Assembly (NCBI GenBank): GCA_964535555.1
Contig: CAZHUS010000011.1
Coordinates: 16,804-80,803 of the forward strand
Reading direction: 5' to 3'
DNA: 64,000 bases
DNA from: an uncultured Verrucomicrobiota bacterium
GTDB lineage: Bacteria > Verrucomicrobiota > Verrucomicrobiia > Limisphaerales > J093
In this document: positions 1-64,000 of the stretch, piece after piece
Numbering within the stretch: the stretch's first letter is position 1
Layout: the number at the start of each line of letters is the position of its first letter
Position numbers and translations under genes: made by a program
The notes under the pieces: model-generated
Seen by the model: the letters and a program-made list of their open reading frames with translations, nothing else
Database searches by the model: none
What the model was told of the DNA's origin: nothing

Positions 1-948
1 GTGGGCATCCTCGATCCGTTCTGGGAATCCAAGGGCGTCGTGAGTGCCGCCGAGGTCCGGGCCTGGAACGCGCCCACGGTGATCCTGGCCCGCTTCCGAA
101 AGTACGTGTGGACGGCGGATGAGACGCTTCGGGTCCTGTTCGAGGCGGCCCATTTCGGCGCGGCGGACCTGCCCGCCGGCGACCTGAAGTGGGCGCTAAG
201 GGGACGGGACGGTCTGGCCGCGGCCGAGGGGACCTTGAACACGCCCCCTCTGGCCGCGGGCCGCGTCTCTGACCTGGGCACGATCGAGCTTCCGCTGCAC
301 AACCTGCGAACCCCGTCGGCGTTCACCCTCACTGCCCGCCTCGAGGGATGCGAGAACGGCTGGCCTTTGTGGATCTACCCCGATTTGCCGGGCGCACCCG
401 AGCCGCCGGGAGTGCATGTCACCTCGGAACTGAATGAGCCCGCAATGGCGGTGTTGCGCGACGGTGGCAAGGTCTTGCTGCTGGCCCACGGCGTGAAGAA
501 CCCGCACGCGGCGCGCACAGGTTTCGAATCCGTGTATTGGTCGGCGGGGTGGTGGGGCGACAAATTCTCGTCGCTGGGCGTGCTGTGCGACCCGGCGCAT
601 CCTGCCCTGCGCGGCTTTCCGAATGACGGCTGGAGCGACTGGCAGTGGCACGAGCTGTGCAACGGGGCCACTACGTTCGAACTCGCAGGCGCGCCGGCAG
701 ACTTCAAACCCATCGTGCAGCCGGTGCCGGACTTTCACTTCAACACGCCCCTCGGACACGTGTTCGAAGCGCGCGTGGGCGGCGGCTCGCTGCTCGTGTG
801 CGGCTACGACCTTTCGAGCCAGCTCGAGCAGCGGCCGGCGGCCCGCCAGCTCCGTCGGAGCCTCTTAAGCTACGTCAACAGTCCCGAGTTCCGCCCGGCG
901 GTTGAGGTGCCGGCTTCGTGGATTGAAGCCCGTTGTCTCCCGCGCTGA
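1..948 (+). CDS. C-terminal region of a large secreted glycosidase-like protein (5' end lies outside the window)
   Basis: The frame is open from the window edge to TGA at 946-948, with coding-like GC3 bias. The sequence (WPLWIYPD, LLLAHG, YWSAGWWG) resembles non-catalytic C-terminal modules of GH2-type enzymes. Function is only weakly supported. Confidence 0.4.
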   Translation: MGILDPFWESKGVVSAAEVRAWNAPTVILARFRKYVWTADETLRVLFEAAHFGAADLPAGDLKWALRGRDGLAAAEGTLNTPPLAAGRVSDLGTIELPLHNLRTPSAFTLTARLEGCENGWPLWIYPDLPGAPEPPGVHVTSELNEPAMAVLRDGGKVLLLAHGVKNPHAARTGFESVYWSAGWWGDKFSSLGVLCDPAHPALRGFPNDGWSDWQWHELCNGATTFELAGAPADFKPIVQPVPDFHFNTPLGHVFEARVGGGSLLVCGYDLSSQLEQRPAARQLRRSLLSYVNSPEFRPAVEVPASWIEARCLPR

Positions 949-1153
949 ACGGCAGGAAGGGCGGGCACTCCGCCGCCCGCCGCATTCGGCGCGCCCTACC
1001 CAGAAGCTTCGCGGGTTGCGAGACGCGTCCGGGCTGCGCAGAGCGTTTGGTGGGGCGAGGCTGCGCCGAGCCATGCTCCGCAGACCGGAGCCGCCTCGCG
1101 GGACACCCGCCCCACCGGCGGACAGCCAGAGACTGGCGTCCGCCTGGTCGCGC

Positions 1154-1841
1154 TCACTTGCCCATCAGGTGTTCGAGCACCAATTGGTCGAGCGCCGCGT
1201 AGTTGCGGTCGGCCACAGTTTCTGGGCCTCGTCCTCGGGGAAGGAACGAGCCTTCTCGACGAGCCGCAGGAACGCCCGCCGGCTGTTTTCGAGGTGAGCG
1301 GTCCAGTGTTCGACCTTGGTGGTCCGGAACGGGTGCACATCGAACGCGACATACTCGCCCTTGCGGCCGTAGCCGTTGCGTTCGAGGGCGCGCACCTGGT
1401 TGAACGCGACGCGCAGGTTCGCGGACCCGAACGGCTTGTCCTGGTCGAACTTCAGGCCGTTCTGATTGTTGAGGTGAAGCGACCACAGTTTGCCGAACAG
1501 CGAAGCGAAATCGATCTCGTCCGCGGGGTCGAGTCCGGCCAGCAACGCATGCGCCGTCTCGATGAGGCAGCGCACGCGACGATCTCGGCCACGATGCCGG
1601 CGTCGTCGAGCTTCTTCTTGAGCGCCTTGGACTCGGCCTTGAGCTGGGCGTCGGACTTGTCGTTGATGTCCGGCACGGCGGCGTCGTCGTGGAACATCAT
1701 GGCGTCGTAGCCCAGTTCCTTGAGTTTCCCCAGCTTCCAGTCGAACGACTGGACCGGCCGGGTCGGCGGGCCGTAGGGATCCTGGCCCTCGCTCAGGTTC
1801 CAGGGACCGAAACAGAACTTGTACGTGATCGCTTTTGGCAT
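1154..1841 (-). pseudogene. xylose isomerase-like TIM-barrel (sugar phosphate isomerase/epimerase) pseudogene with an internal deletion and frameshifts
   Basis: Three fragments lie in three different frames. The N-terminal piece is MPKAITYKFCFGPWNLSEGQDPYGP...DDAGIVAEIVA (from ATG at 1841). At about 1571-1575 it jumps to RVRCLIETAHALLAGLDP...LHLNNQNGLKFDQDKPFGS. The true C-terminus ADRNYAALDQLVLEHLMGK* is in a third frame after a shift near 1213. About 130 aa of the barrel between the first two pieces is missing. Confidence 0.7.
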
Positions 1842-2263
1842 CGGTGTCGTGGCATGGAGCTTAGGAATCAGCGCCGCTTTGGGAAGGAACAAGCCCCTGT
1901 TGCCGCCTCCCGCTCCGGCGGAACGAGACGTGGACTTTTCAGCCGCCTTCGCAAAGCGCCGAACTGAGGAAGGGCCTCCAGCGCAAATCGACATCGAGAT
2001 CGATTTCACTGACCAAGACGTGGTCAGACAGGATGAACAGGATTTGCAGGATGGGATCTTCCCGAAGATGACCAAGGGAAGCGGTCTCGCCCTGATCCTT
2101 CACATCCTGTTCATCCTGTCTACAAATTGAGGCGGCCCTGTCCGCGAAAACCCTCGGCGCGACGGCGCGGAAATCTTCACGGGAGCCGCCCATGACCGGA
2201 TGCGGCTTGACGACGCCCGACACGCATCGAACTATCCATCGTAACGACCCCGCATCCTGAACC

Positions 2264-5200
2264 ATGCCCAAACTCTTCATCTCCCACAGTTCGCAGGACG
2301 ACGCGTTCGTTCGTGAACTGCGGGCCGCGCTCGCCGGACACGGTCAGGATGGCTGGGTCGATTCGCGCGAGCTGCGCGGGGGTGATCCGCTCTGGATGGA
2401 GATTCAGCGGGCTCTTGAGGACGCATCGGCCTACGCGGTTGTTGTCAGCACCGATGCGTTGCAGTCCAAGTGGGTTGGCAAGGAGTTGCGCCACGCGCTC
2501 AAGCTTCGGGACGAGCGCGGCAAAGAGAAGTTCCCCGTCATCCCGCTTTCGCTGAACAGCACGAAGCTCGGTGTGCTCGAAGAGTTCTTCGGCGAGGAGC
2601 CGCTCTACATCCCTGTCAGCAGCGACGCCGGCGGTATCGAGGCGGCGATGAATGCGATCCTCGTCGCGATGGGCAAACGACTCCCGGCAGACGTAGCCGC
2701 CACCCCGCAGCCCCGGGCCGAGCCGCTGGAAGAACTCGTGCTTGAGCTCACCGACTTGAAGTTCCAGGAGCAGGACGGCGTCCGCCGCGCGACGGCCCGG
2801 GCGCGCCTGGTTTATGAGCCGGCCACGCCGGGGCAGCCAGGCGTCCATAGCGTCCAAAGCTGGCGTCTCGTCGCCCCGATCGGCCCCATCGAGGCCGGGG
2901 AACTGCGCTGGTATTTGGAGCACTATTCGATCTGGCCCAGCCACTACTTCCGGGACCGCGCGCGCAAGGTGGAGGAGAATCTCGTCAAGTGGGGCCAGTT
3001 GCTGCACGACGCGGCCATGCCTGCAGCTCACCGGGAGAACGTGATGACCGCATGGGGTAAGATCGGGGAGCACGCCGGACGCCGCTTCTCGGTGCACGTG
3101 GATGCGGCGCTGGAAGCCGGCGCGCCAGATGCCGAGGTGAAGGCCGCCCAGGAGGCGGCCACGCTCTTGCTCGGCCTGCCTTGGGAATTGTTGCACGATG
3201 GGAAGAGATTTCTCTTTCAAGGTGCGACTCCCACTCGCGTCCGCAGGCGGCTGCCGGGCACCGAAGTGCTGGGCGTTCCCGTCGTCGCCACGCCCATCCG
3301 CATCCTGCTCGTCACGGCGCGGCCGGAAGACGAGGCCTGCGGGTACATCGACCACCGCGCCAGCGCGCTGCCGCTGGTCGAGGCGATGGAAGCGCTGCCG
3401 GGCCTGGTGAAGATGCACGTCCTGAGCCCGCCGACGCTGCCGGCGTTGCGCGACGAACTTGACCGTGCCCGCACCGCCCGCACGCCGTATCACGTCGTGC
3501 ATTTCGATGGCCACGGCGTCTATGACCGCACCGTGGGCCTCGGGGGGCTGTGCTTCGAGCACCCGGAAGACACCGGCAAGCTCGACGAGCGCCGGCACGC
3601 CACCGTCTTTACCAGCGAGCTCGGGCCGCTCCTGCGTGATCACCGCATCCCGCTGGTCTTCCTCGAAGCCTGCCAGACGGCGACCGCGGAAAAGGCGTCC
3701 GAGTCGGTCGCCTCGGAGCTGCTCAAGGTTGGCGTGGCCTCTGTGGTCGCCATGAGCCACAGCGTCCTGGTCGAGACCGCCCGCCGGTTCGTGGCGGTGT
3801 TTTACCGGGCGCTCGCGGCCGGCAAACGCGTCGGCGACGCCATGCTCGCGGGCCAGCGGGACCTCGAGGGGAATAAATCGAGGGGCCGCGTCTTCGGCGT
3901 GGATGAACTGAAACTCCACGACTGGTTCGTGCCCGTGCTCTTCCAGGAAAAGGACGACCCGCAGCTCTTCAGGAGGACGCCCGCGAAGCAGACGGTGGAG
4001 GATTTCCAGGCGGCGCTCGCGTCGCGCCTCGGCCGGCTGCCCGAAACGCCGAGGACCGGTTTTGTCGGACGCAGCCGGGAACTGCTCGCGCTCCAGCGGC
4101 TGCTTCGGCACGAGCGCTACGCCGTGGTGCGTGGGCAGGGCGGCGAGGGGAAGACGGCGCTGGCGGCCGAGTTCGCCCGCTGGATGGTGCGATCGCAGCA
4201 GGTTCAGCGCGCCGCGTTTGTCTCGGTCGAAACCCACAGCCATCGTCTGGCGGTGCTCGATGCCGTCGGCAGGCAGCTCGTGGGAGAGAATTACTCGGCC
4301 GCCGCCTTCGACGATGTGGAAAAGGCGATCCTGCCCATCGAACGCGCGCTGCGTGAGCAATCCACCCTGCTGGTGGTGGACAACATGGAGAGCATCCTCC
4401 TCCCGCCGTTCGTGGTGGCGGAAACCTCGTTCCCCGGGAGCGCACGCGGCTCGCGTGCCGAATCCGCCGGCCCGCCGGATTCTCCATCTTCCGATTCCGT
4501 CGTTGATAGGGATAGCGGAGGAAGCGAGGGGGACGGGGTTTTCGGCGGGCCGCCGAAAACAGCAGGCCGGCGGCCTGCGCTCCCCGGCGCGGCCATGGCC
4601 GCCCTCTCGGAGGACATGCACCGCGAGGTGACGGCCATTCTCGCCCTGTGCGACCGCCTGTTGAAGGTGGGCGACACGCGTCTCGTCTTCACCAGCCGCG
4701 AGGCGTTGCCGGCGCCGTTCGATGCCGCGCGGCATCGGCGCGAGCTGCACCGGCTCGACAAGGAAGATGCGGTGAAGCTGGTGGAGCGCACGTTGAATGC
4801 GGAGGGCGGTGATGGCGCGGCCACGGATGCGGCACGCGAGGAAATCGAGCAACTTGTGGAAGCCGTCCATCGCCATGCGCGGACGCTGGCGCTGCTGGCG
4901 CCGGCGCTAAGGGAACGTGGGGTCGAGGCGACGCGCAAGTCGCTCGTCGAGCTGATGGCGGCGATGGAGGAACAATTCCCCGGCAGCCGGGAGCAATCGG
5001 TCTTCGCCAGCGTCGAGCTTTCCCTCCGCCGCATGTCGCCGGAGAACTGGAGCACGCGCCCGACCTCTGGGCCGCCGCCGCCGGGTCAGGAGACCCGGCC
5101 TACAACCTGTAGGCCCGGTGCCTTCACCGGGCGGCCCGCAGGCAGGGTGCTCGCGCTCGGGGTGTTCCGCGGCGGGGTCAACATCGTGGTCCTTCGCCTG

Positions 5201-6904
5201 ATGATGCAGTGGGAAGAGGCAGAAGTGGCCTCGCTGGCGGGCGAGTTGGTCGGAACGGGGCTGGCGACGCTAAATCGCTTCAACCATCTCACGCTCAGTC
5301 CCGCCCTTTGCCCCTACCTGCGCGGGCGGATGGACGCCGCGGAGCGCGAGCCGCTCACGGCCCGCTGGGTCGAGACGATGCGCGCGTATGCCGGGTTCCT
5401 CGTGCAGCAGCAGAGCCAGAACATCGAAGTCGCGGCGACACTGACGGTGCTGGAGCTGCCGAACCTCTTTGCGCTGCTCGAACTCGTGCAGCGCGCAGGC
5501 GATCCGGAAGCGACGATTGGCCTGGCCACTTCGCTCTACAGCCTGCTGCAAATGCTCGGCCGGCCGCGGCTGCTCGAGCGCGTGGGGCAAGTGCGCGACG
5601 CCGCGGCGGCGGCGCTGGGCGATGCCTGGAATCACGCGCGGTTCGAGGCGGCGCGGACCCGCATCGAGCAGCAGTGGGCCGGCGGGCGGCTACGCGGGGC
5701 GTTCGAGGGCGCGCAGCAGTTGCTCCAGCGCGCCCGGACGGCGGGCGAGCAGGCGTATCCCGGCGCCGATTACGATCTGGCGATGGCCTGCTGGCTCCTG
5801 GGCCGCGTGCTGAAGACGGCCGGTGGCTCGGAACAGGCCCTGCCGCTACTGGACGAGGCCCGCCAGCGCTTCGAGGCCGTCGAGGAGCGTAGGCCCGGCT
5901 GCGGCGCAGCGGGGATGGCGTCCGTCTCCATCACGGAACAAGGCGACTGTCTTCGGGACCTGGGCCGGCTCGACGAAGCGGCGGCGGCCTACGAAGAGAA
6001 CATCCGCCGCGCCGAGCAACTCAATGACGCCCGGCAGGTCGCTGTGGGCAAAGGCCAGCTTGGGACCGTTCGTATGCAGCAGCGCCGCTACCCGGAGGCG
6101 CTGGCGGCTTATTCCGAAGCGCGCGAGCGGTTCACGCAGTTGGACGAACCGGGCATGGTGGCCGTGAGCTGGCATCAGACCGGCATGGTGTATCAAGAGG
6201 CGGGGCAGCCGGAAGCGGCAGAGGATGCCTACCGCAAATCGCTCGCGATCGAGGTGCGGCTCGGCAATGTCGCCGGGCAGGCGAAAACGCTGAATGAACT
6301 TGGAATTGTGTATGACGATCTCCTCGGGCGAACGGAGGAAGCCGTGGCTTTCTTCCGCCAAGCTGCGGACAAGGCCGTTGAGATCAGCGACGTAGCGGAG
6401 GAAGGCGGGCACAGAAGCAACCTCGCAATCCGCCTGCGCAAACTCCGCCGATTGGACGAAGCGCGGCAGGAAATCCACCGGGCGATCGAGTGCAATGCGC
6501 AGTTCGGCCACGCATCCGAGCCGTGGAAGACCTGGGCCATCCTCGCCGACATCGAGACGGACGCCGGCCACGCCGCCGCCGCCGCGGAGGCGAAGGGCAA
6601 GGCCATCGCCTGCTATCTCGCCTACCGCCGCGACGGCGGCGAGAACCACTTCCCCCATGGCCGCATCGCCCTCGCCGTGACCCAATCCCTGCGCGCCGGC
6701 AATCCCGCCGAGGCCGCGTCCCTCCTTCAGCAACTCGCCGCTCACCCGAACGCCACCGGCGGGCTCGGCACTTTCATCCGCGCTCTCCAGGCCATCGTCG
6801 CCGGCCGCCGCGATCGCACCCTCGCCGACGCTCAGGAATTCCACCCCACGATGGCCGCCGAAATCCTCTTCCTGATTGAAACCCTGGAAAAGGCCGGCAT
6901 GTGA
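2264..6904 (+). CDS. TIR-CHAT-STAND (NB-ARC-like P-loop NTPase)-TPR multidomain protein, 1546 aa
   Basis: N-terminal TIR: MPKLFISHSSQDD...SKWVGKELRHAL, with the conserved Glu. CHAT His/Cys dyad: HVVHFDGHGVYD and LVFLEACQTATAE. Walker A is GQGGEGKTALA and Walker B is LLVVDNMES. The C-terminus is TPR-rich (AYRKSLAIEVRLGNVAGQAKTLNELGIVY and similar). One uninterrupted ORF. Confidence 0.9.
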   Translation: MPKLFISHSSQDDAFVRELRAALAGHGQDGWVDSRELRGGDPLWMEIQRALEDASAYAVVVSTDALQSKWVGKELRHALKLRDERGKEKFPVIPLSLNSTKLGVLEEFFGEEPLYIPVSSDAGGIEAAMNAILVAMGKRLPADVAATPQPRAEPLEELVLELTDLKFQEQDGVRRATARARLVYEPATPGQPGVHSVQSWRLVAPIGPIEAGELRWYLEHYSIWPSHYFRDRARKVEENLVKWGQLLHDAAMPAAHRENVMTAWGKIGEHAGRRFSVHVDAALEAGAPDAEVKAAQEAATLLLGLPWELLHDGKRFLFQGATPTRVRRRLPGTEVLGVPVVATPIRILLVTARPEDEACGYIDHRASALPLVEAMEALPGLVKMHVLSPPTLPALRDELDRARTARTPYHVVHFDGHGVYDRTVGLGGLCFEHPEDTGKLDERRHATVFTSELGPLLRDHRIPLVFLEACQTATAEKASESVASELLKVGVASVVAMSHSVLVETARRFVAVFYRALAAGKRVGDAMLAGQRDLEGNKSRGRVFGVDELKLHDWFVPVLFQEKDDPQLFRRTPAKQTVEDFQAALASRLGRLPETPRTGFVGRSRELLALQRLLRHERYAVVRGQGGEGKTALAAEFARWMVRSQQVQRAAFVSVETHSHRLAVLDAVGRQLVGENYSAAAFDDVEKAILPIERALREQSTLLVVDNMESILLPPFVVAETSFPGSARGSRAESAGPPDSPSSDSVVDRDSGGSEGDGVFGGPPKTAGRRPALPGAAMAALSEDMHREVTAILALCDRLLKVGDTRLVFTSREALPAPFDAARHRRELHRLDKEDAVKLVERTLNAEGGDGAATDAAREEIEQLVEAVHRHARTLALLAPALRERGVEATRKSLVELMAAMEEQFPGSREQSVFASVELSLRRMSPENWSTRPTSGPPPPGQETRPTTCRPGAFTGRPAGRVLALGVFRGGVNIVVLRLMMQWEEAEVASLAGELVGTGLATLNRFNHLTLSPALCPYLRGRMDAAEREPLTARWVETMRAYAGFLVQQQSQNIEVAATLTVLELPNLFALLELVQRAGDPEATIGLATSLYSLLQMLGRPRLLERVGQVRDAAAAALGDAWNHARFEAARTRIEQQWAGGRLRGAFEGAQQLLQRARTAGEQAYPGADYDLAMACWLLGRVLKTAGGSEQALPLLDEARQRFEAVEERRPGCGAAGMASVSITEQGDCLRDLGRLDEAAAAYEENIRRAEQLNDARQVAVGKGQLGTVRMQQRRYPEALAAYSEARERFTQLDEPGMVAVSWHQTGMVYQEAGQPEAAEDAYRKSLAIEVRLGNVAGQAKTLNELGIVYDDLLGRTEEAVAFFRQAADKAVEISDVAEEGGHRSNLAIRLRKLRRLDEARQEIHRAIECNAQFGHASEPWKTWAILADIETDAGHAAAAAEAKGKAIACYLAYRRDGGENHFPHGRIALAVTQSLRAGNPAEAASLLQQLAAHPNATGGLGTFIRALQAIVAGRRDRTLADAQEFHPTMAAEILFLIETLEKAGM

Positions 6905-7124
6905 TCCACGCCCCCTCGCCTCCCGTCGCGCGACAAGTCGGAGTCGCGATTCGCGATGAGGCGCCCAACGAGTGGCGGTGGTCGGGCGCGCCACGCGGGT
7001 GAGGAGAGGCAGCGCCCCACCCAAACCAGACGGAGAAGATCGGGCATCCGGAGCGGCTCGGCGCAGCCTCGCCCCACCAAAACTTGCCTTTCCTCACCAA
7101 GATCGGCCTCAGTTCAACAAATCC

Positions 7125-8129
7125 TCAGCGTGCGGCCTGCAAACGCGCGAGCTGGAGGAGCAGCGTTTCGAGCCGGCGGTAATAGTCGTCCTCGGCCAGC
7201 GAGGCCTTCTTGTCCCGCAGGCGGAAGACCTCGAGCTCGAGGGCGTCGCGACGGGAGCGGAGTTCCGGCGAGAGCGCCTGTTCTTCCGGGCTCAGGACCA
7301 GACTGAGTTGATGCGCGCGCCAGCCGTCCACGGCGCCCGCCTGCTGGCTCTTCTTCACGGCGCGAACGCCACGAAACCAGTCCGACGGCGTGCCCAACCC
7401 GTCGCCGTTGTCGTCGATCAGCGCGTGCTCGGTCGCGAGCCGGCCCTCGGTCTTGTAGAACTCGGCCACCCGCGACGCCGCACTCAGGAAGGCCTCGAGC
7501 ACCGAGGTCTGACCGTCCTTGTCGAGGTCGCTGTCCGGGCTGGCAATCGCCTGGGCGAGGTACGTTCCGAAGCGGGTGAAGTTCTGTTCGTTGCCGCTGC
7601 GGGTCGCGGTGATCACGATGCGGTTGGTGGCGGAGAGCTTCGTCAGGAACGGGGCGCTGGCCGAGGTGGTGTTGACGACAAGCAGCGGGCGCTCGACGGG
7701 CTTCAGCCATTCGGCGAGTTCGGTGGCGGTAAAGTCGGGTCCGCGGAGGTTGAACCGGGCTTCCTTGTTGTCGAACGTGCCGTGGCCGATCAGGACGAGC
7801 CAGAGCGGTGCGGTGGCGGCGCGGGATTCGGTGTCGAGATGCTCGCGGAGGCGGGCGAGATCGTTGGTCTGGACTGAGCCGGGTTCGAGATCAGGCGTTC
7901 CCACGGTCAACAGCGTGGCTCCGGCCCGCTTGCCCGCCGCGGTCCAGGCTTCGGCTTGTGCGACAAAGTTGGTGCCGAATTCGGGTTCGCCCGGAGCTCC
8001 TATGACCAGGAGGAGCGTGGGGGCGGAGGAAGCGGGTTGAGGAGAGGCGGCGTCGCTGGCGAGGGTGGGACAGGTGAGAGAGAGCAGGGTGAGGAGGAGG
8101 AAAAGACGGAGGAAGGTGGGAGAGAGCAC
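7125..8129 (-). CDS. secreted hypothetical protein, last gene of the Bat-like cluster (possible caspase/legumain-like fold lacking the Cys)
   Basis: A GTG at 8129 gives the signal peptide VLSPTFLRLFLLLTLLSLTCPTLA. The longer ORF extension runs through a repeat copy (8171-8287) and was rejected. Motifs: LWLVLIGHGTFD then LLVVNTTSASAPF. Confidence 0.55.
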   Translation of the reverse strand: MLSPTFLRLFLLLTLLSLTCPTLASDAASPQPASSAPTLLLVIGAPGEPEFGTNFVAQAEAWTAAGKRAGATLLTVGTPDLEPGSVQTNDLARLREHLDTESRAATAPLWLVLIGHGTFDNKEARFNLRGPDFTATELAEWLKPVERPLLVVNTTSASAPFLTKLSATNRIVITATRSGNEQNFTRFGTYLAQAIASPDSDLDKDGQTSVLEAFLSAASRVAEFYKTEGRLATEHALIDDNGDGLGTPSDWFRGVRAVKKSQQAGAVDGWRAHQLSLVLSPEEQALSPELRSRRDALELEVFRLRDKKASLAEDDYYRRLETLLLQLARLQAAR

Positions 8130-8170
8130 GGAGACGTGGAGGGACGCCTCCGCGGAACCTCGCCCACCCC

Positions 8171-8287
8171 ATGAACCGACCTCGAAAAGCGGCGGTGAAC
8201 CCCCGCACTCCAAACGCTTCGCGACCTCGGAAACCCGGCTGGCAAGCGCGGTGCGTTTGGAGCGCGTCCGGTTTACCGGCGCTTTTG
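8171..8287. repeat. about 115-bp palindromic REP/MITE-like element, family 1, copy A
   Basis: Aligns with 46889-47004 and 59615-59729. Shared blocks are GAAAAGCGG...GCACTCCA(A/G)(A/G)CGCTTCGCGAC...GCG..GCGTTTGGAG(C/T)GCGTCCG.TT.A.CGGCGCTTTT. The two halves are reverse complements of each other, so the element can fold as a long hairpin. Confidence 0.8.
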
Positions 8288-8425
8288 AGTCAGCTGTCCC
8301 GATGAAAGAAGGAAGCGGCTGGACGCGGCCTCGCCCTACCTGGTCGACGAGATGCGTCTCCGCGCCGCGTCGCTGCACCAGGGCGGGTCGCCCCACCGGG
8401 CAGTGAACCGGAAGAGATCGCATCG

Positions 8426-10825
8426 TCATGGCAGGCCTTTCGAGCGTCTCAGGCCCCATTCCGTGGCGAAGCAGGCCAGGGCGGCCAGGAACATCCAGGG
8501 CGTGTGCCACAGGGGACGGGTCATCGGCTCCATCACGGGTGCGCTGCGCGTCGGGAGGCCTTCAACGAATTCGCCCAAGGCCGACATGGGAACCAGGTCC
8601 CCGCCGGTCTGCCTGGCGATGGCCGTGAGCAGCGGCAGGTTCGGCTGCAGCGAGCGGAACTCCTGCGCCGCCAGGTCGACACTCCAGCCTGCCTGAACCC
8701 GGCCGATCTCCATGCCGTCCGGGCCGGTGGCCACGGCCGTGGCACGGTACGCGCCGCTTTCGCGCGGCACGAACGTCGCCTCGTAAAGTCCGGCTTCCTG
8801 GAGTGACGGCTCGGCACGCAACCGGATGGTGTTCGTCGCGACGGCGGCGGCTGTTGCCACGACGGTATTGGTCCCCGGGAGCGCCTCACGGTTGGGGGCC
8901 ATCACCGGGTCGATGTCGATGGAGACGGTGGCGTCGTCCAAGGCTTCGAAGGCGGGATTGCGCACGCGCACCTGCACCGTGGCGATTTCGCCCCGCTCTT
9001 CCACGTTCAGCTCCACGCGCCGGGGCACGTCGGACACCAGCCAGCGCACCAACTGGCGCCACGCCTTCTCCATGTCCCGACGGGCGTCCGCATCGCGCAT
9101 TCCCCAGCGCCAGACATCGCCCACGAGAAACGCCGCGGTGCGCCCGCGTCCAAACCGTTGGGTCACCAGCGCCGGTTGCTGGTGTCCGGCTTCATCGTCG
9201 GCCACGGCGATCACGCTGGCGCCGGGTTTCACATCGCGCACGCGGTTGAAGACGAGGAAGGGAGGCATGCCTTCGAGGCGGACTTTCTCATCGCCTTCGT
9301 TGTCGCGGAGTCGCGACCAGGCCTGGAGCCAACCCTCCCGGTCGAGGTTGAGGCGCTGGGCGCCGGGCGGTTTCGGATCCTCGGGCCGATCGAGGTAGAC
9401 CGGGAGCGTGTCGCCGATGGGCGTGCGGTGGTAGCCGCCTTGCTGGAACGACTCGGCGCCGCCCAGCATCAGGAAACCGCCGCCGCGTTCGGAAACGAAC
9501 CGCTGCAGCAGGGCGGCCTGGTCCGCCGCGAAGAAACCGGCTTCGATGTCGTCGAGGATGACCGCGTCGTAGGCGTAGAGTTCCTCGGCGGTGCGTGGAA
9601 AGCCGCCGCGCAATTCGAGTTCGTCGCGGGTGTTCAGGCGCGTGAGCACCGGCTGGTCGTAACGCTGGACCTCCTCGCGCGACTGGTCGCCGAACCCGCG
9701 GAACAGCGGGTTGCCCGTCTCCCCGGCGCGGCCAATGAACTCGAACTTCGGCTCGCGGAGTGCGATGCGAATGAGCCCGACCAGTTGCACCTGCTCGTCC
9801 TCCGCCAGCGCGCGGTTGAGGAACTTGTATTCCCAGTTGGGCCGCCCGGCAACGTACAGAACTCGATGCGGACCCTGGCCGCGGTCCACGGGAAGCATGC
9901 GCGTGTTGTTCAGGAGCGTGGCCTCCCGGGACTCCGCTTCCTCGGTGCCGGGCGCCCGTTCCTCCCGCGAGGCGACGCGGAGTTGGTAGAAGGAGAGGCC
10001 CGGTTTGTCCGGCCGGATCTGAAAACGAAAGGCGAGCGTTTCCGGGCTCTTGCGGGTCCGGAGAGTCTGCTCGTGGGCCACGCGGCCGGTGGAGTCGAGG
10101 AGTTGCGCCACGACGGGTTCGCCGGCAAAGCCGGTCGCCGCCACGTCCGACCGTATGGTCACCGGCGCGTCTTCGAAGGCGGTCTGGCTGATTTGCGACT
10201 GTCCAAGTGCGAGGTCCCGAGCCGGACCGTCGCGGCCCATGACCACGGGGTACACCGGAGGCATCGAATCGCCCAGCTCAGCGGCGTCCGCAAGGTCGGT
10301 GGCATTGCCGTCGGTGAAGAGGAGCACCCCCGCCAGCGGCCGGTCGGAGAAGCGCTGGGCGATGCCTCGCAGCGCTGCGCCCAGACTCGACGAACGGCCT
10401 TCGAACGAGAGTTCGCCGAAGTCCCGTGTGGCATGCAGCCGGGCGTCGAAGTAGAAGCGGCGCGTTTCGAAGTCCGCCTCGAGCTTCTCAGGCCAGTTGC
10501 CGCTCCGTGGTTCGACGAGCTCGCGCAGGATCTCGCCACGCGAGCGGTTCTCGCCCCGGTCCTTCACCTGGAAGCTTTCGCTGTTGTCGGCCAGCACGAC
10601 AAACAGGTTGGCACCGGGGCGCACGCGTTGTCCGGACCAGAGCGGCTCGAGCAGGCAGAACGCGAGCAATGCGGCGCCCAGGGCCTTCAGGGCGGCGCAG
10701 ATCCCCTTCCATGATCCGGGCGGCCCCGAACGATAGCTCCAGAGCACGGCGACGACGGCGAGGCCCGCCGCGATCAGCGCCGGCCAGAACCAGCCCGCCC
10801 CTGAGAATGTGAGAGCGCTCAGCAT
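8426..10825 (-). CDS. membrane protein with a class-I glutamine-amidotransferase-like domain (Bat-like operon member)
   Basis: N-terminal TM helices: WFWPALIAAGLAVVAVLW and ALGAALLAFCLLEPLW. GATase1-like stretch: VLYVAGRPNWEYKFL...YDAVILDDIEAGFF...GGGFLMLGG. C-terminal TM. Lies in an operon with VWA/MoxR genes. Confidence 0.65.
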   Translation of the reverse strand: MLSALTFSGAGWFWPALIAAGLAVVAVLWSYRSGPPGSWKGICAALKALGAALLAFCLLEPLWSGQRVRPGANLFVVLADNSESFQVKDRGENRSRGEILRELVEPRSGNWPEKLEADFETRRFYFDARLHATRDFGELSFEGRSSSLGAALRGIAQRFSDRPLAGVLLFTDGNATDLADAAELGDSMPPVYPVVMGRDGPARDLALGQSQISQTAFEDAPVTIRSDVAATGFAGEPVVAQLLDSTGRVAHEQTLRTRKSPETLAFRFQIRPDKPGLSFYQLRVASREERAPGTEEAESREATLLNNTRMLPVDRGQGPHRVLYVAGRPNWEYKFLNRALAEDEQVQLVGLIRIALREPKFEFIGRAGETGNPLFRGFGDQSREEVQRYDQPVLTRLNTRDELELRGGFPRTAEELYAYDAVILDDIEAGFFAADQAALLQRFVSERGGGFLMLGGAESFQQGGYHRTPIGDTLPVYLDRPEDPKPPGAQRLNLDREGWLQAWSRLRDNEGDEKVRLEGMPPFLVFNRVRDVKPGASVIAVADDEAGHQQPALVTQRFGRGRTAAFLVGDVWRWGMRDADARRDMEKAWRQLVRWLVSDVPRRVELNVEERGEIATVQVRVRNPAFEALDDATVSIDIDPVMAPNREALPGTNTVVATAAAVATNTIRLRAEPSLQEAGLYEATFVPRESGAYRATAVATGPDGMEIGRVQAGWSVDLAAQEFRSLQPNLPLLTAIARQTGGDLVPMSALGEFVEGLPTRSAPVMEPMTRPLWHTPWMFLAALACFATEWGLRRSKGLP

Positions 10826-10991
10826 GGTCTAGGGAGCGCACCCTTGGGGAGCGCACCCGGCCCGGGTGCTGTGGCGGGCGGCTCGCCCGACACTTGGGGG
10901 AGTGAGAGTGATGTCGGAGAACCGACCGGCGGGGGCGCCCGTCGGAACACGCGAGGGCGCGTGTGCTCCTCAATTTCAACAGGTCCCGGGT

Positions 10992-13900
10992 TCATCGCTG
11001 CTTGCCCAGTTCCTCGTAGTACCGCCGCACCAACTCCGCAAAGCGGACCGGAACCGGGTCGCGATCAATCGGCACCAGGTCAGAGGCAGGTTCGCGCCGC
11101 GCAAGTTCCTCGGCGATCTGCTGTCGCACTTCCACCAACGGCTTCACGATATCGAGGCGAACCACGGCCCAGTCGGGCTTTTTCTGCTCCCGGCGAAAGT
11201 CCTGTCGCATCTGGCGGGCACGCTCCCGCGCGGTGGCGATGTCGCTGCGCAACGAAGGTAGATCCACCATCTCCTCGACTTCGCGCAACCGATCCGACCA
11301 GGGCCCGAACTCCTCGCCGGTGATGGGACCGCTGCCGCGGCGATTGCCGCCTTCCATAAACTGATCCAGGGCATCGGCGACGGGCACGCCACCTCCGCCT
11401 CCGCCATCGGGCGCACCCCTCTCCTGCAACGAGCCGCCCCGGCGCTGGTTCGAACCGTCGCGAGCCTGATCGGCATTGCGCGGCTGGCGTTGGCCGTCGC
11501 GCCCCGCTCCGGCGCGGTCGCCCGGAGCTTGTCCCGCTGCGCCGGTTTCGCCGGGATTCTGTTCGCCTTCGCCGGGGCCCGGTTGGCCGGAGGCCTGGGC
11601 TTGCTGCGGTCCGTCCCGACGCTGCCCTTCGCCCTGGCCCTGGCCCTGGCCCTGGCCTGGTTGGCCTTGATTCTGGGGCTGGCCGGCCTGGGCTTGTTGG
11701 GAATTGCCCTCGCCCGGTTGCCGTCCCGGCTGACGTTCGCCCGCGCCTTCACCCGGCTGGCGGCCTTCGCGGTTCTGCTCACCTTGCTCGGAACGATCGC
11801 CGCCCGGGGCCTGTTCGTCGTCGGCCGTGGCGGACTCGCCGCGTTCGGCACGCGCGACCTCGCGCTCGATCTGTTCCGTGAGCGCGTCGAGCTCGCGCTG
11901 GGCGGTGCGCAGCGCCTCGGTATCGTCGCCGAGGACGCGTTCGGCGGCGCGCTCAACGCCGCGGCGCATCTCGTCGATGCCGGCGCGGGCTCGTTCCTCG
12001 GCGCTGTCGGCCTGGGGCAGGTAGCCCTGGCGCAACATCTCGGCGGTGACTTCGAGGGACTTGGCGCCTTCGCTGGCGGCGGTTTGTTCGAGGCGTTCGA
12101 GCAGGCTGCGGGTGAGCATGCCGCGGTCGAGCAGCTCCTGCTGCATCTCCTTCACCACGGAACCGTCGTCCTGGGTGAAGCGCCGGACCGCGTCGTAAAG
12201 ATGCTGGGAAACGAGCGGCTCCGAGGCCTCGGCCTGTTGGGAGACCTGGGTGGCGCGCTCGACGAGGTTGGTGAGGCGGCCCTTCTGGTCGGCAAGTTGC
12301 TCGACGAGTTGCTGCCGTTCGGCGGAGTCGCTGAGACTCTGGCGTTCGGTGGAAGCGAGCTGGTCAAGCTCCTGTTGAATCGCCTCCTGCCGGCGCGAAA
12401 GCTCCCGGGCGTCGCTGCGCATCTCGCGAAGTTCTTCGCCAAACTCGCCGGCGCTCTCACGGCGCAGTTCATCGCGCATGTCCTGCATCTGGCGTTGGGC
12501 GCGAGTACCGGCGGCCAGGGCCTGGGAAACCGCGCCCTGCTCCGTGGCTTCGGCAGCCCGCTGCATGTCCTGGCGCGCCTGGTCAAGCTGCTGACGCTGG
12601 TCGGCCATGCGGGACTGCTCTTCGGCGCGGTCCATCCGCTGCTGAAGTTCGTCCACGTCCGCGAGCATTTCGCGTTGCTCCTCCTGGAGGCGCTTCAGTT
12701 CGCGGCGCAGTTCCTCGCGTTCCTGCTCGGTCCGGGCCTCCTGCAGGGCGGTCTGGAGTTCCTTCAGTCGTTCATTGACGTCCTGCTGACGGCGGGCGAG
12801 TTCGGCGAGGCGGTTCAAGACCTGGAGCTGTTCGCGGCGTTCGCTGCTCTGGGGCGCTTGCGCCTGGCGTTCCGTCTCGTAGCGGTTCTCGTCCTGGGTG
12901 AGCTCGAGCTGGTCGAGCTGCCGTTGCATTTGCTGCTGACGCCCGCCGGCCTGCTGGCCCTGGCTGCGATTCCGGTTGCGCGTCACTTCGTACTCGCGCT
13001 GCTGGAGACGCAGCAGCGCCTGGTAAGCGGATTGTTCCGCGGCAAGGGCCGTGGGCAGCGGTTCCGGGGAATTCACGGCTTCCTCGAGTTCGGCTAGTGC
13101 GAGCTCCATTTCCTTGAGGGCCGTCTTCCAAAAGGCGGCGGTGCGGGCGTCGCGGGTTTCGCCTGAGGCTTCGGTGGCCTGCTCGAGCGCCTGGGCCTGG
13201 GAGTCGCGCACGACGGTGGCATCCTTCGAGTAGGACTCAGCCACCTTCGACTTCCCCGTGTGATGGTCACGCTGCAGGCGCCAGGTGGCGTTGATGATCT
13301 GCTTTTGCAGTTCAGCCAGCCGGGCCGAGGGACTTCCTTCGCCCTGCTCTCCGGGTTGTTGTCCCTGCTGTTGCTGCTGGCCTTCGGCGCCCTGGCCCTC
13401 GCGGAAGATTTCGTCGAAGGGGCGCACCTCGGCGAAGTACATGTCGCCCGCCGTCCGACGCACCGCGCCGTCGGGACCGATGTCGTCTGCCCAAACATAC
13501 CAGGCGAGGAGCTGGTCAGGCGCCACGCCAAGATCCTCGAGCCGGAGCAGGTGCCGAAACGGGCGCTGCTCGCGGGCGGGCACCGGCCGACCGAGATCGA
13601 GATAACGCGTTTCCTGTCCCGCCAGCGTGTACGCGAGGCCGTGGGCTTCGACGCCGAAGTCGTCCCAAACACTGCCCTCGAAAGCGATCTCCTCGAGGGC
13701 CGACGGACGGCTGTCGCCGCGCGGCGAGGCGATCTTGAGTTCCGGCGTCCGGTTCTTGAGGGCGCTGAAAACGAACGAGGCCGGCAGCTTGTTGGTGCGG
13801 CCGTCGGCATCCACCAATTCGAGGTGGTACGTGCCGCTCGCCTCCAGCGTGAAGCCCTCGAGCGTCGCCGAAGGCTGGTTGGTGGCGACCAGGAGCGACA

Positions 13901-14966
13901 CGGGGGCTGGCAGGATGCCCGAATCCTCCGCGATTTGAGCCAGTGCCGAGAGGGTATTGGTGCCGGCGGGATCGTTCCGGGGGCGCGGCGTTCTTTCGCG
14001 ATCCGGCGGCACGAGCCGGGCCGACACGACGGGCTTGTTGAGCTGCAGGGCGAGGTCGATGCGCGTGCCCTCGACCGCGCTCAGGCGCCGCGTGTCTTCG
14101 ATGCGCTTCGGTTCCAGCCGCGTGTAAACGGGGTAGGTGAGATTGGCGTCGGCACGTTCGAGTCGCGGATACTCGAAGGTGGTGACCTTGAACTCCCGGG
14201 TTTCATCTTCGCCAAACTCGATCTTGTAGAACAGGTCCGAACTGACCCCCGGCACGGTGCCGCCGAACATGGGATCCGACAGGCTCTTCACCAGGGCGAT
14301 CCGGCGCGTCGAACCGTCCGGTTCGCGCACCACGAGATCCACGTTCGCGGGAACCGGTCCGCCAAACCGCGCCATCACCACCAGGCTCTCACCGCGCTCG
14401 AGTTGCGTGTCGCCGGGGGTGACGGTGATGCCGGAAGGAAGCCGCGGGCTGGCGGCGAGCCGTTGGGCGGCCCCCGGTTGCAGGCGCGTGAAGGCGAAGA
14501 CCACGAGTCCCAAGGCAAGGAGGTTGGCCGCCTGGCCCGTCCAGACCCGGGACCAGGGAATCACCTGCGGCCAGGGGTGACGGTAGCTGTGGTCCAGCAC
14601 CTCATCGACAAGACGCCGTTGCAGGAAGCCAGGTTCGACGTCGGGTTCCGTCTGGGCCTGGACCGCCGTGAGCAACCGGCCTTCCAGCTCCGGATGCCGG
14701 ACTTCGAGGAGTCTTGCCAGCCGTCGCCAGTCGGGTTGGGCCCGGCGATGTCTCCACGCCAGGACTGCCGCGGCGAGGAATCCGAGCGTTGCGGTGACCG
14801 GAAGGACCCACCGCGAGCTGCCCGCGAGCTCACGCGTCAGGGTCAATGCGGCGAGTCCGGCAAGCAGGGTGAACACCCAACAAACGGCGAGCTTGCAGGC
14901 GAGTTCAAGTTGACGCTGCCGCCGCCAGAGCGGCATGAGGCGCGACTTCAGGAAAGGATCATTCAT
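10992..14966 (-). CDS. large membrane-anchored coiled-coil protein (DUF4175-like), Q/E/R-rich
   Basis: The start MNDPFLKSRLMPLWRRQRQ at 14966 overlaps the upstream stop as ATGA. Two N-terminal TM helices are followed by long Q/E/R-rich coiled-coil and G/Q/P-rich low-complexity regions. Position after the BatA-like gene is typical for this family. Confidence 0.75.
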   Translation of the reverse strand: MNDPFLKSRLMPLWRRQRQLELACKLAVCWVFTLLAGLAALTLTRELAGSSRWVLPVTATLGFLAAAVLAWRHRRAQPDWRRLARLLEVRHPELEGRLLTAVQAQTEPDVEPGFLQRRLVDEVLDHSYRHPWPQVIPWSRVWTGQAANLLALGLVVFAFTRLQPGAAQRLAASPRLPSGITVTPGDTQLERGESLVVMARFGGPVPANVDLVVREPDGSTRRIALVKSLSDPMFGGTVPGVSSDLFYKIEFGEDETREFKVTTFEYPRLERADANLTYPVYTRLEPKRIEDTRRLSAVEGTRIDLALQLNKPVVSARLVPPDRERTPRPRNDPAGTNTLSALAQIAEDSGILPAPVSLLVATNQPSATLEGFTLEASGTYHLELVDADGRTNKLPASFVFSALKNRTPELKIASPRGDSRPSALEEIAFEGSVWDDFGVEAHGLAYTLAGQETRYLDLGRPVPAREQRPFRHLLRLEDLGVAPDQLLAWYVWADDIGPDGAVRRTAGDMYFAEVRPFDEIFREGQGAEGQQQQQGQQPGEQGEGSPSARLAELQKQIINATWRLQRDHHTGKSKVAESYSKDATVVRDSQAQALEQATEASGETRDARTAAFWKTALKEMELALAELEEAVNSPEPLPTALAAEQSAYQALLRLQQREYEVTRNRNRSQGQQAGGRQQQMQRQLDQLELTQDENRYETERQAQAPQSSERREQLQVLNRLAELARRQQDVNERLKELQTALQEARTEQEREELRRELKRLQEEQREMLADVDELQQRMDRAEEQSRMADQRQQLDQARQDMQRAAEATEQGAVSQALAAGTRAQRQMQDMRDELRRESAGEFGEELREMRSDARELSRRQEAIQQELDQLASTERQSLSDSAERQQLVEQLADQKGRLTNLVERATQVSQQAEASEPLVSQHLYDAVRRFTQDDGSVVKEMQQELLDRGMLTRSLLERLEQTAASEGAKSLEVTAEMLRQGYLPQADSAEERARAGIDEMRRGVERAAERVLGDDTEALRTAQRELDALTEQIEREVARAERGESATADDEQAPGGDRSEQGEQNREGRQPGEGAGERQPGRQPGEGNSQQAQAGQPQNQGQPGQGQGQGQGEGQRRDGPQQAQASGQPGPGEGEQNPGETGAAGQAPGDRAGAGRDGQRQPRNADQARDGSNQRRGGSLQERGAPDGGGGGGVPVADALDQFMEGGNRRGSGPITGEEFGPWSDRLREVEEMVDLPSLRSDIATARERARQMRQDFRREQKKPDWAVVRLDIVKPLVEVRQQIAEELARREPASDLVPIDRDPVPVRFAELVRRYYEELGKQR

Positions 14967-17062
14967 GGCGTTGCCTCCACAGTCGTGGTCCGGCGGGCAG
15001 CCCATCCCGCCAGCAGGGTTTCCGTGAGCACCAGTCCAAGCGCAGCCACGACGAGCCAGCGCCATAGTTTCTGGCGTCCCTCAAGTTCGGCACTCTGTAG
15101 ACGGGCCTGGTGCACGGCGGTTACGGCGGGCGAGGCGGAAGTTCGGGCGAGGGGCACTCCGAGACGTTCCAGGTCGTCGGGCGCGAGTGGCGCGGTGCGG
15201 CTTTCGACCGGATCCAGATTGATGGCGAACCGGTTCGTGGCGCCGCCGCGCACAAGCGTGTAAATGCCTGGAACTCGCGTCTGGTCGAACTCGGTTGCCG
15301 TGTCCGGCAGCGCGATCGAAGCACCCTCGGGGGTAAAGGCCACCCGCGCCTGTTGCTCCGGCGTCGCGGCGAGCCGAATCTGGTCCCCGACCTTGTGGAG
15401 CGCCGGAACGGCAGGCCGGACACCACCCAACTCGAGCATCGAGTACAACAAAGGCACGAACTTCGACGACAACGCGAGCTGGCTGTCGGCGGCGTGCCAT
15501 CCAGACGCCAAAACAAAGACACGCCCCTTCCCGGCGGTGACTTCGACCAGCGCCGGATCGCCGTTGTCGAATCGCGCGAGAACCGCGGCCGTTCCCAGCG
15601 CGTCGGCGTTCAGCCGGCGGTACTTCCAAAAGTGGATCTTCGTGAAGTCGCTGAATCGCGGGTCGGCGAAGGGAACAAAGAGCGGATGCCGGAAGTCGAT
15701 CTCGCCAAGCAGCCCGTAATTGGTGAACCGCCCCTCCTCGCCCTGCAGGGTCGCGAGCTCCGGGATCGCGGACAACGCCGCGAGGGCAGCCGGGGTTTTC
15801 GGTGCGAACAGCACGGTCTTGCCGGCGCGCACCGCCTCGGCCACGGCTTGAGCCGTGGCCGGGATCATCGGTTCCGTCACCACCAGCAGCGCCGCTTGGT
15901 TGAATTGGTCTGGACCCGGCGTGGAACCCGGATCGGGGGCGAGCAGTTCCACGGTCAGGCGGCGCGTTTGCTGCAGCGCCCGGGTGAGGAAATAGCGGCT
16001 GCCGCGGGTATCCCCGGCAGGTTCGGTTCCCAGATACAGGACGGCGGCGTTGGCCGGTTGAGGCGGGACGGCAAACAGCGTGTTGTCGAACGGTTCGTCG
16101 TCGCCCCGCAACAGGATGCGCTCGGTGGGAATGCCTTCCGGCGGTGGGGGCACCACGACAATCCGGTTCTGCCCGGCGGGCACGTACACCGAGAGGGGGT
16201 TGGTGACGTAGGCTCCCGCCGCGTCTTGCCAGCCGAGCTGGAATTGTTCAATCCGGGAGTCCGGCTCGTTGCTCACCCGCAAACGGGTGCCCGCCTCAGC
16301 GGGTGCGCTCTCGGCGGTTTCCGCCGCCAGTTGCAGGCCGGCGTTGCTGGTTTTCAGCGGCGGGGACGCCGCGATGGTGACCTCGATCCCCTTCGGCCAT
16401 TCGTACGATTGCAGCTTCTCGAGGTGGCTCCCGCTTTGCAGATCGCTGAAAAGCAGCAACTCGCGGCGGCTCACCTCGGGTTCCCCGGGCGCGACCTCGG
16501 CCAGCGCTTCCGCGGCCCGGACCAACGCCTCATCGAGCTGACTTCCACCCCAACCAGGGGCAAGATCGGTCAGGCGCGATCGGACCAGCCCAACCCGCTC
16601 GGTGAAGGGGGTGGCGCGCCATTGCTCGAACGTGACCAGCGGCGTGAGTTCATGGTCGTAGGCGAACAGGGCGACCTGGTCGTTGACCGTGACCTGCCGG
16701 AGCCAGGTCTCGACGCCAGTTCGCGCCGCATTCCACAGGCCGTCCCGCCGCATGCTGGCACTGGTGTCGAGCAGCAGCGCCACCTTGCGCACTTCAGACG
16801 CGGGGGGAGGCGCGGAGACCGCCTGCCGCCAAAACGGCCGGGCAAATCCCAGCGCCAGGAGCACGATGACCGCGCAGCGCAGGAGCAGGAGCAGCAGGTG
16901 CTCGAGCCGGTTCCGACGCGTGAGCCGCGGCGGCTCCGGACGAAGAAAAATCAGCGAACTGAACCGCGTCCGCTCCCGGGTGGTCTTGCGCACCAGGTGA
17001 AAGAGCACCGGCAACGCGATCGCGAGCCCCCCCAGCAGAAAGAGCGGCGCCAGGAAACTCAT
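14963..17062 (-). CDS. BatA-like protein: aerotolerance-regulator N-terminal TM domain plus von Willebrand factor A domain
   Basis: MSFLAPLFLLGGLAIALPVLFHLVRK...RLEHLLLLLLRCAVIVLLALGFARP, then the VWA MIDAS motif VALLLDTSASM. There is a 4-bp overlap with DUF58 upstream and with the DUF4175-like gene downstream. Confidence 0.8.
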   Translation of the reverse strand: MSFLAPLFLLGGLAIALPVLFHLVRKTTRERTRFSSLIFLRPEPPRLTRRNRLEHLLLLLLRCAVIVLLALGFARPFWRQAVSAPPPASEVRKVALLLDTSASMRRDGLWNAARTGVETWLRQVTVNDQVALFAYDHELTPLVTFEQWRATPFTERVGLVRSRLTDLAPGWGGSQLDEALVRAAEALAEVAPGEPEVSRRELLLFSDLQSGSHLEKLQSYEWPKGIEVTIAASPPLKTSNAGLQLAAETAESAPAEAGTRLRVSNEPDSRIEQFQLGWQDAAGAYVTNPLSVYVPAGQNRIVVVPPPPEGIPTERILLRGDDEPFDNTLFAVPPQPANAAVLYLGTEPAGDTRGSRYFLTRALQQTRRLTVELLAPDPGSTPGPDQFNQAALLVVTEPMIPATAQAVAEAVRAGKTVLFAPKTPAALAALSAIPELATLQGEEGRFTNYGLLGEIDFRHPLFVPFADPRFSDFTKIHFWKYRRLNADALGTAAVLARFDNGDPALVEVTAGKGRVFVLASGWHAADSQLALSSKFVPLLYSMLELGGVRPAVPALHKVGDQIRLAATPEQQARVAFTPEGASIALPDTATEFDQTRVPGIYTLVRGGATNRFAINLDPVESRTAPLAPDDLERLGVPLARTSASPAVTAVHQARLQSAELEGRQKLWRWLVVAALGLVLTETLLAGWAARRTTTVEATP

Positions 17063-18021
17063 GCGCCCCCTCCCGCATGGAATCGCGCTGCCCGCCGGAC
17101 CCTCCGCCCGCGGGCCGTCCGGCTCTGGAGAAAGTCAAAGAGCGCCAGCTCGAGCGGTTGATCCGTCCCCAGGCGGGAACAAGTCGCGCCGAGCCGGTCG
17201 GCAAGCTGCCGCAGCCCGGCGCAGTGGGCCTCGAACCGTCGAAGGTAACCTCCACGTGCCGTGCCCGGATCGAGCATCAGGGACTTCCCCGTCTCGACAT
17301 CCTCGAACAAGGCGGGATCGCGGAAGGAAAACGTGATTTCCGCCGGGTCGAGCACCTGGAACAGAACCAGTTCGTGACCCGACGCCGCCAGCTGGATCAG
17401 GGCCTTTTCCAGGCGGTCAACCGGTGCGAGAAAGTCCGAGAGGACAAGGATCAATCCCCGCTTGCGTACGATCTCGGCAATGCGCTCGAGCGGGGCGACC
17501 ACGTCGGTGCCGGTCCCGGCTGCCGGTTGTTCGAGCGACAGCATGAGCCGCCGCAAATGGCCGAAGCGGTGTCGGGGCGGCAGGTAATCCCGGACCTGGG
17601 CATCGAACGTGAGCAACCCGGTGGCGTCGCCCTGCTGGTGGAGGAAGTAAGCCAGCGTGGCCGCGAGCGTGGCGGCATATTCCGCCTTGGTGTAGCCCAC
17701 CGAGTTGAACGTCATGGACCGGCTCTGATCGACGACCAGGTGGCAACGCAGGTTCGTTTCATCTTCGAACCGCTTGAGAAAATAACGGTCGCTCCGCGCG
17801 AAGACTCGCCAGTCCAGGTAGCGCGGATCGTCACCGGGCGTGTATTGGCGATACTCGGTGAACTCGACGGAGAAGCCGTGGTAGGGGCTGCGATGGAGAC
17901 CGCTCCAGAAACCCTCGACCACCACCCGCGCCCGCAACTCGAGGTTGCGAATGTTCATCACCACCTTCGGGTCGATCAGCGATCCGGAGAAGGCGACTGG
18001 CGTGGCGGTCGTGGCGGTCAC
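17059..18021 (-). CDS. DUF58 domain protein (MoxR-associated)
   Basis: The GTG start at 18021 overlaps the moxR stop as GTGA. Motifs: HGFSVEFTEYRQYTPGDDPRYLDWRVFARSDRYFLKRFEDETN. Confidence 0.85.
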   Translation of the reverse strand: MTATTATPVAFSGSLIDPKVVMNIRNLELRARVVVEGFWSGLHRSPYHGFSVEFTEYRQYTPGDDPRYLDWRVFARSDRYFLKRFEDETNLRCHLVVDQSRSMTFNSVGYTKAEYAATLAATLAYFLHQQGDATGLLTFDAQVRDYLPPRHRFGHLRRLMLSLEQPAAGTGTDVVAPLERIAEIVRKRGLILVLSDFLAPVDRLEKALIQLAASGHELVLFQVLDPAEITFSFRDPALFEDVETGKSLMLDPGTARGGYLRRFEAHCAGLRQLADRLGATCSRLGTDQPLELALFDFLQSRTARGRRVRRAARFHAGGGA

Positions 18022-19115
18022 TTCGTCAGGGGCGACTTGACGGACTCGACGAGCCGGCGAATGACATCCTCGACCCGCACCCCTTCCGCTTCGGCGCGGT
18101 AATTCAACAGGATGCGGTGCCGCAGCACCGGGGCGGCGAGTGTCTGGATGTCCTCGATGCTCACATGCGAGCGGCCCTTGAACAGGGCGCGCGCCTTGCC
18201 CCCGAGCACCAGGAACTGACCCGCGCGGGTCCCGGCGCCCCAGCTGATCCACTGGTTGACGAAGTCCGGCACTCCCGGCTGTTGCGGGCGCGAGGCGGCG
18301 GCGAGTTGCACCGCGTAGCGCACGATTTCCTCGGCCACGGGCACCTTCCGCACCATTTCGTGGAACCGGAGCACATCGTCCCCGGTGAAGAGCGCCTGAA
18401 TCGGCGCCGCCGGCGCGGCGGTGGTGCGCAGGACCACCTGAACCTCGTCTCCTTCCGGCAGGTAGTTCATCACCACGTTGAACATGAACCGGTCGAGTTG
18501 CGCCTCGGGCAACGGGTACGTGCCTTCCATCTCGATTGGATTCTGGGTGGCCAGGACGAAGAACGGCTCCTCGAGCGCGTGCCGTTGGCCCGCGGCGGTG
18601 ACCTGGTGTTCCTGCATCGCCTCGAGCAAGGCCGCCTGGGTCTTCGGCGGCGTGCGGTTGATCTCGTCGGCCAGGATCATGTTCGCGAAGACCGGCCCGC
18701 GCACGAACACCATCTGGCGTCCGTCCGCGGCATCCTGGAGGATCTCCGTGCCGGTGATGTCGGCCGGCATGAGGTCGGGCGTGAACTGGATCCGTTGGAA
18801 GCGGAGGTGGAAGATGCGGGCGATCGATTTGACGAGCAGCGTCTTCGCAAGACCCGGCGCGCCGGTGATGAGGCAGTGGCCTCCGGCGAACAGCGCGATC
18901 AGGATCTGCTCGATCACCTCCTGCTGGCCCACGATCACCTTGCCCAGTTCGGCTTCGATCTGGGCGCGGCCGGCCACCAACCGTTCGAAGGTCTCGCGCT
19001 CGTTCGCGGCCGGAGTCGCCGCGGCGGCGGTGGGGTTCTGGAGGACCGGTGGCAGGGGCGGCGTCGAGGAGGGGGCCTGGCTTTCCGCGGGCGGCGTTGG
19101 GGTTCGATAGCTCAT
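18018..19115 (-). CDS. moxR: MoxR-family AAA+ ATPase
   Basis: Walker A LITGAPGLAKTLLVKS and Walker B MILADEINRTPPKTQAALLEAMQE. C-terminal lid motifs are present. Confidence 0.9.
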   Translation of the reverse strand: MSYRTPTPPAESQAPSSTPPLPPVLQNPTAAAATPAANERETFERLVAGRAQIEAELGKVIVGQQEVIEQILIALFAGGHCLITGAPGLAKTLLVKSIARIFHLRFQRIQFTPDLMPADITGTEILQDAADGRQMVFVRGPVFANMILADEINRTPPKTQAALLEAMQEHQVTAAGQRHALEEPFFVLATQNPIEMEGTYPLPEAQLDRFMFNVVMNYLPEGDEVQVVLRTTAAPAAPIQALFTGDDVLRFHEMVRKVPVAEEIVRYAVQLAAASRPQQPGVPDFVNQWISWGAGTRAGQFLVLGGKARALFKGRSHVSIEDIQTLAAPVLRHRILLNYRAEAEGVRVEDVIRRLVESVKSPLTK

Positions 19116-19119
19116 CGCA

Positions 19120-19974
19120 TCAGTGGGTCATGACGTAATACAGCACGTTGATCGCCAGGGGATAGGCGGCCTTTTCGGAGAAATTGCGGAAGTAATACCC
19201 GTCCTCGCCTTCGCGTTCCCAGCCGTCGCCGTTGTCGGTGTTGTGCGTGGCCAGGACCATCAGGCGCTGGTCGTCGTCGAAGATGGCCTTGTGGTGCACC
19301 TCGCGGGCGTCGGGCCGCTCCCACGTGACGCCGTCGTCGCGGCTCGCGTCCACCCACCCGATCGCGGGAATCTGGTACTTCTCCTTGATCTCGAACACGC
19401 CGTGGTAGAGAGGATGATCGAGCCGCAGTTCCTCGAAGGCGCGGTTGGGGAACACCTCGCGCAGGACCTCCTCGCAGTTCTCCCATTCGCGTTCGCCCCA
19501 GAAATCATCCAGCCAGAGAAAACCGCCGTTGAGCAGGTACTCGCGGAGGGCGATGATCTCCTCCGGATCCAGCTCCAGTCCGCCCGGTTCGACGATGTAG
19601 ATGAACGGGTAGTTCCGGAGCTCGGGGTCCGTCAACCGGAGGATCCGGCCGTCGGGGTCGACTTTGAGCGAAGTGATCTGTTGCAGCCGGAACGAGAGAT
19701 TCAAGTCGCTGTCCGGCAGGTCCGTGGTCCAGCCGCCGCCCCGAAAGCCGCCCTGGCTGTACCGGACCCGCACGAACGTGAACACGTCCTTGTCGAACGC
19801 GGGCGGGTTCGTCCAGTTCGGCGTCCCGGTGCTGTGCGACGGGATTTCGCGGGCGGTGCGGAGGCTCTCGCCGTAGTCGCCGTACCAACCCCGTCCCCGG
19901 CGACGCTGCTGGCTGTACGCAACCACGGCCATCGCCAGCAGGCCAAGGAGAAGGATGGACTTCCAAACCCTCAT
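19120..19974 (-). CDS. DUF4159-like secreted protein (Bat-like operon member)
   Basis: The start MRVWKSILLLGLLAMAVVAYS at 19974 overlaps the upstream stop as ATGA. The signal peptide is followed by YPFIYIVEPGGLELDPEEIIALREYLLNGGFLWLDDFWG. Confidence 0.7.
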   Translation of the reverse strand: MRVWKSILLLGLLAMAVVAYSQQRRRGRGWYGDYGESLRTAREIPSHSTGTPNWTNPPAFDKDVFTFVRVRYSQGGFRGGGWTTDLPDSDLNLSFRLQQITSLKVDPDGRILRLTDPELRNYPFIYIVEPGGLELDPEEIIALREYLLNGGFLWLDDFWGEREWENCEEVLREVFPNRAFEELRLDHPLYHGVFEIKEKYQIPAIGWVDASRDDGVTWERPDAREVHHKAIFDDDQRLMVLATHNTDNGDGWEREGEDGYYFRNFSEKAAYPLAINVLYYVMTH

Positions 19975-22679
19975 TCCGCGGCGCCTCCTGCGGAGCTCGC
20001 CGGAAGCGCGGCCGTGTGCGTTTGGGCTGCGGGCGGAGGGGGAGATGGCTCCATTTCGAGCAGGAGCCGCAGGGCGTCGCGATAACGGGGCGCCTCCTCG
20101 AGCGCCTGGAGGAGGTGACGGCGCGCCGTCGGGTCTCCCAGGGCGTGGAGTTGACGGGCCAGACGATAGTGCACCTCGGCCGGGTTGGCGGGGTCCAGTT
20201 GCAGCAAGGCGCGGCAGGCAATGATGGTCGCCGATCGGTCGCCAATGCCCTCGGCGGCTTCCGCGAGGTAACGGTAGGGCGCCGCGACCAGCGGGTTCAC
20301 CGCGAGATAACGCCGGGCGTTGGCCACGACGGCCGGCCAATCCGTGGCCGCGCGGGCGAGTTCCATGAGACGCCCAAAGGCGTCCAGGGCCTCGCCATCC
20401 TGCTCCGCGAGCCTTCTCCAGGCCTCGCGTTCCGCGGCCTCGTCCCCGAGTTCGCGGCACACCTTCGCCAGGCTGCGGTAGGCGCTGTCCGAGCCGGTGA
20501 ACCGTGGGTACAAATCCACGAGCTGTTCCAGCACAGGTCGCGCGTCGGCCCAGCGCTTTTCCTCGATCAAGTCGTTCGCCTGACGCGTCAGGACGTAGAA
20601 GTTCTTCGGGTGGCCCCTGGCCCAGAGCTTCCAGGCCGTGTCGTCGGCACCACCGGTGAGCAGCGCTTCGAGTTCCGGCTTCTCCCAGTCGAGGCCGGGC
20701 GCGAGTTCGTCGGCCAGGCGCCGGGCGAAGGTCTCGAAGCCTTCCTCGAACTCGTCCATGGGCACCGTGTGCGCCTCGAGCGCGTCGTTGATGGCCTTGC
20801 CATCGCCGAGATCGCGGAGGATCGCCTGCAGCGCCCCGGCGCCGAAGCGGTCGACGAGGAACTCAATCACCAGCGAGGACTGGTAGTACGCAAACTGGAG
20901 GTGGGTGGGTGTCGGCGGCGACATGAACGCGCCGCTGAGCTCCGAAACCGGCGTGAGCTCGCCTTCCACAATCATCTCCCGGTACCGCGGAATGAGGCGC
21001 TCGCCCCAGGCGGGATTCGCCTGCCGCTCTTCGTAAACCGAAATCCCCTCGCTCACCCAGCGCGGCATCTTGTTGTGCGTCAACTGCAGCGTGATCACGT
21101 GGGTGAACTCGTGCCAGAGCATCGATTCCCAGTTGAAGGCCTGCCCCGGACGCGACGCCGGGCTGTTCGCGGTGATCACCTGGCCGAAGCAGACGCCCAG
21201 GAAACCATGGTTCTGCGGCATCCCAAACGTGCGCACGGCGAAGTCTTTCTGGTCGGCGAAGATCTCGATTCGCACGGGCCGGGTGAGCTCGAGGCCGTAC
21301 TTGGGACTGAGCCGGGCGCGCGCCTGTTCGAGCAACTCGAGCACCCGGGCACCGTAAAGGCCGGCTTCCTGGCGGGTCATCCGCACCACGAAATGCTCGT
21401 TCGTCAGAACGGCGAACTTGTCCATCGCATCCCGCAGCGTCACGAGGTTCAAAGCGGCGATGTCGTAGCCGTCGGCTTCGTGCACCTCGTCCGCAAGGCG
21501 CCAACCTTCCTCGTCCTCACCGAGCCGCAGGAGATCCTGGGCGAGCTGCGACTTCGCGGGGAGGAATTGGCGGTCGAATCGCAGCGCCCGCCGTTGCAGG
21601 GCCGCGCCTTCGGTAAAGCGATAGTTCTGGGACAGCTTGCGGCCCATGAGATGCGGCACGCGCGGATTCGTCGGCCAGAACTTCAGCGCCATCTCGACGG
21701 CTGCCTGCTCGCGGGCCGGCTGGTGCTCCAGGTGCGCGGCCACGGCGGCATACGCCCAGGCCTCCGGGTGGTAGGGATTCACCCCGTGGACGCGGCTGAT
21801 CAGGTTCCGGGCCTCGTCGTAGTTTTCCGCGTCAACCGCGCGGTCGATGAGGAGCAGGAGGCTGGAGACGTGGTTGGTATGGCGTTCGAGCGCCGCCTCG
21901 AGCGAGCTGATCATGAGCGTCTTCTCGCTGGGCTCGTACGCCCGGGCCAGGCCGAAGTGGAGATCGGGATCGTCGGGAAGCAGCTTGAGGCCGTCCTGAA
22001 ACGTCCGCGCTGCGAGCGCGTAATCTCCCTTCTCGAGCGCGAGGCCGCCGATGGCGAGGTAGGTGTCGCGCAGCTTGGGATCGAGCTTCTTCGCCGGTTC
22101 GAAGACCCGGTCCAGGACCCGTTTGGGGTCGAGGCCCTTGGCCATCGCGGCCTGGCCGAACACGACCAGGTCGGGCGCCTCCCGATACGCCCAGGGACGC
22201 GCGGTCACGAGTTCCGTGATCTCGTCCACGAACGCGGCGGCGCGTTCGGGCTGGTTCTGCATCTGGAGCACGTCGCGGCCAACCCAGCGCAGGCGGATGC
22301 TGCGTTGCTCGTGGGCGAGGGCGTTGGTGAGGGCGTTGTAGGCGTCAGGATAGCGGCCGAGCTCGAACAGCGACCGGACCAACAGGAGATGCCATTCGTG
22401 TTCGTCGCCCGTGTCTTCCACCCCTTTCTCGGCGGCGGCGATGCACTCCGCGTACCGACCCGCGAGGAAATCGCTGCGTCCCTGCTTGAGATCGGCCGCC
22501 CAGGCACCGGCGACCACCAACAGGGGGACCAGGAAAAGCAGAAAGCCGGGCAGCCCGGCGGGCCACGGGGTGCCCGCCCTGCCTGCTGGCGGTTCACAAG
22601 CTGCAAACCGGCCCCACGGCGCTCCGCGGTGCCGGGAGCGGGTGTGACAGCGACCGGGAATGTTGGTGATCCGCGGCAT
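19971..22679 (-). CDS. TPR-repeat protein with a peptidase-MA-like HExxH zinc-metalloprotease domain
   Basis: Start chosen is ATG at 22679, downstream of the repeat at 22748-22853. There is an N-terminal TM/signal (LPGFLLFLVPLLVVAGAWA) and several TPR-like helices. Zinc motif: WHEFTHVITLQ...WVSEGISVYEE. It is the first gene of the minus-strand operon. Confidence 0.75.
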   Translation of the reverse strand: MPRITNIPGRCHTRSRHRGAPWGRFAACEPPAGRAGTPWPAGLPGFLLFLVPLLVVAGAWAADLKQGRSDFLAGRYAECIAAAEKGVEDTGDEHEWHLLLVRSLFELGRYPDAYNALTNALAHEQRSIRLRWVGRDVLQMQNQPERAAAFVDEITELVTARPWAYREAPDLVVFGQAAMAKGLDPKRVLDRVFEPAKKLDPKLRDTYLAIGGLALEKGDYALAARTFQDGLKLLPDDPDLHFGLARAYEPSEKTLMISSLEAALERHTNHVSSLLLLIDRAVDAENYDEARNLISRVHGVNPYHPEAWAYAAVAAHLEHQPAREQAAVEMALKFWPTNPRVPHLMGRKLSQNYRFTEGAALQRRALRFDRQFLPAKSQLAQDLLRLGEDEEGWRLADEVHEADGYDIAALNLVTLRDAMDKFAVLTNEHFVVRMTRQEAGLYGARVLELLEQARARLSPKYGLELTRPVRIEIFADQKDFAVRTFGMPQNHGFLGVCFGQVITANSPASRPGQAFNWESMLWHEFTHVITLQLTHNKMPRWVSEGISVYEERQANPAWGERLIPRYREMIVEGELTPVSELSGAFMSPPTPTHLQFAYYQSSLVIEFLVDRFGAGALQAILRDLGDGKAINDALEAHTVPMDEFEEGFETFARRLADELAPGLDWEKPELEALLTGGADDTAWKLWARGHPKNFYVLTRQANDLIEEKRWADARPVLEQLVDLYPRFTGSDSAYRSLAKVCRELGDEAAEREAWRRLAEQDGEALDAFGRLMELARAATDWPAVVANARRYLAVNPLVAAPYRYLAEAAEGIGDRSATIIACRALLQLDPANPAEVHYRLARQLHALGDPTARRHLLQALEEAPRYRDALRLLLEMEPSPPPPAAQTHTAALPASSAGGAAE

Positions 22680-22747
22680 CGGCTGCTCCGAATGGCGGCA
22701 ATCTAGGGCACGACTCCGTGACCCACAAGCGCGCGGGGCGAAGAACC

Positions 22748-22853
22748 TTGGGGTCAAACCTTGACATTCGACATTCTCCCGCGGCGCGCCGGTGCCGATC
22801 TCAGCGCCAGAGTCCACGGGATGAATTGTCCAATAGTCAAGGTTTGACCCCAA
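22748..22853. repeat. inverted-repeat (MITE-like) element, family 2, copy 1
   Basis: Terminal inverted repeats are TTGGGGTCAAACCTTGAC...GTCAAGGTTTGACCCCAA (18 bp, perfect) with subterminal ATTCGACA / TGTCCAATA. It has the same architecture and orientation as 27822-27907. Confidence 0.85.
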
Positions 22854-22922
22854 CGGACACGGAGTGCTGCTTGCCCGGCGCTCCCGGATCAGACATGCTG
22901 GCTCCGCACTCGACGCACGGCC

Positions 22923-24122
22923 ATGGGGAAAAATCGGTCCGTGAGAACCGCCGCCATCCACCTCCTGCGATCCCCCGGCGCTTTCGCGCCCCACCGCGGC
23001 GCGTGGGAAACCCTCTGTCAGCGCGCAGGGTGCCACTCGCTCTTCCATTCGGCCGAGTGGCTCGGTGCGGCCTGGTCCTACCCCGGAAAGCCCTTCCTGC
23101 TCGCGGCCGTCGAGGACTCGTCGGGCTGGGCGGCGGCGCTGACGCTCTGCCCGCGGTTCGATACCGGCGGTCATCTGGTGCTTCCGGCGCGCGCCCTCAC
23201 GATTCTCCCCCACTTGATGTGGATCTATCCGTCCCTGCCGGTCGCTGCGTGCGCTCCGGACCGCGACCCGGGCCACGTGGATCGTCTGGTCGCCGAAGCG
23301 CTCGCGGCCCAGCCGTGGGATGTGCTGAGTTTCGACTATTTGTCAGCCGACACCGACTGGCTCGAGGACGGCGTCCGCCGCCTGGCAGCCCGGCGTGGCT
23401 GGCATGTCGAGTCCGTTCCCACCTCGGACGAGGCCTGGCTCGATTTCCCCGCGGGGCCGGAGGCCTACTGGGCGGAGCGTTCCGGATCGCTCAAGCGGAA
23501 GCTGGCGAAGGCCACGCGGGAACTCGCTGACCGCGCCCGGATCACTCACGAAGACCTCGCCGCCGGGGCACCCAACCTGACCGCCTGCTTCGAACGGTTC
23601 CAGCCCACGTTCGAACGCACGTGGCAGAAAGGGGCGGGTCTCAGCCCGTTCGACCAGCCGCACCGCGCGTCCAACCTGCAGGCGCTCGAACCGTTCTTCC
23701 GCACCGGTCGGATCTCGGTGCCGGCCCTGCTCGCCGACGGCGTGATCATCGCCTTCGAGTTCTGGGTCCGCGGAGGCGGCGAGCTGTTCGGCATCGCGCG
23801 CGGACACGACCCCGCATTCGCCCACTACTCGATCGGCAGCCAGCTCACGCAATGGACCATCGCGGAGGCGTTTCGCCGCGGCGTGACCCGCCTGTACCTC
23901 GGCCCGGTGAACGCCAGCCCGCACATGGCGTACAAGGAGCGCTGGCTGACCGGCCGCCGTCACAATCACCGGTTGGTCGTGACACGACCCCGCTCCCTTT
24001 ACGGAGGGGTCCACGGACTCCTGGCCCGGCACCCCCGGCTTCGCACGCTTTGGCGCAAGGCCCGCCTCGATGCGCTGGCCCGGGGCGCCTTCTACGCCCT
24101 GCGTGCGCTGAAACGCCGATGA
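22923..24122 (+). CDS. GNAT-superfamily acyltransferase, FemAB/CelD (BioF2-like, Acetyltransf_6) type
   Basis: The C-terminal half (FFRTGRISVPALLADGVIIAFEFWVRGGGELFGIARGHDPAFAHYSIGSQL...LYLGP) matches the GNAT fold pattern of CelD/FemAB-like proteins. The stop overlaps the NRPS start as ATGA. Confidence 0.6.
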   Translation: MGKNRSVRTAAIHLLRSPGAFAPHRGAWETLCQRAGCHSLFHSAEWLGAAWSYPGKPFLLAAVEDSSGWAAALTLCPRFDTGGHLVLPARALTILPHLMWIYPSLPVAACAPDRDPGHVDRLVAEALAAQPWDVLSFDYLSADTDWLEDGVRRLAARRGWHVESVPTSDEAWLDFPAGPEAYWAERSGSLKRKLAKATRELADRARITHEDLAAGAPNLTACFERFQPTFERTWQKGAGLSPFDQPHRASNLQALEPFFRTGRISVPALLADGVIIAFEFWVRGGGELFGIARGHDPAFAHYSIGSQLTQWTIAEAFRRGVTRLYLGPVNASPHMAYKERWLTGRRHNHRLVVTRPRSLYGGVHGLLARHPRLRTLWRKARLDALARGAFYALRALKRR

Positions 24123-27100
24123 CCTCGCACCCGGCGGCCCCCCTCCAGACGGCGATGCTCGCCACGACGCGAGCGCAGGCCGGGGCGTACGTCCAACAAG
24201 TCGAGATCGTCTTCCCGGACGGCACCGACCCGTCACGCCTTGCGTCCGGTTTCGTGCGGCTTACCGCACGCTTTCCGGCCCTGAATCAGGAGTTCACCCC
24301 AGACCTCCACGGCGGCTCGCGGGTGCAACTGAACGAGAACGCCAGGGTGGAGGTTCGGGAGGAGTCCGGTGCCGCACCCGACGCGGCGGCCTGGATGCAG
24401 CTGCTCGCCGTTGACCGCGCCGAAGGCGTGGATGGCCACCGGCTGCGGATCTGGCCACAAGCGCGCCGGGTCTTGTGGACCTTTCACCACGCCGTCCTGG
24501 ATGGACGCAGCACCGCCCGGGTCGTCCGCGCCTGGATCGACGAGGCAGCGGGGACCGCCCCGGACCCCGGCGCCCCATGGAGTCCTTGGAGGCCACTCGC
24601 GGACCCAGACGCCGTCCGCACCGCCCGCAAGTGGGCCGAACAGTTTCCCCCCGAGCCGGAGGACCCACCGCCCGGGCGTGTCGCGTATCAGTCCGCCGTT
24701 CGGCCTGTCGCCATCGATGCCGCCGCCGTGGCAGGCAGGCTCGGCGTTACGGTTCACACCCTCGCGCAGGCGACCGCGGCCCTCGTGGTGGGCCGAATGG
24801 TTGACCGTGATGCCGTGGTCCTTGGTCAGGTGCGCGCCTGCGGCCCGTCGGGCACGGTCGGGTTTGGCATCAACACGGTCCCTCTCGTCCTCGGCTGGGA
24901 TCCCGGCGAGCCGTTGCGGGCACTGCTGGCCCGCGCTCGCGAGGCCAGCCGTTCGTTACGGGAGGTTGCTCCCATGGCCCCGGCGCAATGGCTCAACTTG
25001 GTCCGCCCCCGGAGCCGGCAGGCCTGGGACGCCGTGCTCGTGTCCGAACGCGGAACTCTCGACGAGCTCGTGGCCCGGCCGGCCGCGCGGGTGACTCTGC
25101 ACGAGCGTTCCGACGATCCCGTCGTCCTCGCCGCCTATCTCGGGTCGGACGCGCGCGTGCAGGTCGAATCCACCGTCCTCGCGGCGCCGCTGAACGACTG
25201 GATCGCGGACACCTGGCGGGAGCTGCTCGAAACCCTCGGCGATCTGGCGGAGACGGCATGTCATCGGCTCCTGCCCCCCGAGCACGAGACAGCAACCGGT
25301 GACCCCGAGCCGCGCACCGCGTTGTATCCGGAGTTCGCGGCCGTGGCGCAGGCGCACCCCGACCGCCCAGCCATTGCCTCGCGTGGATCCGTCGTGACCT
25401 ACAGCCAGCTTGCCGAGGCGGCCGGCCACGTTGCGGCCACGCTCGCAACGGCCGGGGTTGCGCCGGGCGACCGGGTTGCGGTGCGGCTCACCGAGCGCCC
25501 GCTTCTGCCGTCGGTACTGCTGGCGACCCAGCAGGCCGGCGCGGTGTTCGTTCCCTTGGATCCGGAGCATCCGGCGGCGCGACACGATCGCATCTGGCAG
25601 GATGCCCGTCCGCGGCTGTTGGTCTCGGAAACCCCGCCCTGGCGCGAAGAAATCCCCCGCCTTGACCCGAAGGACTTGCCCGCGGTCGCGTCGGCGGCCG
25701 GGGGTGGATGTCTGCCGCAATTCGTGGACCCGGAGGCGCCAGCGGCCCTGCTCTATACGTCTGGAACGACGGGAGTGCCCAAGGGGGTAAGGCTCACCGG
25801 TGCGGCCATTGGGGCGGAGGCGCGCGCGATCGGGAGATTGATCGGCATCGGGACGGAGGACCGCGTGCTTCAGTTTGCGTCGCCCGGCTTCGATGCGTTT
25901 CTCGAGGAGGCGTTCCTCGCCCTGTTGCACGGCGCCACCCTGGTCCCACGTCCGCCGGACGCACTCGTGGATTTCGAGGCTTTCACGGCCTCGCTCGAAC
26001 GCGAACGCGTGACGATCGCGGACCTGCCAACGGCCTTCTGGCGGGGCTGGACGGCCTGGCTTGCGCAGAAGCCAGGAAGGTTTCCCGTCGGATTACGAGC
26101 GGTCATCATCGGTGGCGAGGCCGCAACCGAAGCGGCGCTGGAACACTGGCGTGCCGCGACGCCGGGCGGCTGTCAGCTCTGGAACACCTACGGTCCGACC
26201 GAGGCGACCATCGTGGCCACCGCGCATCCGCTTCACTCGATCCCCGGGGATGTCCGCGGGGATCCGCCCATCGGCCGCCCGCTGCCGGGAGTCGTGGTGC
26301 GCGTCGCGGGCCGGCATGGCTCGCCCCGGCCGCCGGGAATGCCCGGGGAGATGTGGATTTCCGGTCCAGGGGTTTCACCGGGCTATTGGGGACGCCCCGA
26401 ACTCGACGCAGTCGCGTTTGTGGAACACGACGACCGGCGCTGGTACCGGACGGGGGATCGCGCAAGGTGGAACGAGTCAGGCGATCTGGTGTTCCTCGGG
26501 CGGACCGACGACCAGATCAAGCTTCGGGGACACCGGATCGAGCCGGAGGAGGTCCGCCGGCAGGTCGAACGGGTCCCGGGCATCCAGGCCGCCCACGTGG
26601 GGCTGGCCGGCAATCCACCGATGCTGGTGGCGTGGGTGGTGGCGCAACCGGCAGGGGCGGAGGTGTCCGAGCGCGTCCGCCAGTCTCTGGCCACGGTGCT
26701 GCCCGCCCCGCTGGTTCCCGGCGCCGTGCTGAGGGTGGCCGCCCTGCCACTGACGGCCCGGGGCAAAGTGGACCGGACGCGCTTGCCGCTGCCTTCGGCA
26801 GGGAGCGTCGCCCTAGCGTCGGACGATCCCATGGTCGCGTGGGCCTGTCGCCTGTTCGCCGGCATCCTGCGTCGACCGGTCACCGAGATCGATCCTGCCC
26901 AGGACTTTCAGCGGCAGGGAGGCGACTCCCTTTTGGCGATGGAACTTTCGCTGCGGCTGCGGGAGGCTGGGCTTGCCCTCGAACCCGGCGAGCTTGCACA
27001 CGACTCCGCTCCGGTCGCCATCGCCCGACGCTTTGCCCATCCCACCCACACGACTCCCAGCCGCTGGGAACCCGTCGTCGTGCTGCGCCCAGGGAGCGAG

Positions 27101-27838
27101 GGTTTCCCTCCTTTGGTGCTGATCCACGCCACACCCGGCGATGTTCTCGGCTACGGAAACCTGGCCGCAGAACTGCCGGACAATGTGCCGTGCTGGGGGG
27201 TGGTTTCGAGGGTCTTGCACGAGCCGAACCATCCTCATCGCTCGATTCCGGAGATGGCGACGGATTACCTCCGCGCGCTTCAAGCACGGCTCGGCGGCAA
27301 GCCCTTCTTCCTCGGGGGCTGGTGCTACGGCGGACTGGTGGCCTACGAGATGGCGTGCGCCCTCGAACGCGCCGGACACCCAGCCCCGCTGCGGCTGCTG
27401 CTCCTCGAAACGTGGAGCCCTCCACCCGCAGCCTTCGCCCTCCGCCTGCATTGGCGCGCGCTGCAGTTACGGACGCTCCTGGGACAGCCGCGTGGATGGC
27501 TGGGCGCGTATCTCCGCCACAAGTGGCGGTGGGGACGCCCATCCGGTGCGGAGCCCGCCGCTTCCACCCCGCGTCGCGACGCCGCGGTGGCGCACAATCT
27601 GGCCGCGGCAGCCTGCTACCGGGCCGGGTCCTACCGGTTGCCGGTGGACTTGTTTCTCACGCCTGACCAGGGCACGGACGTGCTGCCGCTGCCCGAGGGA
27701 GGCTGGTCGGTGCTGGCACCGTCCCGGACCATGCACGCGTGCGCGGGAGGTCATGCGGACCTGCTGCATCCGCCTCACGTGGCTGGCTTGGCGGCGCGCA
27801 TCACGGGCCTGCTCGCTCAAATTGGGGTCAAACCTTGA
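24119..27838 (+). CDS. single-module non-ribosomal peptide synthetase, C-A-T-TE
   Basis: C domain: FHHAVLDGRS. A domain cores: LLYTSGTTGVPKG, NTYGPTE, GEMWISGPGVSPGYW, YRTGDRARW, GRTDDQIKLRGHRIEPEE, LTARGKVDR. T domain: GGDSLLAMEL. TE: LIHATPGDVLGY, GGWCYGG (Cys codon at 27323-27325), GGHADLL. The start at 24119 was chosen over the longer ORF. Confidence 0.9.
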   Translation: MTSHPAAPLQTAMLATTRAQAGAYVQQVEIVFPDGTDPSRLASGFVRLTARFPALNQEFTPDLHGGSRVQLNENARVEVREESGAAPDAAAWMQLLAVDRAEGVDGHRLRIWPQARRVLWTFHHAVLDGRSTARVVRAWIDEAAGTAPDPGAPWSPWRPLADPDAVRTARKWAEQFPPEPEDPPPGRVAYQSAVRPVAIDAAAVAGRLGVTVHTLAQATAALVVGRMVDRDAVVLGQVRACGPSGTVGFGINTVPLVLGWDPGEPLRALLARAREASRSLREVAPMAPAQWLNLVRPRSRQAWDAVLVSERGTLDELVARPAARVTLHERSDDPVVLAAYLGSDARVQVESTVLAAPLNDWIADTWRELLETLGDLAETACHRLLPPEHETATGDPEPRTALYPEFAAVAQAHPDRPAIASRGSVVTYSQLAEAAGHVAATLATAGVAPGDRVAVRLTERPLLPSVLLATQQAGAVFVPLDPEHPAARHDRIWQDARPRLLVSETPPWREEIPRLDPKDLPAVASAAGGGCLPQFVDPEAPAALLYTSGTTGVPKGVRLTGAAIGAEARAIGRLIGIGTEDRVLQFASPGFDAFLEEAFLALLHGATLVPRPPDALVDFEAFTASLERERVTIADLPTAFWRGWTAWLAQKPGRFPVGLRAVIIGGEAATEAALEHWRAATPGGCQLWNTYGPTEATIVATAHPLHSIPGDVRGDPPIGRPLPGVVVRVAGRHGSPRPPGMPGEMWISGPGVSPGYWGRPELDAVAFVEHDDRRWYRTGDRARWNESGDLVFLGRTDDQIKLRGHRIEPEEVRRQVERVPGIQAAHVGLAGNPPMLVAWVVAQPAGAEVSERVRQSLATVLPAPLVPGAVLRVAALPLTARGKVDRTRLPLPSAGSVALASDDPMVAWACRLFAGILRRPVTEIDPAQDFQRQGGDSLLAMELSLRLREAGLALEPGELAHDSAPVAIARRFAHPTHTTPSRWEPVVVLRPGSEGFPPLVLIHATPGDVLGYGNLAAELPDNVPCWGVVSRVLHEPNHPHRSIPEMATDYLRALQARLGGKPFFLGGWCYGGLVAYEMACALERAGHPAPLRLLLLETWSPPPAAFALRLHWRALQLRTLLGQPRGWLGAYLRHKWRWGRPSGAEPAASTPRRDAAVAHNLAAAACYRAGSYRLPVDLFLTPDQGTDVLPLPEGGWSVLAPSRTMHACAGGHADLLHPPHVAGLAARITGLLAQIGVKP

Positions 27839-27907
27839 CATTCGACAATCCCCCACGGCAGCGGCAACCGCGGCGACGAATGTCAAATAGTCAAGGTTTG
27901 ACCCCAA
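27822..27907. repeat. inverted-repeat (MITE-like) element, family 2, copy 2
   Basis: It has the same 18-bp termini as copy 1 (TTGGGGTCAAACCTTGAC / GTCAAGGTTTGACCCCAA). It lies between the convergent NRPS and fumC genes and overlaps both stop codons. Confidence 0.85.
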
Positions 27908-29309
27908 GGGTCTTCTGCGTCGGCCCCACCATGTCCCCGGGCCGCACCCAGCGCTCGAAGTCCGCCTCGCCCACCAGCCCGAGCTGGGCCGCCGCCTCAC
28001 GCAACGTGAGGCCCCGGACGTGCGCTTCCTTGGCGACCTTCGCCGCCTTCTCGTACCCGATGTGCGGGGCCAGAGCAGTCACCAGCATCAGGGAGTTCTC
28101 GACGTTCCGCTGAATCACCGGCCGGTTGGGTTCAATGCCCACCGCGCAGCGGTCGTTGAAGGACACGCAGGCGTCTCCGAGCAATCGCGCCGATTGCAGC
28201 ACATTCGCCGCAATCACCGGCTTGAACACGTTCAACTCGAAGTGCCCGGTCGCACCCCCGACGGACACCGCGACATCGTTCCCGATCACCTGCGCGCAGA
28301 CCATCGTCATCGCCTCGGGCTGGGTCGGGTTCACCTTGCCCGGCATGATCGAAGAGCCGGGTTCATTGTCGGGAATCAGGATCTCGCCGATGCCACTGCG
28401 CGGACCGGAACTCAGCATGCGCACGTCGTTGGCGATCTTCATGAGCGAAACCGCCACGCGCTTGAGCGCTCCGGAGAGCTCCACCATCGCGTCGTGCGCA
28501 GCCAGAGCCTCGAACTTGTTGGGCGCCGTGACGAACGGACACCCCGTGGCCTCGGCGATCTTCCGGGCGACAAGCACATCGTAGCCTTCGGGCGCGTTCA
28601 AACCCGTGCCGACGGCCGTCCCTCCCAACGCCAGTTCCCGCACCGCCTCGAGGGCGTTGCGGAGCGCCCGAATGCCATTCTCGAGTTGTTGAACGTAGCC
28701 GGAGAACTCCTGGCCCAAGGTCAAGGGCGTGGCGTCCATGAAGTGAGTCCGGCCCACCTTCACGATGTCCTTGAACGCCTCCGCCTTCGCCCGCAACGTG
28801 CCCAGCAAACGCTCGATCCCCGGGATCGTCACCTGGGACACCTGCTGGTATGCCGCAATATGCATCGCGGTGGGAAAGGTGTCGTTCGACGACTGCGACA
28901 TGTTCACGTCGTCGTTGGGATGCAGGACCTTCCTGGCGTCGGTGAGCTGGCCGCCATTCAGCACGTGCGCCCGGTTCGCGATCACCTCGTTCACGTTCAT
29001 GTTGCTCTGGGTGCCGGAACCCGTCTGCCAGATGACCAGCGGGAACTCGCCGTCCAAAGCCCCTGTCAGGATCTCGTCGCAAACCCGGCTCACGAGATCT
29101 CGCTTCGCGGCGGGCAGGACGCCCAGGTCGTGATTCGCCAGCGCGGCGGCCTTCTTCAGGTAGGCGAACGCCCGGATAATCTCGCGGGGCATGCTGGCTT
29201 CCGGTCCGATCCGGAAATTGTTGCGGGACCGCTCGGTCTGGGCGCCCCAATAACGGTCGGCGGGCACCTGGACCTCGCCCATGGTGTCGCGTTCAATTCG
29301 GAAGTTCAT
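27891..29309 (-). CDS. fumC: class II fumarate hydratase
   Basis: [28 protein letters not shown], the signature [13 protein letters not shown], and full length of 472 aa. Confidence 0.95.
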
Positions 29310-29384
29310 AGAGGGTCATCTCAATCCGTCACTCGGAGCGGGAGCATGCCAGGCGGGTCCGGCCCGGGGCGAGTCTCCGGTGGG

Positions 29385-29410
29385 GAAAAATCAACCCGGC
29401 GGCCGGGTCG
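29385..29410 (-). terminator. putative intrinsic terminator after the DUF1559 gene
   Basis: On the minus strand the sequence is CGACCCGG-CCG-CCGGGTTG (8-bp stem including one G-U pair) followed by ATTTTT. It lies about 40 nt after the stop at 29453. Confidence 0.55.
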
Positions 29411-29452
29411 CCAAACCTGCCAGGTCGAGCCTTTGCGCAGGCCGGGATCAGC

Positions 29453-30241
29453 TCAGCGTCCGTTGGCGGTCCCGGGAACGCAATACATCCGGTTCTTTCC
29501 GGGCATTTGGGCTTCCCGCTTCCAGGCCTCGTAACGGACGATCTCGACGTGGCCGTCAATCGCGAGGACCACGCCGCCCTTCTTCCCATGGCGCTTGCCC
29601 AGACCGCCGTCGACGTTGGGATCGGGGTAGCTCGAGCCGTCGTTGTAGCCGTAGCCGAGGACGGCGTTGGCATCGTCCGGCTCCCACATCAGGAAGGCGT
29701 CCGCCGTGAAATCCGAGAGCTTGTAGGTGTTGCCGGCGGGGGTGAGAGCGCCGTAGCCGCAGACGGCGCCGTTCATGACGTAGGTCGCCATCTTGTTGGG
29801 ACGCGCCTTGAACGTTGCGGTGTTGGTCCGGTCGATCGGGCACTTGTAGCTGCGAATCGCGCCCATGAACGGCCAGAGCTGTCCGCCTTCGTAGGCGAGG
29901 ACGTTGTTCGTGGAGTACGGCGCGGCCTGGAGGTTCGGGACCGAACCCCTGCTGCCGTCGTACAACCAGCCCCGGACCCAGGGAGGATTCCAGTTCGGGA
30001 AGGCCATGCGGTCCTGGTAATCCTCGGCGTACATGTGGGTGGCCAGGCCGAGCTGCTTGTTGTTGTTCACACACATCGTCCGATGGCCCTGGTCCTTGGC
30101 GTTCGCCAACGCGGGCAGCAGCAGCCCGGCGAGGATGGCGATGATCGCAATCACCACCAGGAGTTCGATCAGGGTGAACGCGCCGGCGGGACTCGGTGAA
30201 CGGCGGGACGGTGACGGTTCCATGCTCAACATCGTGCTCAT
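29453..30241 (-). CDS. prepilin-type N-terminal cleavage/methylation domain protein, DUF1559 family
   Basis: [25 protein letters not shown], followed by a DUF1559-like body ending ...[10 protein letters not shown]. The start is ambiguous, with ATGs at 30241, 30232 and 30223. Confidence 0.8.
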
Positions 30242-30356
30242 GACAGGTACTCGGGGTCGGGGCAGATTCCGAGCGCCCCGGTGCCCGGACGTTGACATCC
30301 CGCGCCCCTCCGGACAATGAGTCTTTCGCGGCACAGGGCGCGGCCGCAGCCATGAA

Positions 30357-30430
30357 TGGCTGCCCGACTAGGATTTGAACCTAGACAAACAGATCCAGAG
30401 TCTGCTGTGCTACCGTTACACCATCGGGCA
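30357..30430 (-). tRNA. tRNA-Gln (anticodon CUG)
   Basis: The reverse complement folds as a cloverleaf. The acceptor stem is TGCCCGA/TCGGGCA with the U1-A72 pair typical of tRNA-Gln. The anticodon stem is GCAGA/TCTGT and the loop is CTCTGGA. The T arm is CTAGG-TTCAAAT-CCTAG. Discriminator G and an encoded CCA are present. Confidence 0.9.
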
Positions 30431-30534
30431 GACGGCGGTCAGACCCTAAGCGCTTCGAACTTCCAGTCAAGCCTTGGCGGCGACCCATTTCCTGCGGCAA
30501 ACTCTCCCCGGCACGAGGTCAACCAGAACGCGTC

Positions 30535-31991
<1,457 letters not shown>

Positions 31992-31995
<4 letters not shown>

Positions 31996-33692
31996 CCATG
32001 GCCGTTGCTGCTGCCAACCCGCCCGCGATGGAGACACCTCCGGTCGAGACGCTCTCCGTCAAAGTGAACGGCCGGCCCCTGGAGGTGCCGAAGCTGAGTT
32101 CCGACTGGTCCGGGAAGCCGGTGCCGACCACGATGATCCAGGCCTGCGAGATGGCCGGTGTGACCGTGCCGCATTACTGCTACCACCCGCGCCTGCCGGT
32201 CGCCGGCAACTGCCGGATGTGCCTTGTCGAGTACGGCACGCCGACCCTCGGTCCCGACCGCCAGCCCGTGCGCAAGGCCGACGGCTCGTTTGTGATTCAG
32301 AAATCACCCCGGCCGGCGATCGCCTGTGCGACCGCACTGTCGCCGGGCATGGAAATCTACACCGATACCGCGACCGTCCGGGCCATGCGCGAGGGTGTCC
32401 TCGAATTCCTCCTGATCAATCATCCCCTGGACTGCCCGATTTGCGACCAGGCAGGTGAATGCAAACTTCAGGAGTACTCGATCGATTACGGCAAGTCCGC
32501 GAGTCGCTTTGTCGAAACGAAGGTCCACAAACCGAAGCAGGTCGACCTCGGACCGCGCATCATGCTCGACGACGAGCGCTGCATCCTGTGCACGCGATGC
32601 ATCCGCTTCACCAAGGACATCGTCGGCGATGACGCCTTGGGGATCATCAACCGCGGCGGCTACAACACGCTCACCGCGTATCCCGGTCGCAAGTTCGACA
32701 ACAACTACACGCTGAACACCGTGGACATCTGCCCGGTGGGCGCGCTGACTTCGAAGGATTTCCGGTTCCAGATGCGCGTCTGGTTCCTCAAGGAGACGCT
32801 GTCGCTCTGCACCAGCTGCGGCACCGGCTGCAACATCCACATCGGCTCTCGTGAGAACCGCGTTTATCGCTATACCCCGCGCGAGAACGCGGCCGTCAAC
32901 AAGTCCTGGATGTGCGATGCCGGCCGCCTGAACTACCGCTGGATCAATCGCCCGGACCGTTGGACCGACGTCCGCGTGGCCGGGCAGAGGTCGACCTGGA
33001 CCGCCGCCGTGGCCGAGGTCGCCGCGCGGCTCCAACGAACTCCCGCTGGCCATGCGGCCATCGTGGTCTCCTCGCGCCAGACGAACGAGGAACTCTACCT
33101 GGTCCGACGCCTCGCCCAACGCATCGGGGCCGTGACCGATACCGTGCCGCGCCAGGGACCGGGCGATCGCCTCCTGGTCAGCCCGGACAAGAATCCGAAC
33201 AGCACCGCCGCGCGGCTGATGGGCCTCGCCGCCAACCCGCCTGGCTCGAACCTCGCGCGCCTGGCCGACCGCATCCGGGACGGCAGCGTGACAACCTTGC
33301 TGGTGATCGGTGAAGACCCGCTCAAGTGGGGTCTCGACGAAACGACATTGCGTCGGCTCAACACCCTCGTCGTCTCCGACATTCTGCCGAACGGAGCCAG
33401 CGAAATCGCGCACGTGGTCCTGCCGGGCTGCGCCCATGCCGAGAAGCGCGGCACGTTCACCAATGTGGGCGGCCAGGTGCAACGCTTCCTCAAGGCCGTC
33501 GAACCGCCCGGCGACGCTCGTCCCGAGACGGAGTGGCTCGGTGAATTGCTCGAACAGGTCACCGGCGAGAGAATCGCCGGGAGCCTGGAAGGGCTATTCA
33601 ATCAGATGGCCGCCGACGTTCCGGCCTTCCACGGGCTGACGTGGGCTCGGCTGGGCGACACCGGACTTCCGGTGCCGACAGGTTCGCCCTGA
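31992..33692 (+). CDS. nuoG: NADH-quinone oxidoreductase subunit G (short form, 566 aa)
   Basis: The start at 31992 overlaps the nuoF stop as ATGA. The 2Fe-2S N-terminus is YCYHPRLPVAGNCRMCLVE. Also present are HPLDCPICDQAGECKLQ and a molybdopterin-oxidoreductase-like remainder. Confidence 0.9.
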
Positions 33693-33746
33693 TCACCCGT
33701 GGCCGGTCCGGAGCGCGGGGGGCTTTCGTCGGCGGGTGATCGCCAC

Positions 33747-34439
33747 TCACGTTCCGCGTTGGTGACCAAACAGGCGGACATGGAGCCGGTCGCATAGCCG
33801 GAAGCCGTACCGCTTGCACACCGGCACCAACTCCGCCGCCCCGCGGGCAACCACGTCACTGGACGTTCCTTCAGGCATCAGGAGAATCCGGGAGGGCGCG
33901 ACCGGCACCTCGAGGGCCTCCACGAGTTCGCGAATCTCCTGGACGTCATCGGGCGAACTCACCACGAACTTCAGTTGGAAGTCATAGGCGGAAATCCACT
34001 CGCGCAACACCGTCGGCTGCAGGCGGAGCGCTTCGTGCCGGACGTGCCAGGCCTGCGGCAGGCGTTGGTCCGGAGCCGAGTTGCGCAGCTTGGGACTCAG
34101 GGACGCCAGGTCGCAGGCGATGCCCTGCGGGGCGATGGTTCCCGCCGTCTCGATGGTGATGTGCCTGGCGAGCTGTCGGAGACCTGCGGCCAGGTCGTGA
34201 ATGCCCTTCGCCACCATGGGTTCGCCCCCGGTGAGCACACAGTGCTGCGCCGGGTAACGGCTCACCTCGTCGAGGATTTGCCCCACGGACATCTCGGCTC
34301 CTTCCGGCTCCCAGGAGGCGTACAGGGTGTCGCACCAGTTGCAGCGGAGGTTGCAGCCGGACGTCCGCACGAAGACGGACGGAACGCCCGTCAGCCCGCC
34401 CTCGCCCTGAACGGAATGGAAGATCTCGGAGATCAGCAT
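33747..34439 (-). CDS. queE: 7-carboxy-7-deazaguanine synthase (radical SAM)
   Basis: MLISEIFHSVQGEGGLTGVPSVFVRTSGCNLRCNWCDT. Confidence 0.9.
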   Translation of the reverse strand: MLISEIFHSVQGEGGLTGVPSVFVRTSGCNLRCNWCDTLYASWEPEGAEMSVGQILDEVSRYPAQHCVLTGGEPMVAKGIHDLAAGLRQLARHITIETAGTIAPQGIACDLASLSPKLRNSAPDQRLPQAWHVRHEALRLQPTVLREWISAYDFQLKFVVSSPDDVQEIRELVEALEVPVAPSRILLMPEGTSSDVVARGAAELVPVCKRYGFRLCDRLHVRLFGHQRGT

Positions 34440-35131
34440 CTGGCGGGAGGACGCGGCGGAAGCGGTCCGGTTTCAAGGTAGGTGGTGGGATCGACCAACC
34501 CGGCGCGCTGAAACGCCTCCCGGCGCTCGACGCAGGTGCCGCACGCGCCGCAGTGAACCTCGCCGCCCTTGTAGCACGACCACGTGCGCGTGAAATCGAT
34601 GCCCAGTTCGACACCGCGCCGCGCGATCTGTGCCTTCGTGAGTTCGATGAACGGACGGAGCACGTCGAGTTGGGCATAGGTGCCGAGCCGGATCGCCGCA
34701 CCCATCGCGCTCATGAATTCCTCACGGCAGTCCGGATAAATGGCGTGGTCGCCCGCGTGAGCCGCGATCACCAGCGCCGTCGCTTCAACGGACTCGGCGT
34801 ACCCGGCCGCGATGGCGAGCATGATGCCGTTGCGGAACGGGACCACGGTCTGCTTCATCGTCGCCTCTTCGTAATGGCCATCCGGGATCGGCCCGCCGGA
34901 TTTCAGGAGCGACGACTGGAAGAGCTCCCCGACGAAGCCGAGCGGAATCACGCGGTGAGCCACTGCCAGCCGTTCGCAGTGCCACGCCGCCAGAGGCAAC
35001 TCGCGGTGATTGTGTCGGGAGCCGTACTCGAAGCTCAAAGCCGCCACGACCTCGTGATGCTCGCGCGCGTCATACAGCGCGGTCACCGAGTCCATGCCGC
35101 CGCTCAGCAGCACCACAACACGACACTTCAT
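34433..35131 (-). CDS. queC: 7-cyano-7-deazaguanine synthase
   Basis: VVLLSGGMDSVT PP-loop motif and the C-terminal Zn cysteines CGACGTCVERREAF. It overlaps queE by 7 nt. Confidence 0.9.
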   Translation of the reverse strand: MKCRVVVLLSGGMDSVTALYDAREHHEVVAALSFEYGSRHNHRELPLAAWHCERLAVAHRVIPLGFVGELFQSSLLKSGGPIPDGHYEEATMKQTVVPFRNGIMLAIAAGYAESVEATALVIAAHAGDHAIYPDCREEFMSAMGAAIRLGTYAQLDVLRPFIELTKAQIARRGVELGIDFTRTWSCYKGGEVHCGACGTCVERREAFQRAGLVDPTTYLETGPLPPRPPARC

Positions 35132-35307
35132 GGGATGGTCGGGGTACCCGGCCTGAAGGTGGTAGGCCCGGTGCCTCCACCGGGCGTAGCGCAGGCTTTC
35201 CAGCCTGCCGGTCCACCGGGCTTTCCAGCCCGGCAGCAGCCTCGGCGATTGGGAAGTCGCCGCGACTGGCAGCCAGCGATCACTGCCTTACCTCCTCGTC
35301 TCATGGT

Positions 35308-35784
35308 TCATTCCGCGCGTCGCTGTTGCCGGTCCGGAACGGCGTGGGCTGTCTCCGCGGCGTCCGGGCCATGTTCCGCAACCACGCTCAGCGCCAGTCC
35401 TCCGCGGGGAGCGAAGCGGCCTTCGATTCGCATTCGTCGCGGTTCGCACGCGCGGACGAGATCGTCGAGAATCCGGTTCACCACCGCCTCGTTGAACGCG
35501 GGCTCGTTGCGATAGGACCCGAGGTAAAGCTTCAGGGACTTCGTCTCGAGGCAGCTCGCCCCCGGCGTGTACTCGATGACGATCTCCGCGAAATCCGGCT
35601 GCCCCGTCACCGGGCAGAGCGAGGTGAAGTCGGGACAATCCAGGCGGATCACGTAGGGGCGACCCGGACGCGGGTTGGGGAAGGACTCCAGGCGCGCCTC
35701 CTTCGGGGTCTGGGGCAGTGTCGCCTGGGCATTCCCGAGGAGGGTGAGCCCGGCGGCGCTCCGATGGCGGCGATTCGACTTCAT
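35308..35784 (-). CDS. queF: NADPH-dependent 7-cyano-7-deazaguanine reductase (unimodular type)
   Basis: DFTSLCPVTGQPDFAEIVIEY with the catalytic Cys, and the QueF motif ETKSLKLYLGSYRN. Confidence 0.9.
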   Translation of the reverse strand: MKSNRRHRSAAGLTLLGNAQATLPQTPKEARLESFPNPRPGRPYVIRLDCPDFTSLCPVTGQPDFAEIVIEYTPGASCLETKSLKLYLGSYRNEPAFNEAVVNRILDDLVRACEPRRMRIEGRFAPRGGLALSVVAEHGPDAAETAHAVPDRQQRRAE

Positions 35785-35869
35785 AACGTCCGGCTACTTT
35801 CGCAGCCCGGACACGGCGCGGGAAGTCCAGATCGAGCGGGAACGCGCGCGCTACCAGACCGCGTTCGCG

Positions 35870-36889
35870 TCAATCGGCAGGCACGCTTTCCTCGAGATTC
35901 AACCAGGCGGCCTCCTGCGGGCTGAGCTCGACCTCGAAGGCTCCCCAGAGACCGGCAAGTTCCTGCTCGGTGCGGGGACCCGCCACGGCGAAGACGTGCG
36001 GCCCCTGGTGCAACACCCAGGCCAGGGCGAGTTGGGTCGGCGTGACTCCCTTCTCGCTCGCCAGGCGTTGCGCACGGTCCAGCCGGGCGAAATTCCGATC
36101 GCTGTAGTAGCAGCGCACGACATCGCTGGTCCAGCGCTCCGACATCAGGGTTCGACGCTCCGCGTCGGACACGAGCGACAGTGGCCGGTACCTGCCGCTG
36201 AAGAAGCCGAGCGCCAGACACGACCACGCGAAAAGCGGGAAACGACGATGCGCATGCCAGTCGCGGCTGAACCGGTCGCACGCGGTGACGCAGTTCGGCC
36301 ACGAGGGCTCGTTCATGAACGCCAGCGCAAGGTTCGGCGAGTTCAGCACAAAGGCGGGCAAGCCGCGTTCAGCCGCGTAGGCATTGGCGGCCTCGAGCCT
36401 GGGAATGGACCAGTTGCTCGCGCCGAAGGCCCGGATGCGGCCGGCGGATTGTTCGCTGGCGAGACACTCGATGATTGGCCCCACCGGCTGGTCGGGATCG
36501 TCCCGATGCAGCACGAGCAGATCGATGTAGTCGGTCTGCAGGCGCCGCAAGGTTTCGTCCAGGTCCGCTCGAATGTCCCGCGGTGTCACGCGCGGGCGGT
36601 GGTATTCGAAAGGGCTGCCCGGGGTCCCGATCGTCTCGTGGTGCGCCACCTTCGCCTGGAGATGGAACGAGGCCCGGTTCCTTCGAGACCGCAACCAGCG
36701 GCCGAGGGTCTCCTCCACGTCGAAATACACGAGCGAAGTGTCGAAACAGTTGCCTCCGCTGGCCACGTACGCGTCGAACAGGCGATCAGCGTAAGCCTGT
36801 TCCACCGAGGCTCCGAAGCTCGTGCCCATCACCAGCCGGCACAAGGGCCGCTCCAGGCCTGCAACGGAGGCGTGGCGGGGAGGCTTCAT
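35870..36889 (-). CDS. aldo/keto reductase family oxidoreductase
   Basis: The start MKPPRHASVAGLERPLCRLVMGTSFG at 36889 overlaps the upstream TIR gene stop as ATGA. AKR blocks: FDTSLVY, DYIDLLVLHRDD, RAFGASNW. Confidence 0.85.
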   Translation of the reverse strand: MKPPRHASVAGLERPLCRLVMGTSFGASVEQAYADRLFDAYVASGGNCFDTSLVYFDVEETLGRWLRSRRNRASFHLQAKVAHHETIGTPGSPFEYHRPRVTPRDIRADLDETLRRLQTDYIDLLVLHRDDPDQPVGPIIECLASEQSAGRIRAFGASNWSIPRLEAANAYAAERGLPAFVLNSPNLALAFMNEPSWPNCVTACDRFSRDWHAHRRFPLFAWSCLALGFFSGRYRPLSLVSDAERRTLMSERWTSDVVRCYYSDRNFARLDRAQRLASEKGVTPTQLALAWVLHQGPHVFAVAGPRTEQELAGLWGAFEVELSPQEAAWLNLEESVPAD

Positions 36890-38154
36890 GGCGCGATGCG
36901 ATCCTGGACCGCTTCCGGTAGCGAGGTCTCGCGCAGCCGAAAGTTGCGAAGATGCACGATTCCTTGCCCGTCTCCGGGCGGCTCTCCCTCGCCCGCATCC
37001 GAGCCAAAATCGATCACCAAGCCGACGATCATCGAGAAATCCGGCACGCGGCGGGCGTATAGATAGTTGCCGTCGGACGTGAACACGGACCACGCACGAT
37101 CGGCGAGGTCGATGTTCAGTGTCGTCCAGCGGTCATCGGTCACCCGGTCAATCCGGGCGCCGCGTTGCAGCATCCAGTGGGTGCCGAACCGGTCGATGAC
37201 CCGATAGGCGAGCGCGATGACCTCGAGCGTACCGGGCTCGGGCTGGGGGCGGCGGGCCTCGAAGGAAAGGTAGCGCCTGCAGGCATTGTTCGGCCCCGGC
37301 GGGTTGCCGGAATTGTCCAGTCCACTGGTGCCACCGGGGCGAAAGGCCACGTTGCTCGAGTACGTGCCTGGGGCGTTGTTGAAGCGGATGGCGAAATGGC
37401 GCAGGCCACCGCGTGCTTGGTCGGGGGACTCGAGATTCGCCGAGATCGAACTGCCTTCCGCATCGGCCCACAGGTAATAAATGGACGTGAAATCGGGAGG
37501 AGCTTCCTGGATCGGGCGGGCGCTCAGCCCGTAGAACGTGTGGAGCAACAGGTCCGGCGCGCGACTCACCTGGACCATCCGTTGCACGTGGCTCAAAACC
37601 GGCTGACGCGAAATCGCGGTCGTACCCGGGCTGACCGACGTGTCGGGATCGCGCGACGGGACGTCCCCCGGAAAGCTCGGCTGGGGCAGGGAACGCGGCC
37701 GCGCCCCGAGGTTCGCCCCCGGATAGGGCGGCATCTCCGCAGGCTTTACCCGCGAGATGGTGACGGCCTTGAGCAACAACTCCTTCGCGGCATCCTGGCC
37801 CAGCCCCACGAGATCGCAGTAGACGCGCGTGTTCAGGAGGGGGCCAGGGTCGCATTCGGCGATCCGGACTGGAATGAGCGCGCGCGCCTTGCCCAAGGGG
37901 TCTTTGCGGAACGCTTCGGCCCACTCGGAGGAGGCGAATTCCGAGTTCAGGTACTCGGGGCTCAGGACGGCGATGACGCGCTGGCAATCGCGGAGGGCGG
38001 TCCGCATCTCGTGGACCCAGTCGGTTCCGGGGGCAAAATCCCACGCCTGGATGCACGTGGTGTAGCCGGCGTCCTCCAGCATCCACGCGAGCCATTCGGC
38101 CCAGGTGCGGTCCTTGCCGGTGTAGCTGATGAAAAAACTGCGCTGCATGGCCAT
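36886..38154 (-). CDS. TIR-domain protein with an uncharacterised beta-rich C-terminal domain of about 290 aa
   Basis: Start is MAMQRSFFISYTGKDRTWAEWLAWMLEDAGY at 38154. TIR blocks: VIAVLSPEYLNSEFASSEWAEAF and LIPVRIAEC. I do not recognise any motif in the C-terminal part (WTTLNIDLADR, IVHLRNFRL). Confidence 0.8.
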   Translation of the reverse strand: MAMQRSFFISYTGKDRTWAEWLAWMLEDAGYTTCIQAWDFAPGTDWVHEMRTALRDCQRVIAVLSPEYLNSEFASSEWAEAFRKDPLGKARALIPVRIAECDPGPLLNTRVYCDLVGLGQDAAKELLLKAVTISRVKPAEMPPYPGANLGARPRSLPQPSFPGDVPSRDPDTSVSPGTTAISRQPVLSHVQRMVQVSRAPDLLLHTFYGLSARPIQEAPPDFTSIYYLWADAEGSSISANLESPDQARGGLRHFAIRFNNAPGTYSSNVAFRPGGTSGLDNSGNPPGPNNACRRYLSFEARRPQPEPGTLEVIALAYRVIDRFGTHWMLQRGARIDRVTDDRWTTLNIDLADRAWSVFTSDGNYLYARRVPDFSMIVGLVIDFGSDAGEGEPPGDGQGIVHLRNFRLRETSLPEAVQDRIAP

Positions 38155-38689
38155 GGATCTGTTCTGCGACGCGTCATGACGGGCTTCGTGTGTGGCCAAC
38201 GTGCCAAACGGGGCAGGGCTCAGCAAGTGTGGTCTCGACCGGGGACCAGGGCCATGAGCGCGGTTGGAGCACCCTCGGAGTCCCTGGTGTCGCTCCTTTC
38301 GTCGCCTCGGGAGATACGGCTCCGCCTTCTGCCACTGCCTGACTGCCGGCAAACGGTCACCCCATCCCGCCATCCCGCCAACGGCAGACGCAGCAATCAG
38401 GGAAATGGCGCACGCCTCCTATACTATAGAGTGACAGGTTCATAGTCTTGACATTGTCTCGGAGCGCCCTTCTTCAGAGGTGGGAACTGAGCATACCCCC
38501 CCCCCGCCAAAGCCCTGACGTCTCACCCAACCTGGACCCGTGCTATTCAACAGGGTCTTCATTCATTCTTCATTCATTCAATAGAGATAGAGTGACAGGT
38601 TCATAGTTATTGACTCCGGGCAGCGGGGCCTTCACCGTCCTGCGTAGTCGAGCCCAGCCAACCCAGCCAACAACAACAAGGCTTCCCGC

Positions 38690-39661
38690 ATGCGCATGGC
38701 ACGAATCAAGATCACCGGTCGAGGCGCCGTCTATCACTGCATCTCCCGCATCGTCGGCGCCCAACGGCTCCTGGGGCCCACGGAGAAGGAGCGCCTCCGC
38801 CAGATGCTCTGGCAACAGGCCGCCTTCAGCGGCATCCAGGTGATCACCTACTGCCTCATGTCCAATCACTTCCACCTGCTCCTGCGTGTGCCGGCCGATC
38901 TCCCTCTCTCCGACGCCCAACTCCTCGAACGCGCCCGCGCCTATTACGGGCCCAAGAGTCTCTACGTCCATACCCTCCAGCACGCCCTGTCTCCGGAAGG
39001 GTCCCTCCCGCAGGACCTCCGCACGGCCCTGCGCGAGCGCATGGCCGACGTCTCGGTGTTCATGAAGGAGCTCAAACAGCGCTTCAGCAAGTGGTTCAAC
39101 CGCACCCGCAACCGCTTTGGCACTCTCTGGGCCGAGCGCTTCAAGAGCCTCCTGGTCGAGGATCAACCCGGCGCCCTGCAGGCCGTGGCCGCCTACATTG
39201 ACCTTAACCCCGTCCGCGCCGGCCTGGTCCAGGATCCCAAGGACTACCGCTGGTGCGGCTATGCCGAGGCCGTCGCGGGGCGACCCGAAGCGCGCCGGGG
39301 CCTGGCCAGCTTCCAGAAAGGCGCGGAATGGGCGCACGTCAGTCGCGCCTACCGGGAGGTGCTCCTGGTCAGCAGCGGCGCGTCGGGAAGCGCAGGCAAG
39401 GTGGCGATCGACCCCCAGGTTCTCCGTCGTGAGTTGAAACGCCAGGCAACCCTGGGCCTGGGCCAGATCCTGAGATTGCGGGTCCGATACTTCACCGACG
39501 GGGTGGTGCTGGGCTCACAGACCTACGTGGAAAGCATCTTCGCCGAGTACCGGGACCGCTTCGGACCCCGACGACGCACCGGCGCCCGCCCCTTGCGCGG
39601 GCTCTCCGCGTTGAGCGATCTCGCCACCCTCCGCGACCTGCAGGTCGATACCGTCGGCTGA
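38690..39661 (+). CDS. IS200/IS605-family Y1 (HUH) transposase, REP-associated (RAYT)-like
   Basis: AVYHCISRIV..., the HUH motif CLMSNHFHLLLRVP, and the catalytic-Tyr region AAYIDLNPVRAGLV. It is a single-copy gene with no recognisable IS ends. Confidence 0.8.
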   Translation: MRMARIKITGRGAVYHCISRIVGAQRLLGPTEKERLRQMLWQQAAFSGIQVITYCLMSNHFHLLLRVPADLPLSDAQLLERARAYYGPKSLYVHTLQHALSPEGSLPQDLRTALRERMADVSVFMKELKQRFSKWFNRTRNRFGTLWAERFKSLLVEDQPGALQAVAAYIDLNPVRAGLVQDPKDYRWCGYAEAVAGRPEARRGLASFQKGAEWAHVSRAYREVLLVSSGASGSAGKVAIDPQVLRRELKRQATLGLGQILRLRVRYFTDGVVLGSQTYVESIFAEYRDRFGPRRRTGARPLRGLSALSDLATLRDLQVDTVG

Positions 39662-39723
39662 GACGGTTCGCACCCTGCCCCAGCTGCCGCAGGGACGAGT
39701 TTGCGCCGCAGACTCACGACGCG

Positions 39724-40977
39724 TTAGTCGTGTCGCATCGCCTGCACAGGGTCGAGCCGGGATGCCCGCCATGCCGGTAGAAAACCCGCTCCCAAACCAA
39801 CCACCACGAGCACCGTGCCCGCCACCGCGAGCGCGCCGAGGGAAACGTGGAGATGGATGTCACTCTGCCCGGAAGTGTCTTCGAACAAGGGCCCCAGCAG
39901 CGGCAATTGCCCAATGCTGTGGGTCAAGACGGCCGCCAGGGCGAAGCCGAGGAACCCGCCCAACAGGGTCAGGGTCAGGCCTTCCATGAGGATCTGGGCC
40001 AGGATGTGGCGCCGGCGCGCCCCGATCGCCTTCAGGACCCCGATCTCGCGCGTCCGTTCCGTCACCGAAACCAGCATGATGTTCATCACCCCCACCGCCC
40101 CGATGCTCAAGGTAAGCGTGCCGATGATCGTGAGCAGGACTTGCAGACCGAGACTGAGATTCGTCACCAACCCCCGAAATTCGTTCCAGTCCAGGATCGT
40201 GACCGCCCGTTCATCGCGCGTCCCGAAATGATGGGCTCGCGCCAACGCCGCCCGGATGTCACCGATCAGACGTTCTCGAAACACGTTTTGGGCCGGCAGC
40301 ACGACGAGGTTGTCCAGGTACCGGGCGTCCACCTGCATCGCGAGCGTCGAAAACGGAATGAACACCGAGCGGTCGTCCGGCGTGGTGTAGTTGGTGATCT
40401 GGGTCTTCTTGCGAAGGACGCCGATCACGGTGAAGCGCACCCCGCCGATCTTGATCTCGCCGTCCACGGCGGGCATGCCGCTGAACAGGTCCTTCTTGAC
40501 GTCAGCGCCGATGACGGCGACGCGTCGACGATGCAGAACATCCTCGTCCGAAAGAAAGCGCCCGACTTCGACCTCGGCGGAGCGGATGCGCTCGAAGGCG
40601 GCGTAGACACCGGCCACGCTGAACTCCTTGCTGCGGTAGCCCTGGCTGAGCTGCAGGCGTCGCCGCAACTCCGGCGACACCGCGTCGATCGTCGGAACGC
40701 CCTCCGTGAGCGCGTCCACATCGCTCAACTCCAGCAGGATTCGGCGCCCGGCCCGCTCACCTCCGGCTTGTTCGCTGGTCTGCCCGGGGAAGATGACGAT
40801 GAGGTCCTTGCCGATCTGGTCGAAGGCTTTGACCAGGGCCGCGCCGAAACCGTTGCCGTACGCCAGGAGCAACATCAGCGAAGCCACACCCCAGGTGACG
40901 CTCAGCATCGTCAGGAGCGACCGCAGCCGATAATGCGCCAGCGTGTTCCAGACTTCGCCGAGGATGTGCCGGATCAT
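39724..40977 (-). CDS. ABC transporter permease, MacB/FtsX type
   Basis: The start MIRHILGEVWNTLAHYRLRSLLTMLSVTWGVASL overlaps the upstream stop as ATGA. FtsX domain: GVMNIMLVSVTERTREIGVLKAIGA. Confidence 0.85.
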   Translation of the reverse strand: MIRHILGEVWNTLAHYRLRSLLTMLSVTWGVASLMLLLAYGNGFGAALVKAFDQIGKDLIVIFPGQTSEQAGGERAGRRILLELSDVDALTEGVPTIDAVSPELRRRLQLSQGYRSKEFSVAGVYAAFERIRSAEVEVGRFLSDEDVLHRRRVAVIGADVKKDLFSGMPAVDGEIKIGGVRFTVIGVLRKKTQITNYTTPDDRSVFIPFSTLAMQVDARYLDNLVVLPAQNVFRERLIGDIRAALARAHHFGTRDERAVTILDWNEFRGLVTNLSLGLQVLLTIIGTLTLSIGAVGVMNIMLVSVTERTREIGVLKAIGARRRHILAQILMEGLTLTLLGGFLGFALAAVLTHSIGQLPLLGPLFEDTSGQSDIHLHVSLGALAVAGTVLVVVGLGAGFLPAWRASRLDPVQAMRHD

Positions 40978-42227
40978 TCGTATCTCAGCGCTTCCACCGG
41001 AGGCAGCCGGGACGCGCGCCGGGCCGGGTAGGCTGCCGACGCCAACCCGACGACCCCGAGCGTCCCGAACGCCAGCAACGCCGTCCCGTGCGTGATCGGC
41101 AGGCCGGCGAACATGGTCGGCAGCGGCATCCGCGCCACGGCGCCGCTCACCAGCCACGCGAACGCGACCCCGACCGCACCACTCACAAATGTCAGGAGCA
41201 GGGCTTCGAGAAAGAACTCGGCCTGGATGTAACCCGGCGTCGCTCCGACAGCCTTCTTGATGCCGATCTCCCGCGTGCGTTCCGCCACCGCGACGAGCAT
41301 GATGTTCATCACCCCCAGCCCGCCCAACCCGAGCGTGATGACCGCCACAAAGGCCAGAAAGATCTGCATCGACTGGTAGATGCCGCTCACCATCTGCGCG
41401 TCTTTGACCGTGTCCCATACCCAAAGCGCGCCGGGGTCTTTCGGGTCGAACCCGTGTCGCCGCCCAAGCAGAGCCCTGACCTGGAGCAGGGCCTGCTGGT
41501 GCTCGCCCGTGGAGCGGGGCATGACAATCAGGTTGTCGATCGCCCCGACCCCCACGTACGGCCGCGGGTCGGGAAAATGCCGCATCATCGTCGAGGAGGG
41601 AATCAGGACCTTGTCCCCATCAAACCCGTTGTACGAGTTGTTCTGGTCCTTCTTCGCGAGTTCCGCGATGACGGTGAAGGGCACGTTGCGGATCCGTACC
41701 TGCGCGCCCAGCGCCTGGCGATCGGCGAACAACTGCTTTCGGACCTGTTCTCCGATGATGCAGACGCAGCGGGCCTCGCCCTGGTCCTGGTCGTTCATCC
41801 GCCGGCCCCGGGCGAGGTGCATCGAGCGAATCTCCTGGTAGACCGGCGCCACGCCGTGCACGGAGAAGGTCCCCGAGTTGTGAGGGCTGGCAATCGGGAG
41901 CGAACGGTCCTGTTCGGGCGTGACTTCGGCAACGAGGGAACATTCGGTCCGGATGGCTTCCGCGTCGCCCAACGTGAGCCGAACGGGACGACCCGCGCGT
42001 TCGTCGCCGGCCTGCGCCGCCGTGCGCCCGCCCCAGATGATCGCGATGTCGGTCCCGAGTGCGGCCAGGGACTGCCGGTAACCGATCTTGAAACCGTCGC
42101 CGATGGCCATCATGAAGATGATCGAAGCGACACCCCAGGCCACGCCGAACATGGTCAGCGCGCTGCGCAACTTGTGGCCCCAGATGTTGGACCAGGTCTG
42201 GAGCACCAACTCGCGCCACCAGTTCAT
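40974..42227 (-). CDS. ABC transporter permease, MacB/FtsX type
   Basis: LRSALTMFGVAWGVASIIFMMAIG and GVMNIMLVAVAERTREIGIKKAVGA. It is a paralogue of the downstream permease. Confidence 0.85.
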   Translation of the reverse strand: MNWWRELVLQTWSNIWGHKLRSALTMFGVAWGVASIIFMMAIGDGFKIGYRQSLAALGTDIAIIWGGRTAAQAGDERAGRPVRLTLGDAEAIRTECSLVAEVTPEQDRSLPIASPHNSGTFSVHGVAPVYQEIRSMHLARGRRMNDQDQGEARCVCIIGEQVRKQLFADRQALGAQVRIRNVPFTVIAELAKKDQNNSYNGFDGDKVLIPSSTMMRHFPDPRPYVGVGAIDNLIVMPRSTGEHQQALLQVRALLGRRHGFDPKDPGALWVWDTVKDAQMVSGIYQSMQIFLAFVAVITLGLGGLGVMNIMLVAVAERTREIGIKKAVGATPGYIQAEFFLEALLLTFVSGAVGVAFAWLVSGAVARMPLPTMFAGLPITHGTALLAFGTLGVVGLASAAYPARRASRLPPVEALRYE

Positions 42228-43426
42228 GGCAGGACCAACCGGTCGCCCTCCGCCACCCCTTCCAACACCTCGGTACGCTGGCCGTTCGAGATGCCGGTAA
42301 CCACCGCCACCTGCCGGAAGCCCGTGCGCATGGCGGGGTCCAGCAAGTTCAGGGAGGGCTTCTTTTCACGGTCGTAATTGAGAGCCGCCTCGGGAACCAG
42401 CAGGACTCCCTGGCGGTCTTCGAGGATAATCTCGGCGTTGGCGCTCATGTTGACGCGCAGCCGGCCCTGGGGGTTCGCGATCGAAACGCGAACGTCGAAC
42501 GTCGTCACGTTATCCCGCTCCCGACCCATGGGGGCGATGCGCGTGACCAGCCCGCCGAAGACCTCGCCGGGGAACGACTCGACGGTCGTGCGGACCGGGA
42601 GGTCGGTGCGGATCCGGCCCACGTCGGACTCATCGACCTGGCCTTCCACATAGACGCTGCTCACGTCCCCGAGCGTGAGGATGAGCGTGGCGGCGCTCCC
42701 GAGGTTCAGGATGGAAGAGACGGCGTCACCGACCTCGACGTCGCGCGTGAGCACGAGTCCGCGGATCGGCGAACGGATTGTGGCGTGACGCTGGTTCTCC
42801 TCGGCCCGGTCGAGGCTGGCTTCAGCCGCCGCGGCGCGGGCGCGAGCCTGCGTGACCAGGGCGCCGGCGCTGCGGACGGCGGCTTCGAGGAGTTGCTGGC
42901 GATTCAGGCTGATCGCCTGCGCCTTCTCCGCCTCATCCAGCGCCTGGGGCGAAGCGATCCGGTCGGCCACCAGGGCCTTGATGCGTCCATGGTCACGCTG
43001 GACGAACTCCAGTTCCGGGTGCATGGCCTCGATCCGGGCGCGGGACTCGCTGGCCAGAGCCACTTCAAGGCTCGCCTGCTCGGCGTCCCGACCGGCTTTT
43101 GCTTCCCGGACCTGGGCATCGAGGTCCTCCTTGTCGAGTTCGGCGAGCACCTGGCCTTCGACGACCAGGTCTCCCACATCGACCAGGAGCGACTGGATGA
43201 TGCCGTTGGCCTTGGACTTGATCTCGACCTTCGACAGGGGCTCGATGCGCCCGACGGCCACCACGGACCGCGCGATATCCCCCCGTTCGACCTGCACGAT
43301 CTTCTCGGGCGGAATCGGCTTGGGCTTCCCCAGCCAGGCCACGAGACCGGCCGACAGCGCGGCCATGGCCAGGAGAATACAGCCGGCCAGAAGCACCCAC
43401 CGCCGGCGGCGTCCACGGTTGTTCAT
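42224..43426 (-). CDS. efflux periplasmic adaptor (HlyD/MacA-like membrane fusion protein)
   Basis: N-terminal anchor RRRRWVLLAGCILLAMAAL, a lipoyl/hairpin/beta-barrel pattern (VEIKSKANGIIQSLLVDVGDLVVEGQVLAELD), and an ATGA overlap with the permease. Confidence 0.85.
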   Translation of the reverse strand: MNNRGRRRRWVLLAGCILLAMAALSAGLVAWLGKPKPIPPEKIVQVERGDIARSVVAVGRIEPLSKVEIKSKANGIIQSLLVDVGDLVVEGQVLAELDKEDLDAQVREAKAGRDAEQASLEVALASESRARIEAMHPELEFVQRDHGRIKALVADRIASPQALDEAEKAQAISLNRQQLLEAAVRSAGALVTQARARAAAAEASLDRAEENQRHATIRSPIRGLVLTRDVEVGDAVSSILNLGSAATLILTLGDVSSVYVEGQVDESDVGRIRTDLPVRTTVESFPGEVFGGLVTRIAPMGRERDNVTTFDVRVSIANPQGRLRVNMSANAEIILEDRQGVLLVPEAALNYDREKKPSLNLLDPAMRTGFRQVAVVTGISNGQRTEVLEGVAEGDRLVLP

Positions 43427-43508
43427 AGGCGGTCCCGGTTCCCCCAGGAGACTGCGCGCATGCTTAGGTTACCCGGTGAGTGAGCCCGCGGTTTCAGAAT
43501 TCGAACCC

Positions 43509-44246
<738 letters not shown>

Positions 44247-44342
44247 GCCGGAAGAATGCCCGCCGCGAGTCAAAACTCAACGACGGCTCTCGACGGCTCA
44301 ATCGCGGCTTCCTTCCCCGCCGGCAGCGGCTACCCTCCGTCC

Positions 44343-45650
44343 ATGACCTTGTTGGAGCAGATGACGATTCTCGCGCAACAGGCCAGAGCGGCGTCACGCG
44401 AGTTGGCGAAACTCACGACAGCCCACAAGAACGCGTGTCTCCTGGCCATGGCCGAAGCCTTGGAGCGCGAAGGGCCGGCCCTCAAGGACGCCAACGCGCG
44501 TGATCTTGAATTCGCCCGTGAAGCCGGCCTTTCGGCCGCGATGCAGGATCGCCTCAAGTTGGACGACAGGCGAATCGCGGGCATGGCCAAGGGACTCCGC
44601 GAAGTCGCGGCGCTCCCGGATCCCGTCGGCCGTCTGCTCGACGACCGCACCCGTCCGAATGGCCTGCGGCTTCAGAAAGTCTCCACCCCGATCGGCGTCG
44701 TGGTCATCATCTACGAGTCGCGGCCGAACGTGACTGCCGACGCCGCGAGCCTCTGTTTCAAGAGCGGCAACGCGACCATTCTGCGCGGGGGCAAGGAGGC
44801 CCTGAACTCGAACCGCATCATCGCGGACACGATGGTCGCTGCGGGCCGCCAGGCTGTTGCCGGCTTTCCCCGGCACGCGATTCAACTCGTGCCCGTCACG
44901 GATCGCGAGGCCATTCCCGCGTTACTGTCGCTCACCGCGTATGTGGATCTCTGCATGCCCCGCGGAGGCGAGGGCCTGATCCGCGCGGTGGCCGAATGCT
45001 CGAAGGTCCCCGTGATCAAGCACTACAAAGGTGTCTGCCACGTGTTCGTGGATGCCGAGGCCGACCTGGACATGGCCGAGACCATCGTGCTCAACGCCAA
45101 GTGCCAGCGTCCGGCCGTGTGCAACGCGATGGAAACCCTCCTCGTGGACCGCGCGATCGCCGCGGGGTTCCTCCCTCGCATCGCCGCAAAGCTCTGGGAA
45201 AAGCACGTCCAACTGCGCGTCGATGACGCCACCCTCGCCCTCCTCAACTCCAAAACCGGTCCTTCGCGAGCCGAAGGCAGCGGCGCAAAACCACAACTCC
45301 TCACCGCCTCCGACCAGGATTTTTACACGGAGTACAACGACCTGATCCTGAACGTGCGGGTCGTGGACGACGTCGGACAGGCCATCACCCACATCAATCA
45401 CTACGGCTCCGCGCATTCGGACACGATCGTGACGCGGGATGAGCCGGCCGCGAAGCGCTTCCTGGCAGAGGTGGACAGCGCCGCCGTGTACTGGAACGCG
45501 AGCACCCGTTTCACGGACGGCGGCGAGTTCGGCATGGGGGCCGAGATCGGCATCAGCACCGACAAGATTGGAGCTCGCGGCCCGATGGGGCTCGACGAAC
45601 TCACCACCTACAAGTGGCTCGGGTTCGGGACCGGCCAGGTCAGGACCTGA
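44343..45650 (+). CDS. proA: gamma-glutamyl phosphate reductase
   Basis: MTLLEQMTILAQQARAASRELA...VIYESRPNVT...NAKCQRPAVCNAMETLLV...GSAHSDTIVT. The long upstream ORF extension was rejected. Confidence 0.92.
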   Translation: MTLLEQMTILAQQARAASRELAKLTTAHKNACLLAMAEALEREGPALKDANARDLEFAREAGLSAAMQDRLKLDDRRIAGMAKGLREVAALPDPVGRLLDDRTRPNGLRLQKVSTPIGVVVIIYESRPNVTADAASLCFKSGNATILRGGKEALNSNRIIADTMVAAGRQAVAGFPRHAIQLVPVTDREAIPALLSLTAYVDLCMPRGGEGLIRAVAECSKVPVIKHYKGVCHVFVDAEADLDMAETIVLNAKCQRPAVCNAMETLLVDRAIAAGFLPRIAAKLWEKHVQLRVDDATLALLNSKTGPSRAEGSGAKPQLLTASDQDFYTEYNDLILNVRVVDDVGQAITHINHYGSAHSDTIVTRDEPAAKRFLAEVDSAAVYWNASTRFTDGGEFGMGAEIGISTDKIGARGPMGLDELTTYKWLGFGTGQVRT

Positions 45651-45820
45651 GACGAACCCGCCGTGTTGAATCAAGTCCGTGAGGCCGATCCAGCCTCACC
45701 GGAACCGCCGCTTGGCGTGAGCCTGCGATCGACCTCGGGCAGGGTACACCGGAACCGAGGTGTCGCCCTCGGCGGGCCACGGAATGCCCACCCTTCCGGG
45801 CTGTGGTTCAGGGTGGAGCC

Positions 45821-46816
45821 TCACGCGCGCGGATGGGCCGCATCGTACACCCGCTTTAACCGTTCGGTGGTCAGGTGCGTGTAGACCTGGGTCGTCGCGA
45901 GATGCGCATGGCCCAGCAACTCCTGCACGCTGCGGAGGTCGGCGCCGGCATCCAGCAAGTGCGTCGCGAAACTGTGACGCAGCTTGTGCGGAGTGAGCGC
46001 AGGATCGAGTCCCGCCGCCGCGAGATAGATCTTCAGGCGCAGTTGAACCAGCCGTGCATTCACCGGCCGGGAACCGGCAAGCCCGGTGAGGAAAACCGCC
46101 TCTTCCGCAGCGGGAGCTTGATCCAATTTGCGCCAGTAGGCGCGAATCGCCTCCAGGGCCGGTGCGCCGATCGGCGCCAGGCGTTCTTTGCGTCCCTTTC
46201 CGAAGACGCGCACCACCTGATCGGCCCCATGGATGTCCCCGACCCGCATGCCGCAGAGCTCGCTGATGCGGAGTCCGCAGGAGTAGAGCGTTTCGAGAAT
46301 GGCGGCGTCACGCCAGGACGCGGCCTCGACCGCCGGGCTGACGGGTTCTCCGGCTCGCTGAAGGCGCTCGAGTTCCTGCAAGGGCGCCCGCAGCAGCGCG
46401 GTGATCTGTTCGCCGGTGAGGAATCGGGGCAGCCGCCGGGGGAGCCGGGGCAACGCCAGATTGCGGATCGGTGTGTGCAGGATCTCGCCGCGGCGCACGA
46501 GAAAGCGGAAGAAGGTGCGCAGCGCGCTGAACCGCAATTGGATCGCGGACCGGCTCAGGCCGGAGCCCCCGGGTCGACGGGCGTGCGTCCGGCCCAGAAA
46601 TCGCAAATAGGCCCGGAACTCGTCGCGCTGGAGGGTTCGCCACTCGGGCTTGCGACCGCGTTCAGCCTGGTGCCAGCCCGCGAACTCGCGGAGTGCCTGT
46701 TCGTAGTTCCGGTGGGTGTAGGCTGAGGCGCCGCGATCCGTCGCCAGGTGCGTCAGGAACGCCTCGACCAGCGGGTCGCGCGAGACCTCGGGCGCGGCGG
46801 AGACGTCGTTGTTCAC
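45821..46816 (-). CDS. tyrosine recombinase XerC/XerD-like
   Basis: N-terminal SAM-like core-binding domain, then catalytic blocks GLRISELCGMRVGD and HKLRHSFATHLLDAGADLRSVQELLGHAHLATTQVYTHL. Confidence 0.85.
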   Translation of the reverse strand: MNNDVSAAPEVSRDPLVEAFLTHLATDRGASAYTHRNYEQALREFAGWHQAERGRKPEWRTLQRDEFRAYLRFLGRTHARRPGGSGLSRSAIQLRFSALRTFFRFLVRRGEILHTPIRNLALPRLPRRLPRFLTGEQITALLRAPLQELERLQRAGEPVSPAVEAASWRDAAILETLYSCGLRISELCGMRVGDIHGADQVVRVFGKGRKERLAPIGAPALEAIRAYWRKLDQAPAAEEAVFLTGLAGSRPVNARLVQLRLKIYLAAAGLDPALTPHKLRHSFATHLLDAGADLRSVQELLGHAHLATTQVYTHLTTERLKRVYDAAHPRA

Positions 46817-46888
46817 CGCCCCAGCTTACCGGGACCCAAGCTCGCTTGCGAAGTTGCTTTGCATTCCGCGGAAGCGTCGCCCCTTCCC

Positions 46889-47004
46889 CTGAACCTGCTC
46901 CGAAAAGCGGGGATGAATCCCCGCACCCCAGGCGCTTCGCGACTTCGCACGCGCGTCGGTCCGGCGCGAAGCGTTTGGAGTGCGTCCGGTTCACCGGCGC
47001 TTTT
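46889..47004. repeat. about 115-bp palindromic REP/MITE-like element, family 1, copy B
   Basis: Near-identical to 59615-59729. It lies in the divergent xerC-like/URO-D-like intergenic region. Confidence 0.8.
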
Positions 47005-47104
47005 TCGTTTCACTTCACGGCACCGGCTCTCGCGAACGCCCTTGACGTCGGTCAATGGAATCTCGGCGATCCGTCCCGAAGCTGCCCCGCAAGCGCCACC
47101 CGCA

Positions 47105-48547
47105 ATGAACAAGACCGACCAGCTTTACCAGGAAAGGCTCAGCCGCTATGTGGCTGCCATGCGGAACGAAAAGCCCGACCGGGTACCCATCCGGCCCTTC
47201 GTGGCTGAATTTACGGCCACGTACACCGGCATGTCGTGTCAGGAAGTGGTCCATGATTATGCCCGGGCATTCGAAGCCGCGGTCCGCTGCGCCAAGGACT
47301 TCGACTGGGACGCCGTGGTGCCGAACATGGTTTACGTCTGGACCGGCCTCACCCAGGCGATGAACCTGCGGTATTACGGGATCCCGGGCATCGGCATTCC
47401 CGCGGACAAGGGCTTCAACTACATCGAACCCCCCGAGGACCAGGCCTGGATGCGCGAGGACGAGTACGACCATCTCATCGACGATCCGACCGGCTTTCTT
47501 TACGAGGTCTGGTTCCCGCGTGTGTGCGCCGACGCCGCCAAACCCGGGACACCGAACACCTATCGCAACAACCTTGCCTTCGTGAAGGGCGGCATGGCCA
47601 TGATGCAGTACTTCTACGCGTTCGGGCCGCAGATCGCCCGGTTGCGGAACGAGTGCGGCACCGTGTCGGCCATCGCGGGCATCTTCAAGGCGCCGTTCGA
47701 CATCCTGGCGGACAAGCTGCGGGGTTACGTGGGCCTGACCATGGACATGCACACACAGCCGCAGAAGGTGCTCAAGGCCTGCGAGGCGCTGATGCCGCAC
47801 CTGGTGCACGTGGGGCTCTCGACTGCCGACCCGTCGCGGCAGGTGCCGATCGGCTTTTGGATGCACCGCGGGTGTGTTCCCTTCGTGAATCCGCGCCAAT
47901 TCGACTCGCACTACTGGCCGACGCTCAAGCCCTGCATCGAGGAATTCTGGAAGCACGGCCATCAGACGCTGTTCTACGGAGAGGGCAAGTGGCACCACCA
48001 TTTCGACACGTTCCGCGAATTACCGGATCGCAGCATCGTCTACCACTGCGACCAGGACGACATCTTCGAGGTACACCGCAAATTGCACGACAAGTTCTGC
48101 CTCTCCGGCGGCATTCCCAACGTGCTGCTCAGCTTCGGCAGGCCGGAGGAAGTCCGGACGTTCTGCAAGCGGGTGCTGGCCGAAGTGGCGAAGGACGGCG
48201 GCTACATCATGGACGCTGGCGCCATCATGCAGGACGACACGCGGGTCGAGAACATGCGGGCGCTCACCGATACCACCCGGGAGTTCGGTGGCTACGCGAG
48301 CCCTGGCTACGCCGTCACCGCGCCGGACAAGACGCAAGGTCCGCAGCCGACGGCCGAGGATCTCAAGCGCCCTGGCATGGCGAGCCCCCTGGTGACGCGC
48401 AAACCGCCCGGCACGTGCGTGCCTTGGGAAGAGAAGGCCAAAGAACTACCCGCGATCACCGGGGATCCTGACTTGGTGAGGAACGTGTGGCAGCAGACCG
48501 ACGCGCTGGGGAACATGTTCATCTGGCAGTGCCTGCTGAGCTTCTGA
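47105..48547 (+). CDS. uroporphyrinogen-decarboxylase (URO-D) family protein, MtaA/CmuA-like
   Basis: Start MNKTDQLYQERL at 47105. RVPIRPFVAEFTATYTG and the later blocks resemble URO-D-fold methyltransferase/decarboxylase proteins. The function call is moderate. Confidence 0.6.
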   Translation: MNKTDQLYQERLSRYVAAMRNEKPDRVPIRPFVAEFTATYTGMSCQEVVHDYARAFEAAVRCAKDFDWDAVVPNMVYVWTGLTQAMNLRYYGIPGIGIPADKGFNYIEPPEDQAWMREDEYDHLIDDPTGFLYEVWFPRVCADAAKPGTPNTYRNNLAFVKGGMAMMQYFYAFGPQIARLRNECGTVSAIAGIFKAPFDILADKLRGYVGLTMDMHTQPQKVLKACEALMPHLVHVGLSTADPSRQVPIGFWMHRGCVPFVNPRQFDSHYWPTLKPCIEEFWKHGHQTLFYGEGKWHHHFDTFRELPDRSIVYHCDQDDIFEVHRKLHDKFCLSGGIPNVLLSFGRPEEVRTFCKRVLAEVAKDGGYIMDAGAIMQDDTRVENMRALTDTTREFGGYASPGYAVTAPDKTQGPQPTAEDLKRPGMASPLVTRKPPGTCVPWEEKAKELPAITGDPDLVRNVWQQTDALGNMFIWQCLLSF

Positions 48548-48850
48548 GCGGAGAGGACCGGGGTGGGGTCTCATCCAGCGCCGGTAGCCCCGGCTTTCCC
48601 TTCGCGGCCGCACCGACTGCCGCGGACCAACCCGCCGCCGGCGTGACGAAATCTTGAAACAGCTGTTTCAGTCTTCCGGCCATGGTGCGAGGGGCGTTCG
48701 CGTTCGGGGATGGGAAGGCCTTCGGCGTCTTCCGTGACGAGGTCACCCGCCATCCCCCGCCAGGTCATGGCCGAATTCCCAGAAGCCGCGCTCCGATCAG
48801 GTCGATTTCCATGATGGCGGACCGGCCAGGTTCGGCTAACGTGGGCCCGC

Positions 48851-49879
48851 GTGAGTCCGACAACGCAATTCATCCTGTACAGCGCGCTCAAGGCCCTGGT
48901 GGCCGTGGTGGGCCTGCTCGCCATCGTGGCGTACACGGTGCTGGCGGAACGCAAGATCTGCGCCGCGATCCAGGGCCGCATCGGTCCCAACCGCGCGGGT
49001 CCGTTCGGACTCCTGCAACCGGCCGCCGATGCGGTGAAGGCCTTTCTCAAGGAGGACTTCGTGCCCGGCCACGTGCGGAAGGTGTATTTCTGGCTGGCCC
49101 CGGCGCTGGCGATGGCCCCGGCGTTGGTAACCGTCGCGGTGATCCCCTTCGGCTCCCAGCTCGGGTCGCAGAAGATGGTGTTGGCCGATCTGGATGTGGG
49201 GATTCTCTACACGTTCGGCATCGTCTCGCTCGGCGTGTACGGGATCGTGCTGGCAGGCTACGCGGCACGATCGAAGTACCCGTTCATGGGGGGCATCCGG
49301 TCCAGCGCCCAGATGATCTCCTACGAGATCGCGATGGGCCTGTCGGTGATCCCCCTCTTTCTGCTGGTGGGCCAATTGAACCTGAGCCGGGTGATCGATT
49401 ACCAGGCCCACAGCTTGTTTGGCTGGCTGATTTTCAAGCAGCCGCTGGCGTTTGCCATCTTCCTGGGCGCGGCCTTTGCGGAGACGAACCGCCTGCCGTT
49501 CGATTTGCCCGAGGCCGAGCAGGAGCTGGCCGGTGGCTACAACGTCGAGTACAGCTCGATCAAGTTCGCCATGTTCTTCCTGGGCGAATACGCGAACATG
49601 GTGGCGGCGTGCGCGATGATGGTGACCTTGTTCCTCGGGGGCTGGACGCTGCCTTTCCTGGGGCTGAACGAGCCCGCAACGACGTTTTTGGGAGGGGTGT
49701 TGCACATCGGCATCTTCCTCGCGAAGGTGCTCACGCTGGTGGTGCTGTTCATCTGGGTGCGCTGGATGTGGCCGCGTTTTCGTTACGACCAGTTGATGGA
49801 CCTGGGCTGGAAGCGCTTTGTGCCCCTCGCGCTGGCGAATATCCTGGTGACGGCTACGGTGCTTTGGTTGCGCGCATGA
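48851..49879 (+). CDS. nuoH: NADH-quinone oxidoreductase subunit H
   Basis: GTG start. ERKICAAIQGRIGPNRAGPFGLLQPAADAVKAF, then a polytopic membrane protein with the ETNRLPFDLPEAEQELAGGYNVEYS motif. Confidence 0.95.
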   Translation: MSPTTQFILYSALKALVAVVGLLAIVAYTVLAERKICAAIQGRIGPNRAGPFGLLQPAADAVKAFLKEDFVPGHVRKVYFWLAPALAMAPALVTVAVIPFGSQLGSQKMVLADLDVGILYTFGIVSLGVYGIVLAGYAARSKYPFMGGIRSSAQMISYEIAMGLSVIPLFLLVGQLNLSRVIDYQAHSLFGWLIFKQPLAFAIFLGAAFAETNRLPFDLPEAEQELAGGYNVEYSSIKFAMFFLGEYANMVAACAMMVTLFLGGWTLPFLGLNEPATTFLGGVLHIGIFLAKVLTLVVLFIWVRWMWPRFRYDQLMDLGWKRFVPLALANILVTATVLWLRA

Positions 49880-50433
49880 TCGTCTCCCGCAAACGCCTTT
49901 CGTTTTGGGAACGCCTGTATCTCCCCGCGATCTGGGGTGGATTCAAGGTGACGGTGAAGCATTTCTTCCGGAAGAAGGTGACGATGCAGTATCCGGAGGA
50001 ACGCTGGGTGGTTCCCGACGGATACCGCGGAGCGCCCTACCTGGTGAAGGACCAGGAAGGGCGAACCAAGTGTGTCTCCTGTCAGCTCTGCGAGTTCATC
50101 TGCCCGCCGCGGGCCATCCAGATCACGCCGCCGGGTCCGGCGGTGGACCCCAGCACCGGCAACGTCGAAAAACGCCCGCGCGAGTTCGACATCAACATGC
50201 TCCGCTGCATCTTCTGCGGCCTTTGCCAGGAAGTGTGCCCGGAGGAGGCGATCTTTCTGATGAAAGACTACTCGCTCACGGGGACGCGGCGGGACGAGAT
50301 GGTCTACAACAAGGAGAAGCTCCTCGAGTTGGGGGGGACGCATCAAGACCCCCACATGAAGTGGAAGCGAAAGCAGTTCGAGGCGGACGCCCAGGAGTCC
50401 TTCAAAGTCGCTCCCGCGCATCCGGCACCCTGA
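49876..50433 (+). CDS. nuoI: NADH-quinone oxidoreductase subunit I
   Basis: The start at 49876 overlaps the nuoH stop as ATGA. Two 4Fe-4S motifs: CVSCQLCEFICP and CIFCGLCQEVCP. Confidence 0.92.
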   Translation: MIVSRKRLSFWERLYLPAIWGGFKVTVKHFFRKKVTMQYPEERWVVPDGYRGAPYLVKDQEGRTKCVSCQLCEFICPPRAIQITPPGPAVDPSTGNVEKRPREFDINMLRCIFCGLCQEVCPEEAIFLMKDYSLTGTRRDEMVYNKEKLLELGGTHQDPHMKWKRKQFEADAQESFKVAPAHPAP

Positions 50434-50529
50434 GTCGAGCGCGGTTCACGGCTGGGCAAGAAGGGACCGCCTCAAACTGCACCGCCAGGCGGGACCGGTC
50501 GCCGGACGAATCTGACGCGCGGAGGCAGG

Positions 50530-52959
50530 TCAGTCGCCATACGCCTCAAGCTCGGCGCACGACGCAAAGGCCTGGCCGGGATCATCTCCCGAGGCTGGCT
50601 TGCCCACAATCCGAAGGGCGACCACGCGCATCGGGGAGGCCAGACGCAACGTGAACTGTTGCCCGGGCTTCAGGCCGCTGTCACCGGTGGCCGTCGTCGC
50701 GGGATAGTCCACCAATTCACCCAAACGCTCCCAGGACGCATCCGCGGAGCGACGCGCTTCGACCCGCGGCTTTCCCGTCGCGGTGTCGAACCAGCCGCCA
50801 TCATGGAAGCTCCAGCCGTGCGTGACGACGACGCGGCGGACCTCGACCGGGGCGGGTGCGGTCACCGCAAACCAGGCGTCCTGCTGGGCCTTGCCGTTGA
50901 ACGTGACCACATAGGTTCCGGGGTCCCCGTCCGTGATGGAGCCATGCACGTTGCCCGATTCGCTCCGGCTCTCATCCGCAAAGGCGAACAGCGATTCGTT
51001 CGTGGAGGCGGGGGCGCCCGGGCCGCGGACCCAGACGGCGAAGCGGCTGCCTTGGGCACCGGCGTCGGCGAAGGGGATCCAGACCGACAGCTCGGGGGCG
51101 GTCCTGCCGGGAGCGACGATGGCGGCTTCGAGGCGCAGCGGCCAAATGGCAGGCCCAGACCACTGGAGAACGGGCTGATCGGGAAGCGCCGGCAGTCCCA
51201 CCCGCAGGGGGTCTGGCAGGCCGGGATTCATCGCCTGATCATAGGCGAGCATGAACGGTCCCCACGCGAGAGCGGCCTTGCCCGAATTGCCGTGGGAACC
51301 GGCGATGACCCGGGCTGCCACATCATAGGTGAGTTCCACCCGGTCCCCGTCCTGCCAGCGTCGCGCGGGGATGGTCAGCCAGCCGTCCTGGACGGTGGCA
51401 CGCACCCTCTTGTCGTCGTTGACGCGGGCCTGCATCTGGCCGGCCCAGGCGGGCGCTCTCAGTTTCAGCGCGAAGAGGACGGGCTGCTCCGGGTTGAGCA
51501 CGTACGTGGAGCGGCCCGTGATCGGGAAGGAAGTTTCGGCGCGGATCCGGACGTTCACCGGGGTGCCGTGAGTCACCGGCTGGGCGACATCGAAACGACT
51601 CGGAAAATCACGTCCCCCGACGGGAGCGTTCACCACGCGGCCGATGACGAAAGCGGCCTCCGACAATTCGACCAAGTTCAAGGCCACGGCGGGTGGTCCG
51701 GGAGGTCCGGCGTTCGCACCGGCGAGAAAGCAGGCGTTGGCGGGAATGAGAGCCACGCCCCGGGGTCCGCTCGAGTGGCAGCAATTGATGCCGCGGAGGT
51801 ACTCCTTGCGGCCTTCGAGCGCGGTGAAGTAGCACCAGTCGGCCCCGGCGGTGTGTTGGGCCGCCGTGAGATGATTGTAGAAAGTGCGTTCGAGTTCGTC
51901 GCCGAAGCGGGCCTCCCCGGTGAGGCGGAGGAGCTGGCTGTTCAACTGGATCCAGGTGGTGGTGACACAGGTTTCCCCGACGTGGGCGCCGGGCCCGTTC
52001 GGAAGCTCGTGATCATCCCGGAAGTGCTCGGACTGGCTGGCGCTGCCCGTGAGGTAGAGCCGGTGGGAGACGACGTCCTGCCAGGCGTTGAGGATGGCGC
52101 GGAGGTAGTCGCGCTCGCCGGTGACGCGGTAAAGCTCGCAGAGTCCCACGAGGTTCGAGAGCATTTCGTACGCCTTGGCGTTGGCCGTCATTTGCACGGT
52201 CTTGCCCTCCCGCAACGACTTCAAGATCGCCGGGCCTCCGTGTTCGTCCCAGGAGCTGACGATGTACCGCGCGAAGTCGAGGTAGCGTCGGTCATCGGTG
52301 AAGCGATAGAGCAGGACCATCGGTTCGAGGACGCTGGTCGCGGCCATGCCGACATGCGTCCCCGCGGAGATGAGGCTCTTCTTGTCCGGGCCGAACGTGG
52401 CGAGCAGAAGATCGGCGGCCTTCCGGGATGCGGTCAGGGCCTCCGCGTTACCGGTGAACTGGTAGTAGGTCAGCAGGCCAATCAGGCAGTACTTGTGCGA
52501 CCAGACGTCCCAGTCGGCGCCTTCAAAGAGACCAAAGCGCTTTTCGGGCACATACGTGCCGAGGTAGCCGTCGGGTTCCTGCGCCTTGATGAGCTCGGCC
52601 GCGGCGTAGGCGAGTTTGCGCTCGAGCTCGACATCCCCCGTGTAGGCCCAGGCGAGCGTGGCGGCATGCATCCACTTCCCGATGTGCTCGCCGATCCAGG
52701 GGTGGCTGCCGGGCTTCTGGCGAAATCCTGCCAGGAGGGGTTCGAGATCGACCTGGGCGAGCCGGGCTTCGGCATTCAGGCGCACTCGTTGGCCCAGGAA
52801 GCCCGTCAGCTGAACGGCCGAAGGCGGCAGGGCCTCGAACACGTCAGCGATCTTTGCCTCCACGCGATAGGGAACCGGCGCCGGCACGGCGAGGAGCTCC
52901 GCGGGACGGGTGCCGACGGCGAGCCAGCACGCCAGGGCCAGGTAAGAAACGGCATTCAT
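50530..52959 (-). CDS. glycoside hydrolase family 127 (DUF1680, beta-L-arabinofuranosidase-like) with a C-terminal galactose-binding-like domain
   Basis: Signal peptide, then GEHIGKWMHAATLAW...LSNLVGLCELYRVTG...ETCVTTTW...CCHSSGPRG. The C-terminus is beta-sandwich-like. Confidence 0.8.
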   Translation of the reverse strand: MNAVSYLALACWLAVGTRPAELLAVPAPVPYRVEAKIADVFEALPPSAVQLTGFLGQRVRLNAEARLAQVDLEPLLAGFRQKPGSHPWIGEHIGKWMHAATLAWAYTGDVELERKLAYAAAELIKAQEPDGYLGTYVPEKRFGLFEGADWDVWSHKYCLIGLLTYYQFTGNAEALTASRKAADLLLATFGPDKKSLISAGTHVGMAATSVLEPMVLLYRFTDDRRYLDFARYIVSSWDEHGGPAILKSLREGKTVQMTANAKAYEMLSNLVGLCELYRVTGERDYLRAILNAWQDVVSHRLYLTGSASQSEHFRDDHELPNGPGAHVGETCVTTTWIQLNSQLLRLTGEARFGDELERTFYNHLTAAQHTAGADWCYFTALEGRKEYLRGINCCHSSGPRGVALIPANACFLAGANAGPPGPPAVALNLVELSEAAFVIGRVVNAPVGGRDFPSRFDVAQPVTHGTPVNVRIRAETSFPITGRSTYVLNPEQPVLFALKLRAPAWAGQMQARVNDDKRVRATVQDGWLTIPARRWQDGDRVELTYDVAARVIAGSHGNSGKAALAWGPFMLAYDQAMNPGLPDPLRVGLPALPDQPVLQWSGPAIWPLRLEAAIVAPGRTAPELSVWIPFADAGAQGSRFAVWVRGPGAPASTNESLFAFADESRSESGNVHGSITDGDPGTYVVTFNGKAQQDAWFAVTAPAPVEVRRVVVTHGWSFHDGGWFDTATGKPRVEARRSADASWERLGELVDYPATTATGDSGLKPGQQFTLRLASPMRVVALRIVGKPASGDDPGQAFASCAELEAYGD

Positions 52960-53207
52960 GCAGGTGCGAATGGTTGTGATGGGTCATCTCTGCCATGAAA
53001 GACGGCGCGGCGCAACCATGCCGGGCGGGCAACACGACCCTCGACGCCGAGAACGGGCGGAGCGAGGGGGATGAAGTGAGTTGGAGGAGGCTGAGCGGGT
53101 GGGGCGGGGCTGAGCCCAGCCGCCTGGTTCGGGAGGGTGACGGCTTGCCGAGAACGTTCGCTCGGCCGACCCGCCTCCTTACGTCGGCGCCTACAAGTCG
53201 GGAGGGC

Positions 53208-54587
53208 TCAGAACATCTTGCCAGGGTTCAAGACGCCGTTGGGGTCCAAAACCCGCCGCAACTCGCGCATCACGCGCATCTGGGCGTCGCCAGCGAACTG
53301 GGGAAGGAAGCCCTTCTTGGCCAGCCCCACGCCGTGTTCGCCCGTGATGGTGCCGCCGAGCCGGATGGCTTCGGCGAAGAGCTCCTTGAAAGCCTCTTCC
53401 ACCCGGTGCATCTCCTCGGCGTTACGCTCGTCGGTGAGGAAGGTTGGGTGCAGGTTGCCGTCGCCCATGTGGCCGAACGTGCCGACGCGCAGCTTGTGCT
53501 TCCGGGCGACGGCCTCGACAAACCGCACCATGCCGGCCAGTTCACCCCGGGGGACGGTGATGTCCTCGAGGATGGTCGTGGGTGAGACCCGGGCCAGGGC
53601 GGAGAAGGCCGTGCGCCTTGCCGCGGCGAGCTTGGTCGCCTCTTCGTCGGTCTGCGCGACCCGGAGCTCCTGGCAACCGTTTTTGCGGGCGATTTCCACC
53701 ATCTTCGCCGCCTCCTCTTCGACGACCACAGCGTGGCCGTCGGTCTCCATCAGCAACAGAGCCTCGCAATCGCGCGGCAGGCCGATCTTCGCATAATCAT
53801 CCACACACGCGATGGTGGTGCGATCCAGGAACTCGAGGGTGCAGGGAATGACCTGGGCCGCGATGATGTCGGAGACGGTCTGAGCGGCCTGGTCCATCCT
53901 CGGGAAAGTCGCCAGCAGGGTCTTCTTCGCGGCGGGTTTGGGGATCAGCTTGAGCAGCACCTTGGTGATGACGCCCAGGGTTCCCTCGGAACCGATGAAC
54001 AAGTCGCGGAGAGAATACCCGGCCACGTCTTTGACACACTTGTTGCCGGTCCACAGGACCTCGCCGTCGGGCAGGACGACCTCGAGGCCCATGACGTAGT
54101 TGCGCGTGACGCCGTATTTCAACCCGCGCAACCCGCCTGAGTTCTCGGCCACGTTGCCGCCGATGGTCGAGATTTTCATGGAACCGGGATCCGGCGGATA
54201 AAACAGGCCCGACTTCAGGGCGGCTTCCGAGACGGTCTGGGTGAGGGTGCCCGCCTCGCAAAGCAAGGTCAGGTTCGCCTGGTCCACTTCGAGGACCCGG
54301 TCCATCTTGACGAGGCAGAGCACCACACCGTCGGCCACGGGAACGCTGCCGCCACTGAGGCCGGTCCCCGAGCCCCGGGTCACGATCGGTACTTTTGCCC
54401 CGTTGGCCCAACGAAGCACGGCGCTCACCTGTTCGACCGTGCGTGCGAAGGCAACGCACCCTGGCATCTGCCGCAGCGCCGCCGTCCCGTCAAACGAGTA
54501 AGGAATCAGGTCCTCGGCGGCTGTCAGGACGTGCTCGGGTCCCAGGAGTTTTCTCAAGTCCGCGAGGAGGTTCTCAGCGAGCGGCAT
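53208..54587 (-). CDS. glcD: FAD-linked oxidase, glycolate oxidase subunit GlcD-like
   Basis: FAD-binding PCMH motif VTRGSGTGLSGGSVP and C-terminal GEHGVGLAKK. The start at 54587 (MPLAENLL) is preferred to 54671, which would overlap the upstream gene. Confidence 0.85.
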   Translation of the reverse strand: MPLAENLLADLRKLLGPEHVLTAAEDLIPYSFDGTAALRQMPGCVAFARTVEQVSAVLRWANGAKVPIVTRGSGTGLSGGSVPVADGVVLCLVKMDRVLEVDQANLTLLCEAGTLTQTVSEAALKSGLFYPPDPGSMKISTIGGNVAENSGGLRGLKYGVTRNYVMGLEVVLPDGEVLWTGNKCVKDVAGYSLRDLFIGSEGTLGVITKVLLKLIPKPAAKKTLLATFPRMDQAAQTVSDIIAAQVIPCTLEFLDRTTIACVDDYAKIGLPRDCEALLLMETDGHAVVVEEEAAKMVEIARKNGCQELRVAQTDEEATKLAAARRTAFSALARVSPTTILEDITVPRGELAGMVRFVEAVARKHKLRVGTFGHMGDGNLHPTFLTDERNAEEMHRVEEAFKELFAEAIRLGGTITGEHGVGLAKKGFLPQFAGDAQMRVMRELRRVLDPNGVLNPGKMF

Positions 54588-54621
54588 GGCGGCGGCAGGA
54601 TGGAAGCCGGACGATAAAGGG

Positions 54622-55461
54622 TCAAGGCCGCCGGGGGGAGCCGGGGGGCGTTCGAGAAGCGGGTGCGGCAAGCCTGAATTGACTCGAAGCTCCGGCGGAA
54701 CCGACGTCGCCCGCGAGGAACTCGCCCACGTACTGCGGCGCGTCGAGCAGGTGCTTCCCGATCCCGTCCCGGTCGCGTTGAATCAGGAACTTCAGTTCCT
54801 CCCGATTCTCCGACCAGCGCCAGCCGTTGAAGAACTGCACGCCGTGGAACTGCGTCTTGTACAGAGCCCGCCTCGAGTAGCAGGTGCCCAGATGCAAATG
54901 GGCCACGCCCCGCGCGGCGAAGAAGCTCACCGCGTGGGTCATCATGAACATGCCGAGATTGCGATCGAGGCGATCGAGTTCGTAGAAGGCGTAGTAGTAA
55001 TAGGCCAGGTCCGGCTCGGCCAGGTACAGCAGCGCCGTCCCCAACTCGTGGCCGGTGGTCGCATCGCGAAACTGGAGCAGATGCGAAATGACCGGCGACG
55101 CCATCAGCGTGTCCAGGCGCTGGTAGGACATGACCTCGGCGCCGAAGCGCTCGTCGGCAAAGGCCTTCCACGATTCGCGCCGGGTGCCGCTGTACTCGAA
55201 GGCCGCGCGGGGGATGAGTTCCGCCACGATTCCCTCGCCCTTGCGCAGAATCCGCCGGTTCTCGGAGGAAGGCTTCCAGGCGGCCAAAGGCAGGCGGAGG
55301 TTTCGGCACAGGTAGTACCGGTCCATCTGGGGTGAAGCCGGCAGGAAGCCTCGTTGGAAGAAATCCGCGGGTTGCTCCCCGGGCTCCGGGAACGCCCAGA
55401 TCACGTAGGGATAGAGGTACTGGCTGTAGTCGGAGCGCGTTTCGGAGAAGACGAGTTTCAA
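54622..55461 (-). CDS. arginyl/aspartyl-glutamyl tRNA-protein transferase-like (ATE_C/Bpt-like) protein
   Basis: YYYYAFYELD...LGMFMMTHAVSFF...HLHLGTCYSRRALYKTQFHGVQFFNGWRW resembles the C-terminal core of bacterial Bpt/Ate enzymes. Recognition is moderate. Confidence 0.45.
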   Translation of the reverse strand: MKLVFSETRSDYSQYLYPYVIWAFPEPGEQPADFFQRGFLPASPQMDRYYLCRNLRLPLAAWKPSSENRRILRKGEGIVAELIPRAAFEYSGTRRESWKAFADERFGAEVMSYQRLDTLMASPVISHLLQFRDATTGHELGTALLYLAEPDLAYYYYAFYELDRLDRNLGMFMMTHAVSFFAARGVAHLHLGTCYSRRALYKTQFHGVQFFNGWRWSENREELKFLIQRDRDGIGKHLLDAPQYVGEFLAGDVGSAGASSQFRLAAPASRTPPGSPRRP

Positions 55462-55503
55462 GCGGGCGCGGGGGGTGGGGTGGTGGGCGGCAGTGCGGAA
55501 CGA

Positions 55504-55652
55504 TCCGCCTCCTGACGTCGGCGCCTACAGGGGAGCGGGGCCGGCCTACAGGTTGTAGGCCGGGTGCCCACACCGGGCGGTTCCAAGTTCCAAGCAGGGC
55601 GCGCTGTCCCTGTCGCGCCGAACGCGGCGGGCAACGGAGTGCCCGCCCTACC
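55504..55652. repeat. composite GC-rich repeat (family 3 modules)
   Basis: Four modules in order. First CCGCCTCCTGACGTCGGCGCCTACAG. Then the hairpin GGCCTACA-GGT-TGTAGGCC. Then the hairpin GGGTGCCCACACCGGGCGG. Last the REP hairpin GGCGGGCA-ACGGAG-TGCCCGCC-CTACC. Each module recurs elsewhere in the window. Confidence 0.8.
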
Positions 55653-55671
55653 TACCCCGCGAGGGGCTGCT

Positions 55672-57000
55672 TCAGCCATTCAGGTTCCAGCCGGGCCGGT
55701 ATTTCTTGCCAAGGAACGCGTTCGCCTCCTCGTGGTTCGTGACGCGACCGGCGGCGGCATCGTACTGCAGTTTCTTGCCGGCGCGGTACGCCACCAGGCC
55801 GAGCAGCATGGTTTCGATCATGTTGCCGCTGTACTCGAAGTCGCAAGCGGTCTTGAGGCTGCCCTTGCAGGCGTTGATCCATTGCTCCTGGAAGCCACCC
55901 ATCGGCTTGATCGCGGTCTCGGCCGTCCGTGGCTTGTAATAGGTGAAGTCGGCCTTGTCGCCGGTGGGTATCAGGAGGCGGTTGGTGAAGTCGGCCACGA
56001 GGGTGCCGCGGGTGCCTTCGTACATGGCGCCATGGTCGATCTTGTTCAAGTCGACCGTCTTCACCGGCGAATCCGGCATCGCCCCGCCCTGGTACCAGGA
56101 AACGCGGATGGGCTTGCGCCAGGCGTTGGCCGGGAACTCGAAGTGCGCGGTGAGTTTCACCGGGGTGACGTCCGGGTTGAACGGGTCCCCCGAGGCCTCG
56201 ATCGATGTGGGCAGGGCCGCGTCCATGGCATTCCAGGCGAGGTCCATGGTGTGACTGCCCATGTCGCCCATCTGGCCGCAGCCGAAGTCCCAGAACATAT
56301 TCCACTGGAGACAGTTCATTCCCGGGCCGCCGGAGAAGTAACCCGGGTTGTACGGATGGAAAGGCGACGGGCCGAGCCAGAGATCGTAATTGAAGTGCTT
56401 GGGCGGCTCGCCCTGGGCCGGGAGATAACCGGGGCGCGGGATCTGGCGATTGCCCCAGGCGCTGACCGCCTCGAGTTCGCCGATGGCGCCATCGAGGACC
56501 AGTTCCCGGACGCGGTCGAAGTTGGGATGGGCATGACGTTGCATGCCGACCTGGGTCGCGAGCTTCGCGCGTTTCTTCAGGTAGTTGGCCCGGACGATCC
56601 GCGCCTCCTCGACGGTGATGGCCAGCGGTTTTTCCATGTAAATGTGCTGGTCACGGTTGAGCGCCCAGTTCGCGATGAAGGCGTGGGTGTGGTCCGCGGT
56701 GCAGCACACGACGGCGTTGATGTCCTTCTGGTCGAGGCAAGGACGCCAGTCGGCGTACGTTTTGGCCTTGGGAAACCGCTTCACCGCATCGACGAGGTGT
56801 TCCTCGTTCACGTCGCAAAGCGCCACGACGTTCTGGGTGGAGATGGCGCCGAAGTGGGCGGCGCCGCGGCCCCAGGTTCCCAGCAGGGCGATGTTCAGCT
56901 TGTTGCTCGGAGCGTCGGCGCCGAACAGGCGGGTTTGGGGGAGGATCAGCGCGCCCGCCCCACTGAAGGCGGCGGACTTGAGGAAGTGACGTCGATTCAT
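55672..57000 (-). CDS. Gfo/Idh/MocA-family oxidoreductase with Tat signal
   Basis: [20 protein letters not shown] twin-arginine signal and the Rossmann motif [15 protein letters not shown]. The C-terminal domain is shared with the partial gene at 63468-64000. Confidence 0.85.
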
Positions 57001-57339
57001 GGCAGTATCCAAAGAGCTGTTGCGATCGGTTTTCCGAGGCTGTACGGGCCAAACCTAGGCGGCCATCGGGCCGGCTTCAAGCCAGGATTCAACCCCGGGC
57101 CCGAGACCTGGGCATCCCCAGGCTGTTCGGAGCCCGGCCGGTCCCCGGCCGCAGCAGGTGCAAGCGGTCGGAGCGGTTATTCGGGACCGCGACGCGCGAT
57201 GCGGCTCGATGCCGCTGCGACCTCGGAGCGGTCGCGGTCCCGCTCCCACGGATCGCACGCTCCCAACCCGGCGTTGGGAACCTCCGCGTGACACGCGGCG
57301 CTCGTGCCGCTACGCTCGAATGGTCACATGCAATCGTCC

Positions 57340-59607
57340 ATGCGCTCTGACATCATCAAGAAAGGCTTTGAACGCGCGCCGCACCGCTCGCTGCTCCGCG
57401 CCACCGGTTCCATCGAATCGGAGGCGGACTGGGACAAGCCCTTCATCGCCATCGCGAATTCGTACACGGACTGCATTCCCGGTCATGCCCACTTGAACGA
57501 AGTGGGGATGCTGGTGAAGCGGTTGGTGCGGGAGGCCGGCGGTGTGCCCTTCATCTTCAACACCATCGGCGTGGATGACGGCATCGCGATGGGCCATTCG
57601 GGCATGCTGTACTCCCTGCCTTCGCGCGAACTGATCGCCGATACCGTGGAGACCATGCTGCGGGCGCACTGCTTCGACGGCATGGTGTGCATCCCGAACT
57701 GCGACAAGATCGTGCCGGGAATGCTGATGGCCACGATGCGCTGCAACATCCCCACCGTCTTCGTCAGCGGCGGTCCGATGGCCGCAGGCATCGCCGAACA
57801 GAAGGCCACTCACGACGATCTCGCCGCCTATCTTCAGCCGGCAGCGGGCAAATCGGACCTCATTTCGGTCTTCAAGGGCGTCGGCGAGCTCAAGACCGGC
57901 AAGATCACCGAGGAACAGCTGAAGAAACTGGAGCAGACCGCCTGCCCGACCTGCGGGTCCTGCTCGGGCATGTTTACCGCCAACTCGATGAACTGTCTCT
58001 GCGAGGCGCTCGGCGTCGCCTTGCCAGGCAACGGCACCATCCTCGCCGTCTCGAAGGAGCGCGAGGCCCTTTACGAGCGCGCCGCTCGCAGCATCGTCAA
58101 GCTGGTCGAACGCAATCTCGTGCCGCGGGACATCGCCACGATCGAGGCCTTCGACAACGCGCTGATGCTGGATGTCGCCATGGGCGGCTCGACCAACACC
58201 ATCCTGCATACGCTGGCCATCGCCCGCGAGGCCGGCATCGAGTACGACATCGCCCGCATCGACGCCATCTCGCGGCGGATTCCCTGTCTCTGCAAGGTGT
58301 CCCCCTCGTCGGACTACCACGTCCAGGATGTTCACCGTGCCGGCGGCATCCACACCATCCTCGGCGAACTCAAGCGCATGGGGGTACTCAACACCTCCTG
58401 CCTCACGGTAACCGGCAAGACGATTGGCGAGAACATCGACGAATGGGACATCCGCTCCGAGCATTGCTCCGATTGGGCGCGCACGGTGCGCGTTTCGGGC
58501 GCCTCCGCGCTGGTGGTTGATCCCAACGACAAGATGGGTCCCGCCGCCCGTACGGCGAGTGGGAATCTCGCCCCCAAGCCGATGCTCTTTCATCCCGCCG
58601 ACGCGCGCGCGATCACGCTTTGGCGCGATGCGGCCGCCTGGAACGTCGGCGATCTGGATGCCCAGGTCGCCCTTTACGCGGAGGACGCCGAGTTAACGCT
58701 TCCCGACGGCAGCGTGTTGAAGGGTCGGGCCGCAATTCGCGCGGCCATCGAGACGCAGGCCCGGGAGGCGCAGGGGCTCGTCCGCTGCGAACTGGCGAGT
58801 CTCAAAGGCACGCCGGTGCTGCTGGCCTGGAAGTACGGCAAGGGCGGCTCCAAGGAGCGGCACAGCCTGGTGCGGGTTTCGCGGTTCCGAGGCTGGACCA
58901 TCTCGCGGGCGTACCTCGACACCCGGCCGGCTCCTCTGGCGGAGGCGGTTCCCAGCGGCCTGATGCCCTACGATTCCGCGTTCATGTTCGATGCCCGGGA
59001 CTGCATTCGCACGAAGGGCACCGCGTACTCGGCGGACGGCGGCCTCTCGATCCTCTACGGCCAGCTCGCCCCCGCGGGCAGCGTGGTCAAGACGGCCGGC
59101 ATCAGCGACGGATTCAAGGCCTACTGCGGCCCGGAGTTCGTGTTCGAAGGCCCGTGCGTGATTTTCGAAAGCCAGGACGACGCCTGCGCGGGGATTCTCG
59201 ACGGGCAGGTGAAAGCCGGTGACGTGGTCATCATCCGCAACGAAGGCCCGAAAGGCGGACCGGGCATGCAGGAGATGCTCTCGCCCACGAGTTACATCGC
59301 CGGGATGGGGCTCGGTGACAAGGTGGCCCTCATTACGGACGGCCGTTTCAGCGGCGGCACCGCGGGGGCGTGCATCGGCCATGTCTCACCCGAAGCGGCC
59401 GAGGGTGGCCCCATTGGCCTGCTCAAGGCCGGTGATCGCGTTCGAATCGACTTCCCGAACCGACGCATCGACATTTGCGTTCCCGAAGCCGAGTTGGCCG
59501 CGCGCCGGCAGACTTGGGCTCCGGTCAAACGCGAACTGGGCGGCTGGCTGGCGCGTTATCAGAAGCTCGTCGCCAACGCGAGCCAGGGTGGTGTACTCCA
59601 GGCGTGA
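57340..59607 (+). CDS. ilvD: dihydroxy-acid dehydratase with a large internal insertion
   Basis: [85 protein letters not shown]. At 755 aa it is longer than the typical 550-620 aa. ATGs at 57328 and 57340 are both possible starts. Confidence 0.9.
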
Positions 59608-59614
59608 CTTTCCA

Positions 59615-59729
59615 TGAACCTGCTCGGAAAAGCGGGGATGAATCCCCGCACTCCAGGCGCTTCGCGACTTCGAACGCGGCTTGGAACGGCGCGAAGCGAT
59701 TGGAGTGCGTCCGCTTTAGCGGCGCTTTT
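59615..59729. repeat. about 115-bp palindromic REP/MITE-like element, family 1, copy C
   Basis: Aligns along its length with 46889-47004 and 8171-8287. It starts 8 bp after the ilvD stop. Confidence 0.8.
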
Positions 59730-59771
59730 GCGCTTTGGAAATCTCCGCTGCCTATGAATCGCAGCGAAGGA

Positions 59772-59826
59772 GGGCGGGTACTCCGCTGCCCGCCGATCCG
59801 GCGCGCAACGGACTGCGCGCCCTACC
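59772..59826. repeat. REPIN-like doublet of inverted REP hairpins
   Basis: GGGCGGGTACTCCGCTGCCCGCC - gatcc - GGCGCGCAACGGACTGCGCGCCCTACC. These are two copies of the GGCGGGCA-N6-TGCCCGCC hairpin in opposite orientation. Confidence 0.7.
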
Positions 59827-59881
59827 TTGGAAGCCCGGCTCGTAGCCCCTGCGCAGGTCCCAGGAGACAAGGACGATCTTT

Positions 59882-62365
59882 ATGTACGCGTTGTGCGCCA
59901 TCCGGGTGACCGCGGCGCTGGCGATCGCCGGCGGCGCGAGCGGGTCCGAACTTTCGTTGCCAAATCCCGGCACGCCCTGGCCGGCTACGGACGCGCTCGG
60001 CCGGGTCTTGCCGCTCGCTCCGGAGGTCGGACCTCCGCGAACCGATCGGTTCGTGGGCATCTTCTACTTCACGTGGCAGAGCACCGAGGTGCGTTCGGGA
60101 AAGGCCGATGGCAATCCCTACGACGTGTCACAGATCCTGGCTGCGGATCCCGACGCGCTTCGCAAGCCCGGTTCCCCGCTGTGGGGGCCGATCGGCACGT
60201 ACCATTTCTGGGCGGAACCCCTCCTCGGCTACTATGCGAACACCGATCCCTGGGTGGTTCGCCGCCATGCCCACTGGCTGGCCGACGCGGGCGTCGACAC
60301 GCTCATCTTCGACGCCACGAACGCCCAGACTTACCGGCACGTTTACACCCCGCTCTGCGAGATGTTTGAGCAGGTGAGGCGCGACGGCGGCCGCACGCCC
60401 CAGATTGCGTTCATGGTCAACACCGCGGCTGGCCCGACGGCTGACACGCTCTACCGCGAGCTTTACCTTCCCGGCAAACATCGCGATCTCTGGTTTCACT
60501 GGCAGGGCAAGCCGCTGCTCCTGTGCGACCCCGCGGAAGCGCGACCTGAATGGAAGGACTTCTTCACGCTGCGCCGCGCCCATTGGCCGTTCACCCTCAC
60601 CAACACGCCCTACGCCTGGCATTGGGAGGCCACCTTCCCCCAGCCCTACGGCTACACCGACGACCCGGCCAAGCCTGAACAGGTGAATGTCTCGGTCGCT
60701 CAGAACCTGCGCCAGGAAGACGGACGCGTGACGAACATGAGCGACGGCAACGCCCGCGGCCGCAACTTCCACGATGGCCGCATGGATGCCGCCCCGGACG
60801 CGGTGAACTGGGGCCATAATTTCCAGGAACAATGGCAGCGGGCCTTCGAACTCCAGCCGCCCTTTGTGATGGTGACCGGTTGGAACGAGTGGATCGCCGG
60901 ACGTTGGGGCAAACCGGATGGGCCGCTGGTTTTTGTCGATCAACTCGACCAGCAGTTCAGCCGCGACATTGAACCCATGCGCGGCGGCCACGGCGACAAC
61001 TATTACCTGCAACTGGTCGCCAACGTGCGTCGCTTCAAGGGCGCACCGGCGCTGCCCGCGGCCTCGGCTCCGGTAAGGAACAAGGCCAGCTCCCCCGGGG
61101 ATTGGGAAGGTGTCGAACCCGTCTTCGACGACGCCGTCGGCGATACCGCCCCGCGCGATCATCGCGGCGTGCTCGCCCTCCACTACGCCGACGCCTCCGG
61201 ACGCAACGACATCGTCCAATGCCAGGTAGCTCGCGACGATGGACGGCTCTACTTCCGGGTCCAAACACGAGAGCCGCTCACGCCCTCCACGGGAACAAAT
61301 TGGATGTGGCTGTTGCTGGACACGGACCAGAACCGCTCGACGGGTTGGGAAGGCTACGACTTCATCGCCAACCGCACCCGCGATGCCGACGGAGCATGGC
61401 TCGAACGCAACGTAGGCGGGGCCTGGAACTGGGAGAAAGTCCTCCCGGTACGGTCTTTCACCCGCGACGGCGAGCTCCAACTCGTCATCTTGCGGACGGC
61501 GCTGGGGCTCAACCGGGGCCCAGGCCCGCTGACGCTCGACTTCAAGTGGGCGGACAACGTTCAGCAACCCGGCGACATCCTCGACTTCTACGTCCACGGC
61601 GACGTCGCCCCGGAGGGACGCTTCAATTATCGCTACGTGGTATCCGGGTCAGAGGCTGCACCCTCCACCGGGCGAACGACCGCTCCGCCCGCGCAGGTCA
61701 TGACCCTGGATCCTCCCGAGCAGGGCTTTTTCGCCAAGCGACTGGATTACGAGGGTATTCCGATCAAGGCCTCTGCCGTGGTGGTGGACGAGGCGCTGTT
61801 CGCCGCTCACGGCCGGCTGTCGATGATGCTCAGCAATCTCCCGAGTGTCCGCGTGAATCTCCGCCAGGCTGGCGCCGAGTTGCACATCATCGGACGCGAC
61901 CAGGTGACCACCGACCTGCCGGAGTGGCGCCAGGACAAGGGCAAACCCCTCGCCGAGTACCACGGCCTCACCCGCGACCAACGAACGCGCGGCATGGGTG
62001 GGCTCCTGACCTCGTGTGGCGAGGAAAACCTGCTCCGGCTCGAGAAGGACCGGTATCGTGGCCGGGACATCTGCGTCCATGAGTTCGCGCACAACATTCT
62101 CCAACACGGCGTGGCGCGTGAGGTGCGGCAGAAAGTCCGCGAACAGCACCGGCGTTCACTGGATCGGGGGCTTTGGGTGGAGTCCTACGCGGGCTCGAAT
62201 CCGCACGAATTTTTCGCCGAGCTGGCCATGTGGTACTTCGGCACGCATGGCGACATGGGCATGAAAGGTCCCAAGCCCGAGAGCGGACGCGAGGGATTGC
62301 GGGCCTATGACTCCGAGGCATTCACGCTGCTGGATGACGTGTTCAGCGGGCGCTTCGAGCCGTAG
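59882..62365 (+). CDS. secreted two-part protein: N-terminal glycosidase-like region plus a C-terminal HExxH zincin-like domain
   Basis: Signal peptide MYALCAIRVTAALAIAGGASG. N-terminal part: FVGIFYFTWQ...YHFWAEPLLGYYANTDPWVVRRHAHWLADAGVDTLIFDATN. C-terminal part: ICVHEFAHNILQHG...NPHEFFAELAMWYFG. Confidence 0.6.
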   Translation: MYALCAIRVTAALAIAGGASGSELSLPNPGTPWPATDALGRVLPLAPEVGPPRTDRFVGIFYFTWQSTEVRSGKADGNPYDVSQILAADPDALRKPGSPLWGPIGTYHFWAEPLLGYYANTDPWVVRRHAHWLADAGVDTLIFDATNAQTYRHVYTPLCEMFEQVRRDGGRTPQIAFMVNTAAGPTADTLYRELYLPGKHRDLWFHWQGKPLLLCDPAEARPEWKDFFTLRRAHWPFTLTNTPYAWHWEATFPQPYGYTDDPAKPEQVNVSVAQNLRQEDGRVTNMSDGNARGRNFHDGRMDAAPDAVNWGHNFQEQWQRAFELQPPFVMVTGWNEWIAGRWGKPDGPLVFVDQLDQQFSRDIEPMRGGHGDNYYLQLVANVRRFKGAPALPAASAPVRNKASSPGDWEGVEPVFDDAVGDTAPRDHRGVLALHYADASGRNDIVQCQVARDDGRLYFRVQTREPLTPSTGTNWMWLLLDTDQNRSTGWEGYDFIANRTRDADGAWLERNVGGAWNWEKVLPVRSFTRDGELQLVILRTALGLNRGPGPLTLDFKWADNVQQPGDILDFYVHGDVAPEGRFNYRYVVSGSEAAPSTGRTTAPPAQVMTLDPPEQGFFAKRLDYEGIPIKASAVVVDEALFAAHGRLSMMLSNLPSVRVNLRQAGAELHIIGRDQVTTDLPEWRQDKGKPLAEYHGLTRDQRTRGMGGLLTSCGEENLLRLEKDRYRGRDICVHEFAHNILQHGVAREVRQKVREQHRRSLDRGLWVESYAGSNPHEFFAELAMWYFGTHGDMGMKGPKPESGREGLRAYDSEAFTLLDDVFSGRFEP

Positions 62366-62374
62366 TCGTCACCA

Positions 62375-62640
62375 AGGTAGGGCGGGCAGTCCGTTGCGCG
62401 TTGGGTTCCGAATTCTACGGGGGTGGTGTAAGACTGCGGCCCGGCCGCCTCCTGACGTCGGCGCCTACAGTACTTTGGGCCGGCCGCCTCCTGACGTCGG
62501 CGCCTACAGATCCGGGGACTCTAGGGACCGCCTCCTCACGTCGGCGCCTACAGAGGTAAGCCCGGTGCCCTCACCGGGCGGTTCATGGTTCCAGGTCGGG
62601 CGGGCGGGGTGCGGCGGGCAACGGAGTGCCCGCCCTACCT
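62375..62640. repeat. MITE-like composite element bounded by inverted REP hairpins, with an internal triple tandem repeat
   Basis: The left end is AGGTAGGGCGGGCAGTCCGTTGCGCG. The right end is GGCGGGCAACGGAGTGCCCGCCCTACCT, the reverse complement apart from 3 mismatches. Internally there are three copies of (G)CCGCCTCCT(G/C)ACGTCGGCGCCTACAG at 62438-62470, 62477-62509 and 62524-62553, then the hairpin CCCGGTGCCCTCACCGGGCGG. Confidence 0.8.
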
Positions 62641-62651
62641 CACCTCGGCGT

Positions 62652-63467
62652 CTACGACGGCCTTGCTTCCCGATGTTGGCGATTGAAGGCCACGCAGTCA
62701 GCGTAGGTCACACCGGTGCCGCCGAAGAGGTCGAGCGCCGACCCGATGGTCAGGTCCACGCGACCCTTCCCGAGCTTCGTCACCCGTTCCAGATCCGCGA
62801 GCGACCTCGCGCCGCCCGCATACGTCATGGGCAATGGGGTCCACTCGCCGAGCCGCGCCACCAGCTCCTCGTCGATGCCGCGGCACAGTCCTTCCACGTC
62901 CACGGCGTGCACCAGGAATTCGGCGCACGATCCTGCCAGCGCTTCCAACACCTGCCGACCGAGTTCCAACTCGGTGAACTTCTGGAACCGGTCCGTCACC
63001 ACGAAGTAACGCCCGTCGCGAACCCGGCAGCTCAGGTCCAGAACCAACCGCTCCCGCCCGACGGTGCGGACCATGGCTGCCAGGCGTTCCTGGTCGAGCC
63101 TGCCCTCGCGAAAGACCCAGGAAGTGACGATCACGTGGGAGGCGCCGGCGTCGAGCCAGGTCCGGGCATTTCCGGCATTCACGCCGCCGCCGACGTGGAA
63201 CCCTCCCGGGAAGGCCCCGAGTGCTTCGCGGGCAGCCGACTCGTTGCCCGGGCCGAGCATGATGACATGGCCGCCGCGCAGGTCGTCCTGGCGGTAGAGC
63301 GCGGCAAACCAGCTCGCGGGGCGATGGGAGACGAAGTTGGTGCGCAACGCGGCGGCGTCGCTCGTAAGCGATCCGCCCACGATCTGCTTCACCTGCCCTT
63401 CGTGGAGATCGATGCAGGGTCGAAACACGTCCGGCTCGGATGCGTGCGCCCGGAGCGTCCCGGGCAC
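62652..63467 (-). CDS. hisA: ProFAR isomerase (HisA), His6/eukaryote-like long form
   Basis: FRPCIDLHEGQVKQIVGG...HVGGGVN...ASHVIVTSWVF...LVLDLSCR...YAGGARSLADL. GTG start at 63467. Confidence 0.85.
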   Translation of the reverse strand: MPGTLRAHASEPDVFRPCIDLHEGQVKQIVGGSLTSDAAALRTNFVSHRPASWFAALYRQDDLRGGHVIMLGPGNESAAREALGAFPGGFHVGGGVNAGNARTWLDAGASHVIVTSWVFREGRLDQERLAAMVRTVGRERLVLDLSCRVRDGRYFVVTDRFQKFTELELGRQVLEALAGSCAEFLVHAVDVEGLCRGIDEELVARLGEWTPLPMTYAGGARSLADLERVTKLGKGRVDLTIGSALDLFGGTGVTYADCVAFNRQHREARPS

Positions 63468-64000
63468 TTACAGGCCCACGACTTCCCAGCCCTTGCGGTA
63501 GGTGCGGCGCACGTGGGCGTTCGCGGCCGGCACATTCTTGAACTTCACCGCGGCGGCATCCCACTCGAGGGTGGTCTTGGGGAACCGGGTGGCGACGCTG
63601 CCCAGAAGCACCGCCTCAGTCAGGGGACCGGCGTAGTCGAAGTTGGCGTCGGGGGTTCCCTTGCCGAGGCAGGCCTCCACCCACTGGTGCCAGTGATTGT
63701 CCCCGGTGATCTTGGGCAGTTCGAGATTCTCGAACTTGTCCTCAGGCAACAGGACCGGCATGCCGATGTGCGGGAGAAGCATCACGCCATTCGTGCCAAG
63801 GAAGATCGAACCCTGGTCCGGGAACGGGGTCGCGCCGAGCAACGCCTGGACTTCCTTGGGCGGGCGGGCCTTGCCGTCGTACCACGTCACGTTGACGGTC
63901 TTGCCTTCGGTGTAGGGCGTGCCCGGGAACACGTACGGGATCACCGCGTCCACCGCCCAGCTGTGGGCGTTCGGAGCGGGTCCCTCGGAACGCACGGTGA
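63468..64000 (-). CDS. Gfo/Idh/MocA-family oxidoreductase, C-terminal part (5' end beyond the window)
   Basis: The frame is open to the window edge, with stop TAA at 63468-63470. The C-terminus (...NVPAANAHVRRTYRKGWEVVGL) is paralogous to that of the 55672-57000 gene. Confidence 0.75.
   Translation of the reverse strand, partial: TVRSEGPAPNAHSWAVDAVIPYVFPGTPYTEGKTVNVTWYDGKARPPKEVQALLGATPFPDQGSIFLGTNGVMLLPHIGMPVLLPEDKFENLELPKITGDNHWHQWVEACLGKGTPDANFDYAGPLTEAVLLGSVATRFPKTTLEWDAAAVKFKNVPAANAHVRRTYRKGWEVVGL

What the first reader, a model, noticed from the sequence alone, without database searches (positions are those of the whole stretch)
2264..6904. Single 1546-aa TIR-CHAT-STAND-TPR protein: candidate one-gene, two-effector immune or abortive-infection sensor
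One uninterrupted ORF combines four parts.
- A TIR domain that keeps the conserved Glu (SKWVGKELRHAL).
- A CHAT caspase-like protease with an intact His/Cys dyad (HFDGHG and LEACQT).
- A P-loop STAND NTPase (GQGGEGKTALA and LLVVDNMES).
- A long TPR array.

From established knowledge, STAND NTPases with TPR sensors and N-terminal effectors act as pattern-recognition anti-phage proteins (Avs/bNACHT-like). TIR NADases and CHAT proteases are each known effector modules.

Carrying both effectors in series on one STAND scaffold is unusual, and as far as I know has not been functionally characterised. The gene is monocistronic. It sits next to a decayed sugar-isomerase pseudogene and repeat clusters, which fits accessory status.
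Basis: partly seen in the sequence, partly recalled or inferred. Interest (0 to 1): 0.75.

Follow-up and report, generated by a model that had tools for sequence, protein, structure and literature searches.

The report
Solitary TIR–protease NLR-like sensor gene
This is a real single gene for a bacterial NOD-like-receptor-type switch that carries two intact "cell-killing" enzymes in series, an NAD-cleaving TIR and a caspase-like CHAT protease; it belongs to a large, uncharacterised family that has spread between bacterial phyla, which makes it a good but not radically new candidate immune sensor.

Summary
ORF 2264-6904 (+) encodes 1546 aa with these parts:
- TIR (Pfam 1.8e-20; fold match to AbTir)
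- a conserved β/α linker domain
- CHAT (3.5e-20; fold match to SAVED-CHAT)
- a STAND NTPase (fold match to the Pyrococcus STAND-TPR protein 6mfv and to Apaf-1)
- a helical arm, TPRs and a C-terminal helical domain

All catalytic residues are conserved in 79-80 of 80 sampled homologues.

The gene belongs to a large family of about 1460 aa, found in at least 451 species genomes of many phyla. It is always a solitary gene, with no conserved neighbour and no shared flanks. Cross-phylum dS is unsaturated (0.5-1.2) and dN/dS is about 0.2, which indicates lateral spread under purifying selection.

It matches no full-length PADLOC or NCBIfam model, and I found no paper on it.

The window's copy is unusual: two palindromic repeat elements have inserted in frame (56 and 30 aa) into the NTPase module.

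The most likely mechanism is ligand-triggered, ATP-dependent oligomerisation that activates both effectors by proximity. This is inferred, not shown. Association with defence islands is weak. I rate it a new variant of a known kind (bacterial NLR/Avs-like).

The parts
2264..6904 (+). Whole gene, 1546 aa: TIR, β/α linker domain, CHAT, STAND NTPase, helical arm, TPR, C-terminal helical domain
   Evidence: ORF list and translation. Full-length homologues at 70-80% identity. Coding-type codon-position GC.
2264..2683 (+). TIR domain (residues 1-140). The putative catalytic Glu74 is at nt 2483-2485 and Trp70 lies four residues before it.
   Evidence: Pfam TIR_2, E 1.8e-20. Foldseek match to AbTir 7uxu with TMt 0.76, and to SPARTA and SARM1 TIR domains. 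The residue-by-residue alignment places W70/E74 on the W/E of AbTir. E74 is present in 80 of 80 homologues.
2720..3163 (+). Conserved β-hairpin plus helical domain between TIR and CHAT (residues 153-300). No family assigned.
   Evidence: The AlphaFold model has a long β-hairpin (155-185) and helices (208-265) at pLDDT about 80. Identity within subfamily A is 0.76 and dN/dS is 0.17. TIR-less relatives begin exactly here. Distant CHAT-STAND-TPR proteins on Nostoc and Streptomyces plasmids align from about residue 202.
3164..3898 (+). CHAT caspase-like protease domain (residues 301-545). His417 is at nt 3512-3514 and Cys470 at nt 3671-3673.
   Evidence: Pfam CHAT, E 3.5e-20. Foldseek match to the SAVED-CHAT filament 8tl0_I, E 8.6e-6. 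H417 and C470 are each present in 79 of 80 homologues. This is the most conserved domain (0.84 identity).
4058..4426 (+). STAND nucleotide-binding domain, first part (residues 599-721). Walker A is GQGGEGKT, with Lys630 at nt 4151-4153. Walker B is LLVVDNMES, with Asp706 at nt 4379-4381.
   Evidence: Sub-threshold NB-ARC, AAA_22, nSTAND and NACHT hits. NB-ARC passes the cut-off in homologue P0121 (31.6 bits). K630, D706 and E709 are present in 80 of 80 homologues. Fold match to 6mfv and Apaf-1.
4427..4594 (+). Insertion 1: 168 nt (56 aa), in frame, a palindromic MITE-like element. It lies between the Walker B strand and the helix before the sensor-1 strand, and is unique to this copy.
   Evidence: Absent from all aligned homologues. 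It has 56-nt inverted arms, 4433-4488 and 4532-4587. Its codon-position GC looks non-coding (0.73/0.75/0.68). The segment has pLDDT below 50 in the model. The site is a length-variable loop (9-33 aa) in subfamily B. No other copy was found in the window.
4595..5047 (+). Rest of the nucleotide-binding domain and the helical domain (residues 778-928), including the sensor-1 motif TRLVFTSRE (Arg812).
   Evidence: The model has a β-strand followed by a helical bundle at high pLDDT. R812 is present in 80 of 80 homologues.
5048..5137 (+). Insertion 2: 90 nt (30 aa), in frame. It is a copy of a short dispersed palindromic (REP-like) element and sits in the loop at the start of the winged-helix domain. 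Unique to this copy.
   Evidence: Absent from all homologues. It has 28-nt inverted arms, 5077-5104 and 5108-5135. Related copies lie at 35137-35196, 55541-55580 and 62556-62581. The segment has low pLDDT.
5138..5863 (+). Winged-helix domain and helical arm (residues 959-1200).
   Evidence: Secondary structure of the model. Aligned to 6mfv and Apaf-1. dN/dS is 0.21 for the winged helix and 0.34 for the arm.
5864..6901 (+). TPR array (residues 1201-1430) and C-terminal helical domain (1431-1546). This is the presumed sensor.
   Evidence: TPR_12, E 3.9e-24. Fold matches to the LGN/Pins and kinesin light chain TPRs. It has the highest dN/dS in the protein, 0.29 and 0.44, still below 1.
2026..2121 (.). 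27-nt inverted repeat (93% complementary, 42-nt spacer), about 140 nt upstream of the start codon. Role unknown; it could be an operator, a terminator of the dead upstream gene, or a repeat element.
   Evidence: the repeat finder. The 17-mer occurs only here in the window, against 0.07 matches expected by chance.
1225..1823 (-). Context only: decayed xylose-isomerase pseudogene, in two fragments in different frames with the middle deleted.
   Evidence: phmmer against PDB xylose isomerases gives E 3.9e-7 for residues 10-85 and E 7.5e-13 for residues 216-324. Coordinates.

Best explanation
The gene encodes a one-protein NLR-like (STAND) molecular switch.

**Inferred mechanism, from how STAND proteins, TIR domains and caspase-like proteases are known to work**
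- At rest the protein is an ADP-bound monomer, held closed by its helical arm, TPRs and C-terminal sensor.
- A trigger molecule binds the sensor. The trigger is most plausibly a protein of an invading phage or other mobile element.
- Binding allows nucleotide exchange and oligomerisation of the NTPase modules.
- Oligomerisation brings the N-terminal parts together. This assembles the composite NAD+-cleaving site of the TIR domains and activates the CHAT protease.
- NAD+ loss and proteolysis then arrest or kill the cell before the invader spreads.

**Shown here**
- The domain folds.
- Intact catalytic residues that are conserved across the family.
- Equal purifying selection on both effectors.
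- A somewhat faster-evolving sensor.
- The solitary, laterally mobile nature of the gene.

**Inferred**
- The trigger.
- Oligomerisation.
- Both enzyme activities.
- The cell-level outcome.

The CHAT-STAND-TPR part is the core of the family. The TIR domain is an add-on that some relatives lack.
For: **Folds and domains**
- TIR, CHAT and TPR pass the Pfam cut-offs.
- Foldseek matches the TIR to AbTir, SPARTA and SARM1, and the CHAT domain to SAVED-CHAT.
- Foldseek matches the NTPase-sensor part to the STAND-TPR protein 6mfv (E 2.2e-11), to Apaf-1 and to a plant resistosome.

**Catalytic residues** in 80 sampled homologues from two subfamilies
- Present in 80 of 80: E74, K630, D706, E709 and R812.
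- Present in 79 of 80: H417 and C470.

**Selection, per-domain dN/dS**
- TIR 0.16, CHAT 0.17, nucleotide-binding domain 0.14.
- Helical arm 0.34, TPR 0.29, C-terminal domain 0.44.
- This is the pattern expected of constrained effector and switch modules with a more plastic sensor.

**Single-gene unit**
- No partner gene: no ORF cluster recurs among the ±6 neighbours of 84 loci.
- No Pfam or PADLOC family occurs in more than 3 of 150 immediate neighbours.

**Accessory and mobile**
- Homology to the closest relative stops exactly at the ORF ends.
- Flanks are shared only between close relatives.
- Cross-phylum dS is 0.5-1.2.
- Gene GC exceeds flank GC by 3.6 points on average.
- Some copies are broken by an IS element or by frameshifts.
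- Several genomes carry two copies.

**TIR is optional**
- TIR-less relatives start at the linker domain.

**Literature on the class**
- STAND proteins with TPR sensors and N-terminal TIR or caspase-like effectors are treated as defence or conflict sensors (PMC13581612, PMC7159879, PMC8195603).
Against: - No experiment supports the mechanism, and no trigger is known.
- PADLOC gives no full-length match. The TIR-NLR model hits only residues 1-87 at E 2.9e-4, and there are no Avs hits.
- Defence-island association is weak. Five of 8 annotated contexts are plain housekeeping neighbourhoods.
- No close relative is on any sequenced plasmid or phage.
- The sensor shows no sign of positive selection (dN/dS below 0.45), unlike an arms-race receptor.
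- In this window's copy, two repeat elements sit inside the NTPase module, so this allele may be impaired.
- The model of residues 1-600 has only moderate confidence (pLDDT 66.8), with the Cys470 loop below 50.
Confidence: 0.55

Rival explanations
1. Internal relay rather than two parallel effectors. On activation the TIR domain makes an NAD-derived nucleotide signal that switches on the CHAT protease of the same protein or oligomer. That would be a fused version of type IV Thoeris placed under STAND control. Alternatively, the protease cuts the linker and releases the TIR domain.
For: - In type IV Thoeris a TIR product (N7-cADPR) activates a caspase-like protease (bioRxiv 10.1101/2024.10.24.620036).
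- The TIR here has the AbTir-like W-x3-E arrangement. From my memory of the AbTir work, this arrangement goes with cyclic ADPR production.
- A conserved domain of unknown role (residues 153-300) sits between the TIR and CHAT domains and could bind a ligand or carry a cleavage site.
Against: - TIR-less relatives keep the linker-CHAT-STAND-TPR body, so the protease does not depend on a TIR in cis.
- The CHAT domain matches no Thoeris model in NCBIfam or PADLOC.
- The STAND module already supplies an activation mechanism.
Confidence: 0.12
2. The family is a regulated cell-death or proteolytic signalling switch that responds to an endogenous or environmental cue rather than to phage. The cue could be stress, metabolic state or kin/non-kin conflict, as proposed for apoptosis-like systems of socially living bacteria.
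For: - Many copies lie among housekeeping genes with no defence neighbours.
- The sensor is under purifying selection with no hypervariable region.
- There is weak CHAT-level similarity to the cyanobacterial cell-division protease HetF (E 2.1e-6).
- Distant CHAT-STAND-TPR relatives are concentrated in filamentous cyanobacteria and actinomycetes.
- The hosts are largely biofilm or floc formers, such as Competibacter and Accumulibacter.
Against: - Patchy distribution, lateral transfer, IS-disrupted copies and differing contexts fit an accessory conflict gene better than a physiological regulator.
- TIR and caspase-like effectors on STAND scaffolds count as defence-type effectors in current surveys (PMC13581612).
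Confidence: 0.15
3. Whatever the family does, the copy in this window is a functionally impaired or dying allele. The two repeat-element insertions in the NTPase and winged-helix region disable switching. The open frame survives only because the insertions are recent.
For: - Both insertions are unique among more than 200 relatives.
- They have the composition of non-coding DNA.
- They lie in the module that must undergo precise conformational change.
- The neighbouring gene is already a pseudogene.
- Other family members are seen split or hit by an IS element.
Against: - Both insertions are multiples of 3 and free of stop codons.
- Insertion 1 lies in a loop that varies naturally by 9-33 aa in subfamily B.
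- Both insertions are modelled as surface loops between intact secondary-structure elements.
- The rest of the gene has no frameshift or stop.
- All catalytic residues are intact.
Confidence: 0.25

Closest known systems
Bacterial STAND/NLR-like anti-phage sensors (Avs families, TIR-NLR, bNACHT), as surveyed in Lee et al., Nature 2026 (PMC13581612)
   Same: - One large protein with an N-terminal enzymatic effector, a central STAND NTPase and a C-terminal TPR-like sensor.
- A single-gene unit, spread laterally.
- TIR and caspase-like proteases are both listed among the effectors used by such proteins.
   Different: - Two catalytic effectors in series, plus an extra conserved linker domain.
- No full-length hit to any PADLOC Avs, TIR-NLR or bNACHT model.
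- NACHT and NB-ARC are below the Pfam cut-offs in this protein.
- Weak defence-island association.
- No known trigger.
Pyrococcus horikoshii STAND protein with a TPR sensor (PDB 6mfv)
   Same: It is the best structural match to residues 560-1546 (E 2.2e-11, 882 aligned columns). It has the same order of nucleotide-binding domain, helical domain, winged helix and TPR sensor.
   Different: - Sequence identity is only 13%.
- In the Foldseek table 6mfv_A is a 641-residue chain, aligned only to the NTPase-sensor part of this protein. The title of 6mfv names no effector domain.
- Its biological role is unknown to me.
Type IV Thoeris (TIR protein plus caspase-like protease; Rousset et al.)
   Same: It combines a TIR enzyme and a caspase-like protease in one immune pathway.
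   Different: - There, the two are separate genes linked by a diffusible signal, and there is no STAND or TPR module.
- Here they form one polypeptide under an NTPase switch.
- The protease is of the CHAT type, with no match to Thoeris models.
Apaf-1 apoptosome and plant TIR-NLR resistosomes
   Same: The same logic is inferred: a STAND switch whose oligomerisation activates a caspase (Apaf-1) or assembles TIR NADase sites (TNLs). There are fold matches to Apaf-1 and to a wheat resistosome.
   Different: - The effectors are fused rather than recruited through a CARD domain.
- Both effector types sit on one scaffold.
- The sensor is made of TPRs instead of WD40 or LRR repeats.
CHAT proteases of CRISPR type III systems (SAVED-CHAT, TPR-CHAT/Csx29)
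   Same: The protease domain has the CHAT fold (8tl0, E 8.6e-6). Those proteases are also activated by assembly or by conformational change.
   Different: Activation there is by cyclic oligoadenylate or by target RNA bound to Cas7-11. This gene has no CRISPR context and no SAVED domain.

Membership tests
STAND NTPase superfamily | P-loop NTPase with Walker A (GxxxxGKT/S), Walker B (hhhhD plus a nearby acidic residue) and a sensor-1 Arg | tested here: met
   The motifs are GQGGEGKT (K630), LLVVDNMES (D706, E709) and TRLVFTSRE (R812). All four residues are present in 80 of 80 homologues.
STAND NTPase superfamily | Nucleotide-binding domain, helical domain and winged helix, followed by a repeat sensor | tested here: met
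   The model has pLDDT 84.4. Foldseek gives 6mfv_A at E 2.2e-11 over 882 columns and Apaf-1 (3shf/3sfz) at about 4e-6.
STAND NTPase superfamily | Ligand- and nucleotide-dependent oligomerisation | not testable with these tools
   Needs biochemistry or cryo-EM.
NB-ARC / AP-ATPase clade (Pfam PF00931) | Score above the Pfam gathering cut-off (23.5 bits) | tested here: inconclusive
   - Window protein: 21.1 bits, below the cut-off.
- P0002: 19.9 bits, below the cut-off.
- Subfamily B member P0121: 31.6 bits, above the cut-off, but covering only profile positions 22-109 of 248.
NACHT clade (bNACHT) | Pfam NACHT above its cut-off (26.7 bits) | tested here: not met
   16.0 bits for the window protein and 20.1 bits for P0002.
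Enzymatic TIR domains (NADase) | TIR fold with the catalytic Glu in the position of the AbTir and SPARTA catalytic Glu | tested here: met
   - TIR_2, E 1.8e-20.
- AbTir 7uxu, TMt 0.76.
- E74 and W70 align to the E and W of AbTir.
- E74 is present in 80 of 80 homologues.
Enzymatic TIR domains (NADase) | NAD+ cleavage or cADPR production | not testable with these tools
   Needs an enzyme assay.
CHAT / clan CD caspase-like proteases | CHAT domain above the Pfam cut-off, with a His-Cys dyad | tested here: met
   - CHAT scores 73.1 bits against a cut-off of 24.
- The dyad is H417 (HFDGHG) and C470 (LEACQT), each present in 79 of 80 homologues.
- Fold match to SAVED-CHAT 8tl0, E 8.6e-6.
Avs1-5 / TIR-NLR as modelled in PADLOC-DB v2 | Full-length match to a system model | tested here: not met
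   There is no Avs hit. The TIR-NLR model PDLC03015 matches only residues 1-87, at E 2.9e-4.
Type IV Thoeris | Two-gene operon of a TIR protein and a ThsE-type caspase-like effector | tested here: not met
   It is a single fused gene with no conserved neighbour. NCBIfam gives only weak TIR-level hits to other Thoeris types. The PADLOC copy predates type IV Thoeris.
Anti-phage defence system (general) | Enrichment next to known defence genes | tested here: inconclusive
   - L002 and L003 are rich in toxin-antitoxin, restriction-modification or integrase genes, and L089 partly so.
- L001, L004, L088, L090 and L091 are not.
- No family recurs among the immediate neighbours.
- No background control could be run.
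Anti-phage defence system (general) | Protection against phage on expression | not testable with these tools
   Needs an experiment.

The most novel reading that the evidence does not exclude
The two enzymes are not redundant killers. They would be obligatory steps of one relay built into a single NLR-like protein. In one version a TIR-made nucleotide licenses the CHAT protease through the conserved linker domain. In the other the protease releases the TIR domain. Either way this would be a fused "Thoeris-plus-apoptosome" device. Its sensor, conserved across phyla, would recognise something universal enough to let the same gene work after transfer between Planctomycetota, Proteobacteria, Acidobacteriota, Nitrospirota and others.
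Probability: 0.12. Interest if true: 0.8.

Novelty: new variant of a known kind. Interest (0 to 1): 0.55.

Why it matters
Bacterial NLR-like proteins are the likely ancestors of the logic behind animal and plant innate immunity.

- **Two eukaryotic outputs on one protein.** This family places both classic outputs on a single bacterial scaffold: caspase-type proteolysis, as in the apoptosome, and TIR NAD+ cleavage, as in plant TNL resistosomes.
- **Experimentally tractable.** The family is abundant, compact (one gene) and conserved. That makes it a practical system for asking how one switch drives two effectors, and whether they act in parallel or in series.
- **Relevance to host range.** The unsaturated synonymous divergence between phyla shows that a 4.4-kb single-gene sensor can move and keep working across very different hosts. 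This bears on what such sensors recognise.
- **In-frame repeat elements.** The window's copy also shows repeat elements colonising a coding region in frame.

Tried and rejected
- **Exact-sequence look-up of the window protein's contig.** The closest relatives and neighbours suggest Planctomycetota, but this was not tested.
- **Search for a conserved partner gene or operon.** None was found among 84 loci, so the multi-gene system idea is rejected.
- **Search for a mobile vehicle.** No shared flanks or terminal repeats were found. No close relatives are on PLSDB plasmids, GenBank phages or IMG/VR, only CHAT-STAND-TPR proteins at 30% identity or less. The route of transfer is unresolved.
- **Sequence search of the linker-CHAT region against the PDB.** It gave only a spurious 20-residue haemoglobin match. 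The CHAT fold had to be shown by Foldseek instead.
- **Pfam on the upstream region.** ORFs and six-frame translations of 941-2270 found nothing. I nearly rejected the pseudogene claim, but a PDB search of two fragments I recognised by eye confirmed xylose isomerase.
- **Promoter scan.** No sigma-70-like site was found. This is uninformative for this kind of organism.
- **Inteins as an explanation for the extra length.** Rejected. The inserts are 56 and 30 aa and palindromic at the DNA level, and one is a dispersed repeat.
- **The 1873-aa and 1882-aa relatives.** These are N-terminal joins to an AAA_35 protein, possibly gene-calling fusions, not a new domain of the family.
Full report
**Observation**

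The window holds an ATG-started ORF at 2264-6904 on the + strand, 1546 codons long. In this 68% GC DNA long antisense ORFs are common; one of 899 aa overlaps the gene. The codon-position GC of the + frame (0.74/0.48/0.83) is that of real genes here, and the antisense frame's is not.

Pfam places these domains above their curated cut-offs:
- TIR_2 at residues 5-99, E 1.8e-20.
- CHAT at residues 301-540, E 3.5e-20.
- TPR_12 and related repeats at about residues 1225-1420, E 3.9e-24.

The NTPase region (600-711) gives only sub-threshold hits: NB-ARC 21.1 bits against 23.5, plus AAA_22, nSTAND1/3 and NACHT. So the STAND claim needed a structural test.

**Structure**

I split the protein in two, because the predictor takes at most 1200 residues. 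I supplied a 40-sequence alignment drawn from both subfamilies of relatives.

- Residues 560-1546 were modelled well (pLDDT 84.4, pTM 0.69).
- The best PDB match is 6mfv_A, the Pyrococcus STAND protein with a TPR sensor (E 2.2e-11, 882 aligned columns).
- Apaf-1 (about 4e-6), a wheat resistosome and many TPR proteins follow.
- Residues 1-600 were modelled moderately (pLDDT 66.8).
- In that half the TIR part matches AbTir (TMt 0.76) and the SPARTA and SARM1 TIR domains. The protease part matches the SAVED-CHAT filament 8tl0 (E 8.6e-6).
- A residue-level alignment puts Trp70 and Glu74 on the Trp and Glu of AbTir's WTNYE motif. From my knowledge of that enzyme, this Glu is the catalytic one.
It has a long β-hairpin and three helices, and it is well modelled and highly conserved.

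**The family**

- The protein search returned 2292 relatives at E ≤ 1e-10. The top 120 are nearly all 1455-1500 aa and 67-83% identical over the full length.
These cover Gamma- and Betaproteobacteria, Acidobacteriota, Planctomycetota, Verrucomicrobiota, Nitrospirota, Chloroflexota, Gemmatimonadota, Chlorobi, Magnetococcales and others. Almost all are metagenome-assembled genomes.
- There are two subfamilies, at 65-80% and 42-48% identity to the window protein.
- A search with residues 1-600 of 1.84 billion cluster representatives gave 653 clusters at E ≤ 1e-30. Dozens are full-length proteins matching residues 1-600 at 37-64% identity. There are also TIR-less relatives that begin at the linker domain.
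- In 80 sampled sequences the key residues are essentially invariant: E74, K630, D706, E709 and R812 in 80 of 80, and H417 and C470 in 79 of 80.

**Gene context and mobility**

- Clustering the ±6 ORFs of 84 loci found no recurring neighbour. The largest cluster covers 8 loci at scattered positions.
- Among 150 immediate neighbours, no Pfam or PADLOC family occurs more than three times.
- DNA similarity between the window and its closest relative (79-84%) starts 2 nt before the ATG and ends 10 nt before the stop. Flanks are shared only between near relatives.
- Synonymous divergence between the window copy and copies in other phyla is 0.53-1.22. This is far from saturation, so vertical descent since the phyla split is excluded.
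- dN/dS is 0.17-0.27.
- By domain, dN/dS is 0.14-0.21 for the TIR, linker, CHAT, NTPase and winged-helix parts. It is 0.29-0.44 for the helical arm, TPRs and C-terminus.
- The gene is on average 3.6 GC points richer than its flanks.
- Some copies are split, and one (Dechloromonas, L064) carries a DDE-transposase insertion.
- Several genomes hold two copies. One Accumulibacter locus (L013) has a second, 1123-aa TIR-CHAT-STAND protein in tandem.
- No close relative is on a sequenced plasmid, phage or IMG/VR contig. The vehicle of transfer is unknown.

**Defence association**

- PADLOC matches only the TIR and TPR parts. NCBIfam has no family model for the protein.
- Eight homologue contexts come with Pfam annotation. 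Two are full of toxin-antitoxin, restriction-modification or integrase genes (L002, L003). One has a couple of toxin-antitoxin genes (L089). Five are ordinary metabolic or housekeeping neighbourhoods.
Positive defence-island evidence is not strong either, and I could not run a background control.

**The window's own copy**

- Alignment shows two in-frame insertions found in no relative. The first is 56 aa (nt 4427-4594), just after the Walker B strand. The second is 30 aa (nt 5048-5137), at the start of the winged-helix domain.
- Both are palindromic at the DNA level, with 56-nt and 28-nt inverted arms.
- Both lack coding-type codon-position GC.
- Both correspond to the only low-confidence internal segments of the model.
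- Insertion 2 is a copy of a short dispersed element that also lies at about 35.15, 55.55 and 62.56 kb. Insertion 1 has no other copy in the window.
- The insertion-1 site is a loop that varies by 9-33 aa in subfamily B, so it may tolerate extra length.
- Whether this allele still switches properly is open. I put impairment at about 0.25.

**Neighbours in the window**

- Upstream, a xylose-isomerase gene on the minus strand has decayed into two out-of-frame fragments with its middle deleted (1225-1823).
- A 27-nt inverted repeat lies at 2026-2121, about 140 nt before the start codon.
- Downstream, the real gene is 7125-8510 on the minus strand. It is followed by a GATase1-like gene, an ORF with no family hit, and a BatA/VWA gene. 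The gene therefore stands alone between a dead gene and a convergent one.

**Mechanism**

The anatomy is that of an NLR-like switch: sensor repeats, a STAND NTPase and N-terminal effectors. From established knowledge of STAND proteins (Apaf-1, plant TNLs, Avs proteins) I infer the following steps.

1. The protein rests as an autoinhibited monomer.
2. A ligand binds the sensor.
3. Nucleotide exchange and oligomerisation follow.
4. The effectors are activated by induced proximity.

TIR NADase sites are composite and need TIR-TIR contacts, and caspase-like proteases are activated by assembly, so both effectors suit this logic. Equal and strong purifying selection on both, together with invariant catalytic residues, says both are used.

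The existence of TIR-less relatives says the CHAT-STAND-TPR body is the core and the TIR domain an added second output. This is why I favour parallel effectors over a TIR-to-protease relay of the type IV Thoeris kind. The relay is not excluded.

The trigger is unknown. Surveys of prokaryotic STANDs treat such effector-bearing clades as defence-associated, and many sense conserved phage proteins (PMC13581612). The mixed genomic contexts leave room for a non-phage cue.

**Comparison and novelty**

TIR-STAND-TPR and caspase-STAND-repeat proteins have been described computationally for two decades and in detail recently (PMC7159879, PMC8195603, PMC13581612). Some STAND families are experimentally proven phage sensors.

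This protein is not a member of any modelled Avs, TIR-NLR or bNACHT family. NACHT is below its cut-off, and NB-ARC is borderline.

What is distinctive:
- Two catalytic effectors in series on one scaffold.
- The extra conserved linker domain.
- The size and tightness of the family.
- Its evident movement between phyla as a bare single gene.

I found no paper describing this architecture. The library is incomplete, however, and the supplementary tables of the 2026 STAND survey were not available. It may already be listed there as one of 589 clades.

I rate it a new variant of a known kind, with interest 0.55. It is a solid, testable candidate with an appealing eukaryote-like logic, but a specialist would expect such combinations to exist.

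Noticed in passing
window 35137-35196, 55541-55580, 62556-62581 (and 5048-5137): A short dispersed palindromic (REP-like) element with the core ACCCGGCCTACAACCTGTAGGCCCGGTGCC. One copy has landed in frame inside the TIR-CHAT gene. I did not check whether the other copies are intergenic.
   Followed up: partly
window 4427-4594: A 168-nt palindromic element with 56-nt inverted arms, and a terminator-like hairpin on the minus strand at 4578-4562. It is inserted in frame in the NTPase domain. There is no second copy in the 64-kb window, so its family and origin are unknown.
   Followed up: partly
window 1225-1823 (-): A decayed class-I xylose isomerase. Residues 10-85 and 216-324 survive in different frames and about 130 residues are deleted between them. 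Pfam did not detect it; a PDB sequence search did.
   Followed up: yes
window 2026-2052 / 2095-2121: A 27-nt inverted repeat (93% complementary), about 140 nt upstream of the gene's start codon. The 17-mer ATCCTGTTCATCCTGTC occurs only here in the window. Its function is unknown.
   Followed up: partly
window 10992-15065 (-): A 1357-aa ORF with coding-type GC pattern but no Pfam hit. It lies in a stretch with strikingly negative AT skew on the + strand (-0.27 to -0.38 at 11-13.5 kb).
   Followed up: no
L064 11905-13278 and L059 about 12030-13525: In a Dechloromonas genome and a Gammaproteobacteria MAG the homologous gene is split by an insertion of about 1.5 kb. In L064 the insertion encodes a DDE transposase (DDE_Tnp_1, DUF772). 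The ORF in the L059 insertion has no Pfam hit.
   Followed up: partly
L013 14616-17984: In Accumulibacter phosphatis a second, shorter TIR-CHAT-STAND protein (1123 aa, with no Pfam TPR hit) lies directly downstream of the family member. The TIR-CHAT-STAND head therefore occurs on more than one body.
   Followed up: partly
P0153, P0154, P0158, P0159 and P0147 (relatives): Natural TIR-less members start at the β-hairpin linker domain. P0159 keeps only the first 20 or so residues of the TIR domain (FASHSSKDDGFV...), fused directly to the linker. This looks like a deletion remnant.
   Followed up: partly
P0022 and P0072 (relatives): Two relatives carry about 415 extra N-terminal residues with an AAA_35 domain. 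AAA_35 proteins are also immediate neighbours at two other loci. It could be a gene-calling fusion or an occasional partner.
   Followed up: no
L002 8454-8933 and L004 9268-9816: A Uma2-family (putative endonuclease) gene lies just upstream of the homologue in two unrelated contigs. The sample is too small to call an association.
   Followed up: no

Follow-up and report, generated by a model that had tools for sequence, protein, structure and literature searches.

A translationally coupled GNAT and single-module NRPS gene pair in an uncultured Verrucomicrobiota bacterium, possibly a detached module for glycan or envelope decoration

In a contig of an uncultured Verrucomicrobiota bacterium from sludge (assembly GCA_964535555.1, contig CAZHUS010000011.1), a GNAT-type gene runs into a gene for a single-module nonribosomal peptide synthetase (NRPS) whose thioesterase (TE) carries a cysteine nucleophile motif, which raises the question of what the pair makes and how the product leaves the enzyme. 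A first-pass annotation had connected the cysteine to strained-ring release. We refer to the whole 64,000-nucleotide stretch analysed (positions 16,804 to 80,803 of the contig) as the window, and the features of the locus, numbered from its first nucleotide, are as follows.

22748..22853, no strand: palindromic element, upstream copy, with arms TTGGGGTCAAACCTTGAC / GTCAAGGTTTGACCCCAA, in the divergent intergenic region 5' of the GNAT gene
22923-24122, + strand: GNAT ORF, 399 aa, PF13480 Acetyltransf_6 / CelD-BcsL type, Fem-like tandem-GNAT
24119-27838, + strand: synthetase ORF, 1239 aa, single-module NRPS, C-A-T-TE
24119..25318, + strand: N-terminal condensation (C) domain, residues 1 to about 400, with HHAVLDG (His124 at 24488-24490)
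25337..26785, + strand: adenylation (A) domain, specificity code D592 A593 E596 D635 I G T I V K883 = DAEDIGTIVK
26843..27007, + strand: thiolation (T, carrier) domain, PF00550 E 1.5e-9, with GGDSL (Ser937 at 26927-26929)
27065..27835, + strand: type I TE domain, with Cys1069 (27323-27325), Glu1097 (27407-27409), Asp1183 (27665-27667) and His1212 (27752-27754)
27822..27907, no strand: palindromic element, downstream copy, the same palindrome as upstream, flanking the 3' side of the cassette

The pair is a real, intact and self-contained two-gene unit, and it is translationally coupled. The GNAT ORF ends in ...CGATGA and the synthetase ATG lies at 24119-24121, so that stop and start share ATGA; the first-pass annotation had described this overlap and a minimal GNAT plus C-A-T-TE cassette, and direct reading of the 24119-24122 region, the ORFs and the Pfam domains agree with it on both counts. 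GC3 is 0.80-0.84 in both reading frames, which supports coding. In another copy of the pair, L001, the synthetase is 63% identical and the GNAT 70% identical to those of the window, again with a 4-bp overlap, and the pair, with its 4-bp coupling intact, recurs in three or more further contigs at an amino-acid identity of 63-72%. The cassette is whole in three differing neighbourhoods (the window, L001 and L002), and a version with a serine TE is present at L092, outside an exopolysaccharide (EPS) context. Matches to the cassette sequence in DNA runs came from sludge, soil and freshwater only. The abundance of the exact cassette was estimated from six 90% clusters and a search of representatives, because scans of genome and metagenome contigs with single-protein and alignment queries gave no confirmed GNAT relative. 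The cassette had been proposed as new, and we likewise found no product or description of it in the searchable literature.

The neighbours of the pair within the window are a Bat/MoxR operon, fumC, nuoFG and que genes. No polysaccharide gene is located within about 20 kb of the pair in the window, and any glycan acceptor would therefore need to be encoded elsewhere. There is also no membrane transferase or exporter coupled to the pair at this locus, and a search of the upstream sequence gave no sigma-70 consensus promoter. The two palindromic elements bracket the cassette and are absent from the rest of the window, the arm occurring four times in 64 kb (in the two elements) against zero occurrences expected by chance. 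The downstream copy contains both the NRPS stop codon (27836-27838) and that of the convergent fumC (27891-27893), and its RNA folds at -48 kcal/mol (z = -6.7); it is likely a bidirectional terminator. The fumC gene of the window is 80-84% identical to that of many Bacteroidota.

The synthetase has Pfam matches to Condensation (residues 5-134), AMP-binding (407-757), PP-binding (909-963) and Thioesterase (998-1101), and TIGR01733 scores above its cutoff. We took as the marks of a type I NRPS termination module an HHxxxDG motif, the A-domain core motifs with Lys517, a GGxS motif, and an alpha/beta-hydrolase TE with a nucleophile-His-acid triad, and found HHAVLDG, LYTSGTTGVPKGV, NTYGPTE, GKVDR and GGDSL, together with C1069, H1212 and E1097. 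As a single sequence the C domain reached E 0.02 at best in a PDB search, and a family profile was required to place it. The profile matched the full-length C domain of McyB first (E 1.2e-51), followed by BacC, PvdL, SrfA-C and TycB, with far lower scores for the LgrA/TycC domains (about 1e-20) and for the starter domains of CDA-C1 and RzmA (1e-10 to 1e-13). We take the McyB, SrfA-C and TycB domains, to which the profile is closest, to be of the DCL type and those of LgrA/TycC to be LCL, and this comparison does not separate DCL from starter function. A siderophore reading, raised by an MxcG-like NCBIfam match, was discarded; the match covers A-T only and lies far under its cutoff, and aryl-acid genes are absent.

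We obtained the specificity code by aligning the A domain to LgrA and GrsA; in the chain numbering of 1amu, D235 corresponds to D592. The pocket segment is nearest to the A1 adenylation domain of ApnA, which we assume to be specific for Arg/Tyr. Eight of the ten code positions fit the published Arg consensus D-A/V-E-D-I/V/L-G-A-V/I-T/D-K, and seven of ten fit the Lys code DGEDHGTVVK (PMC12283262). The same code or close variants (DGEDIGTVVK, DAEDIGAITK) are present in about 38 of 49 relatives, and a literature search for the exact code strings gave no match, with one related code found. To judge from this code, the A domain probably activates arginine or lysine.

The first-pass annotation had read the TE motif as GWCYG with its Cys codon at 27323-27325, and this is exactly what the DNA encodes (Cys1069 = TGC); GGHADLL supplies His1212 and LLLLETW supplies Glu1097. 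Two observations place the cysteine at the nucleophile elbow: in phmmer alignments GGWCYGG is paired with GGWCFGG (AB3403) and GGWSFGG (NocB), and in a structural model of the TE (pLDDT 92.8) the residue lies between strand 82-86 and helix 88-102. By secondary-structure placement in the same model Glu1097 follows strand 111-114, Asp1183 strand 194-198 and His1212 strand 221-225; Glu1097 occupies acid position I and Asp1183 is a candidate for position II. The histidine partner and the unusual Glu for Asp had both been raised as reasons for caution; His1212 is invariant among the relatives, and the Glu sits at the canonical acid position, which is Glu or Asp in 39 of 39 aligned relatives, whereas position II is acidic (D/E) in only 30 of the 39. 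The TE looks active. The best Foldseek match is 4zxh (AB3403; TM 0.72, 24% identity), and the best 50 are type I TEs (AB3403, NocB, Vlm2, Pks13, FAS, EntF). RifR gives a weak phmmer match (E 0.012), and ObiF1 and SulM appear neither among the 43 phmmer matches at E<=1 nor among the best 50 from Foldseek. Cysteine TEs had been described as rare, a generalisation that does not extend to this group, in which 173 species-level genome loci match the Cys-TE motif.

The upstream protein was described earlier as BioF2/CelD/FemAB-like, and a Fem-type fold is supported. It matches PF13480 (Acetyltransf_6, E 6.7e-15) and, weakly, ATE_C, with no match to Pfam FemAB (PF02388) or to any NCBIfam model. Its AlphaFold structure (pLDDT 94.8) models as a FemX/MprF-like tandem-GNAT fold, with FemX, Sba18/Sbb17, L-PGS/A-PGS/MprF and FemA as best Foldseek matches (E 6e-12 to 1e-9); acetyl-CoA-type tandem GNATs (VipF and a clavulanate-pathway GNAT) are also matched. 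Close and mid-range relatives all keep W28, G305, Y337, K338 and W341. Relatives at 32-38% identity adjoin single-module synthetases near Wzy_C, GH9 and Polysacc_synt genes, and those at 26-29% lie within EPS loci, among them one with an exosortase and one of the SpoIIE-Phosphodiest-GT-Wzy_C type.

The synthetase is one of a large and undescribed family of enzymes in which a variable N-capping domain is followed by A(basic)-T-TE(Cys). We define the family by three features, all present in the window protein: the code DxED(I/V)G(T/A)x(V/T/I)K, a TE with GWCYGG and an N-terminal cap that varies. Its hosts are Verrucomicrobiota, Kiritimatiellota, Lentisphaerota and some deltaproteobacteria, and the N-terminal domain is exchangeable, being a C domain in the window, a formyltransferase at L088/L020 and a GNAT (Acetyltransf_1) at L015. 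A Ser-TE subclade with the same architecture and code is nested within the Cys-TE family. Members are usually found within polysaccharide loci that also contain glycosyltransferase, Wzx, Wzy and Poly_export genes. The synthetase of the window sits outside any glycan biosynthesis locus; it is sister (99-100% support) to an Akkermansiaceae clade flanked by Poly_export genes and Wzy_C, next to four glycosyltransferases and with an overlapping start. The families most often represented in the 130 neighbours around 25 Cys-TE loci are GT2 (11), Phosphodiest (10), Polysacc_synt (9), GT1 (7) and PPTase (7), an enrichment that is partly non-independent because many of the loci come from related Verrucomicrobiota.

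The explanation that we prefer, tentatively and at somewhat short of an even chance, is that the pair is a detached cytoplasmic decoration module which loads a basic amino acid, N-caps or extends it, and passes it to a nucleophile on a glycan, either secreted or of the cell envelope, or on a lipid-linked precursor. The A domain, going by its code, would adenylate Arg or Lys and load it onto Ser937 of the T domain, and the C domain would N-acylate the alpha-amine from a donor supplied in trans. N-capping is presumably the conserved role of the N-terminal domain, since HHxxxDG is intact and a formyltransferase or acetyltransferase stands at the same place in relatives. The Fem-like GNAT could acylate or aminoacylate a free amine, either on the intermediate or on the acceptor, as its modelled fold would allow, and Cys1069, activated by His1212 and Glu1097, would hold the acyl group as a thioester and pass it to an acceptor of the kind that the family context suggests. 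The intact catalytic motifs, the conservation of both genes, the Arg/Lys-like code and the polysaccharide loci of relatives of both proteins are points in favour, and Pks13, whose TE passes its acyl chain to a sugar, offers a precedent among the fold matches. Counting against it are the lack of polysaccharide genes near the pair and of a membrane transferase or exporter coupled to it. Probably no free strained-ring metabolite is released. Extending the decoration reading to the whole group is more doubtful: fused N-cap-A-T-TE(Cys) synthetases of the PVC superphylum, sometimes with Fem-like GNATs, would constitute a previously undescribed enzymatic route attaching N-formyl-, N-acetyl- or N-acyl-Arg/Lys, or short peptide stems, to lipid- or nucleotide-linked sugars, with the TE cysteine as acyl-transfer relay.

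It is on the whole unlikely that the pair instead makes a free small molecule, such as a cationic lipoamino acid (N-acyl-arginine or N-acyl-lysine) or a short peptide of two or three residues with an N-cap, released by TE hydrolysis or side-chain lactamisation, with the GNAT adding one residue from aa-tRNA in the manner of PacB, an enzyme type that transfers residues from aa-tRNA onto carrier-bound intermediates. Such a pathway might well consist of a single module that begins with a C domain and has no gene related to an acceptor close by, and the integrity of the cassette in all three neighbourhoods, the Ser-TE version in its non-EPS context and the fold match to Sba18/Sbb17 (peptide synthases that use aa-tRNA and have a small molecule as substrate) are consistent with it; TEs are moreover documented to cyclise terminal N-hydroxy-ornithine residues (PMC12283262). 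Both gene families are, however, otherwise embedded in polysaccharide loci, and the pair has no exporter, tailoring or resistance gene and no acyl-CoA ligase or ACP as a source of a lipid donor. That the pair is what remains of an EPS locus, orphaned or decaying, carried between repeat elements and without current function, is very improbable; the bracketing palindromes and the detachment from glycan genes would fit, but both ORFs are intact with complete core motifs and high coding GC3, and sequence and 4-bp coupling are preserved in the other contigs.

Least credible, to the point of being nearly dismissed, is the proposal of the first-pass annotation that the TE performs an ObiF/SulM-like release as a four-membered beta-lactone or beta-lactam, which has in its favour the GxCxG cysteine at the elbow and Asp1183, which follows strand 7 and precedes the His by 29 residues (the ObiF1/SulM spacing is 30; PMC6668435, PMC11298585), and against it the acid conserved at position I (Gly in ObiF1) and less so at position II, the leading matches to AB3403, NocB, Vlm2 and Pks13 with ObiF1 and SulM missing, the nested Ser-TE clade with the same architecture and code, and a code that predicts Arg/Lys, without a beta-nucleophile, and not a beta-hydroxy or beta-amino acid.

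The systems from which that proposal was drawn share with the window TE the cysteine in GxCxG, and ObiF1 is also C-A-T-TE. In their TEs, however, the acid stands at position II, position I being Gly, and they are grouped with type II TEs (PMC6668435, PMC11298585) and have a RifR-like triad, unlike the type I likeness and position I acid seen here; SulM has Gln-Cys-Asn in place of Trp-Cys-Tyr, and the ObiF1/SulM substrates carry the beta-nucleophile that the amino acid predicted here lacks. A cysteine nucleophile in an NRPS TE is therefore an unreliable marker of beta-lactone or beta-lactam chemistry, and the acid position and A-domain substrate need to be checked.

The closest known system is AB3403 (ABBFA_003403 of Acinetobacter baumannii, PDB 4ZXH/4ZXI), a C-A-PCP-TE termination module with the same four domains, the best Foldseek match of the TE model and the second-best by phmmer. 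The window synthetase shares with it the C-A-T-TE order, a GWCxGG nucleophile (GGWCFGG in AB3403, GGWCYGG here) and an acid at canonical position I, which is Asp in AB3403 (PMC11298585) and Glu here. The AB3403 A domain was crystallised with glycine, whereas the code here is Arg/Lys-like, and the partner here is a Fem-like GNAT with no carrier gene nearby. AB3403 has no assigned product either (PMC10510592, PMC11298585), and if the decoration reading is right, the orphan Cys-TE class that it exemplifies gains a testable acyl-transferase role.

Fem-type transferases (FemX, FemA, MprF/L-PGS, Sba18/Sbb17) have the tandem-GNAT fold in common with the GNAT of the window, but sequence identity is only 12-15%, and the window protein is paired with an NRPS, not with enzymes of peptidoglycan or lipids. 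DltABCD carries out D-alanylation of teichoic acids, and AlmEFG of Vibrio places glycine on lipid A; in both, an adenylating enzyme loads an amino acid onto a phosphopantetheinyl carrier for delivery to a surface polymer. The pair of the window differs in having no MBOAT or AlmG-type membrane transferase, in fusing the A and T domains and a Cys hydrolase-fold transferase with an N-capping domain, and in the cationic character of its predicted amino acid. Were decoration its function, the pair would provide candidate enzymes for the N-acylated aminoacyl sugar substituents long observed in bacterial polysaccharides and enzymatically unexplained, and what is called an "NRPS" in Verrucomicrobiota, Kiritimatiellota and Lentisphaerota may in many cases serve envelope remodelling instead of marking an antibiotic cluster. 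The route proposed for the PVC superphylum would, if true, be an NRPS counterpart of the surface-charge remodelling of Dlt, AlmEFG and MprF.

The cassette comprises two genes on the same strand, a GNAT gene and a C-A-T-TE synthetase gene, bracketed by two copies of a palindromic element (~90-106 bp) in the same orientation:

22748-22853: palindromic element, 5' copy
22923-24122, + strand: GNAT ORF, 399 aa, PF13480 (Acetyltransf_6) by Pfam
24119-27838, + strand: synthetase ORF, 1239 aa, Condensation, AMP-binding, PP-binding and Thioesterase by Pfam
27822-27907: palindromic element, 3' copy

The synthetase ATG at 24119 lies within the ATGA that closes the GNAT ORF, coding composition is strong for both (GC3 of 0.84 and 0.80 for GNAT and synthetase respectively), and the synthetase scores above the TIGR01733 cutoff. 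The TE contains GWCYG, whose Cys (Cys1069) has the codon TGC at 27323-27325. All of the sequence statements in the first-pass annotation, including the overlapping stop and start and the motif with its Cys codon, are correct.

The pair is flanked by a divergent Bat/MoxR-type operon and a convergent fumC. Across the 64 kb of the window the palindromic element has no further copies. Its 3' copy includes both convergent stops (NRPS and fumC) and has a predicted fold of -48 kcal/mol (z = -6.7). The window sequence, from a sludge metagenome, is present in DNA runs only. Close copies of the pair on two other contigs (L001 and L002) are in different neighbourhoods. A Bat/MoxR-VWA-TPR operon adjoins the cassette both in the window (14963-22607, divergent) and in L001 (3153-9444, same strand); the arrangement differs, and the adjacency may be fortuitous or reflect a linkage particular to the lineage. 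The fumC product (27891-29315, - strand) has 80-84% identity to many Bacteroidota fumarases in an otherwise Verrucomicrobia-like genome; either strong conservation of the enzyme or its horizontal transfer could account for this.

The A-domain code, which the first-pass annotation had left to a proper alignment, was read from LgrA and GrsA alignments (1amu residue 235 corresponding to D592) as DAEDIGTIVK. In its pocket segment the domain comes closest to ApnA A1, an Arg/Tyr-specific adenylation domain, with which it aligns almost without gaps over ~140 residues, whereas LgrA is gapped after the LPTAFW motif. A 2025 survey gives an Arg consensus of D-A/V-E-D-I/V/L-G-A-V/I-T/D-K and lists DGEDHGTVVK for Lys (PMC12283262). 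The window code matches these at 8/10 and 7/10 positions, and the family variants DAEDIGAITK and DGEDIGTVVK match the Arg consensus and Lys code at 10/10 and 9/10 respectively, so that a basic amino acid is the predicted substrate.

By family-profile comparison, the best full-length C-domain matches are McyB, BacC, PvdL, 8f7f (a 461-aa surfactin synthetase fragment), SrfA-C and TycB (E 1e-51 to 1e-39); the LgrA/TycC domains, presumably of LCL type, and the CDA-C1/RzmA starter domains score well below these. Judged by position, the window C domain would serve as a starter; the genes around it in the window include neither a carrier nor a ligase. Homologues with the same architecture (~1250 aa) are mostly from Verrucomicrobiota, and a TE-motif scan of species-representative genomes recovered 173 relatives in Verrucomicrobiota, Kiritimatiellota, Lentisphaerota, and some Myxococcota and Thermodesulfobacteriota. 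The A-T-TE core and code are conserved in the family, and the N-terminal domain varies:

Window synthetase: C domain
L090: C domain without the catalytic His
L088, 8464-12852: formyltransferase
L015, 5755-9825: Acetyltransf_1 GNAT and C-domain remnant
L020 (Kiritimatiellales proteins), 2740-9804: 2350 aa, A-T-C-F-A-T-TE, formyltransferase internal

Given this exchange of domains ahead of a conserved core, the logic shared by the family is probably N-capping of the loaded residue.

A shorter A-T-TE(Cys) subgroup (~900-1150 aa; L021, L024, L028, L030, L037, L041, L042, L052, L053, L056) has a proline-like code, DVQFIAQVVK. In at least six of these loci (L028, L037, L041, L053, L056, probably L030) the gene-size pattern around the synthetase is as in basic-code loci, the neighbours' family names being taken from that pattern, with Pfam on L015 only. 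L024, labelled Candidatus Saccharimonadales, falls inside a Verrucomicrobiota synthetase clade and is probably a mis-binned contig.

The GNAT was modelled with a tandem-GNAT fold (pLDDT 94.8) and has FemX, Sba18/Sbb17 (aa-tRNA-dependent peptide synthases), L-PGS/A-PGS/MprF and FemA as best fold matches, which bears out its earlier description as FemAB-like. The narrow family to which it belongs has few members: of 1.8 billion representatives, 12 score below 1e-30. At 32-38% identity, every relative adjoins a single-module synthetase that shares the code and has a Cys TE, with Wzy_C, GH9 or Polysacc_synt genes alongside; those at 26-29% are within EPS loci that lack a synthetase, one in an exosortase/EpsI locus and the other in a SpoIIE-Phosphodiest-GT-GNAT-GT-Wzy_C locus, whose synteny type includes the synthetase elsewhere. 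Unlike the window pair, the nearest NRPS clade is found in loci with Wzy_C, four glycosyltransferases and two genes of the Poly_export family (start overlapping). Around 25 Cys-TE loci, with 130 neighbouring genes, the Pfam families counted most often are GT2, Phosphodiest, Polysacc_synt, HATPase_c_2, GT1, PPTase, SpoIIE and FkbM. From these contexts, both partners are components of polysaccharide loci.

Such loci (L015:1997-4994, L088:268-3678, L095:1518-4757) repeatedly contain, next to synthetases and GNATs, regulators of the partner-switching type (HATPase_c_2, SpoIIE phosphatase, STAS, response regulator) and a PF01663 Phosphodiest gene, a pattern suggestive of a single synteny type of EPS system under regulatory control.

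The best-supported reading, which we hold tentatively, is that the pair is a decoration module that would move an N-capped basic amino acid onto a glycan or envelope acceptor. The anatomy of the cassette, its intact motifs, the placement of the triad, the code, and the distribution and context of the family are direct observations; the identity of the substrate, the cap, the GNAT donor and the acceptor are what we infer. The main rival to this reading, that the pair yields a free N-capped Arg or Lys product, is rather unlikely.

The GGWCYGG of the TE aligns by phmmer with GGWCFGG of AB3403 (the Acinetobacter baumannii C-A-PCP-TE module, 4ZXH) and GGWSFGG of NocB, and its LLLLETW with the AB3403 Asp at position I, the canonical site of the catalytic acid. 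In an AlphaFold model built on 39 relatives (pLDDT 92.8), Cys87 (residue 1069) lies between strand 82-86 and helix 88-102, a classical nucleophile elbow, as the first-pass annotation had supposed; Glu115 (1097) is immediately past strand 111-114, Asp201 (1183) past strand 194-198, and His230 (1212) past strand 221-225. The His is invariant (39/39 relatives), the nucleophile is Cys in 38/39, all 39 have an acid at position I (28 Glu, 11 Asp), and the position-II site is acidic in 30/39. With these residues conserved and correctly placed, the modelled TE would have a complete triad in canonical arrangement; the earlier doubt about its partners is met by the His, and the Glu is a family trait.

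A tree of the A-T-TE region groups all Ser-TE proteins together with support 100; their sister group is the window-plus-Akkermansiaceae Cys clade, and 38 more Cys sequences branch outside, so that one Cys-to-Ser change is enough. Members of the Ser clade retain the architecture and code, and L092 also the PF13480 partner, which argues against a chemistry strictly dependent on a thioester intermediate. Foldseek of the TE model returned AB3403 first (TM 0.72), then the TEs of NocB, Vlm2 and Pks13. Neither its top 50 nor the 43 phmmer matches at E<=1 include ObiF1 or SulM. Strained-ring release, proposed earlier by analogy with the Cys TEs of ObiF1 and SulM, is thus very improbable, given the acid at position I, these fold and sequence matches, the Ser clade, and a predicted basic substrate that offers no beta-nucleophile for closing a four-membered ring. 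In the location of its acid the window TE resembles AB3403, the only solved Cys TE besides those of ObiF1 and SulM, in which the acid is retained at position I (PMC11298585), and is unlike ObiF1 and SulM themselves, which cluster with type II TEs and have an Asp after a later strand, at position II, with Gly at position I in ObiF1 (PMC6668435, PMC11298585).

What the first reader, a model, noticed from the sequence alone, without database searches (positions are those of the whole stretch)
35870..38154. TIR protein with an unknown beta-rich sensor-like domain, translationally coupled to an aldo/keto reductase
The 422-aa protein has a clear N-terminal TIR domain (FISYTGKD…, LSPEYLNSEFASSEWAEAF with the conserved Glu position). 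A P-rich linker follows, then a C-terminal domain of about 250 aa that I cannot place (…WTTLNIDLADRAWSVF…IVHLRNFRL…).

Its stop overlaps, as ATGA, the start of an NAD(P)H-dependent AKR. The pair sits next to an AT-rich island and a RAYT transposase.

From established knowledge, bacterial TIR proteins are NAD+-consuming or signal-generating immune components, as in Thoeris ThsB and the TIR-containing Avs/CBASS/Pycsar effectors. I am not aware of a described TIR plus AKR pairing. As inference, the AKR could modify or detoxify a TIR-derived nucleotide product, or it could simply be co-transcribed by chance.
Basis: partly seen in the sequence, partly recalled or inferred. Interest (0 to 1): 0.65.

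Follow-up and report, generated by a model that had tools for sequence, protein, structure and literature searches.

The report
TIR effector, sugar-binding-like sensor, reductase partner
A two-gene cassette pairs a cell-killing-type TIR protein carrying a previously unannotated sugar-binding-like domain with a dedicated aldo/keto reductase; it belongs to a rare, apparently undescribed family built like a bacterial immune system but using sugar-type enzymes.

Summary
Window 36886-38154 (-) encodes a 422-aa protein: a TIR_2 domain with Glu77 at the catalytic position, a disordered Pro-rich linker, and a 230-aa C-terminal domain. Its stop overlaps (ATGA) the start of an aldo/keto reductase (AKR) with an intact D-Y-K-H tetrad.

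The C-terminal domain ("X") has no Pfam, NCBIfam or PADLOC model. It folds confidently (pLDDT 91) as a beta-sandwich closest to carbohydrate-binding modules CBM11 and CBM22. It defines a rare family: 233 clusters among 1.84 billion representatives.

X is always C-terminal. The N-termini are interchangeable: TIR_2, Cap12/Pycsar-type TIR, two transmembrane helices, SIR2, kinase, lipase-like and EAD1.

The pairing is conserved, but through X rather than TIR. All seven neighbourhoods holding an AKR at least 58% identical carry an X gene immediately upstream (four TIR-X including one decayed remnant, three 2TM-X). AKRs at 47-49% do not. A sister X clade is instead always followed by a GH15-like glycosidase, once fused to it.

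Best reading: an undescribed effector-sensor plus enzyme conflict module. Function is untested.

The parts
36886..38154 (-). Gene 1: the 422-aa TIR-linker-X protein (effector-sensor fusion).
   Evidence: ORF and translation. Identical to P0001. Pfam TIR_2. Full-length AF2 model, mean pLDDT 83.5.
37756..38154 (-). TIR domain, residues 1-133.
   Evidence: Pfam TIR_2 at residues 7-125, E 8.5e-36. Foldseek matches to TLR1, TRR-2, MyD88, PdTIR, BtpA, SPARTA TIR, AbTir and SARM1 with TM(target) 0.6-0.76.
37924..37926 (-). Codon of Glu77, the conserved (catalytic-position) TIR glutamate.
   Evidence: phmmer alignment of 'SEFASSE' to TLR1 'SEWCHYE'. Codon read. The same W/F-x3-E spacing appears in orthologues L004 and P0003.
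37618..37755 (-). Pro-rich linker, residues about 134-179, predicted disordered.
   Evidence: pLDDT below 50 for residues 136-167 and 170-172.
36925..37617 (-). X domain, residues about 180-410: an unannotated CBM-like beta-sandwich and the presumed sensor or partner-coupling domain.
   Evidence: AF2 pLDDT 91.4, pTM 0.88. Foldseek best hits CBM11 (E 1.4e-6) and CBM22. No Pfam family in 75 members. 233 representative clusters.
36886..36889 (-). ATGA stop/start overlap between gene 1 and gene 2.
   Evidence: Sequence read. An analogous GTGA overlap occurs in L004, and a 4-nt overlap joins P0002 and its GH15 partner.
35870..36889 (-). Gene 2: a 339-aa aldo/keto reductase of a dedicated X-associated subfamily.
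   Evidence: Pfam PF00248 at E 8.7e-45. Tetrad D50/Y55/K80/H128 conserved. Seven of seven neighbourhoods with AKRs at least 58% identical have an X gene upstream.
38690..39661 (+). Neighbouring IS200-like/RAYT-like Y1 transposase. This is context, not part of the module.
   Evidence: Pfam Y1_Tnp at 43 bits. NCBIfam REP_Tyr_transpos at 59.8 bits, below its cut-off.

Best explanation
The window carries one member of a rare, undescribed two-gene module whose conserved core is the X domain plus a partner enzyme.

Gene 1 is a cytoplasmic fusion. An N-terminal TIR domain with the catalytic-position Glu is inferred to be the NAD+-cleaving effector. A flexible linker joins it to a C-terminal CBM-like beta-sandwich (X).

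Gene 2 is translationally coupled to gene 1. It is a catalytically intact AKR from a subfamily found only next to X genes.

Across the family, X is fused to the interchangeable effector set typical of abortive-infection immunity: TIR_2, Cap12/Pycsar-type TIR, two transmembrane helices, SIR2, Ser/Thr kinase, lipase-like hydrolase, or an EAD1 adaptor. X-domain phylogeny follows the partner enzyme, either the AKR or a GH15-like glycosidase.

The inferred mechanism is as follows. X reads a carbohydrate-type small molecule whose level the partner enzyme sets, or it reads the enzyme itself. When that read-out changes, for example during phage infection, X-driven assembly switches on the N-terminal effector. 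Here that would mean TIR-mediated NAD+ depletion or signal production, causing growth arrest or death.

Shown here: the domain architecture, the fold, the conserved gene pairing, the effector swapping and the catalytic motifs.

Inferred only: the defence role, the ligand type, and whether the enzyme makes or removes the ligand.
For: 1. X family. It has 233 clusters in 1.84e9 representatives, and X is always C-terminal.

2. N-termini. Of the 75 longer members, 30 carry TIR_2, 15 CAP12-PCTIR_TIR, 3 Pkinase, 2 EAD1, 1 SIR2_2, and 1 is lipase-like. Forty-three of 152 members have two or more N-terminal hydrophobic helices. These N-termini hit PADLOC models for TIR-TM, ThsB, LmuA-like and PD-T4-6 kinase, while X and both partner enzymes hit nothing.

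3. Fold. AF2 gives pLDDT 91.4. Foldseek places X nearest CBM11 and CBM22, and nearest CenC-like and tail-fibre receptor-binding domains in BFVD.

4. AKR side. An X gene lies immediately upstream of the AKR in seven different neighbourhoods:
- the window;
- L004/L005, with AKR at 76% identity;
- L006, 80%, with a deleted TIR-X remnant;
- L020, 69%, with 2TM-X;
- L007, 66%, with 2TM-X;
- L021, 62%, with 2TM-X;
- L022/L023, 58%, with TIR-X.
AKRs at 49% and 47% identity sit next to Gfo/Idh/MocA and sugar-utilisation genes, with no X gene.

5. GH15 side. A GH15-like gene lies directly downstream in L001-3, L008, L009, L010, L011, L012, L014 and the P0002 contig. P0144 is a natural EAD1-X-GH15 fusion.

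6. Phylogeny. An NJ tree of X domains splits into AKR-associated and GH15-associated clades. Each has 98.5% bootstrap support, and effectors are mixed within each clade.

7. Catalytic motifs are intact in TIR (E77), in the AKR (D-Y-K-H), and in GH15 (WVRDN, HWEE, PELYY).

8. Mobile or defence neighbours appear in some loci: RAYT in the window, an integrase in L020, an IS3-like ORF in L012 (by eye), and TIR plus nSTAND1 in L022.
Against: - There are no functional data at all.
- Most neighbourhoods are housekeeping genes, not defence islands.
- tblastn found no X homologue in the plasmid or phage collections, and none in IMG/VR.
- In one lineage the GH15 version sits between malQ (GH77) and a sugar ABC system. 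That would also fit a metabolic role.
- Two short contigs with 2TM-X or X proteins show no partner in the little flank available (L016, L017/L018).
- The closest TIR-X relative (L019, 72% identity) has a non-AKR-looking 49-aa ORF start downstream before its contig ends.
- Only about 20 loci could be inspected out of 233 clusters.
- The CBM similarity is at fold level only (12% identity, TM 0.44-0.61). Ligand binding is not shown.
- A hydrolase and a reductase have no obvious common product.
Confidence: 0.55

Rival explanations
1. The AKR acts on a TIR-derived nucleotide product, for example reducing the free ribose of ADPR or modifying a cADPR isomer, either to mature it or to detoxify it.
For: TIR and AKR are translationally coupled, and TIR-X plus AKR recurs in L004/L005 and L022/L023. 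P0050 is a TIR joined directly to an AKR. ADPR does carry a reducible aldose end; that point rests on established chemistry and was not tested here.
Against: The same AKR subfamily pairs with 2TM-X proteins that have no TIR (L007, L020, L021). TIR-X and PCTIR-X proteins of the sister clade use a GH15 partner instead. P0050 lacks the AKR's first 55 or so residues, including the catalytic Asp and Tyr, and sits on a 1.7-kb contig. It looks like a deletion product, as does the L006 remnant.
Confidence: 0.07
2. A non-immune physiological switch. X senses an endogenous carbohydrate state, such as glycogen or maltodextrin, trehalose, or a keto-sugar intermediate. It then gates NAD+ consumption or membrane permeability for dormancy or stress adaptation, and the AKR or GH15 is simply the metabolic enzyme of that pathway.
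For: X has a CBM-like fold. Both partners are sugar-type enzymes. The GH15 version is embedded between GH77 malQ and a sugar ABC transporter in L001-3, L008 and L009. The nearest non-partner AKRs lie in sugar-utilisation clusters with Gfo/Idh/MocA. Most neighbourhoods are housekeeping.
Against: The N-terminal repertoire (TIR, Cap12/Pycsar TIR, SIR2, 2TM, PD-T4-6-like kinase, lipase, EAD1) is the signature of conflict systems rather than metabolic regulators. The distribution is rare and patchy, with differing flanks, decayed copies (L006, P0050) and occasional integrase, IS or nSTAND1 neighbours. This suggests a mobile, dispensable and costly module.
Confidence: 0.2
3. Chance adjacency. The AKR is an unrelated housekeeping gene that happens to lie downstream, for example as part of the queFCE neighbourhood.
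For: queF, queC and queE follow on the same strand. AKRs are very common genes.
Against: The pair recurs in seven different neighbourhoods, none of the others containing que genes. Start/stop overlaps are present. The AKR forms a distinct subfamily tied to X.
Confidence: 0.02

Closest known systems
Pycsar (PycC cyclase plus PycTIR or PycTM effector) and CBASS Cap12 (TIR-SAVED) effectors
   Same: Both share the two-gene logic of one enzyme plus one protein that fuses an N-terminal TIR or two-TM killing module to a C-terminal ligand-sensor domain. Fifteen X-family members use the very Pfam family named for these effectors, PF10137 CAP12-PCTIR_TIR.
   Different: The sensor is a CBM-like beta-sandwich, not a cNMP-binding or SAVED domain. 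The partner enzyme is an AKR or a GH15-like glycosidase, not a nucleotide cyclase or CD-NTase. No nucleotide-signal chemistry is evident. The window protein's TIR is TIR_2.
Thoeris (ThsB TIR plus ThsA)
   Same: It contains a bacterial TIR with the conserved Glu, in a small operon with a second enzyme-like gene.
   Different: There is no ThsA (SIR2 or TM with a SLOG or Macro domain). The window TIR scores far below the Thoeris model cut-off, 23 against 220 bits. Here the TIR is fused to its own sensor and so looks like the effector, not the signal producer.
SPARTA / short pAgo TIR-APAZ
   Same: The TIR domains are similar (PADLOC Aga_TIR hits; Foldseek 8qlp and 8oz6). In both, the TIR is an effector fused to a non-catalytic partner-binding module.
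   Different: There is no APAZ domain and no Argonaute neighbour.
Carbohydrate-binding modules CBM11 and CBM22 (type B beta-jelly-roll CBMs)
   Same: They are the best structural matches of the X domain (E 1.4e-6 to 1e-4, TM(target) 0.41-0.61).
   Different: Identity is only 10-14% and there is no sequence-family membership. X is intracellular and fused to death effectors rather than to glycoside hydrolases, and it carries its own invariant motif set: LWAD, NVAxRP, THW, F..DGN, PDFS.
Sugar/ketone-reducing AKRs (e.g. DepB 8hwn, 7utf, Kv-beta clade) and the GH15 / phosphorylase-kinase alpha GH15-like domain
   Same: The partner AKR has the canonical tetrad and is nearest these PDB entries. The alternative partner carries GH15 motifs and is nearest the PhK alpha GH15-like domain.
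   Different: Both form dedicated subfamilies found next to X genes. Their substrates are unknown.

Membership tests
TIR domain (Pfam TIR_2, PF13676) | Profile score above the curated cut-off | tested here: met
   123.6 bits against a cut-off of 28, residues 7-125.
TIR domain (Pfam TIR_2, PF13676) | TIR fold | tested here: met
   AF2 model residues 1-133. Foldseek matches to many solved TIRs with TM(target) 0.6-0.76.
Enzymatic (NADase-type) TIR | Conserved catalytic glutamate at the W/F-x3-E position | tested here: met
   E77 aligns with the Glu of TLR1 'SEWCHYE' and is conserved in homologues. No residue-level structural superposition was available.
Enzymatic (NADase-type) TIR | NAD+ cleavage activity | not testable with these tools
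   Needs biochemistry.
Aldo/keto reductase superfamily (PF00248) | Profile score above the cut-off, plus the Asp-Tyr-Lys-His tetrad | tested here: met
   153.5 bits against a cut-off of 24. D50, Y55, K80 and H128 are conserved in 29 subfamily members.
Thoeris | ThsB-type TIR reaching the model cut-off, and an adjacent ThsA (SIR2 or TM plus SLOG or Macro) | tested here: not met
   NF058526 scores 23 bits against a cut-off of 220. The neighbours are an AKR, a RAYT-like transposase and queF.
Pycsar / CBASS TIR effectors | A cNMP-binding or SAVED sensor domain and an adjacent cyclase or CD-NTase | tested here: not met
   No such Pfam or PADLOC hit beyond the TIR region. X is a CBM-like fold. The partner is an AKR.
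SPARTA / short pAgo | An APAZ domain and an adjacent short Argonaute | tested here: not met
   PADLOC Aga_TIR hits cover residues 5-122 only. No pAgo gene is present in the neighbourhood.
CBM11 / CBM22 | Beta-jelly-roll fold similarity | tested here: met
   Foldseek E 1.4e-6 to 1e-4, TM(target) 0.41-0.61.
CBM11 / CBM22 | Sequence-family membership | tested here: not met
   No Pfam family covers X in 75 members. Identity to the CBMs is 10-14%.
CBM11 / CBM22 | Carbohydrate binding | not testable with these tools
REP-associated tyrosine transposase (the neighbour) | Y1 transposase domain; RAYT equivalog score | tested here: inconclusive
   Pfam Y1_Tnp scores 43 against a cut-off of 23 (met). NCBIfam REP_Tyr_transpos scores 59.8 against a cut-off of 80 (below).
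Known anti-phage systems in PADLOC-DB v2.0 | Any model matching X, the AKR partner or the GH15 partner | tested here: not met
   Zero families for the AKR, GH15, TM-X and the X region.

The most novel reading that the evidence does not exclude
The AKR, and in the sister clade the GH15-like glycosidase, is the signal-controlling enzyme of a carbohydrate-based immune pathway. Infection changes the level of a sugar-derived small molecule that the enzyme makes or destroys. The CBM-like X domain is its intracellular receptor and triggers TIR, TM, SIR2, kinase or lipase effectors. This would be a non-nucleotide, sugar-second-messenger counterpart of Pycsar, CBASS and Thoeris.
Probability: 0.2. Interest if true: 0.92.

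Novelty: new variant of a known kind. Interest (0 to 1): 0.78.

Why it matters
Known bacterial signalling immune systems (CBASS, Pycsar, Thoeris, type III CRISPR) all use nucleotide-derived messengers and nucleotide-binding sensor domains. This family has the same effector-swap architecture and the same effector families. Its conserved core, however, is a carbohydrate-binding-module-like domain plus a sugar-type enzyme, either an AKR or a GH15-like glycosidase.

If it is a defence system, it would add a new sensor domain and a new chemical class, carbohydrates or polyols, to immune sensing or signalling. It would also give a function to a 230-aa domain family that has no Pfam model.

The hypotheses can be tested directly with a 2.3-kb cassette and three point mutants.

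Even if the role turns out to be physiological, a sugar-gated NADase or pore would be new.

Tried and rejected
- The word-indexed homologue search with the X domain found only 5 relatives. Run with a 60-sequence profile it found only 6. The exhaustive representative search was needed to reveal the family.
Only the narrower A5 worked, and it gave 8 metagenome loci, all of the GH15 clade. The 2TM-X majority is therefore under-sampled for context.
- The genome-contig scan gave only 2 loci. The viral-contig scan gave none. tblastn against plasmids and phages gave none.
- Context look-ups of 2TM-X proteins P0243 and P0248 landed on contigs too short to show partners.
- Seven literature searches on TIR plus AKR, GH15, glucoamylase, CBM or EAD found nothing relevant. 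The one hit was a false lead from 'GH156' in a reference list.
- I rejected the idea that the P0050 TIR-AKR 'fusion' is a Rosetta stone. It lacks the AKR's N-terminal 55 or so residues and X, so it is more likely a deletion derivative.
- I rejected a link to the downstream queF/queC/queE genes. It is absent from all other loci.
- The 21-nt repeat near the RAYT gene is not found in any fetched locus, and the region has no unusual fold.
- Model coordinates could not be accessed, so conserved X residues could not be mapped onto the CBM cleft.
Full report
**1. What is in the window**

On the minus strand, ORF 36886..38154 encodes a 422-aa protein. ORF 35870..36889 encodes a 339-aa protein. The first gene's TGA overlaps the second gene's ATG as ATGA.

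Pfam places TIR_2 on residues 7-125 of the first protein (E 8.5e-36). It places Aldo_ket_red across the second (E 8.7e-45).

The stretch 'SEFASSE' aligns with TLR1 'SEWCHYE'. This puts Glu77 at the conserved TIR glutamate position.

A full-length AlphaFold2 model (mean pLDDT 83.5) shows three parts: a TIR domain at 1-133, a disordered Pro-rich linker at 136-172, and a compact C-terminal domain at about 180-410. Foldseek matches the N-terminal part to many solved TIRs, including AbTir, BtTir, the SPARTA TIR, SARM1 and RUN1.

The AKR keeps Asp50, Tyr55, Lys80 and His128. All four are conserved in 29 close relatives.

Upstream on the other strand lies an IS200-like/RAYT-like Y1 transposase. Downstream on the same strand lie queF, queC and queE.

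The 'AT-rich island' is only a roughly 300-bp intergenic dip to 48-56% GC.

**2. The unknown C-terminal domain ('X')**

No Pfam, NCBIfam or PADLOC model covers X.

A word-indexed search of 5.8 billion proteins found only five relatives. An exhaustive profile search of 1.84 billion cluster representatives found 233 clusters, 52 of them at E below 1e-30.

In every case X is the C-terminal domain.

With a 60-sequence alignment, AlphaFold2 folds the window's X domain with pLDDT 91.4 and pTM 0.88 as a beta-sandwich.

The best PDB matches are carbohydrate-binding modules: CBM11 (E 1.4e-6, TM(target) 0.57-0.61) and CBM22. In the viral library the matches are CenC-like carbohydrate-binding and tail-fibre receptor-binding domains. 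Sequence identity to the CBMs is only 10-14%, so this is a fold-level resemblance.

The family has its own near-invariant motifs: LWAD, NVAxRP, THW, F..DGN and PDFS. They are rich in Trp, Arg, Asp and Asn.

**3. What X is fused to**

Among 75 longer members, the Pfam hits are:
- TIR_2 in 30;
- CAP12/Pycsar-type TIR in 15;
- protein kinase in 3;
- EAD1 in 2;
- SIR2_2 in 1;
- a lipase-like alpha/beta hydrolase in 1;
- DUF4062 in 1.

Forty-three of 152 members instead have two or more N-terminal hydrophobic helices.

PADLOC recognises these N-termini as TIR-TM, ThsB, LmuA-like and PD-T4-6 kinase types. It recognises neither X nor the partner enzymes.

This interchangeable set is the one seen in abortive-infection effectors. 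That statement rests on established knowledge of CBASS, Pycsar, Thoeris and the EAD-containing conflict systems.

**4. Is the AKR pairing conserved?**

Yes, but through X.

From the TIR-X side:
- A Verrucomicrobiales MAG (L004) has an orthologous TIR-X (X 57% identical) followed by an AKR (76% identical), with a GTGA overlap. Its neighbourhood is different: Gfo/Idh/MocA and efp.
- L005 is the same locus in a frameshift-ridden assembly.

From the AKR side, I looked up AKRs of decreasing identity. Every one down to 58% has an X gene immediately upstream, each in a different neighbourhood:
- L006, 80%: a TIR-X remnant with a large internal deletion.
- L020, 69%: 2TM-X, with an integrase downstream.
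- L007, 66%: 2TM-X.
- L021, 62%: 2TM-X.
- L022/L023, 58%: TIR_2-X, next to a second TIR protein and an nSTAND1 NTPase.

AKRs at 49% and 47% identity are not next to X. They sit beside Gfo/Idh/MocA oxidoreductases and sugar-utilisation genes.

So a dedicated AKR subfamily, derived from sugar-metabolic AKRs, is tied to X whether the effector is a TIR or a membrane module.

**5. A second partner**

The closest non-Verrucomicrobial X proteins carry TIR_2, PCTIR or EAD1 N-termini. Wherever sequence is available, they are followed by a roughly 433-aa GH15-like protein. This holds for L001-3, L008, L009, L010, L011, L012, L014 and the P0002 contig, the last with a 4-nt overlap.

P0144 is a natural EAD1-X-GH15 fusion.

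The GH15 partners keep the WVRDN, HWEE, PELYY and PLLWTQA motifs. By sequence they are nearest the GH15-like domain of phosphorylase kinase alpha.

An NJ tree of X domains separates an AKR-associated clade from a GH15-associated clade. Each has 98.5% bootstrap support, and different effectors occur within each clade.

The window itself has no GH15 gene.

**6. Interpretation**

The conserved unit is X plus a sugar-type enzyme. The effector is a swappable cassette.

This is the architecture of effector-sensor fusions that work with a partner enzyme, as in Pycsar PycTIR/PycTM with the cyclase, or Cap12 with the CD-NTase. Here, though, a CBM-like domain stands where a nucleotide sensor would be, and an AKR or GH15 stands where a cyclase would be.

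I therefore read the window's pair as a member of an undescribed conflict module. In it, X couples the chemistry or state of the partner enzyme to activation of the TIR effector.

Whether the enzyme makes or removes the ligand is not known. Whether X binds the enzyme itself is also not known.

One observation bears on the direction. A hydrolase and a reductase could both destroy a reducing alpha-glucoside-type ligand. That slightly favours a 'ligand-removal / guard' version, but this is inference.

Chance adjacency is excluded.

**7. Caveats**

- There is no functional evidence.
- Only about 20 loci of 233 clusters could be examined.
- The 2TM-X majority is under-sampled. Two short contigs show no partner in the little flank available.
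- L019, the closest TIR-X relative at 72% identity, ends 160 nt after the stop with a non-AKR-looking ORF start.
- Neighbourhoods are mostly housekeeping.
- One GH15 lineage sits in a maltodextrin-type locus, which keeps a physiological, carbohydrate-responsive role alive as a rival.
- No X homologues were found on plasmids, phages or IMG/VR contigs.

**8. Novelty**

PADLOC-DB v2.0 has no model for X, the AKR or the GH15 partner. Pfam and NCBIfam have no X family.

Seven full-text searches found no description of TIR plus AKR, TIR plus GH15 or this domain. I cannot exclude a description under another name in literature that was not searchable.

I rate it a new variant of a known kind. The effector-sensor-plus-enzyme logic is familiar, while the sensor fold and enzyme classes are unprecedented. 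There is a real chance (about 0.2) that it represents a categorically new, carbohydrate-based signalling immunity.

Noticed in passing
window 38426-38446 and 38587-38607: A perfect 21-nt direct repeat, ATAGAGTGACAGGTTCATAGT, occurs twice, 161 nt apart, in the low-GC intergenic region between the TIR gene and the RAYT-like gene. On the + strand each copy is followed by a TTGAC(A)-like hexamer. None is expected by chance, it is absent from all fetched loci, and the region has no unusual fold. It could be an operator/promoter pair or REP-like ends for the Y1 transposase.
   Followed up: partly
window 33747-35784 (-): queF (preQ1 synthase), queC and queE lie directly downstream of the AKR on the same strand, 85 nt after the AKR stop. 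No queD was seen among them. This is not conserved with the TIR-X/AKR pair elsewhere.
   Followed up: partly
L006 4680-5004; protein P0050: Two decayed versions of the module. L006 keeps an intact AKR (80% identical) preceded by a TIR-X gene with a large internal deletion: TIR residues 1 to about 57 joined out of frame to the last 45 or so residues of X. P0050 is a TIR joined in frame to an AKR that lacks its first 55 or so residues, including the catalytic Asp and Tyr. Both suggest the effector gene is costly and often inactivated.
   Followed up: partly
L022 5190-8758 and L023 3640-4986: Immediately downstream of a TIR-X/AKR pair sits a second, unrelated 448-aa TIR_2 protein followed by a 740-aa nSTAND1 NTPase. 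This looks like a separate STAND-type candidate defence system, so the locus is a small defence cluster.
   Followed up: no
L024, L025; protein P0100: The nearest AKR relatives that are not X-associated (45-49% identity) are consistently adjacent to a Gfo/Idh/MocA oxidoreductase, or in P0100 fused to one. They sit near sugar transport and glycoside hydrolase genes, which hints that the ancestral AKR acted on (keto-)sugars.
   Followed up: partly
L012 932-1800 (N-terminal about 290 aa of the 702-aa protein): An extra N-terminal domain lies ahead of TIR-X. It has no Pfam hit but shows '...YYVGHG...LLLDACFA...', which resembles a caspase-like His/Cys dyad by eye. An IS3-like transposase fragment lies downstream of the GH15 gene.
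   Followed up: no
L001 3732-5033 and homologues: The X-associated GH15-like proteins (about 433 aa, with no N-terminal beta-sandwich domain) are closest in the PDB to the GH15-like domain of the eukaryotic phosphorylase kinase alpha regulatory subunit (E 3.8e-7), not to bacterial glucoamylases.
   Followed up: no
L005 (MAG FR_27, JAOSKK010000036): Many genes in this locus are split by frameshifts, including TIR-X, the AKR, Gfo/Idh/MocA, ftsA and ftsZ. This is probably long-read assembly indel error rather than pseudogenisation.
   Followed up: no
window 29453-30334 (-): A prepilin-type N-terminal cleavage/methylation protein ('[24 protein letters not shown]...') of the kind abundant in Verrucomicrobiota and Planctomycetota. 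This fits the Verrucomicrobial origin suggested by the closest loci, L004 and L005.
   Followed up: no
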